Made by a program: the position numbers and the translations under genes
Part shown: piece after piece, positions 1-55,952 of the stretch
Layout: each line of letters starts with the position of its first letter
Numbering within the stretch: position 1 is the first letter of the stretch
Virus record (IMG/VR): IMGVR_UViG_3300042987_001910
Location: 1 to 55,952 of that record
Strand: one strand, 5' to 3'
Source of the DNA: a virus
Lineage: Duplodnaviria > Caudoviricetes
Length of the DNA stretch: 55,952 nt
Notes under the pieces: generated by a model
Databases searched by the model: none
Told to the model about the DNA's origin: nothing
What the model saw: only the letters and a program-made list of their open reading frames with translations

Positions 1-702
1 AACCTCTGATCCGCCAGCGCCACCGCCTCCGCCAGCGTATGTGGAGCCATTGCTCCAAGTTGATCCTGATCCGCCCGAGCCACCGTTGATGTTGCTCGTG
101 TCTCCACCAGCGCCGCCTTTACCGCCGCCTCCAGCACTGCCATATCCATAGGAATACCCGCCGTTATTGCCTTGCCCGGATGTTCCTAAGCCAACGGCTC
201 CGGCGTAATACGACGCCGTCCCGCCGCCGGAACCGCCATCTCCTCCGTTCTTTGAGCCAAACCTACCGCCCCTTCCGCCACCTGTTGCCGTGGTTGAACT
301 GAAAACAGAGTTTGACCCACTCCCGATAGGGAATGCGCTTGCAGAACCACCGCCGCCAATCGTCACCGTGTATCCAGTGCCGGGAGTGACAGTCTGCGAA
401 CTTGATATGTATCCGCCAGCACCGCCGCCACCTCCAGCAACAAGGTTGTTTGAAAACGGGCTGTTTTGTGCATAACCACCGGCTCCAGCGCCAGCGACGA
501 CCAAGAACTCAACTGTGTAAGTGTTTGCCTTCCCGTAGAAATCCGAAAGCGCAATTTGCCCAGATGCTTTCCCAGCGAGCGTGCGAAGGGCAGACTCGTT
601 CAGAGAAGATTGCTGTGTGGCGGTCCTGCCAAGTTCCAAGTTAATCGACTGCCCGCTGGTCGAGCCGCCGATACTGATTGGACCGGAAGCGTTGAGCGGC
701 AT
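1..702 (-). CDS. Glycine-rich tail-fibre-associated protein, 5' part (continues at 55952-55516; 335 aa when circularised)
   Basis: Missing from ORF track; ATG at 702 overlaps upstream stop (TAATG); translates [13 protein letters not shown]...SDFYGK...VEFLVVAGAGAGG...GGGGGAGG; frame preserved across terminal repeat. Confidence 0.8.
   Translation of the reverse strand, partial: MPLNASGPISIGGSTSGQSINLELGRTATQQSSLNESALRTLAGKASGQIALSDFYGKANTYTVEFLVVAGAGAGGYAQNSPFSNNLVAGGGGGAGGYISSSQTVTPGTGYTVTIGGGGSASAFPIGSGSNSVFSSTTATGGGRGGRFGSKNGGDGGSGGGTASYYAGAVGLGTSGQGNNGGYSYGYGSAGGGGKGGAGGDTSNINGGSGGSGSTWSNGSTYAGGGGGAGGSEV
6..131. repeat. Terminal direct repeat, left copy (identical to 55827-55952); likely circular-assembly overlap
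   Basis: 126-bp exact match read directly; one ORF continues in frame across the join. Confidence 0.9.
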
Positions 703-3700
703 TAGTTAACTCGCTTCAGTTCTTCGACTTCAGCCTTCAGTTCCTTGATTGCCTCGATCAGCAGCGGGACCAAACGCTCGTAGTCGATCGTCAGGTACTG
801 CTGGTCGATAGGAGCGGGCGATACGATCTCTGGCAACACGGCTTGCACCTGCTGCGCCGACACACCAACCTCCCGGCGAACCTTGTAGCCGAGAGCCTGA
901 GCGGTCTCGTTGGCTTCGTAGTAGAAGCCAGACAACTGCGACACCTTGTCGAGCGCGTTTTCGATGACGCCCAGTTTCGTCTTCAGCCGGTCATCGGAGT
1001 AGTAGGCGGTGATGTTGCCGGTCGCGTAGATTGCACCAGCGCCGGGGTCAGCCGTGGTGCCGACAGAAAACCCGCCAGCAGCGCTGATCCTCATGCGTTC
1101 GGTGGCACCGGTCCTGAAAATGTGAACGCTGCCGTTTGTAATCAGCGTTTGGTAGGCGCTGTTTGCGGCGTTGACGGCATCAAGAACAACAGCGCCAGTA
1201 CCAAGTTCACGCACCAAAAACCGCTGGTCAGTACCTGCCAGAACGTCAAGTTTCCCCGCGAGGGACGCACTCACCCCAATCCCGACGTTGCCAGCGAAGT
1301 AGTTGTTAGCCGTACCGTTGGCGTAGAAGTTCCAGCGACCAGTACCGGAAGCGATGTCGCTGTAAAAGCCGTAGTTGTTTGTTGCGCCAGTAAGGTTGCT
1401 GTTGGCGATGTATCCGTACTGAGTTGTAACGGCGGACCCAGCGCCAATGGTGCTTTGGTTGGCAGAGAAGTGAGCCAGCGAAGGGAGCGTGAATGACGCA
1501 GCCGTCGTCGAGATGTCTGTCTGATAGGCGTTGAATAAAGTAGTCGTTGAACTCGAAATTGTCTGGTTCGAGTAGGAGCCAGCAACAGAGGCTGCGGCAG
1601 GAGCAACGGCGTTGACGATGCCAGCGTTCAGCGCCGTGTTCGTGGAGCCTAGGAAGAATCGTCCGTCGTGCGTGATCCGCGCACGCTCTGCAACATCTGA
1701 GGATGCGTTGTTCGTTCTGAATAACAACGCCCCAGACATGGAGGTGTCTGAGGTGTATGTGGTTACGTTCGCAATGATGTCCGCGACGTTGCGGTAGTTG
1801 GTACCGCCATACGCCTGAAACCGCAGAACGCCAGCGTTGTCTCCGGTCGCAACGGCTGACGTGGAAGCAATTGTCCCGCGAGCCTTGCGAACTAGGTGTA
1901 TTGGAGCCGTTATGTCGCTGCTGGCGCGGATCAGTTGCGTCTGCGTTGTGGCATCGCCATGCAGAGCGATGACGGCAGAAGCCGCGTCATAGACGTGGAA
2001 CTTGGAGGTCGGAACGACACCGACCCCGACGTTCCCGCTGCTGTAGTAGATGTCGGAGCCAGAGGTGGTCCACGGTTGCGTCCCGGTCGGACCAGTTGCA
2101 CCAGTAGGTCCGGTTGGTCCGGCGACACTCGAAGCCGCGCCAGTAGGACCAGTAGGACCGCTTGCCCCGGCAGCGCCAGTAGCGCCTGTGTCGCCTGTTG
2201 GTCCTGTCGGACCCGTCGCGCCCTGCACACCTTGTACGCCTTGCGGTCCCTGCGGACCTTGCGCCCCAGTCGGACCAGTCGGACCTACAGCGCCGGTTGC
2301 TCCAGCATCTCCGGTAGGACCAGTTGGACCAGCAGCGCCCGTAGTTCCAGTAGAGCCAGTAGGACCGGTTGGACCAACAGCGCCAGTATCTCCCGTAGCG
2401 CCAGTAGGTCCGGTCGGACCGGCGGCACCCGTAGCGCCCGTGGGACCAGTAGGACCAACAGCGGTCGTGTTCTTCCAGACGCCAGCGGTCTGGTCGTAGG
2501 TGAGCGCCTGTCCATCGGACGGGCTGGAGATCAGCACGTTGTGCAGTTCGTCCAACTCCCAGCCGTTGGAGATGTGAACAAACACCTCACCGCTGGAGGC
2601 GTTGACCTTCACAACCCAGCCAAGGAACACGGTGTGAGCAGGGGCGGACGGGCGGGTGGCAGTAAACGACCCGGCGGTCTGCGACAGGTAGATCGGATTG
2701 CCAGCCGTGAACGCGGAAGTATCAATCCCCCGCACAACGCCAAACGTGGTGACAAATCCTTCAGCGCCGTTAGCAATAGACTCGGTCGTAATGCCGAGCG
2801 TGGCGGCAGACAGAGGCTCCGTATCCGCATCAGCCAAGACAATGCTCGGACGCTGACCTTGCGCCCCAGACACGGCAACAACCTTACCAGCAGCGATCGT
2901 GCTGCCGGAGCCGTTGTAGGCTAGGACAACATTCTCTTGCCCGACCTGAAGGTTGACGTTCCCACCCAGAAGACCAACGGTCAACGTCCCGTCGCCGCTA
3001 TCCCAAGCGAGTCGACCAACGGAAGCGGCAGGAGAAGCGGTCGTGTCAAAGTCTATGTAGTCAGGGGTGGCAATCGAATCGACGCCGGTAACAGTGCCAG
3101 CCAATCCGCTAGGACCAGTAGGACCAGTAGGACCTGCGCTGCCAGTATTCCCGGTTGATCCGGTCGGACCCGTCGGACCAGCCACGTTCGAGGAGGCACC
3201 GGTAGGACCAGTAGGACCAGCGTCTCCTTGGGGTCCGGTGGGTCCATTTGGTCCAGTGGGTCCAACAGCGCCAGTTGCGCCGGTAGATCCGGTAGGTCCA
3301 GTAGGTCCGGTGCTGCCGGTATCGCCGGTTGCTCCAGTGGGTCCAGTGGGTCCAGCAACGCCCTGTACGCCCTGTGCGCCAGTCGGTCCTGTCGGACCTA
3401 CAGCCCCGGTCGCTCCTGTGTCTCCAGTGGCTCCTGTGGGTCCGGTTGGACCAGCGATGCCCTGAATGCCCTGAACCCCCTGCACACCCTGTGCGCCGGT
3501 AGGTCCGGTAGGTCCGATGTCACCCTGAACGCCTTGCGCCCCGGTGGGACCGGTGGGACCGACGATGCCTTGGATACCCTGCGCTCCAGTAGGACCAGTT
3601 GGTCCGGTCGCGCCTTGGATACCCTGAATGCCCTGAATGCCCTGAATGCCCTGAGCGCCAGTTGGACCAGTCGGACCGGTAGGTCCGGCAACAGTCGAGG

Positions 3701-3881
3701 CAGCACCAGTAGGACCTGTAACAGACGGACCAGTCGCGCCAGTAGGTCCGGTCGGACCTGTTGGTCCAGTAGGTCCCTGCGGACCCAGAGGACCGGCGGC
3801 TACGACCTCAAGGATATCCGGCGCAACCTCCTGAACGGAGACGATGGATTCCGAGATCTCTGTAACTACTACGTCGGTCAT
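702..3881 (-). CDS. Collagen-like tail fibre with two Gly-X-Y (GPT-rich) blocks and C-terminal intramolecular chaperone (peptidase S74-like) domain
   Basis: Long [12 protein letters not shown] triplet runs; C-terminal YYSDDRLK...[13 protein letters not shown]...[16 protein letters not shown]. Confidence 0.9.
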
Positions 3882-4225
3882 CGAGTCACCTCTTTGCTGA
3901 CCGTCACTTCACCTTCAAGCAGACGCCTCACCACACCGTTTGAAGCAACCAGTTCGAGGTCGTACAGCCCGCGCTTCCAAGTGATGGCGGCGGTGACTGT
4001 CGCGGATAGATTCAGGTCGATCGTCCCAGCAGCGCCGCCGAGCGAGATCCGCCCATTTGCGGTTGTGAGTTCAAGCAGGACATCGTCGCTCGCCTTGCTC
4101 TGTCGAACCTGCATCCGAGCGGTGTAGCCCGTGAGGTTTACCAACGCGCCAGCCGAGTCCTTCCAAATGAACTGCTTTGTGTAGGTCTCGCCTTGCAGGA
4201 TCTCAAGATCGTATTCGCCAGCCAT
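3878..4225 (-). CDS. Small virion protein, BppU N-terminal-like fibre-anchoring adaptor
   Basis: QGETY...[12 protein letters not shown]...YDLELV...RLLEG pattern, directly upstream of the fibre. Confidence 0.65.
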
Positions 4226-4881
4226 TAAAGTCTCCGCATCTTGACTTGCAGGTCGGAGCGAGAGTGACCACGCACCGCACGCTGCAAGGCACGGTTGATA
4301 CCCTGCAAGAACATAGCGTTGCCAAGCACGGCAACTTCAGGGTTTGTGTACGGTTTGCCCGGAGTCATGCACAGACGCGACTTCGCTCCATGCGCAATGA
4401 ACTCGGCATAGTCTTCAAACAGGATGTCATCGCAGGTCGTGGACGCACGGGTAGGCTTCAGAGCCACGCGCAGCGTGATCGCATTTGCGACGGTCTCGTC
4501 AGGCACCGGGAACAGGGCAAACGTACGCTCGTCCTTCTGGACAATGTTGCGCGGCTTCCCCTTGGATACGTTCGGGGCCGGGAACGTCGCGTTGTAGACG
4601 GTAGGGTCGGTCACCATGTCCGGTGCAACGACCTCAAGCGGGTCGTGCAGATACCAGCCGCGCATGAGTTTGGTAACCAAATGGTGCTTGGGAGGCTCAA
4701 ACTCGTAATCAGACTGATCGGCTACCGCCTTGATTGGATCGTGGTCGCGCTGAAGGATCAGGCTGCGCTCGCAGAAGTCGATGGTCGCGGAGCGAATTGC
4801 CTGAATGGCGGCGATCTCAGGACAGCCCGGAGTGTCGGGAAGTATGTATGGAAGAAAATCGTCGTAGGCGGTAGACATCAC
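4225..4881 (-). CDS. Head-tail adaptor / tail tubular protein A-like
   Basis: Synteny after capsid; PGCPE..AIRSATIDFCERS and LFPVPD motifs. Confidence 0.65.
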   Translation of the reverse strand: MMSTAYDDFLPYILPDTPGCPEIAAIQAIRSATIDFCERSLILQRDHDPIKAVADQSDYEFEPPKHHLVTKLMRGWYLHDPLEVVAPDMVTDPTVYNATFPAPNVSKGKPRNIVQKDERTFALFPVPDETVANAITLRVALKPTRASTTCDDILFEDYAEFIAHGAKSRLCMTPGKPYTNPEVAVLGNAMFLQGINRALQRAVRGHSRSDLQVKMRRL

Positions 4882-5567
4882 ACGCCTCCAGTCTGAAGGG
4901 CAGCCGGGTTTGGATTGCCACCCTTGCTGTTGAGGTCTGGGGAGTAGCCAACGTCCTTGGCGGTCTTGATCCCCAGCATTGCTTGGAACGCTTGGAAATA
5001 CGACACCGCCAGCTGCGCTGTTGCCGCATACTCCGAGTCCTTGTTGTAGGCACGGAACAGAACGTAGTTAAGCAACGGCTCAGTATAGATGTCTGCGACA
5101 GCCAGCGAGCTAGATGTCGCAGACACGTCAGTCGGGTTCTTGGAGATCACGATCTCCAGCTTAGATGTGGACTTCGCTGGCGGGTAAACGAAGAAGACGG
5201 TCGGCACCCGGTTGTCGTAGACGAAGTTCTTGACCACAGCCGCTTGATCGTCGGAATGCCAGTCAGGGTTCTGGCTGTCGAGGATGTCGCGGTCCACCAG
5301 CCTCACGGCACGCCCAACAGAGTTATCGGCATTGATGTTGCGAGTGACATCGAGCAACCTGATCGCTCCGCTCGGGAGCGACTGCTTCGTCCCGGCGGCA
5401 CACGTCATAGTCTCCACGGAAACGGACGCATCAGGGCGGACCAGAGTGATGGCGCGCTGTCCATCATTGATCCACTTAAGAAACTCAGAGTCGGCCCAGC
5501 GATAGCTAGTGTTGTCAGTGTCGTTCAGTACCAACCGGGCGCGGTCGATGATGTCACTAGCCAGCAT
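4878..5567 (-). CDS. Head-tail adaptor protein (DUF6682-like)
   Basis: IIDRARLVLND...RWADSEFLKWINDGQ...FFVYPP...LNYVLFRAYNKD. Confidence 0.7.
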   Translation of the reverse strand: MLASDIIDRARLVLNDTDNTSYRWADSEFLKWINDGQRAITLVRPDASVSVETMTCAAGTKQSLPSGAIRLLDVTRNINADNSVGRAVRLVDRDILDSQNPDWHSDDQAAVVKNFVYDNRVPTVFFVYPPAKSTSKLEIVISKNPTDVSATSSSLAVADIYTEPLLNYVLFRAYNKDSEYAATAQLAVSYFQAFQAMLGIKTAKDVGYSPDLNSKGGNPNPAALQTGGV

Positions 5568-5781
5568 TCGCTCTCTTCGCCTTCTCTATCTTGAACGGTG
5601 CGGGTTGCACCTCAGCATTGACTTCCGGGGTCGGCTCATGCTTCGGCTCGACCTTGGGTTCTTGCTTTTGCTCTGGCACGAACTCGATCATGTCCGGTCG
5701 GCTTGCGAGCTGTTCCGTCCGTATGTAGATCGTTCCCGTTCCGTGTTGCTTCAGAAACCGCACAGGCTCTTTCAATTTCAC
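5557..5781 (-). CDS. Small head-associated protein (74 aa, GTG start) sharing an N-terminal motif with the upstream GT9
   Basis: GAGGAGG RBS before GTG 5781; RFLKQHGTGTIYIRTEQLASRPDMIEF then Pro/Glu/Lys-rich tail. Confidence 0.7.
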   Translation of the reverse strand: MKLKEPVRFLKQHGTGTIYIRTEQLASRPDMIEFVPEQKQEPKVEPKHEPTPEVNAEVQPAPFKIEKAKRANAG

Positions 5782-6724
5782 AGCACACCTCCTCTGGTTT
5801 GATTGTGTAGAGGGCGGAACATCCCATCTCACACACTCGATCCCATCCCCCGGTTCGCTGCCAATAACACTTCGCACAGCTGGCGTCCGCCTCGACTGTG
5901 GTTACGGTCTGCGAACACTCGAACAAAAAACTCCCGCTGGCCTGCGAGATCACTGCCACGCAAGGCACTTCGTACAGCCCGGCAATGTGAGCTGGCCCAC
6001 TGTCGTTTGCAACCACACACTTAGCGTTAGCGTAATAACGCAGCGCGTTATCAATCGGCAGACCAATTCGCTTCTCGACCGGCACTCCGAAGAACCCGTC
6101 ATCTACAGCCTGTCTGCCGTCTTCGCCAGCCATCACCACCACCCTGTACTTGGGGGACAGCAGCTTGGCAATCCTCCGCCAGTGCGGCATCGGATAGATC
6201 CGAGGGCGACCAGCAGAGATCGGTGACAGCACGATGTACGGCTCCGCGATCGGTCGCGGTGGCTTGTTCACCTTCGCCGGCCTCGCCGGCTTCACATCGC
6301 CAATGTCAAACTGGCGCGACAGGTTCCGCAGATACCACTCAAGCCGCGACGTGATGTCTCCACGGTAGGCGGCTGCAAGTTGTCCGTCGTAGTCGTCGTT
6401 GATGTCGAAGCACTTCTCGTCCGGCAGGATCTGCACGCCGGGGTGTTCGACCTTCAACCACTCCCTGTGCTTGGCGTGGAACAGAACCTTGAACCCAGCG
6501 TTCGCCAGACCACAAGCGACGTAGAGGGCGCATACCGCATCGCCTATCCCCCCTGCCGAGGAATAGAACTCGATGGTCCTTGTCCTGACCGGCTCACTCG
6601 GATACGTCTGGCTGGGACCGATTCGTATGGCTCGTTCGAGGTACTCCTCCATGTCCGCTCTCTGCGAGAGCGACTCGGTCCATACGAAGAGTTCGCCTGT
6701 TCCCCTCTTCCTCAACAGCCGCAT
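5636..6724 (-). CDS. Glycosyltransferase family 9 (heptosyltransferase-like) with N-terminal extension
   Basis: GGIGDAV N-lobe motif, YPMPHW, VANDSGPAHIA C-lobe motif, CxxC...C...C tail. Confidence 0.85.
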   Translation of the reverse strand: MRLLRKRGTGELFVWTESLSQRADMEEYLERAIRIGPSQTYPSEPVRTRTIEFYSSAGGIGDAVCALYVACGLANAGFKVLFHAKHREWLKVEHPGVQILPDEKCFDINDDYDGQLAAAYRGDITSRLEWYLRNLSRQFDIGDVKPARPAKVNKPPRPIAEPYIVLSPISAGRPRIYPMPHWRRIAKLLSPKYRVVVMAGEDGRQAVDDGFFGVPVEKRIGLPIDNALRYYANAKCVVANDSGPAHIAGLYEVPCVAVISQASGSFLFECSQTVTTVEADASCAKCYWQRTGGWDRVCEMGCSALYTIKPEEVCCEIERACAVSEATRNGNDLHTDGTARKPTGHDRVRARAKARTQGRAEA

Positions 6725-6726
6725 CG

Positions 6727-7110
6727 CTACTTCCTGAACCGCGCAGCCTTCTCGGCTATCTTCTTGGGCTGTGCTACGAACTGCTTGCCCTTCGCGTTAC
6801 CCTCAGCCTTCGCCTTGTTGGTAGCAGCCTTCTCTGACGAGGACATCGCTTTCCACGCAGCGTCCGGCAGGTAACGCTTCTTGCCTTCCGAGGGCGTGTT
6901 ATCAGACGTTCTCCACTTCTGGTCAGTCCACTTGCTCAGAGACTTCTGCGAGGAGGACTTGCTGCCTGAGTAACCGCCGCCAGCCTTCTCGTACTTCTGG
7001 GCAACCAGTTGCGCCTTGCGGGCAGACCACTCGCCCGGATCGCCGCCCTTGCTGCCAGCCATTACCTCTTTCTTAATCCGCTCCCGAAGAGCCGGTTTCG
7101 TGTATCCCAT
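6727..7110 (-). CDS. Conserved basic phage protein (DUF5872-like)
   Basis: YTKP.LRERIK...GEWSARKAQ...YEKAGGGY...SLSKWTDQKW...RYLP. Confidence 0.7.
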   Translation of the reverse strand: MGYTKPALRERIKKEVMAGSKGGDPGEWSARKAQLVAQKYEKAGGGYSGSKSSSQKSLSKWTDQKWRTSDNTPSEGKKRYLPDAAWKAMSSSEKAATNKAKAEGNAKGKQFVAQPKKIAEKAARFRK

Positions 7111-7129
7111 ATCTCCCCCAGAACAGACT

Positions 7130-7157
7130 AAGAAAGAGGGGGTGCCTAAGCACCCCC
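7130..7157 (-). terminator. Intrinsic terminator after major capsid gene
   Basis: 8-bp stem GGGGGTGC/GCACCCCC followed by TCTTTCTT on the minus strand. Confidence 0.7.
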
Positions 7158-7164
7158 ATCTTGT

Positions 7165-8130
7165 TTACGCCTTGTAGGCGTAGAGGTCGACCAGAGCCTC
7201 CGGCTTGACAACCTTGTAGCCGTACACGTTCAGACCGCGAACGATGTTGCCAAAGGTCGACTCGCTGCGGAGCGTCTCGACGTTGCTCATCTGGGACGCG
7301 AAGGTGATTGCGTCCTTCGTGCCAGCGAGAACGTGGAACGACTTGCGGTCAGCCGCGCCGCCCGTGCCGCCCGACGAGGAGTCGGAACCGAGGTCGGTAA
7401 CCGACGACAGGTTGTTCGACACGAAGACCGTGAAGCGGTCGATCATGCCGAGCTTGCCGTTCCGCAGCGGGGACACGTCGTCGCCCGTGAGGTAGGCTTG
7501 CTTGAGGTCGGACTTCTTCAGCATCGCCGCCATCCAAGCCGGGATCACGATGAAGCGCCCCGTCTCCGGCACGTTCTGCTCGTCGAGAACCTGACCGCAG
7601 TCAAGGATCGCGTCGAGGACCGTGGTCGAAGACACAGCACGCGGAGCGCCGGTCGCGCCGAGGTTGATATCGGCGGAGAGCGCACCAGCCGTCGCGCCCT
7701 TGTTGGCGGTAGCGGCATCGGCGTACACGTTACCAAGGACATCGCTGTCGATGGCGATCTTCATCTGCTCGGCGGCGTCGTTCGTGAAGATGTCCATCAG
7801 CTTCACGTCCGCTTGCACTTCCTGCACGTCGTCCACGACAACGGCAAAGTACTTGCCCTTGTCGATCAGGAGTTCGAGCGGGGTGCTGGTCGGCACTTGC
7901 GACGTGAGGGTCGCGCCAGACGAGTAGTTGTTGATCGTGATGTTCGGCACGGTGCGGATATGCACCTTGTCGCCCATCGACTTGATCTCGCCCTGCCAGT
8001 CGGTGTTGGCGATCTCGCCGAAAACCGTCGACTTGTAGAACTTGACTTGGAGCTTGCCGCTCCAGATTTCCGGAATGAACTTCGAGCCGGTCGAATAGCC
8101 GGTGTAACCTGCTGCAACTGGGAATGCCAT
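7165..8130 (-). CDS. Major capsid protein (HK97 fold)
   Basis: FIPEIWSGKLQVKFY...NTDWQGEI...GDKVHI...LDEQNVPETGRF...RGLNVYGYKVVKPEAL; follows scaffold, precedes terminator. Confidence 0.9.
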   Translation of the reverse strand: MAFPVAAGYTGYSTGSKFIPEIWSGKLQVKFYKSTVFGEIANTDWQGEIKSMGDKVHIRTVPNITINNYSSGATLTSQVPTSTPLELLIDKGKYFAVVVDDVQEVQADVKLMDIFTNDAAEQMKIAIDSDVLGNVYADAATANKGATAGALSADINLGATGAPRAVSSTTVLDAILDCGQVLDEQNVPETGRFIVIPAWMAAMLKKSDLKQAYLTGDDVSPLRNGKLGMIDRFTVFVSNNLSSVTDLGSDSSSGGTGGAADRKSFHVLAGTKDAITFASQMSNVETLRSESTFGNIVRGLNVYGYKVVKPEALVDLYAYKA

Positions 8131-8171
8131 GATGAGTCACCTTTCGATAGGCGGCCCACCGAGGACTTCCT

Positions 8172-9119
8172 TTATCGGATACGTCCTTCGAGTTGAGCCG
8201 CGTGGATGTCTGCTTCGATGGCAACAGCATCCTTGTCGCTCACATCCCCTCGACGCATCGCAGCGTAGAAGTTCTGGATCTCTCCGGTCGTCCAGATCTT
8301 CTTGCCCGCGGGGGGCTTGGAGACGCGGTTCGACTCAGGGACCACTTGGGATTCGAGCTTCTTGGAGGCGGTTGCCGCCCACGACTGCCCAGCCTTCTTG
8401 TATGCCTTGAAGAAGTTCGCAACCCGTCGCGCATCCTTGTCCTGCTCCGCTTGAGACAACATCTCTTGGCGGCGCACTCCGGTCAGTTCGTCGTATCCGT
8501 CCAGCCACTTGTGGAAGTTCTTGTCGTCGTTGATCGTCACCCAGTCTGGGACATCGCGTCCCAACTGTTCGTAGAAATCAACCTCAACAACCTTGGAGGT
8601 GCGGCTGTCGAAAGAGTCGATCTTTGCCTTGAGGGCTTCGATCTCGGCTTCCTTGGCTGCAACCTCTTCGCGTGCGGCGCGACGGATCAAATCGATCAGC
8701 GGCTCGCCGTACTCTTCCACTTCTTCAGGCTTGACAAACGACTTCTTCTCGGACGCCTTGCCAGACTTCAACTCTTCGAGCTGCTTCTCTAGAGTTTTGA
8801 GCTGAGTCTTCAGCTCACGGTTGTCTGATGCGAGGCGCGGGACTTCAGCGGAGTACTTGCCGGTGAGAACCTTGAAGCGGTGTTCCCACGTCTCCTCGTC
8901 TACCGGTTGTTCTTCTTCTTTCGGCGACTCTGGTTCTGGGGAGCCGTCAGGCTCTGCGGGTTCCTCGCGCGGCGGAGGCTCGGTGGTTTCAGCACTCGGC
9001 TCTTCCGGCGCAGGCTCCTCTTTTGGAGCCTCTGCTGTGGGTGCTTCGTACAGTTGCTTATAGAGAGCCTCGGCTTTTTCCTCGGCTTCCTTTACTTTCT
9101 TCGGCAATGCAATAGACAT
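8172..9119 (-). CDS. Capsid scaffolding protein
   Basis: Acidic Pro/Glu N-terminus, coiled coil, C-terminal ...AQLEGRIR, directly upstream of capsid. Confidence 0.8.
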   Translation of the reverse strand: MSIALPKKVKEAEEKAEALYKQLYEAPTAEAPKEEPAPEEPSAETTEPPPREEPAEPDGSPEPESPKEEEQPVDEETWEHRFKVLTGKYSAEVPRLASDNRELKTQLKTLEKQLEELKSGKASEKKSFVKPEEVEEYGEPLIDLIRRAAREEVAAKEAEIEALKAKIDSFDSRTSKVVEVDFYEQLGRDVPDWVTINDDKNFHKWLDGYDELTGVRRQEMLSQAEQDKDARRVANFFKAYKKAGQSWAATASKKLESQVVPESNRVSKPPAGKKIWTTGEIQNFYAAMRRGDVSDKDAVAIEADIHAAQLEGRIR

Positions 9120-9129
9120 GGGATCCTTT

Positions 9130-9245
9130 CCGTGAGCCGTTCATCAGACGTGTGCGAGCCCTAGCGGGTATTCGCGGTCATCTGTTGACGCGGTGTTCTC
9201 GGGTTCCGGGTTGAGCGCCCCGGTGCGCTTGCGGTCTACGACCGC
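9130..9245 (-). promoter_or_regulatory. Structured RNA leader of the scaffold gene (long rod 9130-9202 plus two small hairpins)
   Basis: Hand-folded pairings ccg/cgg, ga/uc, ccg/cgg, uca/uga, cagaug/cgucug, gcga/ucgc, ccc/ggg; two matching AYA/C internal loops; ends at the RBS. Confidence 0.6.
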
Positions 9246-9260
9246 TCGGCAACTTATGTG

Positions 9261-9494
9261 TTACCGAAACTTCTGGAGGATGCTGCTAGCTTCCTTGGAG
9301 TAGCGGATGAATTCCCTAGCAGCCTGAGCAGCGCCAGCCGACCAGCGAGACAAAGTCTCGTCCTTGGTCTCGGTCGTCTGCACATAGAGGTCTTGCAGGG
9401 ACTCCTCCATCCACTTCCGCACATCCTCGAAACTGGAATTGCTTTCGAGTGCAGCAAGCGCGTTCAGAACCTTTTGGTCTGGACGCTTGAGCAT
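9261..9494 (-). CDS. Small conserved head-module protein between portal and scaffold (Bbp19-like position)
   Basis: 77-aa helical ORF with overlapping start/stop; synteny only. Confidence 0.6.
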   Translation of the reverse strand: MLKRPDQKVLNALAALESNSSFEDVRKWMEESLQDLYVQTTETKDETLSRWSAGAAQAAREFIRYSKEASSILQKFR

Positions 9495-9697
9495 TACTTG
9501 CCGCCCTTCTTCATGTTCTTGCCAGACAGAGAGCCAGCGTGACCACAGGCCATGCCGCCGTCAGCCATCTTCATAACCATGCCGCGATTGCGGCCAGCGC
9601 CGCGAGCGGCAGCAGCGTCCTGCATGGCGGACTTGCCGGCGTATCCGCCGTCCATGTAACCCTTCTTGGCGAAGGCGGGCTTCATCTTGCCTTTCAT
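9494..9697 (-). CDS. Small Lys/Gly/Met-rich protein with YMDGG and MADGG motifs; candidate internal head protein
   Basis: GGAGAG RBS; starts MKGKMK like its upstream neighbour. Confidence 0.7.
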   Translation of the reverse strand: MKGKMKPAFAKKGYMDGGYAGKSAMQDAAAARGAGRNRGMVMKMADGGMACGHAGSLSGKNMKKGGK

Positions 9698-9706
9698 CTT
9701 TCTCTC

Positions 9707-9844
9707 CTATTTCTTCTTCATGCACTTGCCCGCCATCTTGCACTTGGCGGGAGCGGGACAACCGGCGCACGGCTTGAACACGGCACCGCCGTTCTTAAAG
9801 CCCTGAGGCATCGGCTTGCCCTTGGATTTCATCTTGCCCTTCAC
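9707..9844 (-). CDS. 45-aa basic protein MKGKMKSKGKPMPQGFKNGGAVFKPCAGCPAPAKCKMAGKCMKKK
   Basis: Below ORF-track cutoff; GGAG RBS, GTG start, four Cys, FKNGG motif, shares MKGKMK start with next gene. Confidence 0.7.
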   Translation of the reverse strand: MKGKMKSKGKPMPQGFKNGGAVFKPCAGCPAPAKCKMAGKCMKKK

Positions 9845-9847
9845 GGA

Positions 9848-11875
9848 TCACGCTCCTTCCATTGGTTGCTGGGGTGCTGCTTGCTGCATATCCGCTCCAC
9901 CGGCGGGGTTCCCCGCGGCGTCCAGCGTCTGCGGCTGTTGCGGCTGCATTTGCATCTGCATTTGCATTGCAGCTTGCTGGATCATCGCCTGCTTCTCCTG
10001 CTCATGCTTCATAGCTTCAGGCGTTGGAACAATCTTGTCGGTGTCCATCTGCAGCGAGGCAGCGACTTCGCGCAACAGGTAGGCACGACCGTCGGCACCG
10101 ATGATCTGGAGGTCGACCGGATTGGCAGTCGCGGCAAGGAACTCGTTGCGGCGAATCTGCAACTGCTCGCGGGCAAGGAGACCCATCGCGCCCTTGGCGA
10201 CGATGTTGAAGTCGCCCTTCACGAAAGGGTCGTCGTGATACATCATGTTGTGAACGTAGAAGCGGTGGACGACTCCAGACACGACCTTGTCGATGGAGGC
10301 GATCGCCGCCTTGATCCCCTTTGCCGCGTTGTCCATGAGCATGGACAGACCGGAGGCAGTTCGCCCGGCTCCGGATACAGTGGCTGACCCATATACATAA
10401 TTTGGTATACCGGTTACCTCATCCGCCTGCCGCGCGAACTGTTGGTACACGCCCATCAGTTCCGCAGCCTTCATGTCTGGGACGAAGAAGCGGATGCCGG
10501 CCTGACCGCCGCCCGTGCGATCGGAGGTTGTCTGCCAGATCTTCCACGGGTACATCTGGGTGAGGTCTTCTCCCTCCGCCAGACGGTCGACGTTCACCTC
10601 GACCTGCGGGCCGGAGGCAATCGCCATGTTATTCGCGAGCGCCCGAGCCGCGCCGTTGCAGAGGATCTGCACGTCGCGCATGATCTCCGGCAGCGCCGTA
10701 CCCCAGAACGAGCCGGGGATGTTCTCCCACGACGTGATCTCGTACGGACGGCGACCGAGGGGGTCTGGGTTGATAACGCACTTAATGACGTGGTTCCCGA
10801 CCATCCAAGCGTTGACTTCGTACTCGTCGAGAGGGTCGACATCGTCCATGCCCCACTCGATCAACATCTGCCCGGAAGCCGGACCCCAGAACTCGATGGC
10901 CTCTATGAGGTTGCCCTGCTCAATCTCAGCGTGTGGCTTGCCTTCCAGATCGTCGCGTTGCTCGTCGCCCTGCACCCACGACTTAAGGCCACCGCGACCG
11001 TACGCCTCAAGGGCTCCGGCGATCTCGTTGTCAGAGTAGCCCGGCACGCCCATGAAGGACTTCAGCTGCTCCCGGTTGAGACGGTGGCGCTGAATGAGGT
11101 AGTTGTCATCCACTGAGCCCGAGTTGGGGGCGGGGTAGATGTCGTACGGGGAAACGCGCTCTACTTCGCGGTTGAAGTCGGAGACCACGATGGGCACGAA
11201 CTCAGGCCCCCACTCCAGCCGCTTCTTCTTCCTGACCGTCGGACCCTTGAGGATAGCCGTCGGGTAGGTGACGAAGTCGGAGATGAAATCGTTAAACGCC
11301 TTCTCCCAGCTACCCTTGTGCAGCTGGTCTTCGATGAGGTTGCCCATGCGACGGGCACGCTCCTTCGCCTCTTCCTTGACCTTGAGCAGCAGCTGGTCGT
11401 GGACTTCCGACAGGCGCATAGAAAAGGTGTCCGGGTGGAGCCTTGCTCCCATCGCCAGAAACTCCTGCGCCTCTGCCTGCACCAGACGGACGATGTCCAT
11501 CTTAACTTCAGGCGGGATGATCGGCTGTTCGGTGGGAACGAGGTCGAACGGGCGCTCACGCATATTAATGAGCACGTCCTTGATCCACGACTCCGCCGCC
11601 CGACACTTGATGTCGGTGAGCATCATGTAGATATCAGACCCGCCCGTCTTGGCAATCTCCAGCGCGCGGTCTGGATCGTACACACCACGACGCTGGCGCT
11701 CGCACTTCAGAAGCCGTTCGGTGAGTTCGGTCTTCGCGAACTTGGCTCGATTCCAGCAGTCGCTGATGTGACCGGCGATGGCACTACCAAAGCGGGCGTT
11801 CTCCTCGCCGTATTGTTCGGCGCGAATATCTACTTCCGCTGGCGGCACTGCCCTTACGACGTTCACTAAGTCCAC
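9848..11875 (-). CDS. Portal protein
   Basis: 675 aa directly after terminase; VSPYDIYP, NNMAIASGPQV, GRTASGLSMLM, Gln-rich C-terminus. Confidence 0.9.
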   Translation of the reverse strand: MDLVNVVRAVPPAEVDIRAEQYGEENARFGSAIAGHISDCWNRAKFAKTELTERLLKCERQRRGVYDPDRALEIAKTGGSDIYMMLTDIKCRAAESWIKDVLINMRERPFDLVPTEQPIIPPEVKMDIVRLVQAEAQEFLAMGARLHPDTFSMRLSEVHDQLLLKVKEEAKERARRMGNLIEDQLHKGSWEKAFNDFISDFVTYPTAILKGPTVRKKKRLEWGPEFVPIVVSDFNREVERVSPYDIYPAPNSGSVDDNYLIQRHRLNREQLKSFMGVPGYSDNEIAGALEAYGRGGLKSWVQGDEQRDDLEGKPHAEIEQGNLIEAIEFWGPASGQMLIEWGMDDVDPLDEYEVNAWMVGNHVIKCVINPDPLGRRPYEITSWENIPGSFWGTALPEIMRDVQILCNGAARALANNMAIASGPQVEVNVDRLAEGEDLTQMYPWKIWQTTSDRTGGGQAGIRFFVPDMKAAELMGVYQQFARQADEVTGIPNYVYGSATVSGAGRTASGLSMLMDNAAKGIKAAIASIDKVVSGVVHRFYVHNMMYHDDPFVKGDFNIVAKGAMGLLAREQLQIRRNEFLAATANPVDLQIIGADGRAYLLREVAASLQMDTDKIVPTPEAMKHEQEKQAMIQQAAMQMQMQMQPQQPQTLDAAGNPAGGADMQQAAPQQPMEGA

Positions 11876-13302
11876 CCTTTCGCGTTGGTCTTTTTAAGCG
11901 CCTTTGCCCTTACGGGCTGGACGGTTGTTCTCACGCGCAAGCAAGCGTATTGCAGCGCGTCATGGATGTGGCTGAAGCGGTCTTTTACCGGACGTTCGCG
12001 GTAGATCTCACCCGAAACCTTCAAGCGTTCGTAGCGGTAGCCACCGATGAATCCTTTGCGCAGCGTTTTGCAGTTGGCATCTATCAAGAAGCCCGGCTCT
12101 CCCCCAGCCATGCGGTTGAGGAAGAACGCGACAGATTCCCTGCGCGGAATAAAGTCGTTGGTGTTCGCCGGCTCGGTCGGCAGCCCGACCTCCAGCAGTT
12201 CTTGAAAGCAGGTGCGCTCGTCGGTCTGCGCCCGGTTCATGCCTGCCGGGTCACCGCAGCTTTCGATCCGGTGCTTGGCGTACTTGTTGAGGATCACCGG
12301 CTTCACGACATCGGTCGCGAACTGGCGGATCCCCATGTCCTCGGCGACCAACTCTTCGAGGACGATGAACTGTCCGCGGGGCGTCATCTGGCAGATGGCG
12401 ACCGCAGGGGTAAGCCCGAAGTCCCAGCCCAGAATGATCGGCAGCCCGAGGATCGGTTTCAGATCCTTCTCGGCGACGTGGATGCGGTCGTTGTACTCCG
12501 GGTAGACCGGCTTACCGTCCGCCGTCGTCCCGTAGTCGCCCATAAGAAAGACGGAGATCCAATCGTCCGTCTTCCCGCCCAACTGCCGGAGGTAGTACTC
12601 GTAGCCCCCGGTGAGGTTGGAGATGTTCTCCGCGTCCGGGTGGGGCTTGTACTGCCCGTCCTCGCGGTAGAGACCTCCCGCCTGCCGGTAGAACTCCCAG
12701 CCGTCCGGGGTCTCTTCCTCCGCGAACTTGTAGTACCAGTGTTCGTCGTCTGGTGGGTTTGTATCCAGCAAGATACAAGGGTAGCTAGGGCCGCCCTTGG
12801 TCTTGGGCGGGAACCGTCCCACCCGCTGGGTCACCATGTCGAAGATCTCTTTCGGAACCTCCGAGCACTCGTTGATCCACGCGCCGGTGAGTTCGAGAGA
12901 CCTCAGCTTTCCGGTCTCCTGCGCCTTATCCAAGGCGAGGAAGATTACTTCGAGGTCGAGGCTGGTTCCGTCGCCGATGTCCTTGACCTTGAACCGGGCG
13001 GTAATCGGAGCGTCCCACTTGATGGGACACAGACTCTCCGGCACCCAGTTCTGCCACGTCTTGATCGTCGTGGACTTCAACTCAGGGTAGGTGTTCCGGA
13101 TAACGGCCCACCGCGACTCCCTGACCCCATTGAAGGGCTTCTGCTTCAGCGCCTGCGCGACGATCTCCATCACGCAGGTGGAGGACTTGCCGGAGCCGAC
13201 CGGCCCCATCAGCCCCTTCACGAACGCCTTGCTCTGGTGGAATCGAGCCGCCTGTTCCCCCGGCGGTTTGTACTCGATCCGGTCTCCCCCTCCCCCGTCC
13301 AT
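11866..13302 (-). CDS. terL: Terminase large subunit
   Basis: Walker A GPVGSGKS, RNTYPEL, Walker B GAWINE, DTNPP, nuclease GWDFG and HIHDALQY. Confidence 0.95.
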   Translation of the reverse strand: MDGGGGDRIEYKPPGEQAARFHQSKAFVKGLMGPVGSGKSSTCVMEIVAQALKQKPFNGVRESRWAVIRNTYPELKSTTIKTWQNWVPESLCPIKWDAPITARFKVKDIGDGTSLDLEVIFLALDKAQETGKLRSLELTGAWINECSEVPKEIFDMVTQRVGRFPPKTKGGPSYPCILLDTNPPDDEHWYYKFAEEETPDGWEFYRQAGGLYREDGQYKPHPDAENISNLTGGYEYYLRQLGGKTDDWISVFLMGDYGTTADGKPVYPEYNDRIHVAEKDLKPILGLPIILGWDFGLTPAVAICQMTPRGQFIVLEELVAEDMGIRQFATDVVKPVILNKYAKHRIESCGDPAGMNRAQTDERTCFQELLEVGLPTEPANTNDFIPRRESVAFFLNRMAGGEPGFLIDANCKTLRKGFIGGYRYERLKVSGEIYRERPVKDRFSHIHDALQYACLRVRTTVQPVRAKALKKTNAKGWT

Positions 13303-13303
13303 C

Positions 13304-13621
13304 CTATTTCTCGTGGTCCGTCTTGATAATGAAGGTCATGTTCGAGACCTCCACGTCGTGCTTCACCGCAGCGACGTTCGGGACGACCTTGTTCAGCGCC
13401 AGCTCGATAGCCTTCAGCTTGGTGCCGTTGACCTTCGGGGTGTTCTTGACGATCTTCTTTTTACCGTCCTTGCCAACGACTTCCTGCTCAACACCGCGAT
13501 CGAAGATGTAGTTCTGAAGCAAATGCAGGAGACCCTTCGTGTCGATGATCTCTTGGGCTGCTTCAGCCGCAGCCTTGCGCCGCTTCTCGCGGTACTGTTC
13601 GATAGCCTTGTCGTCTGTCAT
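13304..13621 (-). CDS. Probable terminase small subunit
   Basis: Directly upstream of terL; KLKAIELALNKVVP motif; start at MTDDKA chosen over the longer ORF. Confidence 0.55.
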   Translation of the reverse strand: MTDDKAIEQYREKRRKAAAEAAQEIIDTKGLLHLLQNYIFDRGVEQEVVGKDGKKKIVKNTPKVNGTKLKAIELALNKVVPNVAAVKHDVEVSNMTFIIKTDHEK

Positions 13622-13688
13622 GTATATAGGGGGCGGCAACTCCCGGTGGGAGGGGGACCAGAGAGGGCTCTGGACCGAGAGCGCCGCC

Positions 13689-14294
13689 TTATTTGTAGTC
13701 CTTGCCCTGACCGCGCTTGACGCTGTCGCGAAGGAATGGATTGGCCTGCTTGTAAGCCTCGGAAGCTTTGCGCTGGGCGGGGGTCTCCACGACCTCGCGA
13801 CCCATGAACTTGCGCGGCTCCGGCTTTGGCTCATCGCGCTTGGCGGTGACCGTCACCTTGTCCAGCTTGGCGGGGGGTTGGGCGGCGGGCTTGGCCTTCG
13901 CCAGCTCAGTCCCGTACAGCTTGCCGTTCCACTCGAAGGTCTTGTTGCCGGCCTTGCGGTTCTCGGCAAAGGCTTGGCTAAAGGACTTGGGGGCGGACTT
14001 GACCTCGCGGATGGTAGACAGTTCGCGGTCGGCTTCCGCACTCAGCCGCTCCATCTCCCGCTGGCGGTCGGCGGTTTCGGCTTGGTCTCTGGCGTAGCGT
14101 TCCTCGTTGTTCCGGATCTCGTCGGCACGCCCGTATTCGTAGGTGTCGACGATGGGCTCGCGCTCAACGGTGGAGTTATCGCGAACCGCTTCGCGCTCTT
14201 CGGCAGTCACTCCGCCGGGAGAACCGTCCGCAAACTTGCGGACCGCGGGAGTCTTCTTGAAGTTCTGGTTGTTCCAGTCCGGGCGATGTCCCAT
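13689..14294 (-). CDS. Late protein with MGHRPDWN..FADG.PGG N-terminus and SFSQAF...KTFEWNGKLYGT motif
   Basis: ORF track; N-terminus paralogous to upstream gene. Confidence 0.7.
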   Translation of the reverse strand: MGHRPDWNNQNFKKTPAVRKFADGSPGGVTAEEREAVRDNSTVEREPIVDTYEYGRADEIRNNEERYARDQAETADRQREMERLSAEADRELSTIREVKSAPKSFSQAFAENRKAGNKTFEWNGKLYGTELAKAKPAAQPPAKLDKVTVTAKRDEPKPEPRKFMGREVVETPAQRKASEAYKQANPFLRDSVKRGQGKDYK

Positions 14295-14650
14295 TACCGC
14301 TTACCTTTCTTTTTAACGTAGCCGCCGTCCTTCATCCCCACCTCGGCGAGGATCTTCCGGGTGTACCGCTGGTCTTCGCGGTAACCCTCCGGGGCGTCGA
14401 ACTTGTCGGGGTTGAGTTCAAAGTTCCCAGCCGCCATCGGCGAGGAGGAGGGGACGCGCTTGTCTTTCTTCTCCCCGCCCGGCACAGCCTCACGGGAAGC
14501 CTCCTGCGCCTGCCGTTCCGCTTCCGTCACCTTGGTTGCTTCGGAGTAAGGGATCGGGGCTTGGATATCCACGCCACCGGGGGTGCCGTCCGCGAATGCG
14601 AGAACGGTCTTCTTGAAGTCTTGATCGTTCCAGTCGGGGCGATGACCCAC
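14294..14650 (-). CDS. First late-operon protein with MGHRPDWN..FADG.PGG N-terminus and MKDGG C-terminal motif
   Basis: GGAGG RBS, GTG start; N-terminus paralogous to downstream gene. Confidence 0.7.
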   Translation of the reverse strand: MGHRPDWNDQDFKKTVLAFADGTPGGVDIQAPIPYSEATKVTEAERQAQEASREAVPGGEKKDKRVPSSSPMAAGNFELNPDKFDAPEGYREDQRYTRKILAEVGMKDGGYVKKKGKR

Positions 14651-14659
14651 GTTGACCTC

Positions 14660-14696
14660 CAGAAATAGAAAAGGCCGGGACGCAAAGCCCCAGCCT
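14660..14696 (-). terminator. Terminator-like hairpin in the late leader
   Basis: AGGCTGGGGC-TTTGC-GTCCCGGCCT (two G.U pairs) followed by TTTCTATTTCT, just upstream of the first late RBS. Confidence 0.5.
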
Positions 14697-14704
14697 GTAA
14701 GAGC

Positions 14705-14733
14705 TATATACAGACTGATCCGCTGTTTGTCGA
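14705..14733 (-). promoter_or_regulatory. Possible late promoter TCGACA-N17-TATATA
   Basis: Partial sigma70 match with 17-bp spacer; -10 lacks the final T. Confidence 0.3.
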
Positions 14734-15113
14734 GTTTTTGTCGATCTTTTTTTGTTTTGGCCCTATTTAGGACATTTGCTGCCCAAAAAATCCGGCCACG
14801 AAGCTAGCTTCGTCACCACTTTCGCGTCACGCAGCGCGCTAGATGGCGCGATTCCAGAAAAAAAGCAGCCGGAGTCCCAATAGCCCCCCGGCATAGGGCT
14901 GTTTTGGTCCGGTGAGGGTGCCTTAGAAGGGGTCGGCCGGGGGAGGTTTGAGTCGAAAAGGGCCGGCTGTCGGGGGAAGGGGTCGTGTTTGTGGTGGGGT
15001 GTGAGCCAGAGGCTCAGACGCCGGGGGGGTCGGCTCGTTTGTCCACCGCGGCACCCCGCCCCACCGCCCCACCGCCGCCTCCCAGACGGACAATCCGCAC
15101 GTCTCCCCTCTGC

Positions 15114-15126
15114 AATCAAGCACTTG
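15114..15126 (+). promoter_or_regulatory. IHF consensus site AATCAAGCACTTG
   Basis: Exact match to WATCAANNNNTTR in a noncoding region. Confidence 0.5.
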
Positions 15127-15260
15127 CGCTCCCTCTGTGTCGTGAATGTGGCGTAAGAGGGGCGGAAACGAGCGTTGCCAGAGGGGGCGATGCGCCATCC
15201 TGCCCGGTCACGGGGCGGAATTCGGGGTTTTTCGCCTCCGGTGCCCGTGTTGGCGCGTTC

Positions 15261-15273
15261 TATCAATCACTTA
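15261..15273 (+). promoter_or_regulatory. IHF consensus site TATCAATCACTTA
   Basis: Exact match to WATCAANNNNTTR. Confidence 0.5.
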
Positions 15274-15403
15274 CGCGCACCGACCCCCCTTTGTCTTCAT
15301 TTGTCGTCGTTTGTCGCTTGCCCCCCTGTTTCGACCCATTTCCGGAGAGTTTGGGTTGCCGACAGCAACCCGCTGTCCACATCCACCTATACGGGAGATC
15401 ACC

Positions 15404-15544
15404 ATGCGCCAGCTTTCCTTCCTCGCCTTCGACGTTACCGACGCTGCCATCGAGACCCTCTTCGCCGAGGACACGGTAGTGACCTATGACGACCTGATCG
15501 AGATGCAAGACAAGGCTCTGCGCCGTATGGCGTTCGCTGACTAA
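15404..15544 (+). CDS. 46-aa early protein MRQLSFLAFDVTD...
   Basis: GGGAG RBS; first gene after box 1. Confidence 0.65.
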   Translation: MRQLSFLAFDVTDAAIETLFAEDTVVTYDDLIEMQDKALRRMAFAD

Positions 15545-15609
15545 TCCGGCAGCGCCGGGGTCAACGGATTCCGGCGCGCCCCCTCAACCCTGACCAACGG
15601 AGACAAACC

Positions 15610-15894
15610 ATGAACAAAACCACCATTGACGCCAACATCCTGATCGCCCGTCTCGCCACCATTCGCGCCGGGCTCCGTCTCGAAGCTGTCGGCATGAAAA
15701 CGCGGGGCGGCGCTCTGCGCCCGCGGGTAGCGGCTGAATTCGGGCTCTCGAAGCGCGACCCGTTCCCCGTGTTCATCGCTCGGGCTACCGAGATGATCGA
15801 AGAGCTGCGCGGTGAATTCGCCCGCAGCTTGGAGGCGCGCGGCGTCTCGAAGACCGCCGCAATGATCGTGGCGAACGTCGAGGCGAATGGCTGA
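15610..15894 (+). CDS. Early hypothetical protein
   Basis: CAACGGAGACAAACC-ATG leader; 94 aa. Confidence 0.75.
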   Translation: MNKTTIDANILIARLATIRAGLRLEAVGMKTRGGALRPRVAAEFGLSKRDPFPVFIARATEMIEELRGEFARSLEARGVSKTAAMIVANVEANG

Positions 15895-15928
15895 CCCATT
15901 TCCGGAAGCTTCACTTCGTTCCCAACTC

Positions 15929-15954
15929 GCCGCCCTTCGGGGCGGCTTTTTTTT
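15929..15954 (+). terminator. Intrinsic terminator-like hairpin directly before an RBS
   Basis: GCCGCCC-TTCG-GGGCGGC-T8. Confidence 0.75.
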
Positions 15955-15964
15955 GGAGGCTCAC

Positions 15965-16723
15965 ATGGCACGTCCTACTGGCTTCATCCTGTATCGCGGT
16001 CCTTCCCTGATCGACGGGGCTCCCATCGTTGTGATCGCTCTCACGGGCAAGAGCAAGAACGTGAAGACCGGCGCTCTCATGCAGACCTACATCCTGCGGG
16101 CTGACATGGAGCCCCTTGCGGCAATCCGTGAGGGGTCGGATTCGTCGATTTGCGGCGCGTGCCCCCATCGTGGCGGTGAGGGTCGCAAGCGGTCGTGCTA
16201 CGTCAACGTCGGTCAAGGGGCGACGATGGTCTACCGCGCCTTCCTGCGGGGTCGCTACCCCGACATCTCGGGCGATGTCTCTGCCATTCGGGAGATCGGT
16301 TGGGGTCGCCGTGTGCGGCTCGGCACCTACGGCGATCCCGCAGCTGCGCCGGCGTTGGTGTGGCAGGCGCTCGTCGCCGACGCGGAGGGCAACACCGGGT
16401 ACACGCACCAAATCGCCAACGCGGCGCTCTCGATTGCGCAGCGGCACGCGATAGCGCAGCTGTGCATGGTCTCGGCTGACACGCCCGAGGATGCGCAGCG
16501 TGCCCGTGACTCGGGCTTCCGCTACTTCCGCATCCGTCTAGAGACAGAGGCGCTCGGTGAGCGCGAGTTCGTCTGCCCGGCATCGGCAGAGGGCGGCAAG
16601 CGGATGCTGTGCGCCGATTGCATGGCGTGCTCGGGCTCTAGCAAGGGCAAGTCGTCGCCCGTGATCATCGCTCACGGCTCCCTGAAGCGTAATTACCGCA
16701 CGTTCCGCTTGCAGGCTGTGTGA
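15965..16723 (+). CDS. Cys-rich phage protein, Gp88-like / radical-SAM-like
   Basis: SKNVKTG, ICGACPH...SCY, RLGTYGD, GYTHQ, CPAS...CADCMAC, IIAHG; GGAGG RBS. Confidence 0.65.
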   Translation: MARPTGFILYRGPSLIDGAPIVVIALTGKSKNVKTGALMQTYILRADMEPLAAIREGSDSSICGACPHRGGEGRKRSCYVNVGQGATMVYRAFLRGRYPDISGDVSAIREIGWGRRVRLGTYGDPAAAPALVWQALVADAEGNTGYTHQIANAALSIAQRHAIAQLCMVSADTPEDAQRARDSGFRYFRIRLETEALGEREFVCPASAEGGKRMLCADCMACSGSSKGKSSPVIIAHGSLKRNYRTFRLQAV

Positions 16724-16817
16724 TTCGGGCAGCGCCGGGATCGAGGGGTTCCGGCGCGACCCATTTCCGGAAGATTCACTTCGCAGCAACAAACCAACCA
16801 ACCAACGGAGACAAACC

Positions 16818-17081
16818 ATGAACGTCCAAGTCAAGTTTGAGAACAATGGGGAGCACTCGCCACACGCCATGCTCATTCGCGTAGCCGTGCGTTTTGCGAA
16901 CACCTTTGACGAATGCGCGGATGCGCGTCTGGACTACCTCGCGGAACTCTTTCGCGAGCTTCTGCCGACGGGGCTTGCGCCGGGGCGGGTGCCCCTGCCC
17001 AACGCGCTGATTTACCGGGGCGGGAACCACGTTGCCGTGTGCAGCGGGAACGACCGCATCGCCCTGATCACCGTCGAGTAG
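16818..17081 (+). CDS. Early hypothetical protein
   Basis: Repeated leader ACCAACGGAGACAAACC-ATG. Confidence 0.75.
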   Translation: MNVQVKFENNGEHSPHAMLIRVAVRFANTFDECADARLDYLAELFRELLPTGLAPGRVPLPNALIYRGGNHVAVCSGNDRIALITVE

Positions 17082-17167
17082 GCAAGCAGGGGTCGTCGGT
17101 TTCCGGCGACCCCTTTCCGGATGATTCAACTCGCAACAAGACAAACAACCAACCAACGGAGACAAAC

Positions 17168-17509
17168 ATGACAAACGCACAAGCGATCCTTCAGCAGGCG
17201 CAGCAGGCAGGCAACGCGGCATTCGAGGCAGAGGTTCCGCAACCCATGATCGTGACTGGCATGGGACAAACGCACGTCGTGGACGATGGCGTCTGCGGCT
17301 TCGCGTGGGTGAAGATCAAGGGCAACACCGCATTCGGGCGCTACTGCGCGAAGCAGGGCTACGCACGCAGGGCATACGGCGGCGGGCTTGCGTTCTATCC
17401 CGGTCATCTCTCGCAGTCCTACGACCGGAAGATGGCATGGGCTCGGGCGTTTGCTCGGGTACTGGAGTCGCACGGCATCAGCGCCTACGCGACTGGGCAT
17501 CTCGACTGA
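17168..17509 (+). CDS. Conserved phage protein with CGFAWV and SQSYDRK motifs
   Basis: Repeated leader; start MTNAQ; motifs typical of a widespread phage hypothetical family. Confidence 0.75.
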   Translation: MTNAQAILQQAQQAGNAAFEAEVPQPMIVTGMGQTHVVDDGVCGFAWVKIKGNTAFGRYCAKQGYARRAYGGGLAFYPGHLSQSYDRKMAWARAFARVLESHGISAYATGHLD

Positions 17510-17531
17510 CAACCAACCAACGGAGACAAGC

Positions 17532-17729
17532 ATGGACAAGCAGAACGACAAGCACGAAATCACCGCCTTTAACCGCGTCATCGACCGCCTCACCAAGCGC
17601 GAACGTGAGCTTGAGCAGGCGCTTGAGGTCGCCCTCGATTACATCGAGGAGTTGATGGGCAGCGACTTCGATGACGAGAGCGAGACCGTAAAGTTTTTGA
17701 AGGCGGCTCTCCATCGGAAGCGCAAGTAG
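17532..17729 (+). CDS. Early helical hypothetical protein (MDKQ...)
   Basis: Repeated leader ACCAACGGAGACAAGC-ATG. Confidence 0.75.
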   Translation: MDKQNDKHEITAFNRVIDRLTKRERELEQALEVALDYIEELMGSDFDDESETVKFLKAALHRKRK

Positions 17730-17808
17730 GCAGGCAGGGGTCGGGTCGTTGCGGCTCGACCCCTTTCCGGATCATTCAACTGGCAGCAACCAACAAACGG
17801 AGACAAAC

Positions 17809-18030
17809 ATGGACAAGCAGGTCATCAAGATCTACTACCGTTGGCACAACGACCCGACGACCGAGTGGGAGGGCACCGGGATCATCGCCGAGTACGACGA
17901 GGGCGCAGACCCCGACGACGGCGTGCTCTACCGCTTCGAGCCGGGAGAGCAGATCACCGGCGACAAGGGCGAGTTCACCGTCACCGCATGGGAACCCGCC
18001 CTCTTCGAGCACTACCCCTACGCAGACTAA
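17809..18030 (+). CDS. Early acidic hypothetical protein (MDKQ...)
   Basis: Repeated leader; same first 12 nt as previous gene. Confidence 0.75.
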   Translation: MDKQVIKIYYRWHNDPTTEWEGTGIIAEYDEGADPDDGVLYRFEPGEQITGDKGEFTVTAWEPALFEHYPYAD

Positions 18031-18051
18031 CCCGACAAACGGAGACAAACC

Positions 18052-18210
18052 ATGAAAGCGAAAGACCTCATCGCCGCGCTGCAAAACGTCTCGCCTGACT
18101 GCGATGTTTCGGTTTGGGTCAATGGCAATCGGCATTGGGCGGTTGGCACCGACGATTCATTCGTCGAGAGCGAAAACTTTTTCGAGATCAACATCAACAT
18201 TGGAGACTGA
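18052..18210 (+). CDS. 52-aa early protein MKAKDLIAALQNVSPDCDVSV...
   Basis: Below ORF cutoff; repeated leader ACGGAGACAAACC-ATG. Confidence 0.75.
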   Translation: MKAKDLIAALQNVSPDCDVSVWVNGNRHWAVGTDDSFVESENFFEININIGD

Positions 18211-18212
18211 CC

Positions 18213-18770
18213 ATGAAATTCCGCACTGAAATGCTTGCAGGCAAGGCGCTCGACTGGGCAGTCGCGAAGTGCGACGGGCAGCCCGTGTACTGGCACGCCA
18301 AGGACGAGGCGCTCTACATGGGGTTCGGCACGGGCGACAACGCCTACGCCCCCTCTACGGACTGGGCGCAAGGCGGGTCGATCATCGAGCAGAACTGGAT
18401 CAACGTATCCAACGAACACGATGCGTGGGTAGCGGAGATTGCGGACGACGCGCCTGATGGGTACATCTCGGCTACTGGCTACACGCCACTCGTCGCAGCC
18501 ATGCGCTGCTATGTCAAGTCGCGACTGGGTGACAAGGTCAGCGTGCCAGACGAGATCGTGAGTGGTCCGCTCATGCGCCTCGCCGTGGCGCTGAAGGACT
18601 GCGAGCCGGCAGGCGCGACAGTCACCAAGCAAATGGCGGGCGACATAGCTGTGCTGCTAGAGCAGCTGCTCGACTACGCCGAGAGCGCGACCTTGGAGGA
18701 GGACGAGGAGCCGCAGTTCTTCAGGGACGCTCGGGAATACATTGCCGTGCTTGAGAAGGCGGCGAGTTAG
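18213..18770 (+). CDS. DUF2591/NinX-like protein with C-terminal extension
   Basis: LAGKALDWAVAK...YAPSTDWAQGGSIIE...TPLVAAMRCYV. Confidence 0.75.
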   Translation: MKFRTEMLAGKALDWAVAKCDGQPVYWHAKDEALYMGFGTGDNAYAPSTDWAQGGSIIEQNWINVSNEHDAWVAEIADDAPDGYISATGYTPLVAAMRCYVKSRLGDKVSVPDEIVSGPLMRLAVALKDCEPAGATVTKQMAGDIAVLLEQLLDYAESATLEEDEEPQFFRDAREYIAVLEKAAS

Positions 18771-18805
18771 CCGACCCATTTCCGGATAGTTGAAGCAGCA
18801 CAACG

Positions 18806-18867
18806 AGCCCCGCCAGTCGGGGCTTTTGTTTTTCCCCAACCCTCGCCCCTCACGGGGCATTTTTTTT
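18806..18867 (+). terminator. Two tandem terminator-like hairpins before the AAA+ gene
   Basis: AGCCCCG/CGGGGCT + TTTGTTTTT; GCCCC/GGGGC + AT8. Confidence 0.65.
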
Positions 18868-18877
18868 GGAGCCTCAC

Positions 18878-20074
18878 ATGAACGAGCAAGTCCTTTCCCG
18901 TTTGTCCGGTCTTCGTCACAAGCAAGTCCTCGACGTGCTGCGCCGCCTCGGTGGCGGCACCGTCGGTTTCAACTACGCGAAGTTCAACAAGGACGAGCTG
19001 TGCCAGTTCGCCGCCGAGCAGTACAACGCGGACGAGGTGAGCAGCGCCATCCTCGACGCTCTCTCCAAGGGCAACGCCAAGCCTGCCAAGCCGACGATGC
19101 AGGTGCTGCAAGCGAACACCGCGCCCGAGGTCAGCAACGTGGTTGCGCTCCCGGTCAAGGTTGACTACTCGCACATTCGCCCGGTGCGTAAGGCGATGGC
19201 GTCGGAGGTGTTCGGCGTCACGATGGAGAGTGATATCGAGGTCGAGGTGTGGAACGACCCCGACGCGCCCGACGTTGACCCGCTGTGGGTGTGGGACGCG
19301 CGGCTCCTGCACCGCGTGCTGACTGCCATGCAGCGCGGCGCTCCCGTGTGGTGCAACGGCGAGAAGGGTACGGGCAAGACGCAGTTCGCCCAACAGATGG
19401 CGGCTCGTCTCGGCAGGCATTGCTCTGTGATCCAGTTCGACCGCTACACCGAGCGCCACGAGATCATCGGCTCTCGCGGGATGCAGTCGGCGTCCACCGT
19501 GTGGGAGGACGGCGCTCTCGCCAAGGCTTGCCGCCGGCCGGGCTGCATCATCCTGCTCGATGAGATCACGCTCGGGCAGCCGGGGTTGATCGCCATCCTG
19601 AACACGGTGCTCGACCGTGCGTCGAAGGGGTTCCGCATTGCGGAGACGGGCGAGTTCGTGGTCAAGGCGCAGGGCGTGTCGTTCCTCGCTGCGGACAACA
19701 CCTGCGGTACGGGCGACCCGACGGGACGGTACATCGGAACGAACGAGTTCAACCAAGCCACGCTCGACCGCTTCTCCCGGTTCGTGACGTTCACGTTCCT
19801 GCCGCCGGAGGTCGAGACGCAGGTGATCACCTCGAAGACGGGCGCTGACGATGCTCTCGCCAAGCGCATCGTGGACTTGCTTGCCGTGTGCCGCGGCAAG
19901 GTGAACGAAGGCGAACTGGTTGACCCGCCCTCGCTGCGGCAGGCAATTGCCTTCGCCGAGGCGGTGCTCGACAACATCCCGGCAGATGAAGCGTTCGAGA
20001 TGACGGTCGCCTCGAAGACCGTCGCCGAGTGCCGGGAGCAGCTGCGTCAGCTGTTCATCGCAACGTGGGTCTGA
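18878..20074 (+). CDS. MoxR/CobS-like AAA+ ATPase
   Basis: Walker A GEKGTGKT, Walker B IILLDEI, sensor ADNT, ATLDRF. Confidence 0.9.
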   Translation: MNEQVLSRLSGLRHKQVLDVLRRLGGGTVGFNYAKFNKDELCQFAAEQYNADEVSSAILDALSKGNAKPAKPTMQVLQANTAPEVSNVVALPVKVDYSHIRPVRKAMASEVFGVTMESDIEVEVWNDPDAPDVDPLWVWDARLLHRVLTAMQRGAPVWCNGEKGTGKTQFAQQMAARLGRHCSVIQFDRYTERHEIIGSRGMQSASTVWEDGALAKACRRPGCIILLDEITLGQPGLIAILNTVLDRASKGFRIAETGEFVVKAQGVSFLAADNTCGTGDPTGRYIGTNEFNQATLDRFSRFVTFTFLPPEVETQVITSKTGADDALAKRIVDLLAVCRGKVNEGELVDPPSLRQAIAFAEAVLDNIPADEAFEMTVASKTVAECREQLRQLFIATWV

Positions 20075-20101
20075 CAAACAACCGACAAAGGGAGACAAAC
20101 C

Positions 20102-21316
20102 ATGCGCACCATCAACCTCAACTCGTACGCCTCACCGTTCATCCATCCCCGTGTGTCGGGGGCGGAGATCATGTCTGCCTGCACGCTGACTGCGCAACGC
20201 CTACCCCGTACTGACGCTGCGCAGAAGGTGTTCGCCGTCACCATGCGGGAGATCAAGGTGACGTTCAACGGCAGCACGGCGTTCGCCTCGTATGACCGTG
20301 GCTCTACCGACAGCCTGCCGGGTGCGGTGCCGTACATCAACTCCGGGCGCATCAACCTGCCGTACGTTGACCCCGACGTGCGGCTCTCGCGCAAGACGGC
20401 GAACCAGTGGGTCGGCTACATCGCCCATGAATTGCTGCACATGATGTTCACCAACGACTCGACATGGAAGCGGACTGCGCACGCCAACTGGTTCAAGGGG
20501 CGGCTGCTCAACGGACTGGAGGATGCGCGCATCGAGGAGTGCGGCAGGCACTTCGGCTTTGCACCGGGCGCTAACTTCTGCATCCACGCTCTCGTTCGCG
20601 ACATGATCGAACGCGCCGCTGATGCGGACGATTCGGTGATCTACGCGACTCGCAACTTCCCGTGGATTCTCGCCATCGGGTTGCGCGGCTACGGCGTTGG
20701 CGAGGAGGCGATCATCAAGAACCTCCCGCCCGAGCTTGCCAAGATCTACAAGGCGGCGGCCAAGGCGTATGCCAAGGCACTCGCCAAGCCCGAGTTCTTC
20801 GACCAGTTCAAGGGCACGACCCTCATGGTGCGCATCGCAACGATGGTCTACAAGAAGCTGAAGCAGCTGCACGACGAGCAAGAGAAGGACGATCCGCGTC
20901 GGCCGCCGGAAGATGAAGAGGGCAGCGAGGAGGGAGATCAGCCAACCGACGAGCCGGGCGAAGAGGAAGGCGAAGACAAGGGCGAGGGCGAGGGCAAGGA
21001 GGAGGAAGGCGACGGCGAGGAGTCAGGCGAAGAGCCGGGCGAAGACGGCACCGACGGCGACGAGAAGGGCGAGGACAAGGGAGAAGGCGAAGGCGAGGGA
21101 GAGGGAGAAGGCGAGGGCAAGGGCGAAGAGCACGGCGACAAGCCGGGCAAGGGCTACACCAAGGACGGCGGCGACGGTCGCGAACCGTTCGAGGATCCCG
21201 ACGAGATCGAGGACACCAAGGACACACTCGACGTGGAGCCAACGCCCACCATCGGCAGCTGCGAGTCGGCTCTCGCTGCGGCACAGGACTATTCGATCTA
21301 CGTCATTCAACGCTAG
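20102..21316 (+). CDS. CobT N-terminal-like protein: HExxH metallopeptidase motif plus long acidic Glu/Gly linker
   Basis: IAHELLH...NGLEDARIE; EGEG repeats. Confidence 0.8.
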   Translation: MRTINLNSYASPFIHPRVSGAEIMSACTLTAQRLPRTDAAQKVFAVTMREIKVTFNGSTAFASYDRGSTDSLPGAVPYINSGRINLPYVDPDVRLSRKTANQWVGYIAHELLHMMFTNDSTWKRTAHANWFKGRLLNGLEDARIEECGRHFGFAPGANFCIHALVRDMIERAADADDSVIYATRNFPWILAIGLRGYGVGEEAIIKNLPPELAKIYKAAAKAYAKALAKPEFFDQFKGTTLMVRIATMVYKKLKQLHDEQEKDDPRRPPEDEEGSEEGDQPTDEPGEEEGEDKGEGEGKEEEGDGEESGEEPGEDGTDGDEKGEDKGEGEGEGEGEGEGKGEEHGDKPGKGYTKDGGDGREPFEDPDEIEDTKDTLDVEPTPTIGSCESALAAAQDYSIYVIQR

Positions 21317-21325
21317 GAGACAAAC

Positions 21326-22186
21326 ATGAGACACGCACTCATCGACAGCCTGTCTGTCGGCAAGGCACGCTATACCCTGCGCAAGCTGCTCTCGCGCACC
21401 GACCGCAGCGAATACCTGCGCGGCCTGCGCGCCGGGCGACTGACGCAGCAGTACCTGCCCCGTGCGGTAGCGGGCGAGACCAACGTGTTCCAACGCAGGC
21501 TGGAGAAGGACGGCGTGAACACATACGTTTCCGTCGCCATCGACTCCAGTAGTTCGATGGGGTATTACGAGAGAGACAAGGCGGCGCAACGCCTCGCCTG
21601 CACGCTGTCCGCTGCGCTGTCCGGCTGCGTCGGCGTCAAGCATGACGTGCTCGGCTGGACGAGCGGCCGGCTGCACTTAGCCACTCATAGCCAGTTCCGC
21701 GCGAAGCGGGTCAAGGAGATCAATGACGGCAAGGATGATCACCGCACCGTGATTGGCGAGAACCGCGGTGACCCGTCGCGTGGCCTTGGTGACTCGACCC
21801 TGACGTACCTGAAGACCGACAGACAAACGACTGGTCACTTGTGCTCCGTGTTCGCCGAGAACCCGCACATCCTTGCCTGTGGCGCAACGCCCGCGTTCGC
21901 TTCACTCGCGGCGACGGTGCGTCAGGTGCGGAGCAAGCGTTCGTTCGAGCGCAAGGTGATCATGTTCCTCACCGACGGCGCGGTGAATGACGGCGGCGAG
22001 CGCCGCCTCATGCACCGCCTTTGCGAGGAGGTGCTGCGTGACGGGATCATCGTGATCGGCGTGGGCGTGCAGGCGAATGCGGCTGGCTGCTTCCCGCCTG
22101 ACAGCTACCTCACGGTGATGGATCCCGCCGACCTCGGCGGCAAGGCAATGACCAAACTGGTCGAGAGGATTGCCAAGGCTGCATAA
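21326..22186 (+). CDS. vWA domain protein (CobT C-terminal-like)
   Basis: MIDAS DSSSS, ATP, LTDG; IGVGV. Confidence 0.85.
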   Translation: MRHALIDSLSVGKARYTLRKLLSRTDRSEYLRGLRAGRLTQQYLPRAVAGETNVFQRRLEKDGVNTYVSVAIDSSSSMGYYERDKAAQRLACTLSAALSGCVGVKHDVLGWTSGRLHLATHSQFRAKRVKEINDGKDDHRTVIGENRGDPSRGLGDSTLTYLKTDRQTTGHLCSVFAENPHILACGATPAFASLAATVRQVRSKRSFERKVIMFLTDGAVNDGGERRLMHRLCEEVLRDGIIVIGVGVQANAAGCFPPDSYLTVMDPADLGGKAMTKLVERIAKAA

Positions 22187-22313
22187 GCCTTGGCTGTTCC
22201 TCCATAAGTCGCGCTGATGCGCGCATCAAAACATTCCATTGGTGCGCGGCCGTATGATTTCACTATGATTCGTTCGTTGGCGCGTTGCCAACACACTCAA
22301 AGGGAGAAGAAAC

Positions 22314-22460
22314 ATGATTCGCCAGTACTCAGTCGGCCTCAAGAAAGAGCACAACGACCTCCTCATCAAGGCGCAGAAGAAGATTTCGGAAGAGATGGGG
22401 TTCGAGGTGGCGCGCGCTCAAGCCGTCGCAATCCTCGCGTCTCGCTACATCAAGGGCTAG
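22314..22460 (+). CDS. 48-aa protein, possible ribbon-helix-helix DNA-binding protein
   Basis: GGGAG RBS; MIRQYSVGL strand followed by two predicted helices (judged by eye). Confidence 0.5.
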   Translation: MIRQYSVGLKKEHNDLLIKAQKKISEEMGFEVARAQAVAILASRYIKG

Positions 22461-22462
22461 GC

Positions 22463-22555
22463 GTGAGCAACCTCGGCGACACGATCATCGGATGGCTCGG
22501 AGCCCTCGGCTCCGCCGCCATCATGGTCGAGTACCTCGTACGGGTGGCGCTGTGA
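22463..22555 (+). CDS. 30-aa hydrophobic membrane peptide
   Basis: GTG right after previous stop; single hydrophobic segment. Confidence 0.4.
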   Translation: MSNLGDTIIGWLGALGSAAIMVEYLVRVAL

Positions 22556-22710
22556 AGAAGGAGCCGCAGCGCCGCGTCTCTATCCCTCGACCTTGGGTTC
22601 CGTCATGGGCGCACTATGGCGTGCAGGGTTTGATGGAGTTCGGCGAACGGCAACGAGACCGGCTGAAGAAAGCCGGCAAGCAGCGCCGGGTTGTTGTGAC
22701 TATGATCTGA
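22552..22710 (+). CDS. Small hypothetical protein
   Basis: GTGA overlap with previous gene. Confidence 0.4.
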   Translation: MKKEPQRRVSIPRPWVPSWAHYGVQGLMEFGERQRDRLKKAGKQRRVVVTMI

Positions 22711-23167
22711 AGTGCTCGACCCACAGGTCTGACAGCGCATCAATGGCGCGGAAGTGGATGGGGAGATAGCGGTGCTCCATCTGCTTCCGCGCTTTCACTA
22801 TCTGCCGGTAACTCAGCGAGTGCCTCTTCGCCATCGTGCGCACCGCAGGCCGGCGCGCGACGATGTTGCATAGCACGTCCCGCTGCAACTCCTTCCCCTC
22901 ACCTCCCGTCAGTATCACCGCAAGCTCGCTGATCGCGAGATGCCGCAGCCGCCCGGTTGCAAACGAGGCGTACATCGCCAGTCGTTGGTCTGTCGGCAGT
23001 TCGTCCAGTTGCCGGATGAGCATCGCCGCCTGCGCGTGCGCATCGTAGATGGTCATGCCGTTCGGGTCAGTGCTGCGCGACTCGAAGAAGTTCACCGACG
23101 CGAGGTGAACCTTGGCGCTCATGCTAAACGCCCACCGCAGGGCGTGCTCCGGACCCTTGAACTTCAT
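22700..23167 (-). CDS. Putative late-gene regulator (Q antiterminator / sigma region 4-like)
   Basis: Last gene of replication operon; C-terminal HTH-like AVRTMAKRHSLSYRQI. Confidence 0.5.
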   Translation of the reverse strand: MKFKGPEHALRWAFSMSAKVHLASVNFFESRSTDPNGMTIYDAHAQAAMLIRQLDELPTDQRLAMYASFATGRLRHLAISELAVILTGGEGKELQRDVLCNIVARRPAVRTMAKRHSLSYRQIVKARKQMEHRYLPIHFRAIDALSDLWVEHFRS

Positions 23168-23481
23168 CAGAATTCAAACTCCTTGAGTTCCCACCTGTTT
23201 GTTTGTTTGTTCTTCTTCCACCCGTGGACGATGACGCGCCACTCAAGCTTCAGCAGGAGCGGGAGAATGTCCGCCTCGCTGATCTTGTTGATGCGCGCCT
23301 TCATGTTCGACGCGCTTGTCGTCTGCACCGCCACCACTTCGGTCTCGCTCAGAGCGAGAACGTCGATGATGGTGAACAGGTCTTGTCGGATGCGGGCGTG
23401 CGGATTCCAACGCTCGACCACCTCGGCTCGGTAGCCGCTGTCCCGCAGATGCTTGAGCGTGCGCTGCGTCGGGCTACTCAT
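23167..23481 (-). CDS. PD-(D/E)xK endonuclease, Holliday junction resolvase-like
   Basis: TQRTLKHLRDSGY..EVVE...DLFTIIDVLAL...VAVQTT. Confidence 0.7.
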   Translation of the reverse strand: MSSPTQRTLKHLRDSGYRAEVVERWNPHARIRQDLFTIIDVLALSETEVVAVQTTSASNMKARINKISEADILPLLLKLEWRVIVHGWKKNKQTNRWELKEFEF

Positions 23482-23485
23482 CCCT

Positions 23486-24124
23486 CTACGCAACCTTCTT
23501 CGCAGCAGCCCACTGGCGTATCGCCTCTGCGCTGCAACCAAACCTTGCAGCCACTACCTCCAATGCCTCACGGCGATTCTTATAGCTCGGCAGCAATTCA
23601 TGGAACATGGCGACGGCTTCCGACCGGTCAGCGTCGGTGAACTTGGGGTAGGTCTTCCTCTTCCTCTCAGCCCCGTCGGGCAGCTCAACCAAGATTGGCT
23701 TTTGATTGCCGGCAATAGCCTTGCGAATGGCTGGGCCTGCGCTGTTGTACGCGGCTTGCCGCTGCGGATCGCCGAGCGTGGAGTACTCGACGTACCTGTC
23801 GCGCGCCTGCCTGCTTGGCGGGGAGACGATGTTGCCGCGACGGCCGGTGATCGCCGACATCCACTCAACCCACCGCCGCCCGCTCACGCCGACCATCTCG
23901 CCGTGCTCGATGACGAATACCGTCTCCGGGTATTTGCACCTGCCCTCGCTGACCATCTTGTCCCGGTACTCGGGAGTGCAGTCGCGGCAGTAGTCAACCG
24001 TCGACCAACGCTGCGACAGTACCCAAAGCCACTGATACACGCCCCATTCTTCGGCGTTTGGGAAGCAGTCCGGCTTGGCGGCTGACTCAAAGTTTTGTTC
24101 GTTTGTTTGTTTTTGTTCTGTCAT
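23486..24124 (-). CDS. Hypothetical protein with CxxC and C-terminal HTH
   Basis: YCRDC...RC; ALEVVAARFGCSAEAIRQW. Confidence 0.6.
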   Translation of the reverse strand: MTEQKQTNEQNFESAAKPDCFPNAEEWGVYQWLWVLSQRWSTVDYCRDCTPEYRDKMVSEGRCKYPETVFVIEHGEMVGVSGRRWVEWMSAITGRRGNIVSPPSRQARDRYVEYSTLGDPQRQAAYNSAGPAIRKAIAGNQKPILVELPDGAERKRKTYPKFTDADRSEAVAMFHELLPSYKNRREALEVVAARFGCSAEAIRQWAAAKKVA

Positions 24125-24134
24125 TGCCGGCTGT

Positions 24135-24464
24135 TTACTTTCCTTCGATCATGTGCTGCAGCATGGTCAGTGCGGCGTGTTCCCATTGCGACCCGTACCG
24201 CTCCTCCCACTCGGTACGGTTGTGATGCAGGGCATCGTGGTGTTCACGGCATAAGGGGATTGCCCAGTGGTCAGGGGTCTTCGATCCCATGCCTTTGAAG
24301 CCGGCAACAACAATGTGATGCGGGTCGTCGGCCGGCGCGTTGCAGGCGCAACAGTTCAGCGTCTTCACCCAATCAAGGTACTTGCGATCCTCGATGCGAC
24401 CAAGATGTCCGGCACCGAGCGCCTCTCGGAACGTCAGCCACGGCGGAGCGATTCGCTTTACCAA
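24135..24464 (-). CDS. DUF968-like Zn-binding putative nuclease
   Basis: YLDWVKTLNCCAC...DDPHH...AIPLCREHHDALH; start uncertain (TTG). Confidence 0.75.
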   Translation of the reverse strand: MVKRIAPPWLTFREALGAGHLGRIEDRKYLDWVKTLNCCACNAPADDPHHIVVAGFKGMGSKTPDHWAIPLCREHHDALHHNRTEWEERYGSQWEHAALTMLQHMIEGK

Positions 24465-24880
24465 GCGCCGCCCTTCCCACCCGCTCCACAACCACCGCCC
24501 ATGCTGCCCGCTCCGCCAGCCCCGCAGGTTCCCCACGCACCGGGCAGGCCGGGGTCAAACTCAACTGAGATCGATGCCTCTCTGCGGCGTAGCTCGGCCT
24601 CCTCCATTCGGCGACGGACGATTGCGAACGCGAGGTAAGCGACGGCACCCAACATCTCTCGCTCCCATCGTTCGTGTGTCCAGTCCTTTGCCTTCGTTGC
24701 TTCATGCGCCTTCTTTACCGCCTGCCCCAGCAGGAAGCTTTCGCCGAATCCGTCGGCGATCCACCTCCACGGTTGATCGAGAAAGTCTTGGTCATGCCCG
24801 TGCCTCTCCGCACCCTTCCCGGCTGTGACTTGTTTCATCACGTCGAGAAAGACCGACTCAAGTTTGTCGGCGTTTTTCAT
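24458..24880 (-). CDS. Conserved phage hypothetical protein
   Basis: GKGAERHG..QDFLDQP...LLGQAVKK...EMLGAVAY. Confidence 0.65.
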   Translation of the reverse strand: MKNADKLESVFLDVMKQVTAGKGAERHGHDQDFLDQPWRWIADGFGESFLLGQAVKKAHEATKAKDWTHERWEREMLGAVAYLAFAIVRRRMEEAELRRREASISVEFDPGLPGAWGTCGAGGAGSMGGGCGAGGKGGAW

Positions 24881-24881
24881 G

Positions 24882-25130
24882 TCAGCAGTTCCACGCCTTC
24901 AGGCTCTTGTTGATGCGGCTGTTCGGATCGTTCGCCGTCTTCTTCGAGGTGAGCTTCTTCTTCATCCCTTCCATCCGGGCGCAGAAGGAATCCCTGCGCT
25001 TGCCGCCCTCGGGTTGCGGGGGCTTCAGGTTCCCGCCGGTTGCCTTGTTGTACGAGGCACGTCCCTTGGCGTTGAGTCCGCCCTTCGGATCCTTGCCTTC
25101 CTTGCGCTGCCATGCTGGCGTCTTAGCCAT
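24882..25130 (-). CDS. Basic conserved phage protein (DUF6321-like)
   Basis: AWQRKEGKDPKGGLNAKGRASYN...RRDSFCARM...NSRINKSLKAWNC. Confidence 0.75.
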   Translation of the reverse strand: MAKTPAWQRKEGKDPKGGLNAKGRASYNKATGGNLKPPQPEGGKRRDSFCARMEGMKKKLTSKKTANDPNSRINKSLKAWNC

Positions 25131-25464
25131 ACGTCTTCCTTTCAAGCCGTTCGTTTGCGGACTGCGTCTGCCACACAGCGATGCCAAGCTTTGCTACCTC
25201 CAACTCCCAGCGCAGCCTCTCGCTCTGCTCGACAGACACTCGGTACGCCTCCAAGTGATCGATGAAATCCTTGGCTGCGCGTGCCTCCCTTTCCTGCGCC
25301 GCCGTGGTTTTGTGTCCGGCCTCTTCGGCCCTCTGCATCAACACGGCAAGCAAGCTCTTCTTGTACTCATCAAGGTACGACCTAGTGGCGAAAGCCGCGG
25401 CGAACTCCTCCGACTTTGCGCGTAGTTCCCCGAGTCTTCTTTCCACCTGTTCTGCTGACCACAT
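25123..25464 (-). CDS. Helical hypothetical protein
   Basis: Packed ORF in operon; AAQEREARA...WQTQSANER. Confidence 0.65.
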   Translation of the reverse strand: MWSAEQVERRLGELRAKSEEFAAAFATRSYLDEYKKSLLAVLMQRAEEAGHKTTAAQEREARAAKDFIDHLEAYRVSVEQSERLRWELEVAKLGIAVWQTQSANERLERKTYG

Positions 25465-25663
25465 CGAAGCTTCCCTCCGAGATTGGCACGCCGGCTGGAG
25501 ACGGTGTGCCCATCTCGAAGTCCCCCTCCTTGACGTACATGACCTTCACACCAGCGCCAAAGACCGCACGGAATTCGTCGATGACCTTCGTCATCTCCGG
25601 AAACTTCTCGCGGTTTTTGCGCCGCTCCTCCTCCGCCTGCAATTGCTTATCGACTTCAGACAT
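25382..25663 (-). CDS. Hypothetical protein
   Basis: NREKFPE...IDEFRAVFG..VKV.YVKEG; overlaps helicase stop. Confidence 0.6.
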   Translation of the reverse strand: MSEVDKQLQAEEERRKNREKFPEMTKVIDEFRAVFGAGVKVMYVKEGDFEMGTPSPAGVPISEGSFDVVSRTGGKKTRGTTRKVGGVRRGFRH

Positions 25664-26579
25664 TGACGGGCAACCTCAAGTCGCGGTGCGTCACCAGTCG
25701 TTCGCTCGTATCGTGGTACACGCCTACCTGCGACGAGACCCACAGCCCGATCTTTCCCTCCCACCCGTAGTGCCGGTTCTTGTCGACAACGAGGATCGCG
25801 TCCGGGTGTGAGTCGTCGACTGGTTTGTTGGCGCGTTTGTCGAACTCTTTCTTTTTGTTCCGCCACACCATGAAGACGTAGTCCGCCTGATCCACGACGG
25901 TTCCCGACCCGCGCGCGTCGTACTTGCCGGGAAGCTGTGATTCATCTGCCGGCTTGCGCGAGTGGTGGATGATGTGGATGTGCAGATCGAAGTCGCGCGC
26001 GAGGTTGCACAGCGCGTCCATGAATTTCTTCTGCGCGGTGTAGTCGTCCTCGGCGAGGCCAACCTTCAGCAGCGAGTCGAGCACGAAGTGCTGGACGCCG
26101 AGCTTCGCCCGGCAGTAGCGGATGATGGCGAGGAGTTCCTCGCGGTCGACCGTGCCTTGCTGGTCGTAGATGAAGAGCTTCTTGTCTGACCAGCGCAGGA
26201 ACTGGTCGGTCGTTGCGGGGCTCGGGGTTTGCGTGCCGACGGCTTGCCGCAGCATCCGCTTGAGCGTGTCCTCCGGGCGCATCTCCATCGAGGCGATGCA
26301 CACCGTCTGCCCCTGCGACATGAAGTCGAGCATGACGTAGCTGGTGAGTAGGCTCTTGCCGTGCCCGTTCATGCCGATCCACAGGCTGACCTGCCCACCG
26401 GGGAAACGAATCTGGTCGTACTTCTTCCACGGCAGGAAGGCACCGCGCTCCTTCCACGTCAAGTCGTACAACTCCCGATGCAGGAGATCGCGGAAGTTCG
26501 CGCTGCTCCGCACCCGGCCCGCAGTGGTCGGCTCCTTCAGGTACTCCTTGAAGTCCACGTCGTCGGCGGTAAGGATCAT
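25656..26579 (-). CDS. SF4 (DnaB/T7 gp4-like) replicative helicase, ATPase domain only
   Basis: Walker A GMNGHGKS, SMEM, VLDSL, HHSRK, RGSG, DKNRH. Confidence 0.85.
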   Translation of the reverse strand: MILTADDVDFKEYLKEPTTAGRVRSSANFRDLLHRELYDLTWKERGAFLPWKKYDQIRFPGGQVSLWIGMNGHGKSLLTSYVMLDFMSQGQTVCIASMEMRPEDTLKRMLRQAVGTQTPSPATTDQFLRWSDKKLFIYDQQGTVDREELLAIIRYCRAKLGVQHFVLDSLLKVGLAEDDYTAQKKFMDALCNLARDFDLHIHIIHHSRKPADESQLPGKYDARGSGTVVDQADYVFMVWRNKKKEFDKRANKPVDDSHPDAILVVDKNRHYGWEGKIGLWVSSQVGVYHDTSERLVTHRDLRLPVNV

Positions 26580-26965
26580 TGCCCCAACCCCGCGAACGCC
26601 CGGTGCTCACTCACTGTCATATTGAACATGGCGTAGTCAACCCCCTCCATTACTACCCACCCCCGCTGTTTGTCGGCGCGCCACAAAAACGCCTGCGCCA
26701 GACCCTTGTGCTTCTGGTCAAGGAGCAAGCGCGCGATGACGCGCGCCGTCAGTTTTGTCTGTTCGTCGAACACGACGAGCACTTCCAGTCCTAGCGCCCA
26801 CCGCCAGTCGAAGTGCCGAGGGTCTTCCCCAACCGGGAAAACAACGACGGGGTTCCCCTCGTTTGGCAGACCACCTACGGTGGAGACCAACACCAACTCA
26901 TCCGGTCGTTTCCCATAGAGCCGGGCTTGGTGGATTGGGTACGCCCCAGTCGGCAGCGGCCTCAT
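26576..26965 (-). CDS. Hypothetical protein between initiator and helicase
   Basis: ATGA overlaps on both sides. Confidence 0.6.
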   Translation of the reverse strand: MRPLPTGAYPIHQARLYGKRPDELVLVSTVGGLPNEGNPVVVFPVGEDPRHFDWRWALGLEVLVVFDEQTKLTARVIARLLLDQKHKGLAQAFLWRADKQRGWVVMEGVDYAMFNMTVSEHRAFAGLGQ

Positions 26966-27642
26966 GCCAGCCCCTCAAACACCGAAGCTTTGTCCAGCCC
27001 CGGCTGCGCCTTTTTGGCACGGGGCTTGTCTGTGCCAGCCCGCTGCATCCAGCCGTTGAGAAACTTTCCCCACAACTTTCGCCCTGCCCGCGTCTTGTGC
27101 GGGTTGTTGATGACCCACGCCCTTGCCTTCGCCAACTCCTGCCGGACATCGATGTCCGGGTTGGCCTCCTCCCAAACCGGGATCATGGGTTCGGTGTCGG
27201 CCCAGTCCTGCGTGCCCCAGTCAAAGACGGGGCGCGCAAGAGGTTTTGTTTTTTCTTTTTGTGTATGTGATTGTGATTGTGTATGCACCTGCATCTCAGG
27301 TGCAGATGCATTTGCATCAATCTGCGACCACCGGCTTGCCGCTGCAGCCGCCCTTACATCCCTGATTTTCTTAGACTTCTCAAGCTCTGCGTCGATTCTT
27401 GGGTGCGCAAAACGGCTACTATCAATCGACACAAAAAAGCGACGAATGATCGACCAGTTTCTGTTCCATGAGCGAGCCGGACAGCGGCTGATATTTCGCA
27501 AAGCTTTCTCGTCCGCCGGCAAGCTGCCGGTCTGCCAATAGTGTGCGATCAATAGGAGGTACATCCCGTGCTGCTCCGCAGTAAGGTGCTGCGTGTCCGC
27601 GAGGTAATCCCCCCAGTAGATCGGCATCCAAGCCCGAGCCAT
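26962..27642 (-). CDS. Replication initiator, DUF1376/YdaU-like
   Basis: WMPIYWGDYLADTQHLTAEQHGMYLLLIAHYW...HPRIDAEL; GGAGG RBS. Confidence 0.85.
   Translation of the reverse strand: MARAWMPIYWGDYLADTQHLTAEQHGMYLLLIAHYWQTGSLPADEKALRNISRCPARSWNRNWSIIRRFFVSIDSSRFAHPRIDAELEKSKKIRDVRAAAAASRWSQIDANASAPEMQVHTQSQSHTQKEKTKPLARPVFDWGTQDWADTEPMIPVWEEANPDIDVRQELAKARAWVINNPHKTRAGRKLWGKFLNGWMQRAGTDKPRAKKAQPGLDKASVFEGLA
27243..27320. other. Putative replication origin inside the initiator gene
   Basis: Repeats ATGCACCTGCATC (27283) and ATGCATTTGCATC (27306), inverted TGCACCTG/CAGGTGCA, adjacent T-rich tract; same layout as lambda O. Confidence 0.55.
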
Positions 27643-27811
27643 CCCCCTGCCTCCAAAAAAACTTTCGCGCAGCCTACCTACGCGCCCGCCGCCGGTCAAT
27701 ACTTGACACGTTATGTGCCCGTGTTGACCGGTGTTGTTTAATGTTTGTCTTATGATTTTAAGCCGTTTGTCGCCGGGCACGGTAACTTCGCATATTTTTG
27801 CAAGTTGCCTG

Positions 27812-27841
27812 TTGACGCAGGTGAAAGTTGCCGGTTACGAT
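27812..27841 (+). promoter_or_regulatory. Sigma70-like rightward promoter TTGACG-N18-TACGAT overlapped by AAGTTGCC repeats
   Basis: In divergent intergenic region upstream of AAGGAGG RBS. Confidence 0.5.
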
Positions 27842-27867
27842 TAGACCACGTTCTCAAGGAGGGGGCC

Positions 27868-27996
27868 ATGACGGAGCAGGAAAAGAGGGCGGTCACCGAT
27901 GCGCTCATGCGCATCGTGATCGGGACGGCGACCGTGGCAGACGCGAGGCTCCTCGCCGCTGCGGTCAACATCGACTGGGAGGAGATTTCGCAATGA
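27868..27996 (+). CDS. 42-aa hypothetical protein
   Basis: AAGGAGG RBS; ATGA overlap with next gene. Confidence 0.6.
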   Translation: MTEQEKRAVTDALMRIVIGTATVADARLLAAAVNIDWEEISQ

Positions 27997-28745
27997 GCAA
28001 CCTTGCCCTGTGGGAGCAGGTGCAGACGCCGGACCCCGCGTACACGAAGAGCTTCACCCGCGGCGGCGGGTTCTCCGGCACCGCCATCAACGCGACGTGG
28101 CTGGTCAAGCGCGCGACCGAGGTGTGGGGACCGATGGGTCTCAACTGGGGCATCACCATCTGCGAGGAGAAGATCCTCGAAGGTGCGCCCTTCTCGCTCG
28201 GCGACGGGCAGATCGCCCACGAGAAGATCCACTGCATCCGCGTTGACCTTTGGTATCCGGCCGGCGAACAGCGCGGAGTGGTCACCCAGTTCGGGCAGAC
28301 CACCTTCGTTGGGCGGAACAAGCACGGCTGTTTCACCGACGAAGAAGCCCCCAAGAAATCACTGACCGACGCAATGACTAAGGCGCTCTCGCTCTTGGGC
28401 TTTGCCGCCGACGTTCACATGGGCAAGTTCGACGACAACAAGTACGTCAACAGCGCGCGTGAGAAATACGTCGCAGAGGAGACCGACAAGGTGCGTCAGG
28501 CGCGGGTGGCGGAACTCAGCGAGATGTTCAAGTCAGCGACAACGCTTGACGAGTTGGCAGCTGCGTGGGGATCGCTTACAGGGGAGGAGCAGAAATGGAT
28601 GGCGGGGCTGAAGGACGCGCGGAAGGCAACCCTCACCAGCGCACCGATGAATGGAGAAAGCAGCGAGAAGGCAAGCTCACAGCGTCCTCGTTCGGCGAGG
28701 CGCTCGGGCTCGTCGGAAGCTGGCAGCGTTGCTACCGCCGGCTGA
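27993..28745 (+). CDS. Single-strand annealing protein, Rad52/Sak-like
   Basis: TDP-like TPDPAYTK...TAIN...WGPMGLNWG...EEAPKKSLTDAMTKALSLLGFAADVHMG. Confidence 0.8.
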   Translation: MSNLALWEQVQTPDPAYTKSFTRGGGFSGTAINATWLVKRATEVWGPMGLNWGITICEEKILEGAPFSLGDGQIAHEKIHCIRVDLWYPAGEQRGVVTQFGQTTFVGRNKHGCFTDEEAPKKSLTDAMTKALSLLGFAADVHMGKFDDNKYVNSAREKYVAEETDKVRQARVAELSEMFKSATTLDELAAAWGSLTGEEQKWMAGLKDARKATLTSAPMNGESSEKASSQRPRSARRSGSSEAGSVATAG

Positions 28746-29227
28746 CGGGGCGCGAGGTGTTCGAGGGCAACGAAGCCACGCAGTACGGCACCGACCATGA
28801 GCCGGTGGCGTTGGAGGCGTACCGTGCGTGCACGCTCACCTCAATCGGACAGGTTGGGTTCGTGCCGCACCCGAGCATCGACTGGCTCGGCGGTTCACCC
28901 GATGCGCTGGCGACTGACCGGGTGGTCGAGATCAAGTGCCCGTTCTCGGGCAAGGTCTACGAAGTCGTGCCCGGTCACTACATGGCGCAGTGCCAAGGGT
29001 TGATGGAGGTTGTGCGCCTTCCGCGCTGCGACCTTGCGGTGTGGACGCCGGGGATGATGCGCGTGTTCACCATCGAGCGCAGCCCGGAGTACTGGGCATG
29101 GATGTATCCAAAGCTTGCGGAGTTCTGGGCGTACGTTCAGGCGGATGTTGAACCGCCCCGCGCCAAGAAAGACCAGTTCGACTTCTCCGCGCTTGTTACG
29201 GAGGTGAAGGACTATGGACTGGTTTGA
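28595..29227 (+). CDS. YqaJ/lambda-exonuclease family recombination nuclease
   Basis: QRTDEW...LTASS...YGTDHE...GGSPDA...EIKCP...YMAQCQ; GGAGGAG RBS before ATG 28595. Confidence 0.9.
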   Translation: MDGGAEGRAEGNPHQRTDEWRKQREGKLTASSFGEALGLVGSWQRCYRRLTGREVFEGNEATQYGTDHEPVALEAYRACTLTSIGQVGFVPHPSIDWLGGSPDALATDRVVEIKCPFSGKVYEVVPGHYMAQCQGLMEVVRLPRCDLAVWTPGMMRVFTIERSPEYWAWMYPKLAEFWAYVQADVEPPRAKKDQFDFSALVTEVKDYGLV

Positions 29228-29405
29228 AGAACAGAAGGCAATCGCCGCGCGGCAGATCGCTGCGATGACGAGCGACCATGCGCACAAAACCTACGAGCAC
29301 AGCCTTGAGGAGACGGTGCGTAGCCTAATGAGCAAGCTTGACGAGCGTGATCTAGAGATCGCTCGTCTCAGAGAGTTGATCACCAACCTGACGAAGGAGG
29401 ACTAG
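29214..29405 (+). CDS. Small coiled-coil hypothetical protein
   Basis: GGAGG RBS; packed in operon. Confidence 0.6.
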   Translation: MDWFEEQKAIAARQIAAMTSDHAHKTYEHSLEETVRSLMSKLDERDLEIARLRELITNLTKED

Positions 29406-29407
29406 CA

Positions 29408-29653
29408 GTGGATCAGTACGTTATGAAAGAGAACACCGGCAGCCTGTTCCGTGCCGAGAAGGAAAGCGACAAGCATCCCGACTACACGGGCCGGATCGAC
29501 GTGAACGGGACGCTCTTCTACTTGAGCGCGTGGCTGAACGAGAGCAAGACCGGGAAGAAGTACCTCGCCCTCCGGGTCTCCGAGGCGCGTGGCGACAAGC
29601 CGGCTGCGCCCGCTCCGCGTAAGCAGGAAGAGAAAGAAGACCTGCCCTTCTAA
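29408..29653 (+). CDS. Small ssDNA-binding protein (DUF736-like)
   Basis: GSLF...HPDYTG...LSAW...KYL and acidic EDLPF C-terminus. Confidence 0.75.
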   Translation: MDQYVMKENTGSLFRAEKESDKHPDYTGRIDVNGTLFYLSAWLNESKTGKKYLALRVSEARGDKPAAPAPRKQEEKEDLPF

Positions 29654-29680
29654 CGTAGTCCAATAGAGGCACGAAGCCCG

Positions 29681-29902
29681 ATGATCGCAATTGAGAAAGA
29701 CAAGCCGCTCCCGCCTATCTGGCGCAAGTACCCGTTTGCGGATATGCAAGCAGGGGACTCGTTCTGGGTTCCGCAAGGGGACAACGCGGCACGAACCTCA
29801 CACAACCTAGTCTCCGCCGCTAGCTCCCACGGGAGGCGCAAGAACAAACGCTTCTCGGTGCGCCGGGACGGGGACGGATTCCGGGTGTGGAGGATTGAGT
29901 GA
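29681..29902 (+). CDS. Small conserved putative DNA-binding protein
   Basis: IEKDKPLP...KYPFADMQAGDSFWV...GFRVWR. Confidence 0.7.
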   Translation: MIAIEKDKPLPPIWRKYPFADMQAGDSFWVPQGDNAARTSHNLVSAASSHGRRKNKRFSVRRDGDGFRVWRIE

Positions 29903-30414
29903 TGTGGTGGGCCATTGCCGACTTCCTCGTTGGGCCGGTCGGTAGATGGCTCGCCCTTCTCTCTGCGTTTGCCCTGACGGGAGCCGTCGGTTTTATTAAG
30001 GGCATCGAGTATCAGGAGGGCAAGAGGGCGCGTGCCGAGGTGCAGCTGCTCACGCAGCGCGTCGAGGTCATCAAGAAGGTCGCCGTAGGTCAGGAGAAGA
30101 TTTCACAAGCGTACGAGAAAGGCAGGGCTGAACGTGAAGCGGAATTCAACAAACTCCACGCCGAGTATGAACAGAACATTCGTTCTGTCCTCTCCTCTCT
30201 TCCTGATAGCTGCACTTGGAATGACGGCGTTATCGGGTTGCTCAACCGCGCGCGTCAAGCCGGACGACCTGCCGCCAATCCCAGCAAATCTAATGACGCC
30301 GTGCCCGCCCCTCGATCCGCTTACAGATGGGAAACCGGAGTCGGTGGCCCGTCAGATGCTGGCGGACGCGAGGGCGTACTTGGACTGCAAAGACAAGCAC
30401 AGGCTGTTGACTGA
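29899..30414 (+). CDS. Rz: Inner-membrane spanin
   Basis: N-terminal TM helix, coiled coil, single late Cys, overlapping lipoprotein gene. Confidence 0.75.
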   Translation: MMWWAIADFLVGPVGRWLALLSAFALTGAVGFIKGIEYQEGKRARAEVQLLTQRVEVIKKVAVGQEKISQAYEKGRAEREAEFNKLHAEYEQNIRSVLSSLPDSCTWNDGVIGLLNRARQAGRPAANPSKSNDAVPAPRSAYRWETGVGGPSDAGGREGVLGLQRQAQAVD

Positions 30415-30457
30415 AACCGTGAAGTTCCGCGAACAAATTCTGAACAAGGGAGAGTAA
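30167..30457 (+). CDS. Rz1: Outer-membrane spanin lipoprotein overlapping Rz
   Basis: Lipobox LSGC; Pro-rich PPIPANLMTPCPPL; second Cys YLDC; +1 frame. Confidence 0.8.
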   Translation: MNRTFVLSSPLFLIAALGMTALSGCSTARVKPDDLPPIPANLMTPCPPLDPLTDGKPESVARQMLADARAYLDCKDKHRLLTETVKFREQILNKGE

Positions 30458-30462
30458 CCAAA

Positions 30463-31131
30463 GTGAAGACGATTGTCGCCGTAACTGCAGTGCTTGCGCT
30501 TGGCGGGTGCGCCACCACCAACAAGGATTACCTAGCCATGCTCACCGCTCAACAAGCGGTGGCAACGCAGAACGCCGAGGCGGTGAGGGCCCGGTTCAAC
30601 GCGATGGCGCAGATCGCCCAGACCGGGGACGCCTCCTCTCGCACCGCCGCCGTGATGGCGATGGCAATGGTGCAGACCCCGCAAGTCAACCTGCCACCGC
30701 CACCCGAGAGCGAGGTGTTCAAGTGGGCGTCGGTTCTGGTCCCGGCGATCACCAACCTTGGCGCGAACTTCTTCACCTACCGGCTTGGGGCGATCAACTC
30801 CAACAACGCCGCCAGCACGACCACGGCGGCGTACAACACGTTTGGCTCTATTGCGACCGCCGGATTTAATTCAAACGCCACGATTGCCGGGTTCATCCAA
30901 GCGCCGCAGGCGAACGTGACCACGACGACGACAACGAACAACACGACAAACAACACGTCGAACCAGACCACGTCCAACGCGACGACGAACACGACGAACA
31001 CCACGAACAGCAACAACACGACGCGCACCTGCCAAGGCGGCAGCGGGGCTACTGGCGGGGCTGGCGGCAGCGGGACAACGACCGGAGGTTCGGGTGCTCC
31101 GGGCGGCACCGGTGGTGGAGCGAACTGCTAG
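30463..31131 (+). CDS. Lipoprotein with Thr/Asn-rich and Gly-rich C-terminal tail
   Basis: Signal peptide with LGGC lipobox; TTNN repeats; Cys pair bracketing the Gly tail. Confidence 0.75.
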   Translation: MKTIVAVTAVLALGGCATTNKDYLAMLTAQQAVATQNAEAVRARFNAMAQIAQTGDASSRTAAVMAMAMVQTPQVNLPPPPESEVFKWASVLVPAITNLGANFFTYRLGAINSNNAASTTTAAYNTFGSIATAGFNSNATIAGFIQAPQANVTTTTTTNNTTNNTSNQTTSNATTNTTNTTNSNNTTRTCQGGSGATGGAGGSGTTTGGSGAPGGTGGGANC

Positions 31132-31289
31132 TGAGGGATGTTTCCAAATGCAGCGGAGACGGGTGCGCGATTCGCGACTACTGCCAACGCTTCACGTCTC
31201 CAGCTGTCGAGTGGCAGGTGTGGTTTGCCCGCGCGCCGCATGATGGTAAGTCGTGCCTGTGGATTATCCCAACAAAGGTTGACAAATGA
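31131..31289 (+). CDS. 52-aa four-Cys protein MRDVSKCSGDGCAIRDYCQRF...
   Basis: Below ORF cutoff; coupled start/stop; paralog of next gene. Confidence 0.7.
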   Translation: MRDVSKCSGDGCAIRDYCQRFTSPAVEWQVWFARAPHDGKSCLWIIPTKVDK

Positions 31290-31477
31290 AGAACAAAATT
31301 TCTCCCCTATTCATGTGTCGTGGGTCTGGATGCCCGCTGACGCGCAGCTGCTTCCGCACCAATGCATGGCCTGACTCGCGTCAGCTGTGGCTTGAGACGC
31401 CGCCACACAGGAACGGGGAGTGCTCTTGGTTAATGAAGGAGGGGGTGGATGATCAACGTAACGCAGAGGCTGCGTGA
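31286..31477 (+). CDS. Four-Cys small protein, paralog of previous gene
   Basis: CRGSGCPLTRSCFR...QLW...PHRNGECSW. Confidence 0.7.
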   Translation: MKNKISPLFMCRGSGCPLTRSCFRTNAWPDSRQLWLETPPHRNGECSWLMKEGVDDQRNAEAA

Positions 31478-31610
31478 CCTCGTCGCTGACCCAGAGCTTG
31501 GGGTCAGCATGGGGTTCTTGCAGCAAGTCCTCGCCTACATCGAGGACCTCGAAGGGCGACTTCAACGATTGCCGGGAAACGATGATGACCCAGATGCTGA
31601 AAGAGAATAG
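31449..31610 (+). CDS. 53-aa hypothetical protein MINVTQRLRDL...
   Basis: AAGGAGG RBS; hand-translated. Confidence 0.55.
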   Translation: MINVTQRLRDLVADPELGVSMGFLQQVLAYIEDLEGRLQRLPGNDDDPDAERE

Positions 31611-31788
31611 GCACGTCTGCACCATTTGTCAGGCGCCGTACAGCGAAGAGGAAGGCGGGCTGGAGGGTGAGCTTGGGATTATCCCGGTTCAGTTTTGTCC
31701 GTTCTGTCTCGCCGGTTTGTTCGACATGGTCGAGCAAATGCACGAGGAGTCACAGGAGCCCGGCTGTGAAGTTCATCAGCCTGCGTGA
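31582..31788 (+). CDS. Small Zn-finger protein
   Basis: CTIC...FCPFC. Confidence 0.6.
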   Translation: MMTQMLKENRHVCTICQAPYSEEEGGLEGELGIIPVQFCPFCLAGLFDMVEQMHEESQEPGCEVHQPA

Positions 31789-32074
31789 CTTTGCACAAAC
31801 GGTTGGTATGTCTTACGACCGTGTACGTTTGTTGGCGCAGAAGGGGGAGATCCCAGCCATCAGGTTGGGGCGGACATGGAGGGTTGTCGACCCGACGGAA
31901 GTGGAGTACTTTCGCCAATGGCGAGAGGCCGGCGGGCAAGAGAGGGCGCTATGTCAATTGTCAAGAGAGGGAAGTACTGGCACATCGATGTCGTTCTCCC
32001 GAGCGGAGAGCGGCACCGGGAGTCCACCAAAACGCAGGACAAGAAGCTTGCTCAGGAGCTACACGATCGCGTAA
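31766..32074 (+). CDS. xis: Excisionase (HTH_17-like)
   Basis: SLRDFAQTVGMSYDRVRLLAQKGEIPAIRLGRTWRV; overlaps int start. Confidence 0.75.
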   Translation: MKFISLRDFAQTVGMSYDRVRLLAQKGEIPAIRLGRTWRVVDPTEVEYFRQWREAGGQERALCQLSREGSTGTSMSFSRAESGTGSPPKRRTRSLLRSYTIA

Positions 32075-33012
32075 AGGCGCGTCTCTGGGAGGAGAAGCGT
32101 TTGGGCGTGAAGCCAGAGTACAGATGGGAGGAGGCGGTAGAGCGGTATCTGGACGAGATCAAGGTCGACGGGCTTTCCGATGACACGATCCGTAACTACA
32201 GGACGCAGCTGGACTGGTGGGGCAAAGAGTACTTCGCAGGCAAGAACCTCAGCGAGATTCGCAAGGGCACGATCATGGAGGGGGTCTACAGGATTGCCAA
32301 GCAGCGTAAGCAATCCACCGCCAACCGCTACCTCGCGCCAATCCGGGCAATGCTTTACCGGGCGGCGCACAAGTGGGAGTGGCTGGACAAGGCACCCAAC
32401 AAGTTCGAGCAATTCGATGAGTCGCAGTTCGAGCGCGCGCGGGCGCTGGCACCGGACGAGATTAGCCGGCTGTCGGCAGAACTCCCCGTGCATCAGCGAG
32501 AGATGTTTCTGTTCTCGGTGGCGACCGGACTGCGGCAAGCGAACGTAAGAGGTCTGCGCTGGACGTGGGTGGACTTGGCTACCCGGCTGCTGCGCGTGCC
32601 CGCGAACGAATTCAAGAACCGGCGTGAGTTGGCTATACCGCTCACTGACTTTGCGATCTCAGTGTTGCGCCGACAAATCGGGAAGCACAACGCCTTTGTG
32701 TTCACCTACAACGGAGCGCCAGTCTCCGAGGTGAATACACGGGCGTGGCGCAAGGCGCTACAGCGCGCCGGGATTACGGACTACCGCAACCACGATAACC
32801 GCCACACATGGGCGCACAGCCTGCGCAAGGCGGGAGTCGATCTAGCGGACATCCAAGACCTTGGTGGTTGGCGCGACGGCAAGATGGTCAGGCGCTACGC
32901 CACGCCGGACATGGAGACGCTGGCACAGAAGGCAGCGAAGATCGAGACCGTGTTGACACAAACACGACACAGTCCCGAGTTGCGCGTCGTCGGAGGTGAC
33001 GCAACTGCTTGA
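31951..33012 (+). CDS. int: Tyrosine integrase
   Basis: TGLR, FKN, HDNRHT, LGGW, RRY catalytic motifs; N-terminal arm-binding domain; adjacent attP. Confidence 0.95.
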   Translation: MSIVKRGKYWHIDVVLPSGERHRESTKTQDKKLAQELHDRVKARLWEEKRLGVKPEYRWEEAVERYLDEIKVDGLSDDTIRNYRTQLDWWGKEYFAGKNLSEIRKGTIMEGVYRIAKQRKQSTANRYLAPIRAMLYRAAHKWEWLDKAPNKFEQFDESQFERARALAPDEISRLSAELPVHQREMFLFSVATGLRQANVRGLRWTWVDLATRLLRVPANEFKNRRELAIPLTDFAISVLRRQIGKHNAFVFTYNGAPVSEVNTRAWRKALQRAGITDYRNHDNRHTWAHSLRKAGVDLADIQDLGGWRDGKMVRRYATPDMETLAQKAAKIETVLTQTRHSPELRVVGGDATA

Positions 33013-33181
33013 TTAGTTTGGCTCCCCGAGGTGGGCTCGAACCACCGACCTGCGGATTAACAGTCACAGCCGCCGACGGGGATTTTGGAAGATGAATCAA
33101 TGACCTGCGCCCGCCGGTCATCGCTCGATACGACAGTTTGCAACGGCTTGCAACGCTAGTTACGGCACAGTTACGACACAG
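32954..33181. promoter_or_regulatory. attP accessory sites: arm-type repeats, IHF site, tandem TTGCAACG
   Basis: TGACACAA/ACGACACAG at 32954-32972; TTACGGCACAG-TTACGACACAG at 33160-33181; IHF consensus 33002-33014 (minus); TTGCAACG x2 at 33138-33155. Confidence 0.6.
33019..33065 (-). other. attP core: 3' 47 nt of tRNA-Asn(GTT)
   Basis: Minus strand GACTGTTAATCCGCAGGTCGGTGGTTCGAGCCCACCTCGGGGAGCCA (anticodon loop, T arm, CCA); no 5' half. Confidence 0.9.
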
Positions 33182-33189
33182 GGGGAAAG

Positions 33190-33498
33190 ATGAGCTACAA
33201 GGAAGTCGAGCTAAAGGTTTTGAGATGGGCGGAAGCCCGGAGGATTATCCCGAACGCGAAGCCGCACAGCCAGCTTCTGAAGGCGATGGCGGAGCTGGGG
33301 GAGTTGGCGGACGCCGAGAACAAGGGGGACGTGGACGCTATCAAGGACGGCGTCGGGGACGTGATGGTGTGCTTGATCAACTACTGCGCCCTGCACGACA
33401 TCGACCTAGTGCAATGCCTGTGGGGTGCCTACGAGGAGATCAAGGACAGGAAGGGGACGCTGCTGCCGAGCGGGGCCTTCGTGAAGGAGGCGGCATGA
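33190..33498 (+). CDS. MazG-like nucleotide pyrophosphohydrolase
   Basis: QLLKAMAELGELAD...DGVGDVMV...AYEEIKDRKG. Confidence 0.85.
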   Translation: MSYKEVELKVLRWAEARRIIPNAKPHSQLLKAMAELGELADAENKGDVDAIKDGVGDVMVCLINYCALHDIDLVQCLWGAYEEIKDRKGTLLPSGAFVKEAA

Positions 33499-33650
33499 CC
33501 ACCGCTGACGCAATGCAAGTCGCCCTAGATGCGCTTCTCACTTGCCGCCTTGAAGGGGATGGGTGGTCTGGACCGAGTCAGGTCTACGACGAAGCCAAGG
33601 TGCAGGAAGCGATCAAGGCGCTTCACAATTTTTTGGAGATGGGGGCATGA
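33495..33650 (+). CDS. Small hypothetical protein
   Basis: AAGGAGG RBS; ATGA overlap. Confidence 0.6.
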   Translation: MTTADAMQVALDALLTCRLEGDGWSGPSQVYDEAKVQEAIKALHNFLEMGA

Positions 33651-33835
33651 AGCACATCGAGCGCATCTCAGACGAGCAGCGCACCCGCGCCAGCAAGAGG
33701 TTCAAGACTCGCGGGAGTCAGCCCTACTGGGGTCCGCTGGAAATAGGACAACTACTGATTGATGGACACGCACTGATGCGCCGCATCCCGCTCAAGTTCA
33801 ACCCACCAATCTACGCAGAGTGGAGGCGCTGGTAA
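33647..33835 (+). CDS. Small hypothetical protein
   Basis: ATGA overlap. Confidence 0.55.
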   Translation: MKHIERISDEQRTRASKRFKTRGSQPYWGPLEIGQLLIDGHALMRRIPLKFNPPIYAEWRRW

Positions 33836-34033
33836 TCAGTGTAGCGTGATGTACTGGAACCCCCAGCCCATGCGCTGCAAGGCTTCGACGATGCTGGCAA
33901 CGTCATCCTCCTCCATGCCGTCGAAGTATTCCCACAGTTCCGGAAGCTCGGTGCTGCACGCGACCAAGAACAAGTGCTCGTCGGAGCCTAGCTCCGGCGG
34001 GTTGCCACAAATGCCATTGAAGACAAGATGCAT
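33836..34033 (-). CDS. Small acidic hypothetical protein, isolated on the minus strand
   Basis: GGAG RBS before ATG 34033; stop abuts neighbour's stop. Confidence 0.5.
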   Translation of the reverse strand: MHLVFNGICGNPPELGSDEHLFLVACSTELPELWEYFDGMEEDDVASIVEALQRMGWGFQYITLH

Positions 34034-34220
34034 ACACACTCCGCATGGACTGGACGTGATAAACAAGCGCCGTGGTGCTTGCAGATCAGAAGCGGCTTTG
34101 TTGGGCGGTGGGCTCCCATGCGGTGGGGCCGTACCTAGTCTGCTGCCCGCTCCATAAAGGGTGACCGGCGGGGCACCCTAATCTGCTAACCCCGCCATCC
34201 ACCAACAAAAGACGCTGCCA

Positions 34221-34415
34221 ATGTTCGACCCAACCAAACCGACAAAGACGAGACGCGGAGACGAGGTCACCATCATTTGCCACGCCGGGAGGATGCCGTT
34301 CCCGATCATCGGCTACATCGGAGACGACAACCACGTCGAGCAGTGGACGAAGCAAGGATGGCGCTACATCAACGGGCGCACCAACCGCTCCGACCTCGAC
34401 CTGCTTAACGTGTAG
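34221..34415 (+). CDS. Small conserved phage protein
   Basis: KPTKTRRGDEVTII...FPIIG...WTKQG...DLDL. Confidence 0.6.
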   Translation: MFDPTKPTKTRRGDEVTIICHAGRMPFPIIGYIGDDNHVEQWTKQGWRYINGRTNRSDLDLLNV

Positions 34416-37400
34416 CCTTCTTCTCGTCGCGGACGACTTGGTTGAACGAGGACATTAGCTCGAAGATCGCATCGTCGACCTGCTTGATCGTTTCCTTGTC
34501 CTCGATGCCAGCGGTCTTCAACTCCTTCTTCAGCGCCTTGAGCTTCAGCACCTGCTGGTACATCTGGTCGCTGGCTTTGTAGAGCACGGCCTCTGGGTTC
34601 TTGTCGAAGTAGTCGTCGCCCTCGCCCTTCTTGACGAGGCTCTCGAACTCCCGCTGGTGCTCGTTCATCTTCCGCACGTTGTCGTAAAAGCGTGAGGTCT
34701 CGACGGCGCGCTGCTTCACGTCGCCGATGAGGCGTCCGGCAATCGGGATGTTGTATGTCGCCAACTCCTCGCCAGTGGTGGCTGAGGTGATCGTCTTCTC
34801 GATCTTCAGCGCCTCGCGACCCACGCCGCCAGTGACCTGCCCAATGAGGTAGTCAATCTGGTCTGGGGTCGGGCTGTACCTTCCCTTCGTAGCATCTGTC
34901 CCGCCCGTGGCAAGGTTGATCGCGTAAGCGATCCCTGTACTGAGCTGAGATGCGTTCTCCCTTGCGCGGGTGTAGCCGGGAGTTGGGTCAAGCGAGTTGA
35001 TATCCTCCTTGGCAATCGGCCGGCCGGCGAAGTCGCGGTTCTCTGCAAGCGCGATGATGGGGTCGCCAAGGGTCGGGACGATGGTCTGCGCGAGCGTAGC
35101 GGAGCCGAGTGGGTTAAACCCGTCAGCGATGGTCTCAATCATCCCAAACAATGCCTTGGCGACCTTTGGATCATCCGAGCCGAGCAGCTCCGCAGTGCGG
35201 CGGGTGAGCGCCGGGATGACGTTGAAGCCAAGCGGCATCGGGATCGCGAGGTACTTCTTGTCGCCATACGGGACGATCAGGCTCTTGTCCTTCACGAACT
35301 CCGGCGGCTCGTCTTCGTCGAAGCCAGCCATTGCGAGAAGCAACGCCTGCATAATCCCAAGCGTGCCAAGCCCAGCTACGATCTTCTTCCCAGACGGGCC
35401 TTTAAGTGTCTGCCCGATACGATAGGTGCCCTGCACGCTGGCGTTGAAGAACGCAAACAACGTGGTGAAGTTGTTCGACATCGCGCCCTTGCGGTTGAAG
35501 TTCACCGTCAAGTTCTTCGCGAGGCTCGCCGCCTGTTGGTTGCTCATGCCCATGTCTTTGGCGGACTTGTAGGCTGACAGGCGGATGGAGTTTTCGATGG
35601 CGTCGTTGAAGTCCGACAGCCCGTCCATGAACCAGCTGAAGCCACGGCGAGCCCGAGCCATCGGGTCGTTGCCGAGTTTATCCAACTCACTCTGCAAGTT
35701 CTTCGCACGGCTCTCGGCGTTCTCGAACATATCCCGGTAGCCGGTCTTCCCACCCTCGGCCTCGAACTCCTCGTACAGCCTGCCCCACTCCGAGTTCGCC
35801 GGCTTGCCGGCGCGCTCTGCGCGGAGGTCGGAGAAGATTCGGAACGGCAACATCATTGCGCGAGAGATGACCTCGGTCTCCTTCCCCTTCAGCGGGGTGG
35901 TGGAGAGGTTCAGCGTGGCACCGCCAACGTCGCGAAGGAAGTTGTAGATGCCGAACGCCGGGTTGTACTGGGTGTTGATCGCGGCGAAGTAGCGGGTGCC
36001 CTTGCCGACACCACCAACAAAGTTCTTGATGTAGTTGCCGGCGGTGCCCATTGCAGCGACCGCCTGCCCCAGCTGGTTGGTGTCGAGGTTCTTCAGGCTT
36101 GCCGCCATGCGGCGTGCCCGCTCGTCCGCCATGTTGAAGATGACGATGCGGTCTTCGCCATTCACGCGGGTGACGAGGACGTTCTCCCGATCCTTGAGGC
36201 GCGGGTCGACCCGGTACACAACCGTGTTCGAGTTCTTGTCGACAGTCGCCTGCAGCGGGGACGCGGCGATGTTCTTGGCGTCGGCAGGATCCAGACCCAT
36301 GTCGATCAGTTCCTGCTCAAGCTTCGCCTTGTCCGCACCCTTCGGGTTCACCGCCAACCAGAACTTGTCGTTGGGGTTCTGCACGGCGAGCCCGTACACG
36401 GCGGTGCTCACCCGGTTCTTCTCGCCACGGGAGATCACGCGCTCGCGCTGCATGGTGATGTTGGCGAGGATGTCAACCACCTCACGGTCGGAACCGGTAC
36501 GGCGCTTGGTCTCCGACCCGCGGATGGAGTAGCCCTGCCCGATTCCCATCGTGCCGCCTTCGGTGTCGGCACGGAACAGCGGGACGTAGTGCTTGTAGGC
36601 GGTCTCGAACTTCTTGATGGTATCGGCCGACTCAAGCCCGTACTCCACCATCATCTCACGCGTACCCTTGGTGATCGAGTCCACCTTCTTCGCAATCGCT
36701 TCCAGCGTTGTACGGCGATTTGCCGGAAGGGATGCGAGGTAGCGGCGGGCGTCTGCGGTCTTGATGCCGGAGCCGCCGTCAGGCTTCTTCGGGTTGACGC
36801 GGGCGACCTGCTTGTTCGCCTCTTCGGCGTGGCGGTTGTGCAGGTAGGTGTCCAGTTCCTCGATGGAGACGTTGCTCGCGCTCATCTGGCGGATGAGTGG
36901 CAGCAGCTCGCGCTCGGTGAAGTCCTTGGCGCGTTTGGCAGCCCTGCCGTGGAACAACTCCTCTTGGAGGTAGGCGTTGAACTTGTCCGAGATCTCCTTG
37001 CCCGTCTTGAGGATCGCCTGCGTGACGCGCTTCAGGTCAATCTGTTTGTCTTGGAGCGCGTAGCGGATGGCGTCGATAGGCTTGGTCGGCTCGACCTCGA
37101 ACGTCTTCTTCTCCGCGAAGGCAATGAACTGACTATCCAAGCTGAACGTGCCACGATTGCCAGATGCGGACTTCACTTGATTCGGGTCGTAGAGGGCGAG
37201 GTTCTTTCTGCCAGACTCGCTGACGAAGAACGAGTCGTAGCCGAGCGACCGAATAACTGCCTGCACCTCCTGCGCCTCTATGACAGACCACATCCCCCTG
37301 CCGATGAGGCTGATGAGGCGGTTCCTGTCGAAAGACTCCTTGTCCTTGCTCTGTGGATTGGTGGTCTCAAGGCTTTGCGCGCCACCGAGCGCCGCGTCAA

Positions 37401-40400
37401 CAACCGCCGCGACACTGTTGGGATCATCGTAGTCAAAAGGCTTCTCGGCGCGAACGTAGAGCGGGAGGATGTTTGCTCTGGACGGCAGGTAGTTGCGAAG
37501 CTCAAGCTTCAACTCTGCGGAGTAGGCTCGTCGGAAATCCTCCTCCTTCATAGTCCTTGCGTTGTTCTCGGCGCGCACCTTCGCGAATGCTTTCTTGGCG
37601 TCGGCCTCCGAGATGTACTCACGCCACTTGCCCGCCATGAAGTCTTCCGACATATCGGTGAAGCCTTCGGCGAAGCGAGGATCGCTAGTGACGAATATGG
37701 CTCCCGCCTGCTTGGGCTTGAAAGAGAAGATGTTCTGTGCCGTTCCGTGGTACAGGACCAGCGGCTTACCGTCTCTGTCGATGGCTTCGCTGTTGCCGAA
37801 CCACTGCACGAAGTTCTGCCAGACGACGGTGCCATCGGGCGCGGTGGTGTCTCTCCACCTGCCCTTCGCCCACAACACGACAGTCGGACGGTAGTCGGAC
37901 TCGACAAACTTGCCTTCGAGCTTGAGCGCAGCCGCGGTCATCTGCTCGAAGGCCGGCTGGTTCAGCATCGCGTTCTCGCGCATCAGCTGCGGGGTCAACT
38001 CCAGCACTTGGTCGAGGAGAGACTTCTCGCCCGGCGACAAACGCCCGCCGTTAAAGATGCGGGAGATGTAGCTCTTGATCTGCTCCCACAGGTTCTTGAA
38101 CTTCTCGGTCAGCGTCTTCGGCTCGCCGGCAATCTCGACCGGCTTCATCTGACTGAGTTGCTGCTTGAACTCCTCGGACGACAGCGCGTCGGCGATGAAC
38201 TCCTTGGCGTCTGTCGCGCCGTACGCTTCGCCCAGCTGCGGCTTGGCGGCTTCGTAGACTTGGGTCAGGAGTTTCCCGGCAGGCGTCTGCTGCTCGATGG
38301 CGTGGAGGGTCGCCGCGTGCGAGCCTTCGTGAACCAGCAGGTACTCAAGGTTCGCGCGGTCGACGATGTCGATGACTTCGGTGACCGGGTTGTACGCAGC
38401 CGCGAGGTTGTTGGGGTTCCCGCCACGCGCCGCGTGAACACGGCGCAGGCTCGCTGCCACACCCTCGGACGCGAACGACACGCGCACATCCGGGTTGGCG
38501 TTGCGCAGGATCATGCCGGCTGCCTGACGCGCCTTGTTGTTGGGTGAAGCCTTGGCGATCAGGAGCAGCACCTCTTCCAGCTTCGGGCTGGTAGCGACAA
38601 GATCCGACAAGCGTTTGTCGAACAAACGCGCAGCGCCGGGAGGGACGCCCTTATTCCACTCGGCGACCGTCTGCTTCTCAGCTGGGACGATGGCCTGCCC
38701 AAGCGTGTCGAACGCGCGCTCTACGACCGCACGAATCTGTTCGGGGACGCTGGTCGGGTCGCTGCGGAACTGGTCTAGCGCGTTGCGAAGAGGGATCGAG
38801 ATGTTGTTTTCGCCGAAGAAAACCTGCAACTCGCGTTTGTCTTCCGCCGACAAACCGTCTCTGCCACGCAGGAACTTCATCACCCGGTCGGCGTATTTAG
38901 CGGCGTCACCGCGATTTTCTTCCGCCCGCCGCCCCTCCTCCATCGCAACCTTTGCGCGCCGCCCGCGCTCGTTGATGTTGAAGGTGCGGACTAGGTTGTT
39001 GAACTCCCTGCTCACTTGAGCCGGCGTGAAGTCGGTCAGGAAGTTGTTGATCTCCTCTTCGGAGATTTCCTTGCCGCCGATGGTGGTGTACTTCGAGCCC
39101 TTCTCGGGCGGGTTAAACATCGTCTCGAAGCGTTCGGCAAGTACCGGGTCGTAGGTGACCAGACGGTCCCAAGTTGGGATATCAACCGGAGACTTGAATT
39201 CGTCAGTCCACTGGCTGCGTGGCATAGCCGCGCGGGCGCGGGAGAAAGCCTCCCCTGCTTTCTCTGCCATTCCGTTCCAGACTTCGCGCAGGAAGTTTTG
39301 GCGCTGGATGTCTGCGCCGCCGGCAACCTTCCCCGCGCGCATCTTCACTTCCGGGCCAGACTCCATGCGCCGACGCTCTTCGCGGGGGATGACGCCCTCG
39401 AAGCCGGTATCGCGCAGGAACTGGTAGGCGAAGTTTTGACCAACGGTGACGCGGGCTTGGATCTCGCTCAGAATCTTCTGCGCCTTCTTGCCGACGCCCC
39501 TCTCGTTCGAGAGGCGCTCAAGAATCTGCTTCTCCTTGGCGACACGGAAGACGTTCAGGACGGCATCGGACGTGCCGTACGAGTAGATCTTGGAAAGCTG
39601 GCGGACCTGCTTCTCGTACTCCCTGATCTTCTCGTCCCCCAGCTGCTGCACCGTGGCGCTGTACCCAACGTCCACAGCAAGGGAAGACTTTGGACCCTTG
39701 ACGTTGCCGGTGGCGGCGTACTCCTCAAACATCTGGGGCAGGGATTTCTTGCCCTCCCCGGTCAGGTTGCCGAGCACGGCCGCGACGTTCTTCCCGCCAA
39801 AGATGTCGACGAGGGAGTCGACGAATCCGTTGGCGGCGTTGGTCAGGTCTGTCCACGCCGGATCCCCGCGACCCAAGTCTCCCTGTTGGCTGTCCTTAAT
39901 GAAGACTTCCTTGATCTTGCCAAGGAAAGTGGTGAAGCGGGCTTCAACCCTCTTTAGCCCCGCGCCTTCCTCAGCGCCACCGCCACCGCGATCTTCTGGG
40001 CGTGCTTGAGGTTCTTGGGTTTCACGTTGCCGATCTTCCCGTCCCCCTTCTTGTACTCGTTCACCAGCTCCCTTACGTTGGCGCTTACCACCTTCGGGCT
40101 CTTGCCCTTCTTGAGCGGCATCAGTCTTCTCCTCGGTTAGGCCCAGCTGCTGGACTAGGCGCTTGGTTTCTTCCAAGTCGGAGGCGGTGAACTTCTTGGC
40201 CTTGGACTTGGCCTTGGCTTCCTTGGCCTTGGGGGGCTCAGAAGGGGTCTCAGACGCGCTAGGAGCGGCTACAGGCGATTCTTTCGCCTTGGGGGTACCC
40301 TTACCTGCCTTCTTGGACTTGGAGACCTTCTTGGCCTTCTCGGCCGCCGGGGCTTCTTGAGTGGCGGTCTCGGTTGCCGGACCTTCTTGGACCGGCACTT

Positions 40401-42636
40401 CATCCACCGGGGCGTCTACGAGGTCTTCACCGGTGACAACTTCGGGCTCGGCCTTCTTGGCCTTGGCCTTAGAAACCCTCTTTGCCTTCTTGGCTCCGGG
40501 CGCTTCGGTAGAAGCAGCTGGAGCTGCAGGAGCTGGCGCTTCCGGGGCGGCAGGAGCCGGCTCGACAGGCGCGGCGTTTGTCGGTTGCGTTTGTTCCGTT
40601 TGTTGCGGAGCCGGCGTTGTGGTCGGTTGCTGTGTTGCCTTGGGCTTGGGTGCCTTCTGGGCCGGGGCGGCGTAGGGAATGGGGCGCGCCTCTGCGAAGA
40701 AGAAGGTCCGACCGCCCTGTTCTTTGGACTGCTTGCCCTGCCGGATGGTGACTTCAAGACCCATCAGGTCGGGGAAGACGGGCTGGAGGGCGTTCCAGTT
40801 GGTGACCGCCGGGAACCCCAACACCCCCTGAACGAGATCGTTGTATTTGTTCCGGACTTGCTGGAGCGTTTGTTTGTTCTTGATGACCCCGCCCAGCAGC
40901 TGCTGCTCCAGCAGCGAGCCCTCGCGCAGGGCGGCAATCTGGTTGGCAGCCTCTTCGGCAGACGCGAACCGGTTCGAGAAGACAAACGGCTTGGCGTCAG
41001 CAACGGGGTTCTTGAGGGAGTAGCCGCGCAACGGGGTGAACCCCTGCCCAGCTGCGATGATGTCCTCGCCCGACACAGCGGGCGTGCTGGCCCCAGTACG
41101 GCTGGGCAGCTGCACCTGCGTGGGCGCTTCACCCACCGGGACAAGGGTCTTGGTCTCTTGGTCGGGACGGACGGACTCTCGGGCGATGACGCCCTCGGTG
41201 GGCGTGCCCATCCCTACACCAGTAGCGGTGGAGGCGGTGTCGCCAAACGCAGCACGCACGTCCTCTCCGCGGGCCTTGCGGGTTTCTTCCCGCTGCTCCG
41301 GGGTCGGGATGTCGAACTCGGAGATCGCCCGGTCGAGCTTGCCAATCTGGACAGCAATCCCCTGAAAGCGCGGATCCTCGGCGCTCTCGATCTTGTTGGC
41401 GGTCAGGATCTCGGCTGCCCGCTCGTCTTGCATCATCGAGTCGAAGATCTGCTGGCGCGCAGTCTTGCCGTCCTCGATGAGGGTCTTGACGATCTCATCT
41501 TTCTTCTCTGGCGGGGCTTCCTCGAACATCCGCTGGTACGCCAGCGTTCCACCCTTGACCGCGCCACCAGAGATGGCACCGATGACGGTGGATTCGGTGA
41601 AGCCCTCACCGATGGGCTTGAAGCCGAGCGTGTTGGTGAGCAGCTGCTGCGCGCCTTCCTCTCCGCCCTCGGACAAGAACGCCCTGCCAATCTGCTTGGC
41701 GGCGCTGCCGCCTTCGCCGAACAAACCAACCTTGTTGGTGAACCAAGTCATCGGCAAGTTCGTCGCAGCAGCCTTCCACGCCTGCCTGTTGGCGAGATCC
41801 TTGTCTCCGGTTTCGGAGAGCGCCTTGTCGTAGGTCTCTTGCGCGATGCTCGCGGACTCAAGCGTTGCAGAAGCTCCGACGCCAGCGGTACGCGCCGCTT
41901 TCACCCCGACGCCAACCACACGCAGACCCTTGACCACGGCGGTGCCGGGCAGGAAGAACGACAGCGTGGAGCCAACGCCACTCGCGACCTTTTGCAGGAG
42001 GTCGGCATCCTCTGCCGCCAGCGCCGCCGACTCGATCTTGCCGGCCTGCGCGATGCGCTTCAGGGCGTCGGACCCAACCGAGTCGCCAACCCACTCCAGC
42101 GTGTCGCTGATTGCGCCACCGAATCCCGACGCGGCGGAGTCGAAAAGCTTGAGAGCGTAGTTGCGGTCCTTCTTGTCGGTGCCCAACTCAGCGCGGCGCT
42201 TGGCAACCTCCGCCTGCTCCTGCGCCTTCTCCGCCTTGTACTCAGCCAGACCAGCTTCGTTGATCTGCGAGGCTGCCGGCTTGTTCTCGCCAAACGCCTT
42301 GGTGATTGCCGGGTCGACGACATCGGCAGTCCGCGACAGGAGATCTTTCTTCGCCGGCTTCTGCTCAACGGTAGGTTCAGCATCGTCGAAGAAGTCTGAG
42401 AACCTGACCATCGGCACAGACTTCGGTTGCGCCACTGCCGCGCCCGGAGCGGGCCTGACTGGCGGAGTCGCGGCAACCGGGGCGTCGGCAAAGAAGTCGT
42501 CGAACCGAACAACCGGAACGGCTTTCTGTTGCGGGGACTTGATGCCATACGCGCGAGGGCGAACTTCGTCGCGCATGGCAGAGCCGCTCGATTGATAGAA
42601 AGCTTCGTCTTCGCTGTCGAGAATCGGATTCTCCAT
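34405..42636 (-). CDS. Giant internal virion/ejection polyvalent protein with zincin-like peptidase, ADP-ribosyltransferase-like and LPD38-like domains
   Basis: VHEGSH (38317-38331)...KEFIA; NFVQWFGNS...PLVLYHGT...IFVTS...PNQVKSASGNRGTFS (about 37140-37830); VNFNRKG...FAFFNASVQG...IPMPLG...NRDFAGRPI. Confidence 0.85.
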   Translation of the reverse strand: MENPILDSEDEAFYQSSGSAMRDEVRPRAYGIKSPQQKAVPVVRFDDFFADAPVAATPPVRPAPGAAVAQPKSVPMVRFSDFFDDAEPTVEQKPAKKDLLSRTADVVDPAITKAFGENKPAASQINEAGLAEYKAEKAQEQAEVAKRRAELGTDKKDRNYALKLFDSAASGFGGAISDTLEWVGDSVGSDALKRIAQAGKIESAALAAEDADLLQKVASGVGSTLSFFLPGTAVVKGLRVVGVGVKAARTAGVGASATLESASIAQETYDKALSETGDKDLANRQAWKAAATNLPMTWFTNKVGLFGEGGSAAKQIGRAFLSEGGEEGAQQLLTNTLGFKPIGEGFTESTVIGAISGGAVKGGTLAYQRMFEEAPPEKKDEIVKTLIEDGKTARQQIFDSMMQDERAAEILTANKIESAEDPRFQGIAVQIGKLDRAISEFDIPTPEQREETRKARGEDVRAAFGDTASTATGVGMGTPTEGVIARESVRPDQETKTLVPVGEAPTQVQLPSRTGASTPAVSGEDIIAAGQGFTPLRGYSLKNPVADAKPFVFSNRFASAEEAANQIAALREGSLLEQQLLGGVIKNKQTLQQVRNKYNDLVQGVLGFPAVTNWNALQPVFPDLMGLEVTIRQGKQSKEQGGRTFFFAEARPIPYAAPAQKAPKPKATQQPTTTPAPQQTEQTQPTNAAPVEPAPAAPEAPAPAAPAASTEAPGAKKAKRVSKAKAKKAEPEVVTGEDLVDAPVDEVPVQEGPATETATQEAPAAEKAKKVSKSKKAGKGTPKAKESPVAAPSASETPSEPPKAKEAKAKSKAKKFTASDLEETKRLVQQLGLTEEKTDAAQEGQEPEGGKRQRKGAGERVQEGGREDRQRETQEPQARPEDRGGGGAEEGAGLKRVEARFTTFLGKIKEVFIKDSQQGDLGRGDPAWTDLTNAANGFVDSLVDIFGGKNVAAVLGNLTGEGKKSLPQMFEEYAATGNVKGPKSSLAVDVGYSATVQQLGDEKIREYEKQVRQLSKIYSYGTSDAVLNVFRVAKEKQILERLSNERGVGKKAQKILSEIQARVTVGQNFAYQFLRDTGFEGVIPREERRRMESGPEVKMRAGKVAGGADIQRQNFLREVWNGMAEKAGEAFSRARAAMPRSQWTDEFKSPVDIPTWDRLVTYDPVLAERFETMFNPPEKGSKYTTIGGKEISEEEINNFLTDFTPAQVSREFNNLVRTFNINERGRRAKVAMEEGRRAEENRGDAAKYADRVMKFLRGRDGLSAEDKRELQVFFGENNISIPLRNALDQFRSDPTSVPEQIRAVVERAFDTLGQAIVPAEKQTVAEWNKGVPPGAARLFDKRLSDLVATSPKLEEVLLLIAKASPNNKARQAAGMILRNANPDVRVSFASEGVAASLRRVHAARGGNPNNLAAAYNPVTEVIDIVDRANLEYLLVHEGSHAATLHAIEQQTPAGKLLTQVYEAAKPQLGEAYGATDAKEFIADALSSEEFKQQLSQMKPVEIAGEPKTLTEKFKNLWEQIKSYISRIFNGGRLSPGEKSLLDQVLELTPQLMRENAMLNQPAFEQMTAAALKLEGKFVESDYRPTVVLWAKGRWRDTTAPDGTVVWQNFVQWFGNSEAIDRDGKPLVLYHGTAQNIFSFKPKQAGAIFVTSDPRFAEGFTDMSEDFMAGKWREYISEADAKKAFAKVRAENNARTMKEEDFRRAYSAELKLELRNYLPSRANILPLYVRAEKPFDYDDPNSVAAVVDAALGGAQSLETTNPQSKDKESFDRNRLISLIGRGMWSVIEAQEVQAVIRSLGYDSFFVSESGRKNLALYDPNQVKSASGNRGTFSLDSQFIAFAEKKTFEVEPTKPIDAIRYALQDKQIDLKRVTQAILKTGKEISDKFNAYLQEELFHGRAAKRAKDFTERELLPLIRQMSASNVSIEELDTYLHNRHAEEANKQVARVNPKKPDGGSGIKTADARRYLASLPANRRTTLEAIAKKVDSITKGTREMMVEYGLESADTIKKFETAYKHYVPLFRADTEGGTMGIGQGYSIRGSETKRRTGSDREVVDILANITMQRERVISRGEKNRVSTAVYGLAVQNPNDKFWLAVNPKGADKAKLEQELIDMGLDPADAKNIAASPLQATVDKNSNTVVYRVDPRLKDRENVLVTRVNGEDRIVIFNMADERARRMAASLKNLDTNQLGQAVAAMGTAGNYIKNFVGGVGKGTRYFAAINTQYNPAFGIYNFLRDVGGATLNLSTTPLKGKETEVISRAMMLPFRIFSDLRAERAGKPANSEWGRLYEEFEAEGGKTGYRDMFENAESRAKNLQSELDKLGNDPMARARRGFSWFMDGLSDFNDAIENSIRLSAYKSAKDMGMSNQQAASLAKNLTVNFNRKGAMSNNFTTLFAFFNASVQGTYRIGQTLKGPSGKKIVAGLGTLGIMQALLLAMAGFDEDEPPEFVKDKSLIVPYGDKKYLAIPMPLGFNVIPALTRRTAELLGSDDPKVAKALFGMIETIADGFNPLGSATLAQTIVPTLGDPIIALAENRDFAGRPIAKEDINSLDPTPGYTRARENASQLSTGIAYAINLATGGTDATKGRYSPTPDQIDYLIGQVTGGVGREALKIEKTITSATTGEELATYNIPIAGRLIGDVKQRAVETSRFYDNVRKMNEHQREFESLVKKGEGDDYFDKNPEAVLYKASDQMYQQVLKLKALKKELKTAGIEDKETIKQVDDAIFELMSSFNQVVRDEKKATR

Positions 42637-42657
42637 GATGCTTCCCTGTTCTTGTTG

Positions 42658-44094
42658 TTACTGCGACCCTGCTGCGCCCATTGCCTTCTCGCCGACATAG
42701 TCCGGAATGACGACCTTCTTTCCGGAATAGGTGACGTAATACGAGCCATCCGCATTCCGACCGACTGGCATCGGACGGCGATACAGATCCCTCGCGAGCG
42801 TTCCGGCTGTGCGCGCATCGATCTTGGTGTTTAGGCCAAGCACGGTGTTTGCCAGCTCGAACTGCCTTGTTTGATCTACGAAGGTCTTCTTGTACGCCTT
42901 TTGTGCGGCCTCGCCCTTCTGCATGGCAACGTCCATTGGAGCCGGCTCCTTGTTGGCTCTTGGGAACATTCCACCCAACACCAAGACGGTCTCGCGCTGC
43001 CTCTTTGCGTTAAGGTCTTGGTTCGCGTCCGCCGTCAGCCTAGCCGCCTGTGTCGCGGCTGTGCTGGCTCTTGCTGCTGCGCTTACCGTGTCCGCGTCGG
43101 CCTTCTGCTGCTCAATGCCGAGCCTCGCCCGCTTGTCTTGAAGGTTGTTGATCTCCTTCAGCGCGGTGGCGGCGTCGTACTTGTAGGCGATGCTCAGGAA
43201 CCACTCCGGCCCCAAGTCCTCCTTGATGGTTTCGCCGGTCTCGTCGTTCTTAAAGATCACGCCCTTCCACGTCTGGGACTTGCTGTCGAACACCCCAGAG
43301 CCGCCGTCCATCGAGTACCCGTCGGGAACAAGATCCTTCAGCTTGGCAAGTTCTTGCATACCAAGGCGGCTGCCATTCGCGGCTCTCGAAGAGTTGGTAC
43401 CGAGGCGAAGCTCCCAGTTGGTATTCAGCTGCTTCTTGAGGTCGTCATCAACCTTCGCCGCAAGCTCATGCTTGCCCTGAATCCTATAGACCTCGCGGAG
43501 CAGGTCGGCTTGCAGGCGCAGGCGCTGCGCGTAGTCGTCCGGGTTTCTTGCGCCCGGAGGAATGTAGGGGTTGATGCGCGGGCTCGGCGCTTCCTCCGGC
43601 ACGGGGCCATCGGAGGCGGGAGCCTGAGCCCCGGCAACAGGAGCCTGAACTCCGGCGGCAGGTTGCTGCGCAGCGTCAGCAGGAGCAGCTGGGGCAGCAA
43701 CGCCGGTGGCTGGGGTCGAGAACGCATTGCGGATGTCGGAGACGAGACCGGCAATGCCCATCTTCCGCTCGGGCGCTGGCTCGGCCTTGGGCTGCTCCTT
43801 CGCCTTGCGGGAGGCGCGGAACTCCTCGAACGGTGTCGGCTTGTAATCGTTGAGACCGCCTTCCGTGTAGGCGAGCACCTTGATCCTGTTGTTCTCATGC
43901 ACCCAGTAGTCGTTCGAGTCGCGGAGCAACTGCGCGTCGGCAAGCTCCCCGCGCTGCTTCTGGAGCGTCAACTCAAGGCTGTCGCGCCGCAGCTTGTTCG
44001 TCTTCTTCTCTTCCTCGAACGCCTCTTCCTTCCGGCGCAGTTCGCTGCCGGCTACAAAGCCCGAGACCAATCCACCTGCCAATCCGTAGCTCAT
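42658..44094 (-). CDS. Internal virion (ejection) protein
   Basis: GLAGGLVSGFVAG N-terminus, helical, between pilot-like and giant protein. Confidence 0.65.
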   Translation of the reverse strand: MSYGLAGGLVSGFVAGSELRRKEEAFEEEKKTNKLRRDSLELTLQKQRGELADAQLLRDSNDYWVHENNRIKVLAYTEGGLNDYKPTPFEEFRASRKAKEQPKAEPAPERKMGIAGLVSDIRNAFSTPATGVAAPAAPADAAQQPAAGVQAPVAGAQAPASDGPVPEEAPSPRINPYIPPGARNPDDYAQRLRLQADLLREVYRIQGKHELAAKVDDDLKKQLNTNWELRLGTNSSRAANGSRLGMQELAKLKDLVPDGYSMDGGSGVFDSKSQTWKGVIFKNDETGETIKEDLGPEWFLSIAYKYDAATALKEINNLQDKRARLGIEQQKADADTVSAAARASTAATQAARLTADANQDLNAKRQRETVLVLGGMFPRANKEPAPMDVAMQKGEAAQKAYKKTFVDQTRQFELANTVLGLNTKIDARTAGTLARDLYRRPMPVGRNADGSYYVTYSGKKVVIPDYVGEKAMGAAGSQ

Positions 44095-45371
44095 TATTTC
44101 TTCCTCCGGAGACCGCGCTGCACGGCAGCGGGAACGTGCGTGCGCTTCACCAGCGCATCAAGGTTCTTGACGCCAAGCTTCTGAACGGTATCTGCCGGCA
44201 GGACGTACTCCCCGTCGGAGAGCATCGCCGGCACCTTGTCGTCAATCGGGCCACCGGGTCCGCGAACCGGACCCCTGCCCTTGTGGACTTTCCCGCCGTT
44301 GGCCTTGCGGATGCCGCCCTTCTTGGCCTTCAACTCTTCCACTTCTTCGGCGAGGTCTTGCACCGCCTTCATGGTGACGCCGATGGCGTCCTGCACCGCG
44401 ATGGTCTTGCCGGTGCCGACCCCGAATTCCTGACGGAAGTCTTCGGCGTAAGGGCCGACGTGCTTCTCGCGGTCGCCCTTGTAGTTCCACGACTCGATGT
44501 CAAGTCGCTTGATACCCTTGAGCGCCTTCCCTTCCTCGACCGGACGCTTCCCTTCCTTCATGTCCTTGGATGAGGAGTACCCAATCGCCATACCCGCTGC
44601 CTGCCCCATGCTGGACAGCAAGCGCATCTGGGTGTCGAAGGTCTGGTTCTGGAGTTGGGCGTATTGACCGTAGAGGTTCCCGGCGGAACTGTTCAACTGC
44701 CCAGCTAGCCCGAATCCCTGACCGCCAAGGGCAGCGTTGCTACGCATTCCCTCCATGCCTGCAAGCGATTGTCCTCCCGCGCTGTTTAGGGCGTTATTGG
44801 ACAGCCCGTAGTAGGCGGCAGCCTGACTCGGAATCCCCTGCATCAGGCCGTAGGCGTTGGCGCGCATGGCGTTGGCCTGATCGATGGTGGTGAAGGCAGC
44901 GTTAGTACGAGCACCGGATTCGCTTAGAGCCTGCGCATTTGCAAGGCGCTCGTTCAGTTTGGCAAAAGCCCCGCTGTTTGGGTTTAGCCCTCTGCGTTGC
45001 AAATCGCGGGCTGCTTGGTCGCGAGCGTTCGAGAACGCCTGCGTGACCGCAGCGCCAGCGATGCCCTGTCTGCGCGCAATATTTTCGGCGGAGTCGTAGC
45101 TCTCGGCGTCTTGAATGACCCGGTCTCCTAGCGGGCGGACGCGCTGCATGAAGTACTCGTTCTGCTCCCGCGCGAACTCGCGCTGGAGCGCCGAGTCGGT
45201 GAGGAACGACTGGATCATCTGCTGGCGCATCGCCTGATCCTGCTCCTGCGCCGGCTTCAGGTCGCGGTCGTATATGCCCTGATACCAATCGAACGCTTCA
45301 CGCGATAGCTGAAGCTGTCCCTGCGCGATCTGCAACATTGCCGGGTCTGGCCTCGGCGCGCTCTTACCCAT
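44094..45371 (-). CDS. Ejection/pilot-like protein with S74-like chaperone domain and C-terminal GG...DDKVPAMLSDGEYV module
   Basis: MGKSAPRPDP start, Ala/Gln-rich helices; SSKDMKE...WNYK...HVGPYAEDF; GPGGPIDDKVPAMLSDGEYVLPA. Confidence 0.7.
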   Translation of the reverse strand: MGKSAPRPDPAMLQIAQGQLQLSREAFDWYQGIYDRDLKPAQEQDQAMRQQMIQSFLTDSALQREFAREQNEYFMQRVRPLGDRVIQDAESYDSAENIARRQGIAGAAVTQAFSNARDQAARDLQRRGLNPNSGAFAKLNERLANAQALSESGARTNAAFTTIDQANAMRANAYGLMQGIPSQAAAYYGLSNNALNSAGGQSLAGMEGMRSNAALGGQGFGLAGQLNSSAGNLYGQYAQLQNQTFDTQMRLLSSMGQAAGMAIGYSSSKDMKEGKRPVEEGKALKGIKRLDIESWNYKGDREKHVGPYAEDFRQEFGVGTGKTIAVQDAIGVTMKAVQDLAEEVEELKAKKGGIRKANGGKVHKGRGPVRGPGGPIDDKVPAMLSDGEYVLPADTVQKLGVKNLDALVKRTHVPAAVQRGLRRKK

Positions 45372-45374
45372 GTC

Positions 45375-45971
45375 TCACTCCTGTTTCAAGGTGTATCTGT
45401 TTGCTGTGTGTTTGAACCCCATCCGCTTGACGGCGGACTGGACGCGGTTGTCCGGGGCTGTGTGGCACTCCAATTCCGCGATGCCCATCTCCGTCAGCTG
45501 CTGGATCGTGTACTTCGACAACTTCCCGCCAATCCCCACCCGGTGCTCCGGTAAGACGTAGAGGACGTTGTCGGTAGCGATCATCCGTCCGGTGTGCGGG
45601 CACGCTTGGATGTACGCGCCCAGCTGGCCTACTAAGTTCCCGTTATGACGAGCGGTGAAGTAGGCGTATGCGCCCATCCGCTCCAGCTTGAGCAGCCGGT
45701 CGTAGTCGGGGTTGAACTCCCCGTCTTCGCCGGACTCCATCCAAAACAACTGGTGCAGACAAACCGCTTCGTGCGCGCAGTCGCGCAAACGCTCAAGGCA
45801 GATGACGTACTCGCCGAACTCAAGCGCCGGGAAGTTCTCCGGGTTGAGGGAGAGATCGTCTTCGGGGGCGGAGAGGACCGCTTGGAGGATTCCGACGGCA
45901 AGCTCAGGGGTGAGCTTGTTGCCTAAATTTTGGGCAAGCGCCTGTTGTATGGCTGCGAGTCTACGATCCAT
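45375..45971 (-). CDS. GNAT-family acetyltransferase-like protein
   Basis: LYVLPEHRVGIGGKL and KRMGF acetyl-CoA-binding-like motifs. Confidence 0.7.
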   Translation of the reverse strand: MDRRLAAIQQALAQNLGNKLTPELAVGILQAVLSAPEDDLSLNPENFPALEFGEYVICLERLRDCAHEAVCLHQLFWMESGEDGEFNPDYDRLLKLERMGAYAYFTARHNGNLVGQLGAYIQACPHTGRMIATDNVLYVLPEHRVGIGGKLSKYTIQQLTEMGIAELECHTAPDNRVQSAVKRMGFKHTANRYTLKQE

Positions 45972-46290
45972 TCTTGGGGTACTTGTCCTTCACCGCCTTG
46001 AGGGCGTTATAAAACTGCTGCGCCTTCGGGATCTGCCCGGAGTCCATCGCGTGCCAGAGCATATCGAGTTGGTCTCCAAGCGTTGGGTAATCAGGCTTAC
46101 GCTTAAATGCGTACTCCGGCTCAGACAGCCTCCACACCCACTGCCCGCCAACATACTTTTTGTTTTCTATGAACGTCGGCTTTTGTTCGTACTGCCCGAT
46201 GAACTGATAGCCCGGAAAATGCTGAAGGTCCAACTCCCGCTCAGACAGGTCCGGGTATCCGTTTGGCTGTGCGTACAGAAAGTAGGTCAT
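45961..46290 (-). CDS. Tail fibre assembly-like small protein
   Basis: RKPDYPTLGDQLDMLWH...AVKDKYPK. Confidence 0.7.
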   Translation of the reverse strand: MTYFLYAQPNGYPDLSERELDLQHFPGYQFIGQYEQKPTFIENKKYVGGQWVWRLSEPEYAFKRKPDYPTLGDQLDMLWHAMDSGQIPKAQQFYNALKAVKDKYPKNGS

Positions 46291-46292
46291 GG

Positions 46293-51246
<4,954 letters not shown>

Positions 51247-51247
<1 letters not shown>

Positions 51248-51729
51248 TAGCCCTTGCACTCCTTATGGAGTTTCAGCCTGTCTTTCCACAAGCCGTAACA
51301 GATCCTGTTGCCGGGTGTAGAACAGTCAAACCCGTTGAACATCTTCCAGTCGAGGATGTGATTGCAAGCATCCTCGTACCGCTCCTCGTTTAGCGCCCGC
51401 ACGATGCTCGACTTGCAGAAAGCACCGGAGCCGATGTTGTACGTCAGTGACGTATATACGTCGTACTCTGCTTGGGAGAGCGGTACCTTCACGCACTGCT
51501 TGATCGCGCCCTCAAACTTGGTCACGTCTCGGAAGGCTCTTCCAACCGCAGCCGGTGGCGTGATCCGGTCGCCCATCTTCACGCCGTCGGTCGTGCCAAA
51601 CCCGATGGTAGGAACGTCGCCGGGGACCGGGATGATCGCGTTGTCCGAGTAGCCTTCCCTGTCGATAATCGCAACGAACCCAGCGGCAGACAGAGTCAGA
51701 GTGGCAACAGCCAGCCTAACCTTGTCCAC
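51247..51729 (-). CDS. GH24 lysozyme, SAR-endolysin-like
   Basis: Hydrophobic N-terminus then REG...GDVPTIGFGTT catalytic triad; YNIG. Confidence 0.9.
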
Positions 51730-51904
51730 GGCGGCGCTTGACCCAGTTCTGGAATGTCTTGCTCTCGTAGATGCGGATGGATGTCCAGATGATCGTGATG
51801 AGAGCAGCCAGCGGCGGGAGCCATGCGGCTAACGTGGCAAGCACGGTGAAAACAGATACTGCGTCTCCAACGTGCTTAACACCTTCGCTAACGTGATGAG
51901 TCAT
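51716..51904 (-). CDS. Putative holin
   Basis: 62 aa, hydrophobic helices, basic C-terminus, overlaps endolysin start. Confidence 0.7.
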   Translation of the reverse strand: MTHHVSEGVKHVGDAVSVFTVLATLAAWLPPLAALITIIWTSIRIYESKTFQNWVKRRRGQG

Positions 51905-51905
51905 T

Positions 51906-53129
51906 TCAGACCTTCCAAGAAATCCATCCGCCCACGGGGCGTGTCTTTTTTGTTCTATCCACCAGCACCGGAGCGGTGAAGGTGATCCCATGCTCCGGGT
52001 GGGTCAGCCAGAGCGCCTGTCGCGGCGGCTCGAAGGGAAAGTTGCCTTGGAAGGCGTACTCGTCGTATCCCTTCAAACTGCCGTTCACTACCAGCCGCTG
52101 CATCTGAATCAACTGATGCCAGTGACCGATGATCAGCGTGTCGTACTCCATGTCGATCTGCGCGTTGCGAGACCGCTTCTTGTGATCGCCGCGAATGATC
52201 GGACCAAGCGCACCAATCATCCCGTCACCGCCACGGAACTGGTCCCCGTGTGTCAATAGGTAGCGGTGACCGTAGATGCTGTAGAACGCATCAGACCCGT
52301 CTGGGATGAGGAACTTGACCCTATCGTCTCCCTCGTACCGCTTGGCTAGGAATTGGTACAAGAGCCAGTCAAACGAGGTAAAGTTTCTCCCCTTTGCCCT
52401 CATCTTGTGCGTGTTGCGACCGTGGTTGCCGGTCACGCACGGGACGAAGACGTTGCCGAACTGGTCTGCCAACTCGTCGATACACCAGACCAGAACTCCC
52501 CACAGATCCACAACAGTCGGCATGACCTCCTTCTCGTTGGTCGCCGACAACTCCTCGTGGATGTCGCCAGAGATCATGTCGCCACCCAGAGCGAACACAA
52601 TCCCCGGATAGTCCGGCTTGGCAATGTGGCTCTTGAGAAGGTCCGTAGAGACCTCGATGAGGCTTTTCGCCCGGTCCTGCGCGATCTTGAGGTTGTACTC
52701 GTTCACCCCGTTGATCTGGTTTGGGTCAACGACCTCCCCCCAATGCCAATCGCTCGCAAAGATGGTCGGCACTCCGGGGAATCCGCTACCCTTCGGAGCC
52801 TTTACAAGCCACTCCGGCGGCTCGACAGACTGCTCTAACAGTTTGATGATCTGCCGCTTGACGAACTCGTCGTCGAGGGTGTCCTTCTTGACCTGCTTCA
52901 GTTGGGCTTCCAGCGCCCTGACCTGATCCCTGAGAGACAGGTCATCCTGAATCGGAGCCTCCAGAGCCTCCTTGCTGGGAACGAAGCCTTGCTTCTTGGC
53001 TTCCCGGTGTGCGCTCTGGTAGGTGGTGCGAACCATCCCCAACAGTTCTGCCGCTCGGCACTCGTTGCGCCCAGCGATTACATATGCATCAACGACCTTT
53101 TGGAGTTCGTCGCTTGTTCTTTTTGGCAT
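51906..53129 (-). CDS. Calcineurin-like metallophosphoesterase with N-terminal HTH/coiled coil
   Basis: SDWH, GGDM, GNHG, THGD, GHWH motifs. Confidence 0.85.
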   Translation of the reverse strand: MPKRTSDELQKVVDAYVIAGRNECRAAELLGMVRTTYQSAHREAKKQGFVPSKEALEAPIQDDLSLRDQVRALEAQLKQVKKDTLDDEFVKRQIIKLLEQSVEPPEWLVKAPKGSGFPGVPTIFASDWHWGEVVDPNQINGVNEYNLKIAQDRAKSLIEVSTDLLKSHIAKPDYPGIVFALGGDMISGDIHEELSATNEKEVMPTVVDLWGVLVWCIDELADQFGNVFVPCVTGNHGRNTHKMRAKGRNFTSFDWLLYQFLAKRYEGDDRVKFLIPDGSDAFYSIYGHRYLLTHGDQFRGGDGMIGALGPIIRGDHKKRSRNAQIDMEYDTLIIGHWHQLIQMQRLVVNGSLKGYDEYAFQGNFPFEPPRQALWLTHPEHGITFTAPVLVDRTKKTRPVGGWISWKV

Positions 53130-53400
53130 TTTCTCCCTTGTCCGGGGCGTAAGGTTCGCCCACCACCAGAGTTCGGACATCGCGAACCATTCCTCGTGGG
53201 ATGGTCCAGCGATTTCCCATCTCGTCCCCACCGTGCGATTGCGCCAGCACAAGGTGATCAGGTTTGTCCGCCACTAGATACCCAAGCGTCAGGCACTGCG
53301 GCGGCACGAAGTCGTGCGCTTCGTCCGTGTCTGTCCAACCGTTTTCTGTCGCGGCGTCAACCCAAGTGACGATGACAACCGGGAAGACTTTGGCTTCCAC
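53089..53400 (-). CDS. Conserved phage hypothetical protein
   Basis: VTWVDA...TLGYL...VLAQS...TIPRGMV. Confidence 0.7.
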   Translation of the reverse strand: MEAKVFPVVIVTWVDAATENGWTDTDEAHDFVPPQCLTLGYLVADKPDHLVLAQSHGGDEMGNRWTIPRGMVRDVRTLVVGEPYAPDKGENAKKNKRRTPKGR

Positions 53401-53642
53401 TACTTCCTCCGTGCGCGGATCTTCTTGATCTTCTGGGAAACGTCTTCGCGAACCTTGTCGTCAAAGTCGCGCAACTTCCCGCGCACCTTGTCCTCGGTTT
53501 TCTTAGCCTCTTCGCGGACCTCGATGATGTCGCGCTTCAGCAACTCCTCGAACGTGTCGCGGTGAACGACGGCGAAGTAAAACAGCGCAGCAACAGCAAA
53601 AAGCAAAAGTCCAATCAAAATCGCTTCCATTTCCACCTCCAA
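53400..53642 (-). CDS. Small membrane protein
   Basis: One TM helix plus charged tail; likely start at ATG 53630 after GGAGG. Confidence 0.6.
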   Translation of the reverse strand: MEVEMEAILIGLLLFAVAALFYFAVVHRDTFEELLKRDIIEVREEAKKTEDKVRGKLRDFDDKVREDVSQKIKKIRARRK

Positions 53643-53668
53643 TAAAAAAGCCCGCCATGAGCGGGCTT
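53642..53668 (-). terminator. Intrinsic terminator after GT2 gene
   Basis: GCCCGC-TCATG-GCGGGC-T6. Confidence 0.75.
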
Positions 53669-53687
53669 CGTTTCGAGTCTTGCCGGG

Positions 53688-54755
53688 TTACGCTGCCAAC
53701 TTATCCTTCCCCTCGTACCACTCTAGATTCTCTCGTAGCCGCTCCTCTTCTGGAGCAAGATCAACCGCAATCCTGCCTTGCTCCAGCGCCTCGTCCTTTA
53801 GACCGAGGTGCCACGCACCCAGCGCCGCTAGATCGTGCGGCTTCGCCCCCCATACCGCCGGGTCGCAGGTATAGACCAACTGCCGGTCCTTGATCGCCAG
53901 CGCAGACTTGGCAGCACCGTAGCACTCAGCCCACAGATTCCTGCGGTAGCACGCCATCGCCAGATCCACCCACGGCTCGCGGGTGTTCGGTGCCTCAGCG
54001 CAAGCCCTGCGATACCACTTCATCGCCTCATGCCCGTTGCCCATCTCATCGTGCGCTTGACCTAGGAGGCGCATCGCGTAGCACCGCTCGTTCTCCCAGT
54101 TCGCCTCCGGCATATCGAGGTACTTATTGAGAGCGACGATCGCCTCATCCCACTTGCGGTAGAACGTGAGTTCGCGAGCGTAGTAGAAGGCGTTGCGAGG
54201 GCAGCGCGGATCTTCCGTAACCGCCAACTTCAGCAGGTCTAGGTACTGTCCCCGGCTCTTCGTGGGATCGGGATGGTGGCTCACCAGCAACATATCCGTG
54301 TGAGCGTAGACCTCTTTGATCCTCCCGTCCGGGCGGGGGTACTCATGGCACGGGTGGTGCCAATGGTAGCCATGCCTGTGGTGGATCTTCTCGTAGAAGA
54401 ACGAGATCCCGCACCCCCAGTCGAACTTGTATCGCAGCCGAGTGGTGCCTTCTTTCCAGACCCGTTCGATCTCCTCCCGCCAACCGGGTTCGAGAACCTC
54501 GTCCAAGTCGAGAGAGATGCACACGTCGAAGTCTCTAGGGATCAGCGCGAGCGCCGCGTCCCGAGCCTTGTCGAACCGCCACGGTGTGATGCAGATGTCG
54601 TGGACTACCGCTCCGCACTCTGCCGCCAGCACAGCCGTCTTGTCAGTAGAGCCGGTGTCGGCGATCAGGATCAGGTCCGCGTCCGCTGCCGACTCGCAGA
54701 ACCGTTTGACAAACTGCTCTTCGTTTTTGCTGATTGCGTAGACTGCGATCTTCAC
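53688..54755 (-). CDS. Glycosyltransferase family 2 with TPR repeats
   Basis: KNEE, DTGSTD, FDKARDAAL, SLDLDE (DxD), HE; C-terminal TPR helices. Confidence 0.9.
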   Translation of the reverse strand: MKIAVYAISKNEEQFVKRFCESAADADLILIADTGSTDKTAVLAAECGAVVHDICITPWRFDKARDAALALIPRDFDVCISLDLDEVLEPGWREEIERVWKEGTTRLRYKFDWGCGISFFYEKIHHRHGYHWHHPCHEYPRPDGRIKEVYAHTDMLLVSHHPDPTKSRGQYLDLLKLAVTEDPRCPRNAFYYARELTFYRKWDEAIVALNKYLDMPEANWENERCYAMRLLGQAHDEMGNGHEAMKWYRRACAEAPNTREPWVDLAMACYRRNLWAECYGAAKSALAIKDRQLVYTCDPAVWGAKPHDLAALGAWHLGLKDEALEQGRIAVDLAPEEERLRENLEWYEGKDKLAA

Positions 54756-54785
54756 ATACCCCCCCTATCCCCAAACTGTCTACGC

Positions 54786-55103
54786 CTACCAAGGAAGCGG
54801 AAGCGCCACAACAGGCGGGTTGATTTGATCTTGAATTTGATCCGCTACGCTGGTCTCAACAGCGGCTTTATCAACGCCACTCGCCCAGCACCAGCCAAGC
54901 ACTTGGTCTTGAGTCAATTGGTTGTATGGCGTGAATGGATCACCGGGGGAGGAGAAGGCGCAGGAGCCATAAACTGAGGCAAAGTGACCGCCATCCAGCC
55001 CGTTGCACCGCCATCCAGCCGTGACAACCACGTCCTGAAGATTGCCATCAACTGGCTTGGTGTTCATCCACTCAATGACCCAAGTAAATTGCGTTGCCAT
55101 CAT
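54786..55103 (-). CDS. Small tail-fibre-associated protein
   Basis: FTWVI...VVVTAGW...FTPYNQLTQDQVLGW...LPW. Confidence 0.7.
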   Translation of the reverse strand: MMATQFTWVIEWMNTKPVDGNLQDVVVTAGWRCNGLDGGHFASVYGSCAFSSPGDPFTPYNQLTQDQVLGWCWASGVDKAAVETSVADQIQDQINPPVVALPLPW

Positions 55104-55513
55104 TCACTCCCGGCTTGTGGGCAAGGCACTTCCACCCAATTAGTTATTGACTCGTCCCACTCATAGCACGGCGGGCTGTTCGGCGTTGGCATTGGAACCG
55201 GCGGCTCCCACCAATAGGTAGACGGGTTCAGGGTCCACGATTGGAACGGTTGCGGAGGCGCAAAGCCCGGACCATCAGGACCGTCTGGAATCCAAAGCAT
55301 CCCGATCCCAGCATAGTTTTTGCGAAACGCTTTTGATTGATCAGGATCTGGCGTGTTTGAGTTAGGCGTGTAGTAAACGCCGCGCCGCGTGTTGTAACTG
55401 GTCTTTACGAAGGTCGCCGGGTCTCCCCAGTTGCCTGTATCAATTTCGGCTTGGTCGATCACCAGAACTTCCGTGACCACGCTGTTCTCGTCGATCTTTG
55501 CGAAGTGAGCCAT
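55100..55513 (-). CDS. Tail-fibre-associated protein (MAHFA family)
   Basis: MAHFAKID...KTSYNT...FRKNYAGIG...PQPFQSW...WEPPVPMP...YEWDE. Confidence 0.75.
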   Translation of the reverse strand: MAHFAKIDENSVVTEVLVIDQAEIDTGNWGDPATFVKTSYNTRRGVYYTPNSNTPDPDQSKAFRKNYAGIGMLWIPDGPDGPGFAPPQPFQSWTLNPSTYWWEPPVPMPTPNSPPCYEWDESITNWVEVPCPQAGSE

Positions 55514-55515
55514 GA

Positions 55516-55952
55516 TCAAGCCGTGAACGTGCTAGAACTGGTAAACGTGTGATAGGTGTATCCGCCGGAGGAAGTCACCGTGCCGCCGCTACCTTTTTGG
55601 CTTCCGGCGTAGCGAATAATGACAATGCCCGAGCCGCCGTTTCCCCCCAAGTAGCCGCCGTATCCACCGAGACTGCCGTTGTCCGGTGACCCGCCGCCAC
55701 CACCGCCTCCAGTATTTGCGGTTCCAGCAGTCCCATTCCCAGTCCCGTAAGCGCCGTCACCAGAACCGCCAGCACCGCCACCGCCAGAGCCGCCGCTACC
55801 GCTGGCACCTTGTTGGAATCCAGCCCCTGATCCGCCAGCGCCACCGCCTCCGCCAGCGTATGTGGAGCCATTGCTCCAAGTTGATCCTGATCCGCCCGAG
55901 CCACCGTTGATGTTGCTCGTGTCTCCACCAGCGCCGCCTTTACCGCCGCCTC
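55516..55952 (-). CDS. Glycine-rich tail-fibre-associated protein, 3' part (continues 702-1)
   Basis: YAGGGGG...NTGGGGGG...GGSGIVIIRY...YTYHTFTSSSTFTA then stop at 55516. Confidence 0.8.
   Translation of the reverse strand, partial: GGGKGGAGGDTSNINGGSGGSGSTWSNGSTYAGGGGGAGGSGAGFQQGASGSGGSGGGGAGGSGDGAYGTGNGTAGTANTGGGGGGGSPDNGSLGGYGGYLGGNGGSGIVIIRYAGSQKGSGGTVTSSGGYTYHTFTSSSTFTA
55827..55952. repeat. Terminal direct repeat, right copy
   Basis: Identical to 6-131. Confidence 0.9.

Follow-up and report, generated by a model that had tools for sequence, protein, structure and literature searches.

A repeated 14-nt box as a candidate promoter core of PeSL-like cassettes in a variable module of a freshwater phage

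In the 56-kb window (the whole stretch of DNA analyzed, 55,952 nt) from an uncultured, temperate, podovirus-like freshwater phage, six exact copies of the 14-nt box GACCC(A/C)TTTCCGGA were identified by exact matching, all located on the + strand and spread over 3.5 kb. Judging from their sequence context, these boxes are tentatively interpreted as composite terminator/promoter/translation-leader cassettes, which resemble the PeSLs of T4-type phages but would have a promoter core that is not of the sigma-70 type. The accessory-gene module in which they are located comprises 13 genes:

15404-15544, + strand: g1
15610-15894, + strand: g2, a basic protein, adjoining box 2
15965-16723, + strand: g3
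16818-17081, + strand: g4
17168-17509, + strand: g5
17532-17729, + strand: g6
17809-18030, + strand: g7
18052-18210, + strand: g8
18213-18770, + strand: g9, NinX-like
18878-20074, + strand: g10, AAA_5/MoxR-CobS-like
20102-21316, + strand: g11
21326-22186, + strand: g12, VWA/CobT-like
22217-22555, + strand: g13

Most of the module proteins match nothing and none of the 13 has a PADLOC defence match, which lends no support to the original prediction that host-takeover or anti-defence genes are encoded here. A confident structure model of g2 matched no known fold, and the relatives of g2 occur at six loci, none of them with a box array. A Gram-negative host is probable for the phage, given the heptosyltransferase-family gene and the T4-type lysozyme in its genome and the fact that Rhizobium phages have the capsids nearest to its own.

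The six boxes all lie at gene boundaries, as had been noticed before:

15333..15346, + strand: box 1, ahead of g1, the first module gene; the extended motif spans 15332-15359 (exact match and anchored alignment)
15893..15906, + strand: box 2, overlapping the stop codon of g2, with terminator T1 downstream
16758..16771, + strand: box 3, immediately 3′ of hairpin H3
17108..17121, + strand: box 4, C variant, nucleotides 1-7 forming the 3′ arm of hairpin H4
17758..17771, + strand: box 5, C variant, nucleotides 1-7 forming the 3′ arm of hairpin H5
18773..18786, + strand: box 6, beginning 2 nt past the stop codon of g9, with terminators T2 and T3 downstream

The box has the orientation of the genes in six of six cases, and its distance to an ATG is 37-91 nt. 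No copy with one mismatch was found anywhere in the 56-kb window. At up to two mismatches, 7 matches were obtained against a shuffle mean of 0.90 (largest value 3; none of 100 shuffles reached 7), and at up to three mismatches 11 matches against a mean of 10.2. As the five additional matches are at chance level, the array comprises six copies, all perfect and none decayed. The copies are identical except for one A/C position, whereas the sequences around them show no relationship (boxes 1 and 6 versus the rest) or are only 70-91% alike. This selective conservation of 14 nt within diverging flanks favors a promoter function. Furthermore, box 1 is located where the promoter of the operon is required, since the + strand upstream of it carries no gene and the ATG of g1 follows after 57 nt. 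The box array was found in no other genome in IMG/VR, metagenome contigs or 185,579 species genomes.

An anchored alignment extends the motif to c-box-nnn-TT-n6-G(c) in all six copies. Every box continues as GAnnnT, the A and T of which fall on the hexamer positions demanded by the consensus scan, followed by a T, six bases, a G in six of six and a C in five of six boxes. An invariant column has a chance probability of 0.0016, and about 4 matching columns stand against about 0.9 expected in the first 13, which is our own estimate on columns picked post hoc; the invariant TT and G represent three independent lineages only (box 1, box 6 and boxes 2-5). The GAnnnT and the missing consistent -35 element agree with the original prediction, to which the invariant TT and G are added here. 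The G is located 12 nt past the box, at start distance from the -10-like GAnnnT, so that transcription would start at 15358, 15918, 16783, 17133, 17783 and 18798. However, the hexamer begins with G where the consensus begins with T, and a TG extension is absent. At box 1, folding places the proposed start within the 5′ arm of a 7-bp hairpin.

In a strict scan no sigma-70-like site was found on the + strand of the module, and when the scan was relaxed, 14700-19000 yielded a single match, the -10 of which overlaps the start codon of g6. Sigma-54, sigma-32 and ECF-type layouts did not fit when compared by eye with their consensus forms. Other operon starts have conventional-looking sites, like TTGACG-18-TACGAT at 27812 upstream of the exonuclease operon and TCGACA-17-TATATA upstream of the late operon (read by eye), and this difference also favors the promoter reading. 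Together with the GAnnnT and the invariant G behind it, the box would thus form a phage-specific promoter core without a -35. Neither an RNA polymerase, as stated earlier, nor a sigma factor or a helix-turn-helix protein was detectable in the scanned phage ORFs, and no activator candidate was found among the phage proteins. The box would therefore, as first proposed, be read by some factor that is not recognizable in the phage; host RNA polymerase with an additional factor of phage or host origin may be responsible. The phage was present in no RNA run.

The hairpins of the module were examined by folding:

15548..15580, + strand: H1, 3′ of g1, 11 bp core, unit z of -2.0, repeat families D11 and D17
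16727..16762, + strand: H3, 3′ of g3, 11 bp core and 3 outer pairs
17088..17114, + strand: H4, 3′ of g4 and followed by TTT, 12 bp, z of -2.9
17736..17764, + strand: H5, 3′ of g6 and followed by TTT, 13 bp, z of -2.4

This confirms four related hairpins of 11-13 bp after stop codons, in the last two of which box nucleotides 1-7 belong to the 3′ arm. The unit fold of H3 has an MFE of -34.3 kcal/mol and a z of -3.0. In a comparison of two plus two paralogues within one genome, with zero orthologues, H1 and H3 differ at two stem positions, each one-sided with the pairing kept as described before, and at three of four loop bases, and H4 and H5 have the outer 7 bp in common and different inner pairs. 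By its sequence H1 is homologous to H3-H5 with no box behind it, and thus is a decayed or box-less unit, which had not been noted earlier. The G+C-rich hairpins before boxes 3-5 would stop or dampen incoming transcription and shield the upstream messages at their 3′ ends.

In addition, canonical intrinsic terminators were found after boxes 2 and 6, which together with a second leader type behind them go beyond the first description:

15929..15954, + strand: T1, 7 G-C pairs and T8, 22 nt past box 2, abutting the ribosome-binding site of g3
18805..18835, + strand: T2, intrinsic terminator, 18 nt past box 6
18845..18868, + strand: T3, T1 paralogue with T8, abutting the ribosome-binding site of g10

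The terminator-leader units of T1 and T3 form repeat family D13 (76% identity over 49 nt). The hairpin type of T1 occurs in 101 phage records and is annotated as a terminator in one of them. The promoter-like site of the late operon is likewise followed 8 nt on by a terminator-like hairpin, a U-run, GGAGG and a start codon. As the parts at boxes 2 and 6 have the same order, the box occupies the place of the promoter. However, both boxes run straight into strong terminators, with the proposed start only 7-11 nt ahead of them, which counts against and complicates a simple promoter reading. Unless these terminators leak or can be overridden, firing of the two boxes would be wasteful.

The leader GGAGACAA(A/G)C has eight exact + strand copies (15599, 16807, 17158, 17522, 17799, 18041, 20091, and 21316), which bears out the near-identical leader reported before eight unrelated genes. 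At up to one mismatch 24 matches were found against a shuffle mean of 8.6, and none of 100 shuffles reached 24. The feature was annotated as follows:

15599..21328, + strand: CA-rich leader GGAGAC-N3-5-ATG upstream of 9 of 13 module genes, repeat families D2, D4 and D6, motif starts at 15599, 16807, 17158, 17522, 17799, 18041, 18202, 20091, and 21316

Similarity between units reaches into the first codons. The genes g6 and g7 have the ATG and the next 9 nt in common, which are the 12 shared coding nucleotides of two neighbors seen earlier; at least 9 of the 12 nt after the ATG are common to 3 of 78 gene pairs and to none of 624 internal controls. Units C, D, and F are paralogous with 77-91% identity over 33-65 nt. 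The CA-rich leader may serve as an unstructured, optimized translation start region.

The arrangement was compared with known systems. In T4-type phages, PeSLs combine a stem-loop and an early promoter, flanking ORFans in hyperplastic regions; according to the two reports, the stem-loops terminate transcription and the mapped crossovers fall in the stretch from the -10 to the ATG (PMC2839356, PMC4122927). The same sequence of stem-loop, promoter-like element, short leader and ATG is repeated here between small ORFans of a variable region, and the similarity between copies also reaches the ATG and slightly past it. Unlike here, PeSL promoters as characterized there are strong and sigma-70-like with a -35, a -10 and an AT-rich upstream region, whereas the conserved part in this phage is a G+C-rich 14-mer without -35. 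The phage is also a temperate podovirus-like 56-kb freshwater phage and not T4-type, and two of its boxes precede terminators. In contrast to the mapped PeSL crossovers, recombination at the copies is only putative here.

Start-associated sequences (SAS/ESAS) are carried by Cluster K mycobacteriophages (PMC3203893). Like the SAS of that report, the GGAGACAAAC leader is asymmetric, has a Shine-Dalgarno core inside, is located 0-1 nt from the ATG in the non-structural part only, and stands in one orientation ahead of unrelated genes. It also occurs in a related phage, as an SAS does, and recurs ahead of unrelated genes of the closest relative L058. It differs in its sequence and phage group. The ESAS inverted repeats abut the SAS upstream (PMC3203893), whereas the hairpins here are located 35-50 nt upstream of the leader with the box between.

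The relative L058, whose TerL is 93% identical, was used for the comparison of gene content:

14723..22591, no strand: nucleotide similarity to L058 absent; L058 flanks align at 73-81%

In L058, unrelated DNA takes the place of the entire 7.9-kb module, and only g10 and the tail of g13 have protein matches there. The breakpoints lie outside the boxes, so that this single comparison lends no support to the predicted gene capture and swapping, with gain and loss exactly at the repeats. One contig of run X6 (depth 5.9, 85% likeness) joins 17157 back to 16788. This sole joint at any repeat falls in the CA leaders and not in a box. Of the proposed expression/recombination cassettes, the PeSL-like expression layout in a variable stretch is supported and the repeat-borne capture is not.

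A smaller yet real chance is given to the box being an asymmetric stoperator-type operator. A phage repressor or regulator, bound as a monomer over the promoter at box 1 and between genes at the other five boxes, would then prevent both initiation and elongation through the module in the lysogen; this is compatible with a promoter role. L5-type sites are asymmetric 13-mers in promoter regions and short intergenic spaces, their orientation follows transcription, and Cluster A mycobacteriophages have more than 20 of them across the genome, according to the report (PMC9283540). The non-palindromic 14-nt box resembles these in its uniform orientation, its short intergenic positions, the copy at the operon start and the temperate, integrase-encoding phage, and the terminators directly behind boxes 2 and 6 pose no difficulty. 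However, there are only six sites within 3.5 kb of one module and none elsewhere in the 56 kb, no helix-turn-helix or other DNA-binding domain and no recognizable repressor was found in any scanned ORF, the extra conserved A, T, TT, and G 3′ of the 14-mer are left unexplained, and the probably Gram-negative host is of a lineage remote from that of the mycobacteriophages.

It is unlikely that the box acts in elongation or in RNA, either as a loading or pause site of an antitermination factor on the model of the nut, put, ops, and qut sites, by which polymerase would pass T1, T2/T3 and the hairpins, or as a processing or anti-Shine-Dalgarno element in polycistronic RNA. In lambdoid phages promoter-terminator pairs run under antitermination control, and a promoter followed by a terminator is the layout of their antitermination-controlled late genes. 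Boxes 2 and 6 and the late operon leader likewise combine an element in promoter position with a strong terminator within a few tens of nucleotides, ahead of the genes to be expressed, and the late-operon layout suggests that antitermination may be in use here. Boxes 2 and 6 are located 18-22 nt ahead of terminators that otherwise isolate g3 and g10-g13 from upstream starts, and box 1 is in the operon leader. In contrast to the lambdoid pairs, there are six copies, the hairpin is upstream and not downstream of the box in units 3-5, and no N-, Q-, NusG/RfaH-like or other antiterminator family was found in the phage. In their MFE folds, all three type I units show pairing between UUUCC in the box and GGAGA in the leader, but this pairing has 5-6 bp over loops of 27-90 nt and any GGAG complements UUCC. 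Furthermore, no conserved secondary structure is formed by the box alone, no Rfam family matches it, and the unit folds of boxes 2 and 6 (z of -1.45 and -1.40) are no better than shuffles.

A functionless box, being the best-kept part of recently duplicated intergenic DNA made uniform by gene conversion, appears quite improbable. The paralogy of units C, D, and F and of the terminator-leader units as well as the confinement to one genome would fit, but boxes 1, 2, and 6 have only the box and its short extension in common with the other units, and the box is unsubstituted save one position next to flanks diverged by 10-30%. The seventh unit, H1, kept hairpin and leader and lost the box, so conversion fails to homogenize whole units.

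Very improbable is a crossover core of integron/att-type site-specific recombination with serially inserted cassettes and one core left between any two of them. In its favor, six direct identical copies bound five segments measuring 350-1015 nt, three of these have at the cassette 3′ end a hairpin that touches or contains the core, the module varies between relatives and the X6 contig shows a joint. However, the hairpin is missing at two of five cassette ends, the only recombinase, the integrase, is 13 kb distant and not of integron type (28 bits versus an integron-integrase cut-off of 265), the X6 joint and the L058 breakpoints avoid the box, and box-flanked cassettes are absent from all collections searched.

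For the PeSL-like cassettes, the combined parts would form small, insulated transcription and translation units in the layout of the T4 PeSLs. Such units may have been born by duplication and recombination of intergenic segments of about 100 nt, and it is quite possible, from the repeats described, that the intergenic DNA of the module was assembled from a few re-used regulatory parts.

A 14-nt motif beginning with GACCC(A/C), here called the box, occurs in six exact copies at gene boundaries between 15333 and 18786, all on the + strand (boxes 1-6 at 15333, 15893, 16758, 17108, 17758, and 18773), and none of 100 shuffles reaches this count. The array stands as first noticed. At up to three mismatches, no further copies above chance were found across the window; the box is either perfect or absent. 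In an ungapped alignment, all six copies share a preceding C, the box, three variable bases, TT, six variable bases and a G, followed by C in five of six, so that the motif exceeds 14 nt. The last two box bases and the next four form a GAnnnT hexamer, and the invariant G lies seven bases past its T.

The box was found in different contexts. In type I (boxes 3-5), a stop codon is followed by a hairpin, the box, a CA-rich leader and the ATG. In type II (boxes 2 and 6), the stop codon is followed by the box and, after 18-22 nt, by a single canonical intrinsic terminator or a pair of them, with T8 tails (T1 after box 2, T2/T3 after box 6). These terminators abut a different ribosome-binding site, TTTTTTGGAG(G/C)CTCACATG, belonging to g3 and g10, two larger conserved genes of the 13-gene module (g1-g13, 15404-22555, +). 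Box 1 has a context of its own, with no gene upstream, and the unit after g1 consists of a hairpin (H1) and leader without a box. Thus, the intergenic DNA is a combinatorial set of four re-used parts, namely the box, the hairpin, the CA leader, and the terminator with the second leader. This anatomy, with one invariant non-sigma-70 box standing both behind hairpins and ahead of terminators, is unusual and is seen in one genome only.

The four hairpins fold as described in the original prediction, and the first seven box bases form the 3′ arm in H4 and H5. H3, H4, and H5, stem-loops predicted from sequence folds, precede or overlap boxes 3-5, and no hairpin lies upstream of boxes 1, 2, and 6. 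The hairpin type of T1 is present in 101 phage records, one of which carries a terminator annotation. Searching 14500-23000 against Rfam (E up to 1) gave two sub-threshold chance matches, neither at a box.

The fixed ribosome-binding leader was recovered in its eight exact copies. In the form GGAGAC-N3-5-ATG it precedes 9 of the 13 module genes, each of which starts with ATG, and beyond the module just one further gene start in the window (4235, - strand). The neighbours g6 and g7 also share the nine bases past the ATG, as had been noticed.

Additionally, direct repeats of TTTGTCG with a spacing of 10-11 nt (14726, 14737, 15300, 15310; also TTTGTC at about 15290) flank the 750 nt of non-coding DNA that separate the divergent operons on either side, and the set nearest to box 1 stops 16 nt short of it. 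A regulator or replication protein may bind these repeats.

The window spans an entire virus record of IMG/VR (55,952 bp), 98% complete by estimate, with a G+C content of about 60%. Scans against PHROG, Pfam and NCBIfam gave the following gene map:

11866-13302 (TerL), 9848-11875 (portal), 7165-8130 (major capsid protein), and tail fibres: structural operon, leftward
second leftward block: 2743-aa polyvalent virion protein (ART-PolyVal + LPD38), internal virion protein, lysozyme, exonuclease
replication block: helicase-primase, DUF1376
31876-33012 (tyrosine integrase), exonucleases, SSB-like protein, and MazG: rightward block

Based on this map, the phage is probably temperate and podovirus-like. 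No tRNA was found in the window. Judged by the capsid protein, Rhizobium phages of the RHph_TM27A type come closest among cultured phages (51% identity), and a heptosyltransferase-family gene together with a T4-type lysozyme suggests a Gram-negative host. The relatives of TerL name no host, since the phage-sized contigs on which they lie are binned into MAGs from four different phyla or classes. ORFs running off both record ends (1-702 and 55516-55952, -) match phrog_2295 at adjacent profile positions, so that the record probably represents a circularly permuted genome whose two ends fall within a single gene; a simple join of the ends is out of frame with ORF 55516-55950. The polyvalent virion protein (34405-42636, - strand) has a long low-complexity N-terminal part, with residues 1-1620 matching no family, an ART-PolyVal (ADP-ribosyltransferase) domain at residues 1620-1831, LPD38, and an HExxH-like motif.

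Two operon starts outside the module were also inspected. A near-consensus promoter-like site, TTGACG-18-TACGAT, lies at the start of an exonuclease gene (27812-28745, +; phrog_7838, E 4e-60), whose frame overlaps opposite-strand ORFs. The structural operon start (14650-14733, -) carries TCGACA-17-TATATA, identified by eye, and after 8 nt a 10-bp terminator-like hairpin (14696-14672), followed by a U-rich run, GGAGG, and the GTG start at 14650. The hairpin region is conserved in the closest relative, L058. This promoter-like site running straight into a terminator-like hairpin suggests that either the late genes are under antitermination control or the hairpin stabilises the 5′ end.

Six of the 13 module proteins have no PHROG match, and the proposed anti-defence role found no backing, with PADLOC matches in none of the 13. 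A single-protein search with g10 (AAA_5/MoxR-CobS-like) in IMG/VR and species genomes found no close relatives. The Cys-rich protein of g3 (15965-16723; 252 aa; phrog_2554, weak DUF7227) has relatives of 40-50% identity in 152 phage records with hosts such as Caulobacter, Mycobacterium, Gordonia, Roseobacter, Klebsiella, and Microcystis. With relatives in phages of such different hosts, g3 has the look of an accessory gene that is exchanged widely. In g11 (20918-21164), an acidic low-complexity repeat rich in Gly, Glu, Asp and Lys is covered very deeply by metagenomic contigs of unrelated origin, with a summed depth as high as 1067 in sequencing run X8, and most spurious contig joints trace to it.

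A TerL search of IMG/VR gave 281 relatives, of which L058 is the closest (93% TerL identity) and the one informative close relative for comparing the module. It aligns at 73-81% on both sides, and 14723-22591 is wholly replaced, with breakpoints outside the boxes; this one comparison does not show the predicted gene swapping at the repeats. In 81 related loci, protein matches were obtained for g10 (about 25% identity, 17 loci), the NinX-like g9 (two loci), and the tail of g13 (one locus), and 10 of the 13 module proteins had no match. As judged from these alignments, the module is a variable region, because L058 does not align there and few module proteins match relatives.

L058 contains neither the box nor a comparable repeat. 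In a set of 51 related loci, each 9 kb or longer, just two have any 11-mer in at least four dispersed copies, and L058 has none. Three unrelated genes of L058 are nevertheless preceded by CA-rich GGAGAC leaders, and one of these leaders aligns with the g6 leader and first codons (86% over 43 nt). A separate fixed leader, TTTTAGGAGCAATATCATG, was observed in at least six copies within 10 kb in L273, an unrelated 95-kb IMG/VR phage contig with a g2-family locus. Thus, fixed translation leaders look like a common phage habit. In the Rhizobium phage RHph_TM27A, the early region (15500-31300) contains well over ten copies of the palindrome GTTACC-N6-GGTAAC, often between annotated genes or just before starts (for example 18321, 19177, 20940, 21637, 25690, 26153, 30103), with the 3′ arm overlapping a GAGG ribosome-binding site.

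No box array was found in IMG/VR (50 loci with a single match each) or, among the matches listed, in species genomes (at least 120 loci with a single match each). Three of the latter (L163, L198, L202) come from one MAG of an unrelated uncultured bacterium (47% G+C), in which tandem repeats of about 65-77 nt have a core of 26-30 nt that includes the C-variant 14-mer. It belongs to that genome's own repeat and is taken as chance, since the collection is so large. The box with leader gave six loci in metagenome contigs, none similar to the window; the 80 TerL relatives gave 14 single box matches at two mismatches and no better, and the box part of two units had no match in cultured phages.

The phage was found in none of the RNA sequencing runs. 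DNA contigs from independent freshwater samples represent the phage itself or 90-95% variants. One contig of run X6 extends to 17157, has one extra A, and resumes at 16788, so that the g5 leader is joined to the g4 leader. This joint is compatible with a duplication, a circle or a rearranged strain, and is treated as a lead and no more, because it is a single low-depth contig at 85% likeness, found in a side table alone. Contigs of run X3 do not cover 16853-17169, and those of X4 do not cover 15268-15584 and hardly cover 16536-17169; no contigs join across these gaps, and no weight is put on them.

The function which is ranked first for the box, tentatively and at slightly less than even confidence, is the core of a phage-specific promoter inside PeSL-like cassettes. 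This ranking is based on several observations, given that the module has to be transcribed somehow. Neither a strict nor a relaxed scan detected a sigma-70-like site on the + strand, whether at box 1, upstream of it or between the genes of the module, while conventional-looking promoter sites are present at other operon starts of the same phage. Box 1 occupies the position required of an operon promoter, and the box is conserved far beyond its flanks. All boxes carry both -10 hexamer positions which the scan treats as essential, as well as the invariant G at start distance. Finally, at the leftward late operon a promoter-like site is followed in turn by a hairpin with a U-run, GGAGG, and the start codon, and the same order is found at boxes 2 and 6, where the box takes the place of the promoter. 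However, the alignment anchored on the box has no conserved -35 element, no factor is recognisable, G is the first base of the hexamer, transcription initiated at box 2 or 6 would reach terminators within about ten bases, and the downstream invariants come from three independent lineages only.

Regarding the reader of such a promoter, RNA polymerase, sigma, and helix-turn-helix domains were not found in ORFs or six frames, nor was a polymerase PHROG in the window. PF00940 gave no match in six frames, a weak search by itself since control genomes gave none either. Two proteins were considered and set aside: the 2743-aa protein as a hidden polymerase, as sequence searches give it just two domains, ART-PolyVal and LPD38, and nothing in the PDB, and g2, as six loci with g2 relatives carry no box arrays. 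The latter is a basic protein of 94 aa encoded beside box 2. A word-based search found no relatives, and a full HMMER search placed it in a conserved small-phage-protein family with 74 representatives; in Atlas it has no named family. Its AlphaFold model is all-helical (pLDDT 91.5) and matches no solved fold in the PDB (E up to 0.001). In a comparison by eye, no layout of the sigma-54, sigma-32 or ECF type fits all six boxes, and neither do IHF, the CcrM site or a partition-site heptamer.

A bolder and rather doubtful reading is that the box is recognised by a transcription factor without detectable relatives, through which the RNA polymerase of the host would initiate with no -35 element and resist terminators. 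Such a factor could be a small module protein or part of the injected polyvalent protein. Boxes 2 and 6 with their terminators (T1 and T2/T3), perhaps together with the late-operon leader, would then be multi-copy promoter-terminator checkpoints timing g3 and g10-g13.

In layout and setting the array would work most like the PeSLs of T4-type phages, which are characterised by a stem-loop, a strong sigma-70-like early promoter (-35, -10, AT-rich upstream), a hyperplastic ORFan region, and indels between close relatives or mini-circles whose junctions fall in the cassettes (PMC2839356, PMC4122927). A predicted stem-loop lies upstream of a promoter-like element at boxes 3-5, and the array is located in a hyperplastic ORFan-rich stretch, with 14723-22591 lacking a nucleotide match in L058. 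It is not filed as a member, because the scans found no sigma-70-like promoter at any box and shuffling at the copies is conjectural. T7- or N4-like promoter systems differ in that no phage-encoded or virion RNA polymerase was detected here (weak PF00940 search, PHROG).

A stoperator-like operator is an unlikely alternative, although the best of the remaining ones. The boxes resemble the stoperators of Cluster A phages, sites of a 13-mer type (PMC9283540), in being asymmetric, located at the putative promoter and in short intergenic spaces, and oriented alike (6/6 on the + strand), and an operator would be indifferent to terminators. However, the sites are few and local rather than spread genome-wide, and no repressor was seen: stoperator systems use a monomeric protein with helix-turn-helix and stoperator domains, whereas Pfam found no helix-turn-helix family in the 55 ORFs scanned, a search that a divergent protein could escape. 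The leader resembles the start-associated sequences of Cluster K mycobacteriophages, fixed leaders described in PMC3203893, as it is asymmetric, has a Shine-Dalgarno core, and stands shortly before ATG starts of non-structural genes only; its sequence departs from the consensus given there. The leader fits the operational definition of this class and the box part of the stoperator definition, with phage and sequence unrelated in both cases.

Less probable still is an elongation or RNA-level signal, which would explain boxes ahead of terminators but comes without a factor, a structure or a consistent position relative to the hairpins. The array differs from lambdoid Q-type late control in that PHROG and Pfam scans found no antiterminator family, including Q, although remote relatives could escape. 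Pure duplication without function is improbable, as it leaves identical boxes in unrelated flanks unexplained. A site-specific recombination core is very improbable, being contradicted by the breakpoints, the integrase type (28.4 bits on the integron model TIGR02249, cut-off 265) and the hairpins, which are not at every cassette end: neither box 2 nor box 6 has one in front of it.

Should the box have no reader, what is left is duplicated intergenic DNA in one genome. The 28-nt signal and 25-nt leader are compact and lend themselves to reporter assays. As a promoter or operator, the box would be a transcription signal of an uncultured freshwater phage without a recognisable polymerase, sigma factor or regulator, and its reader would be new. 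The PeSL idea would then reach beyond T4-type phages to temperate podovirus-like phages, in which re-used terminator, promoter and leader units would make each ORFan a self-contained unit of expression and supply the homology through which such units could be shuffled.
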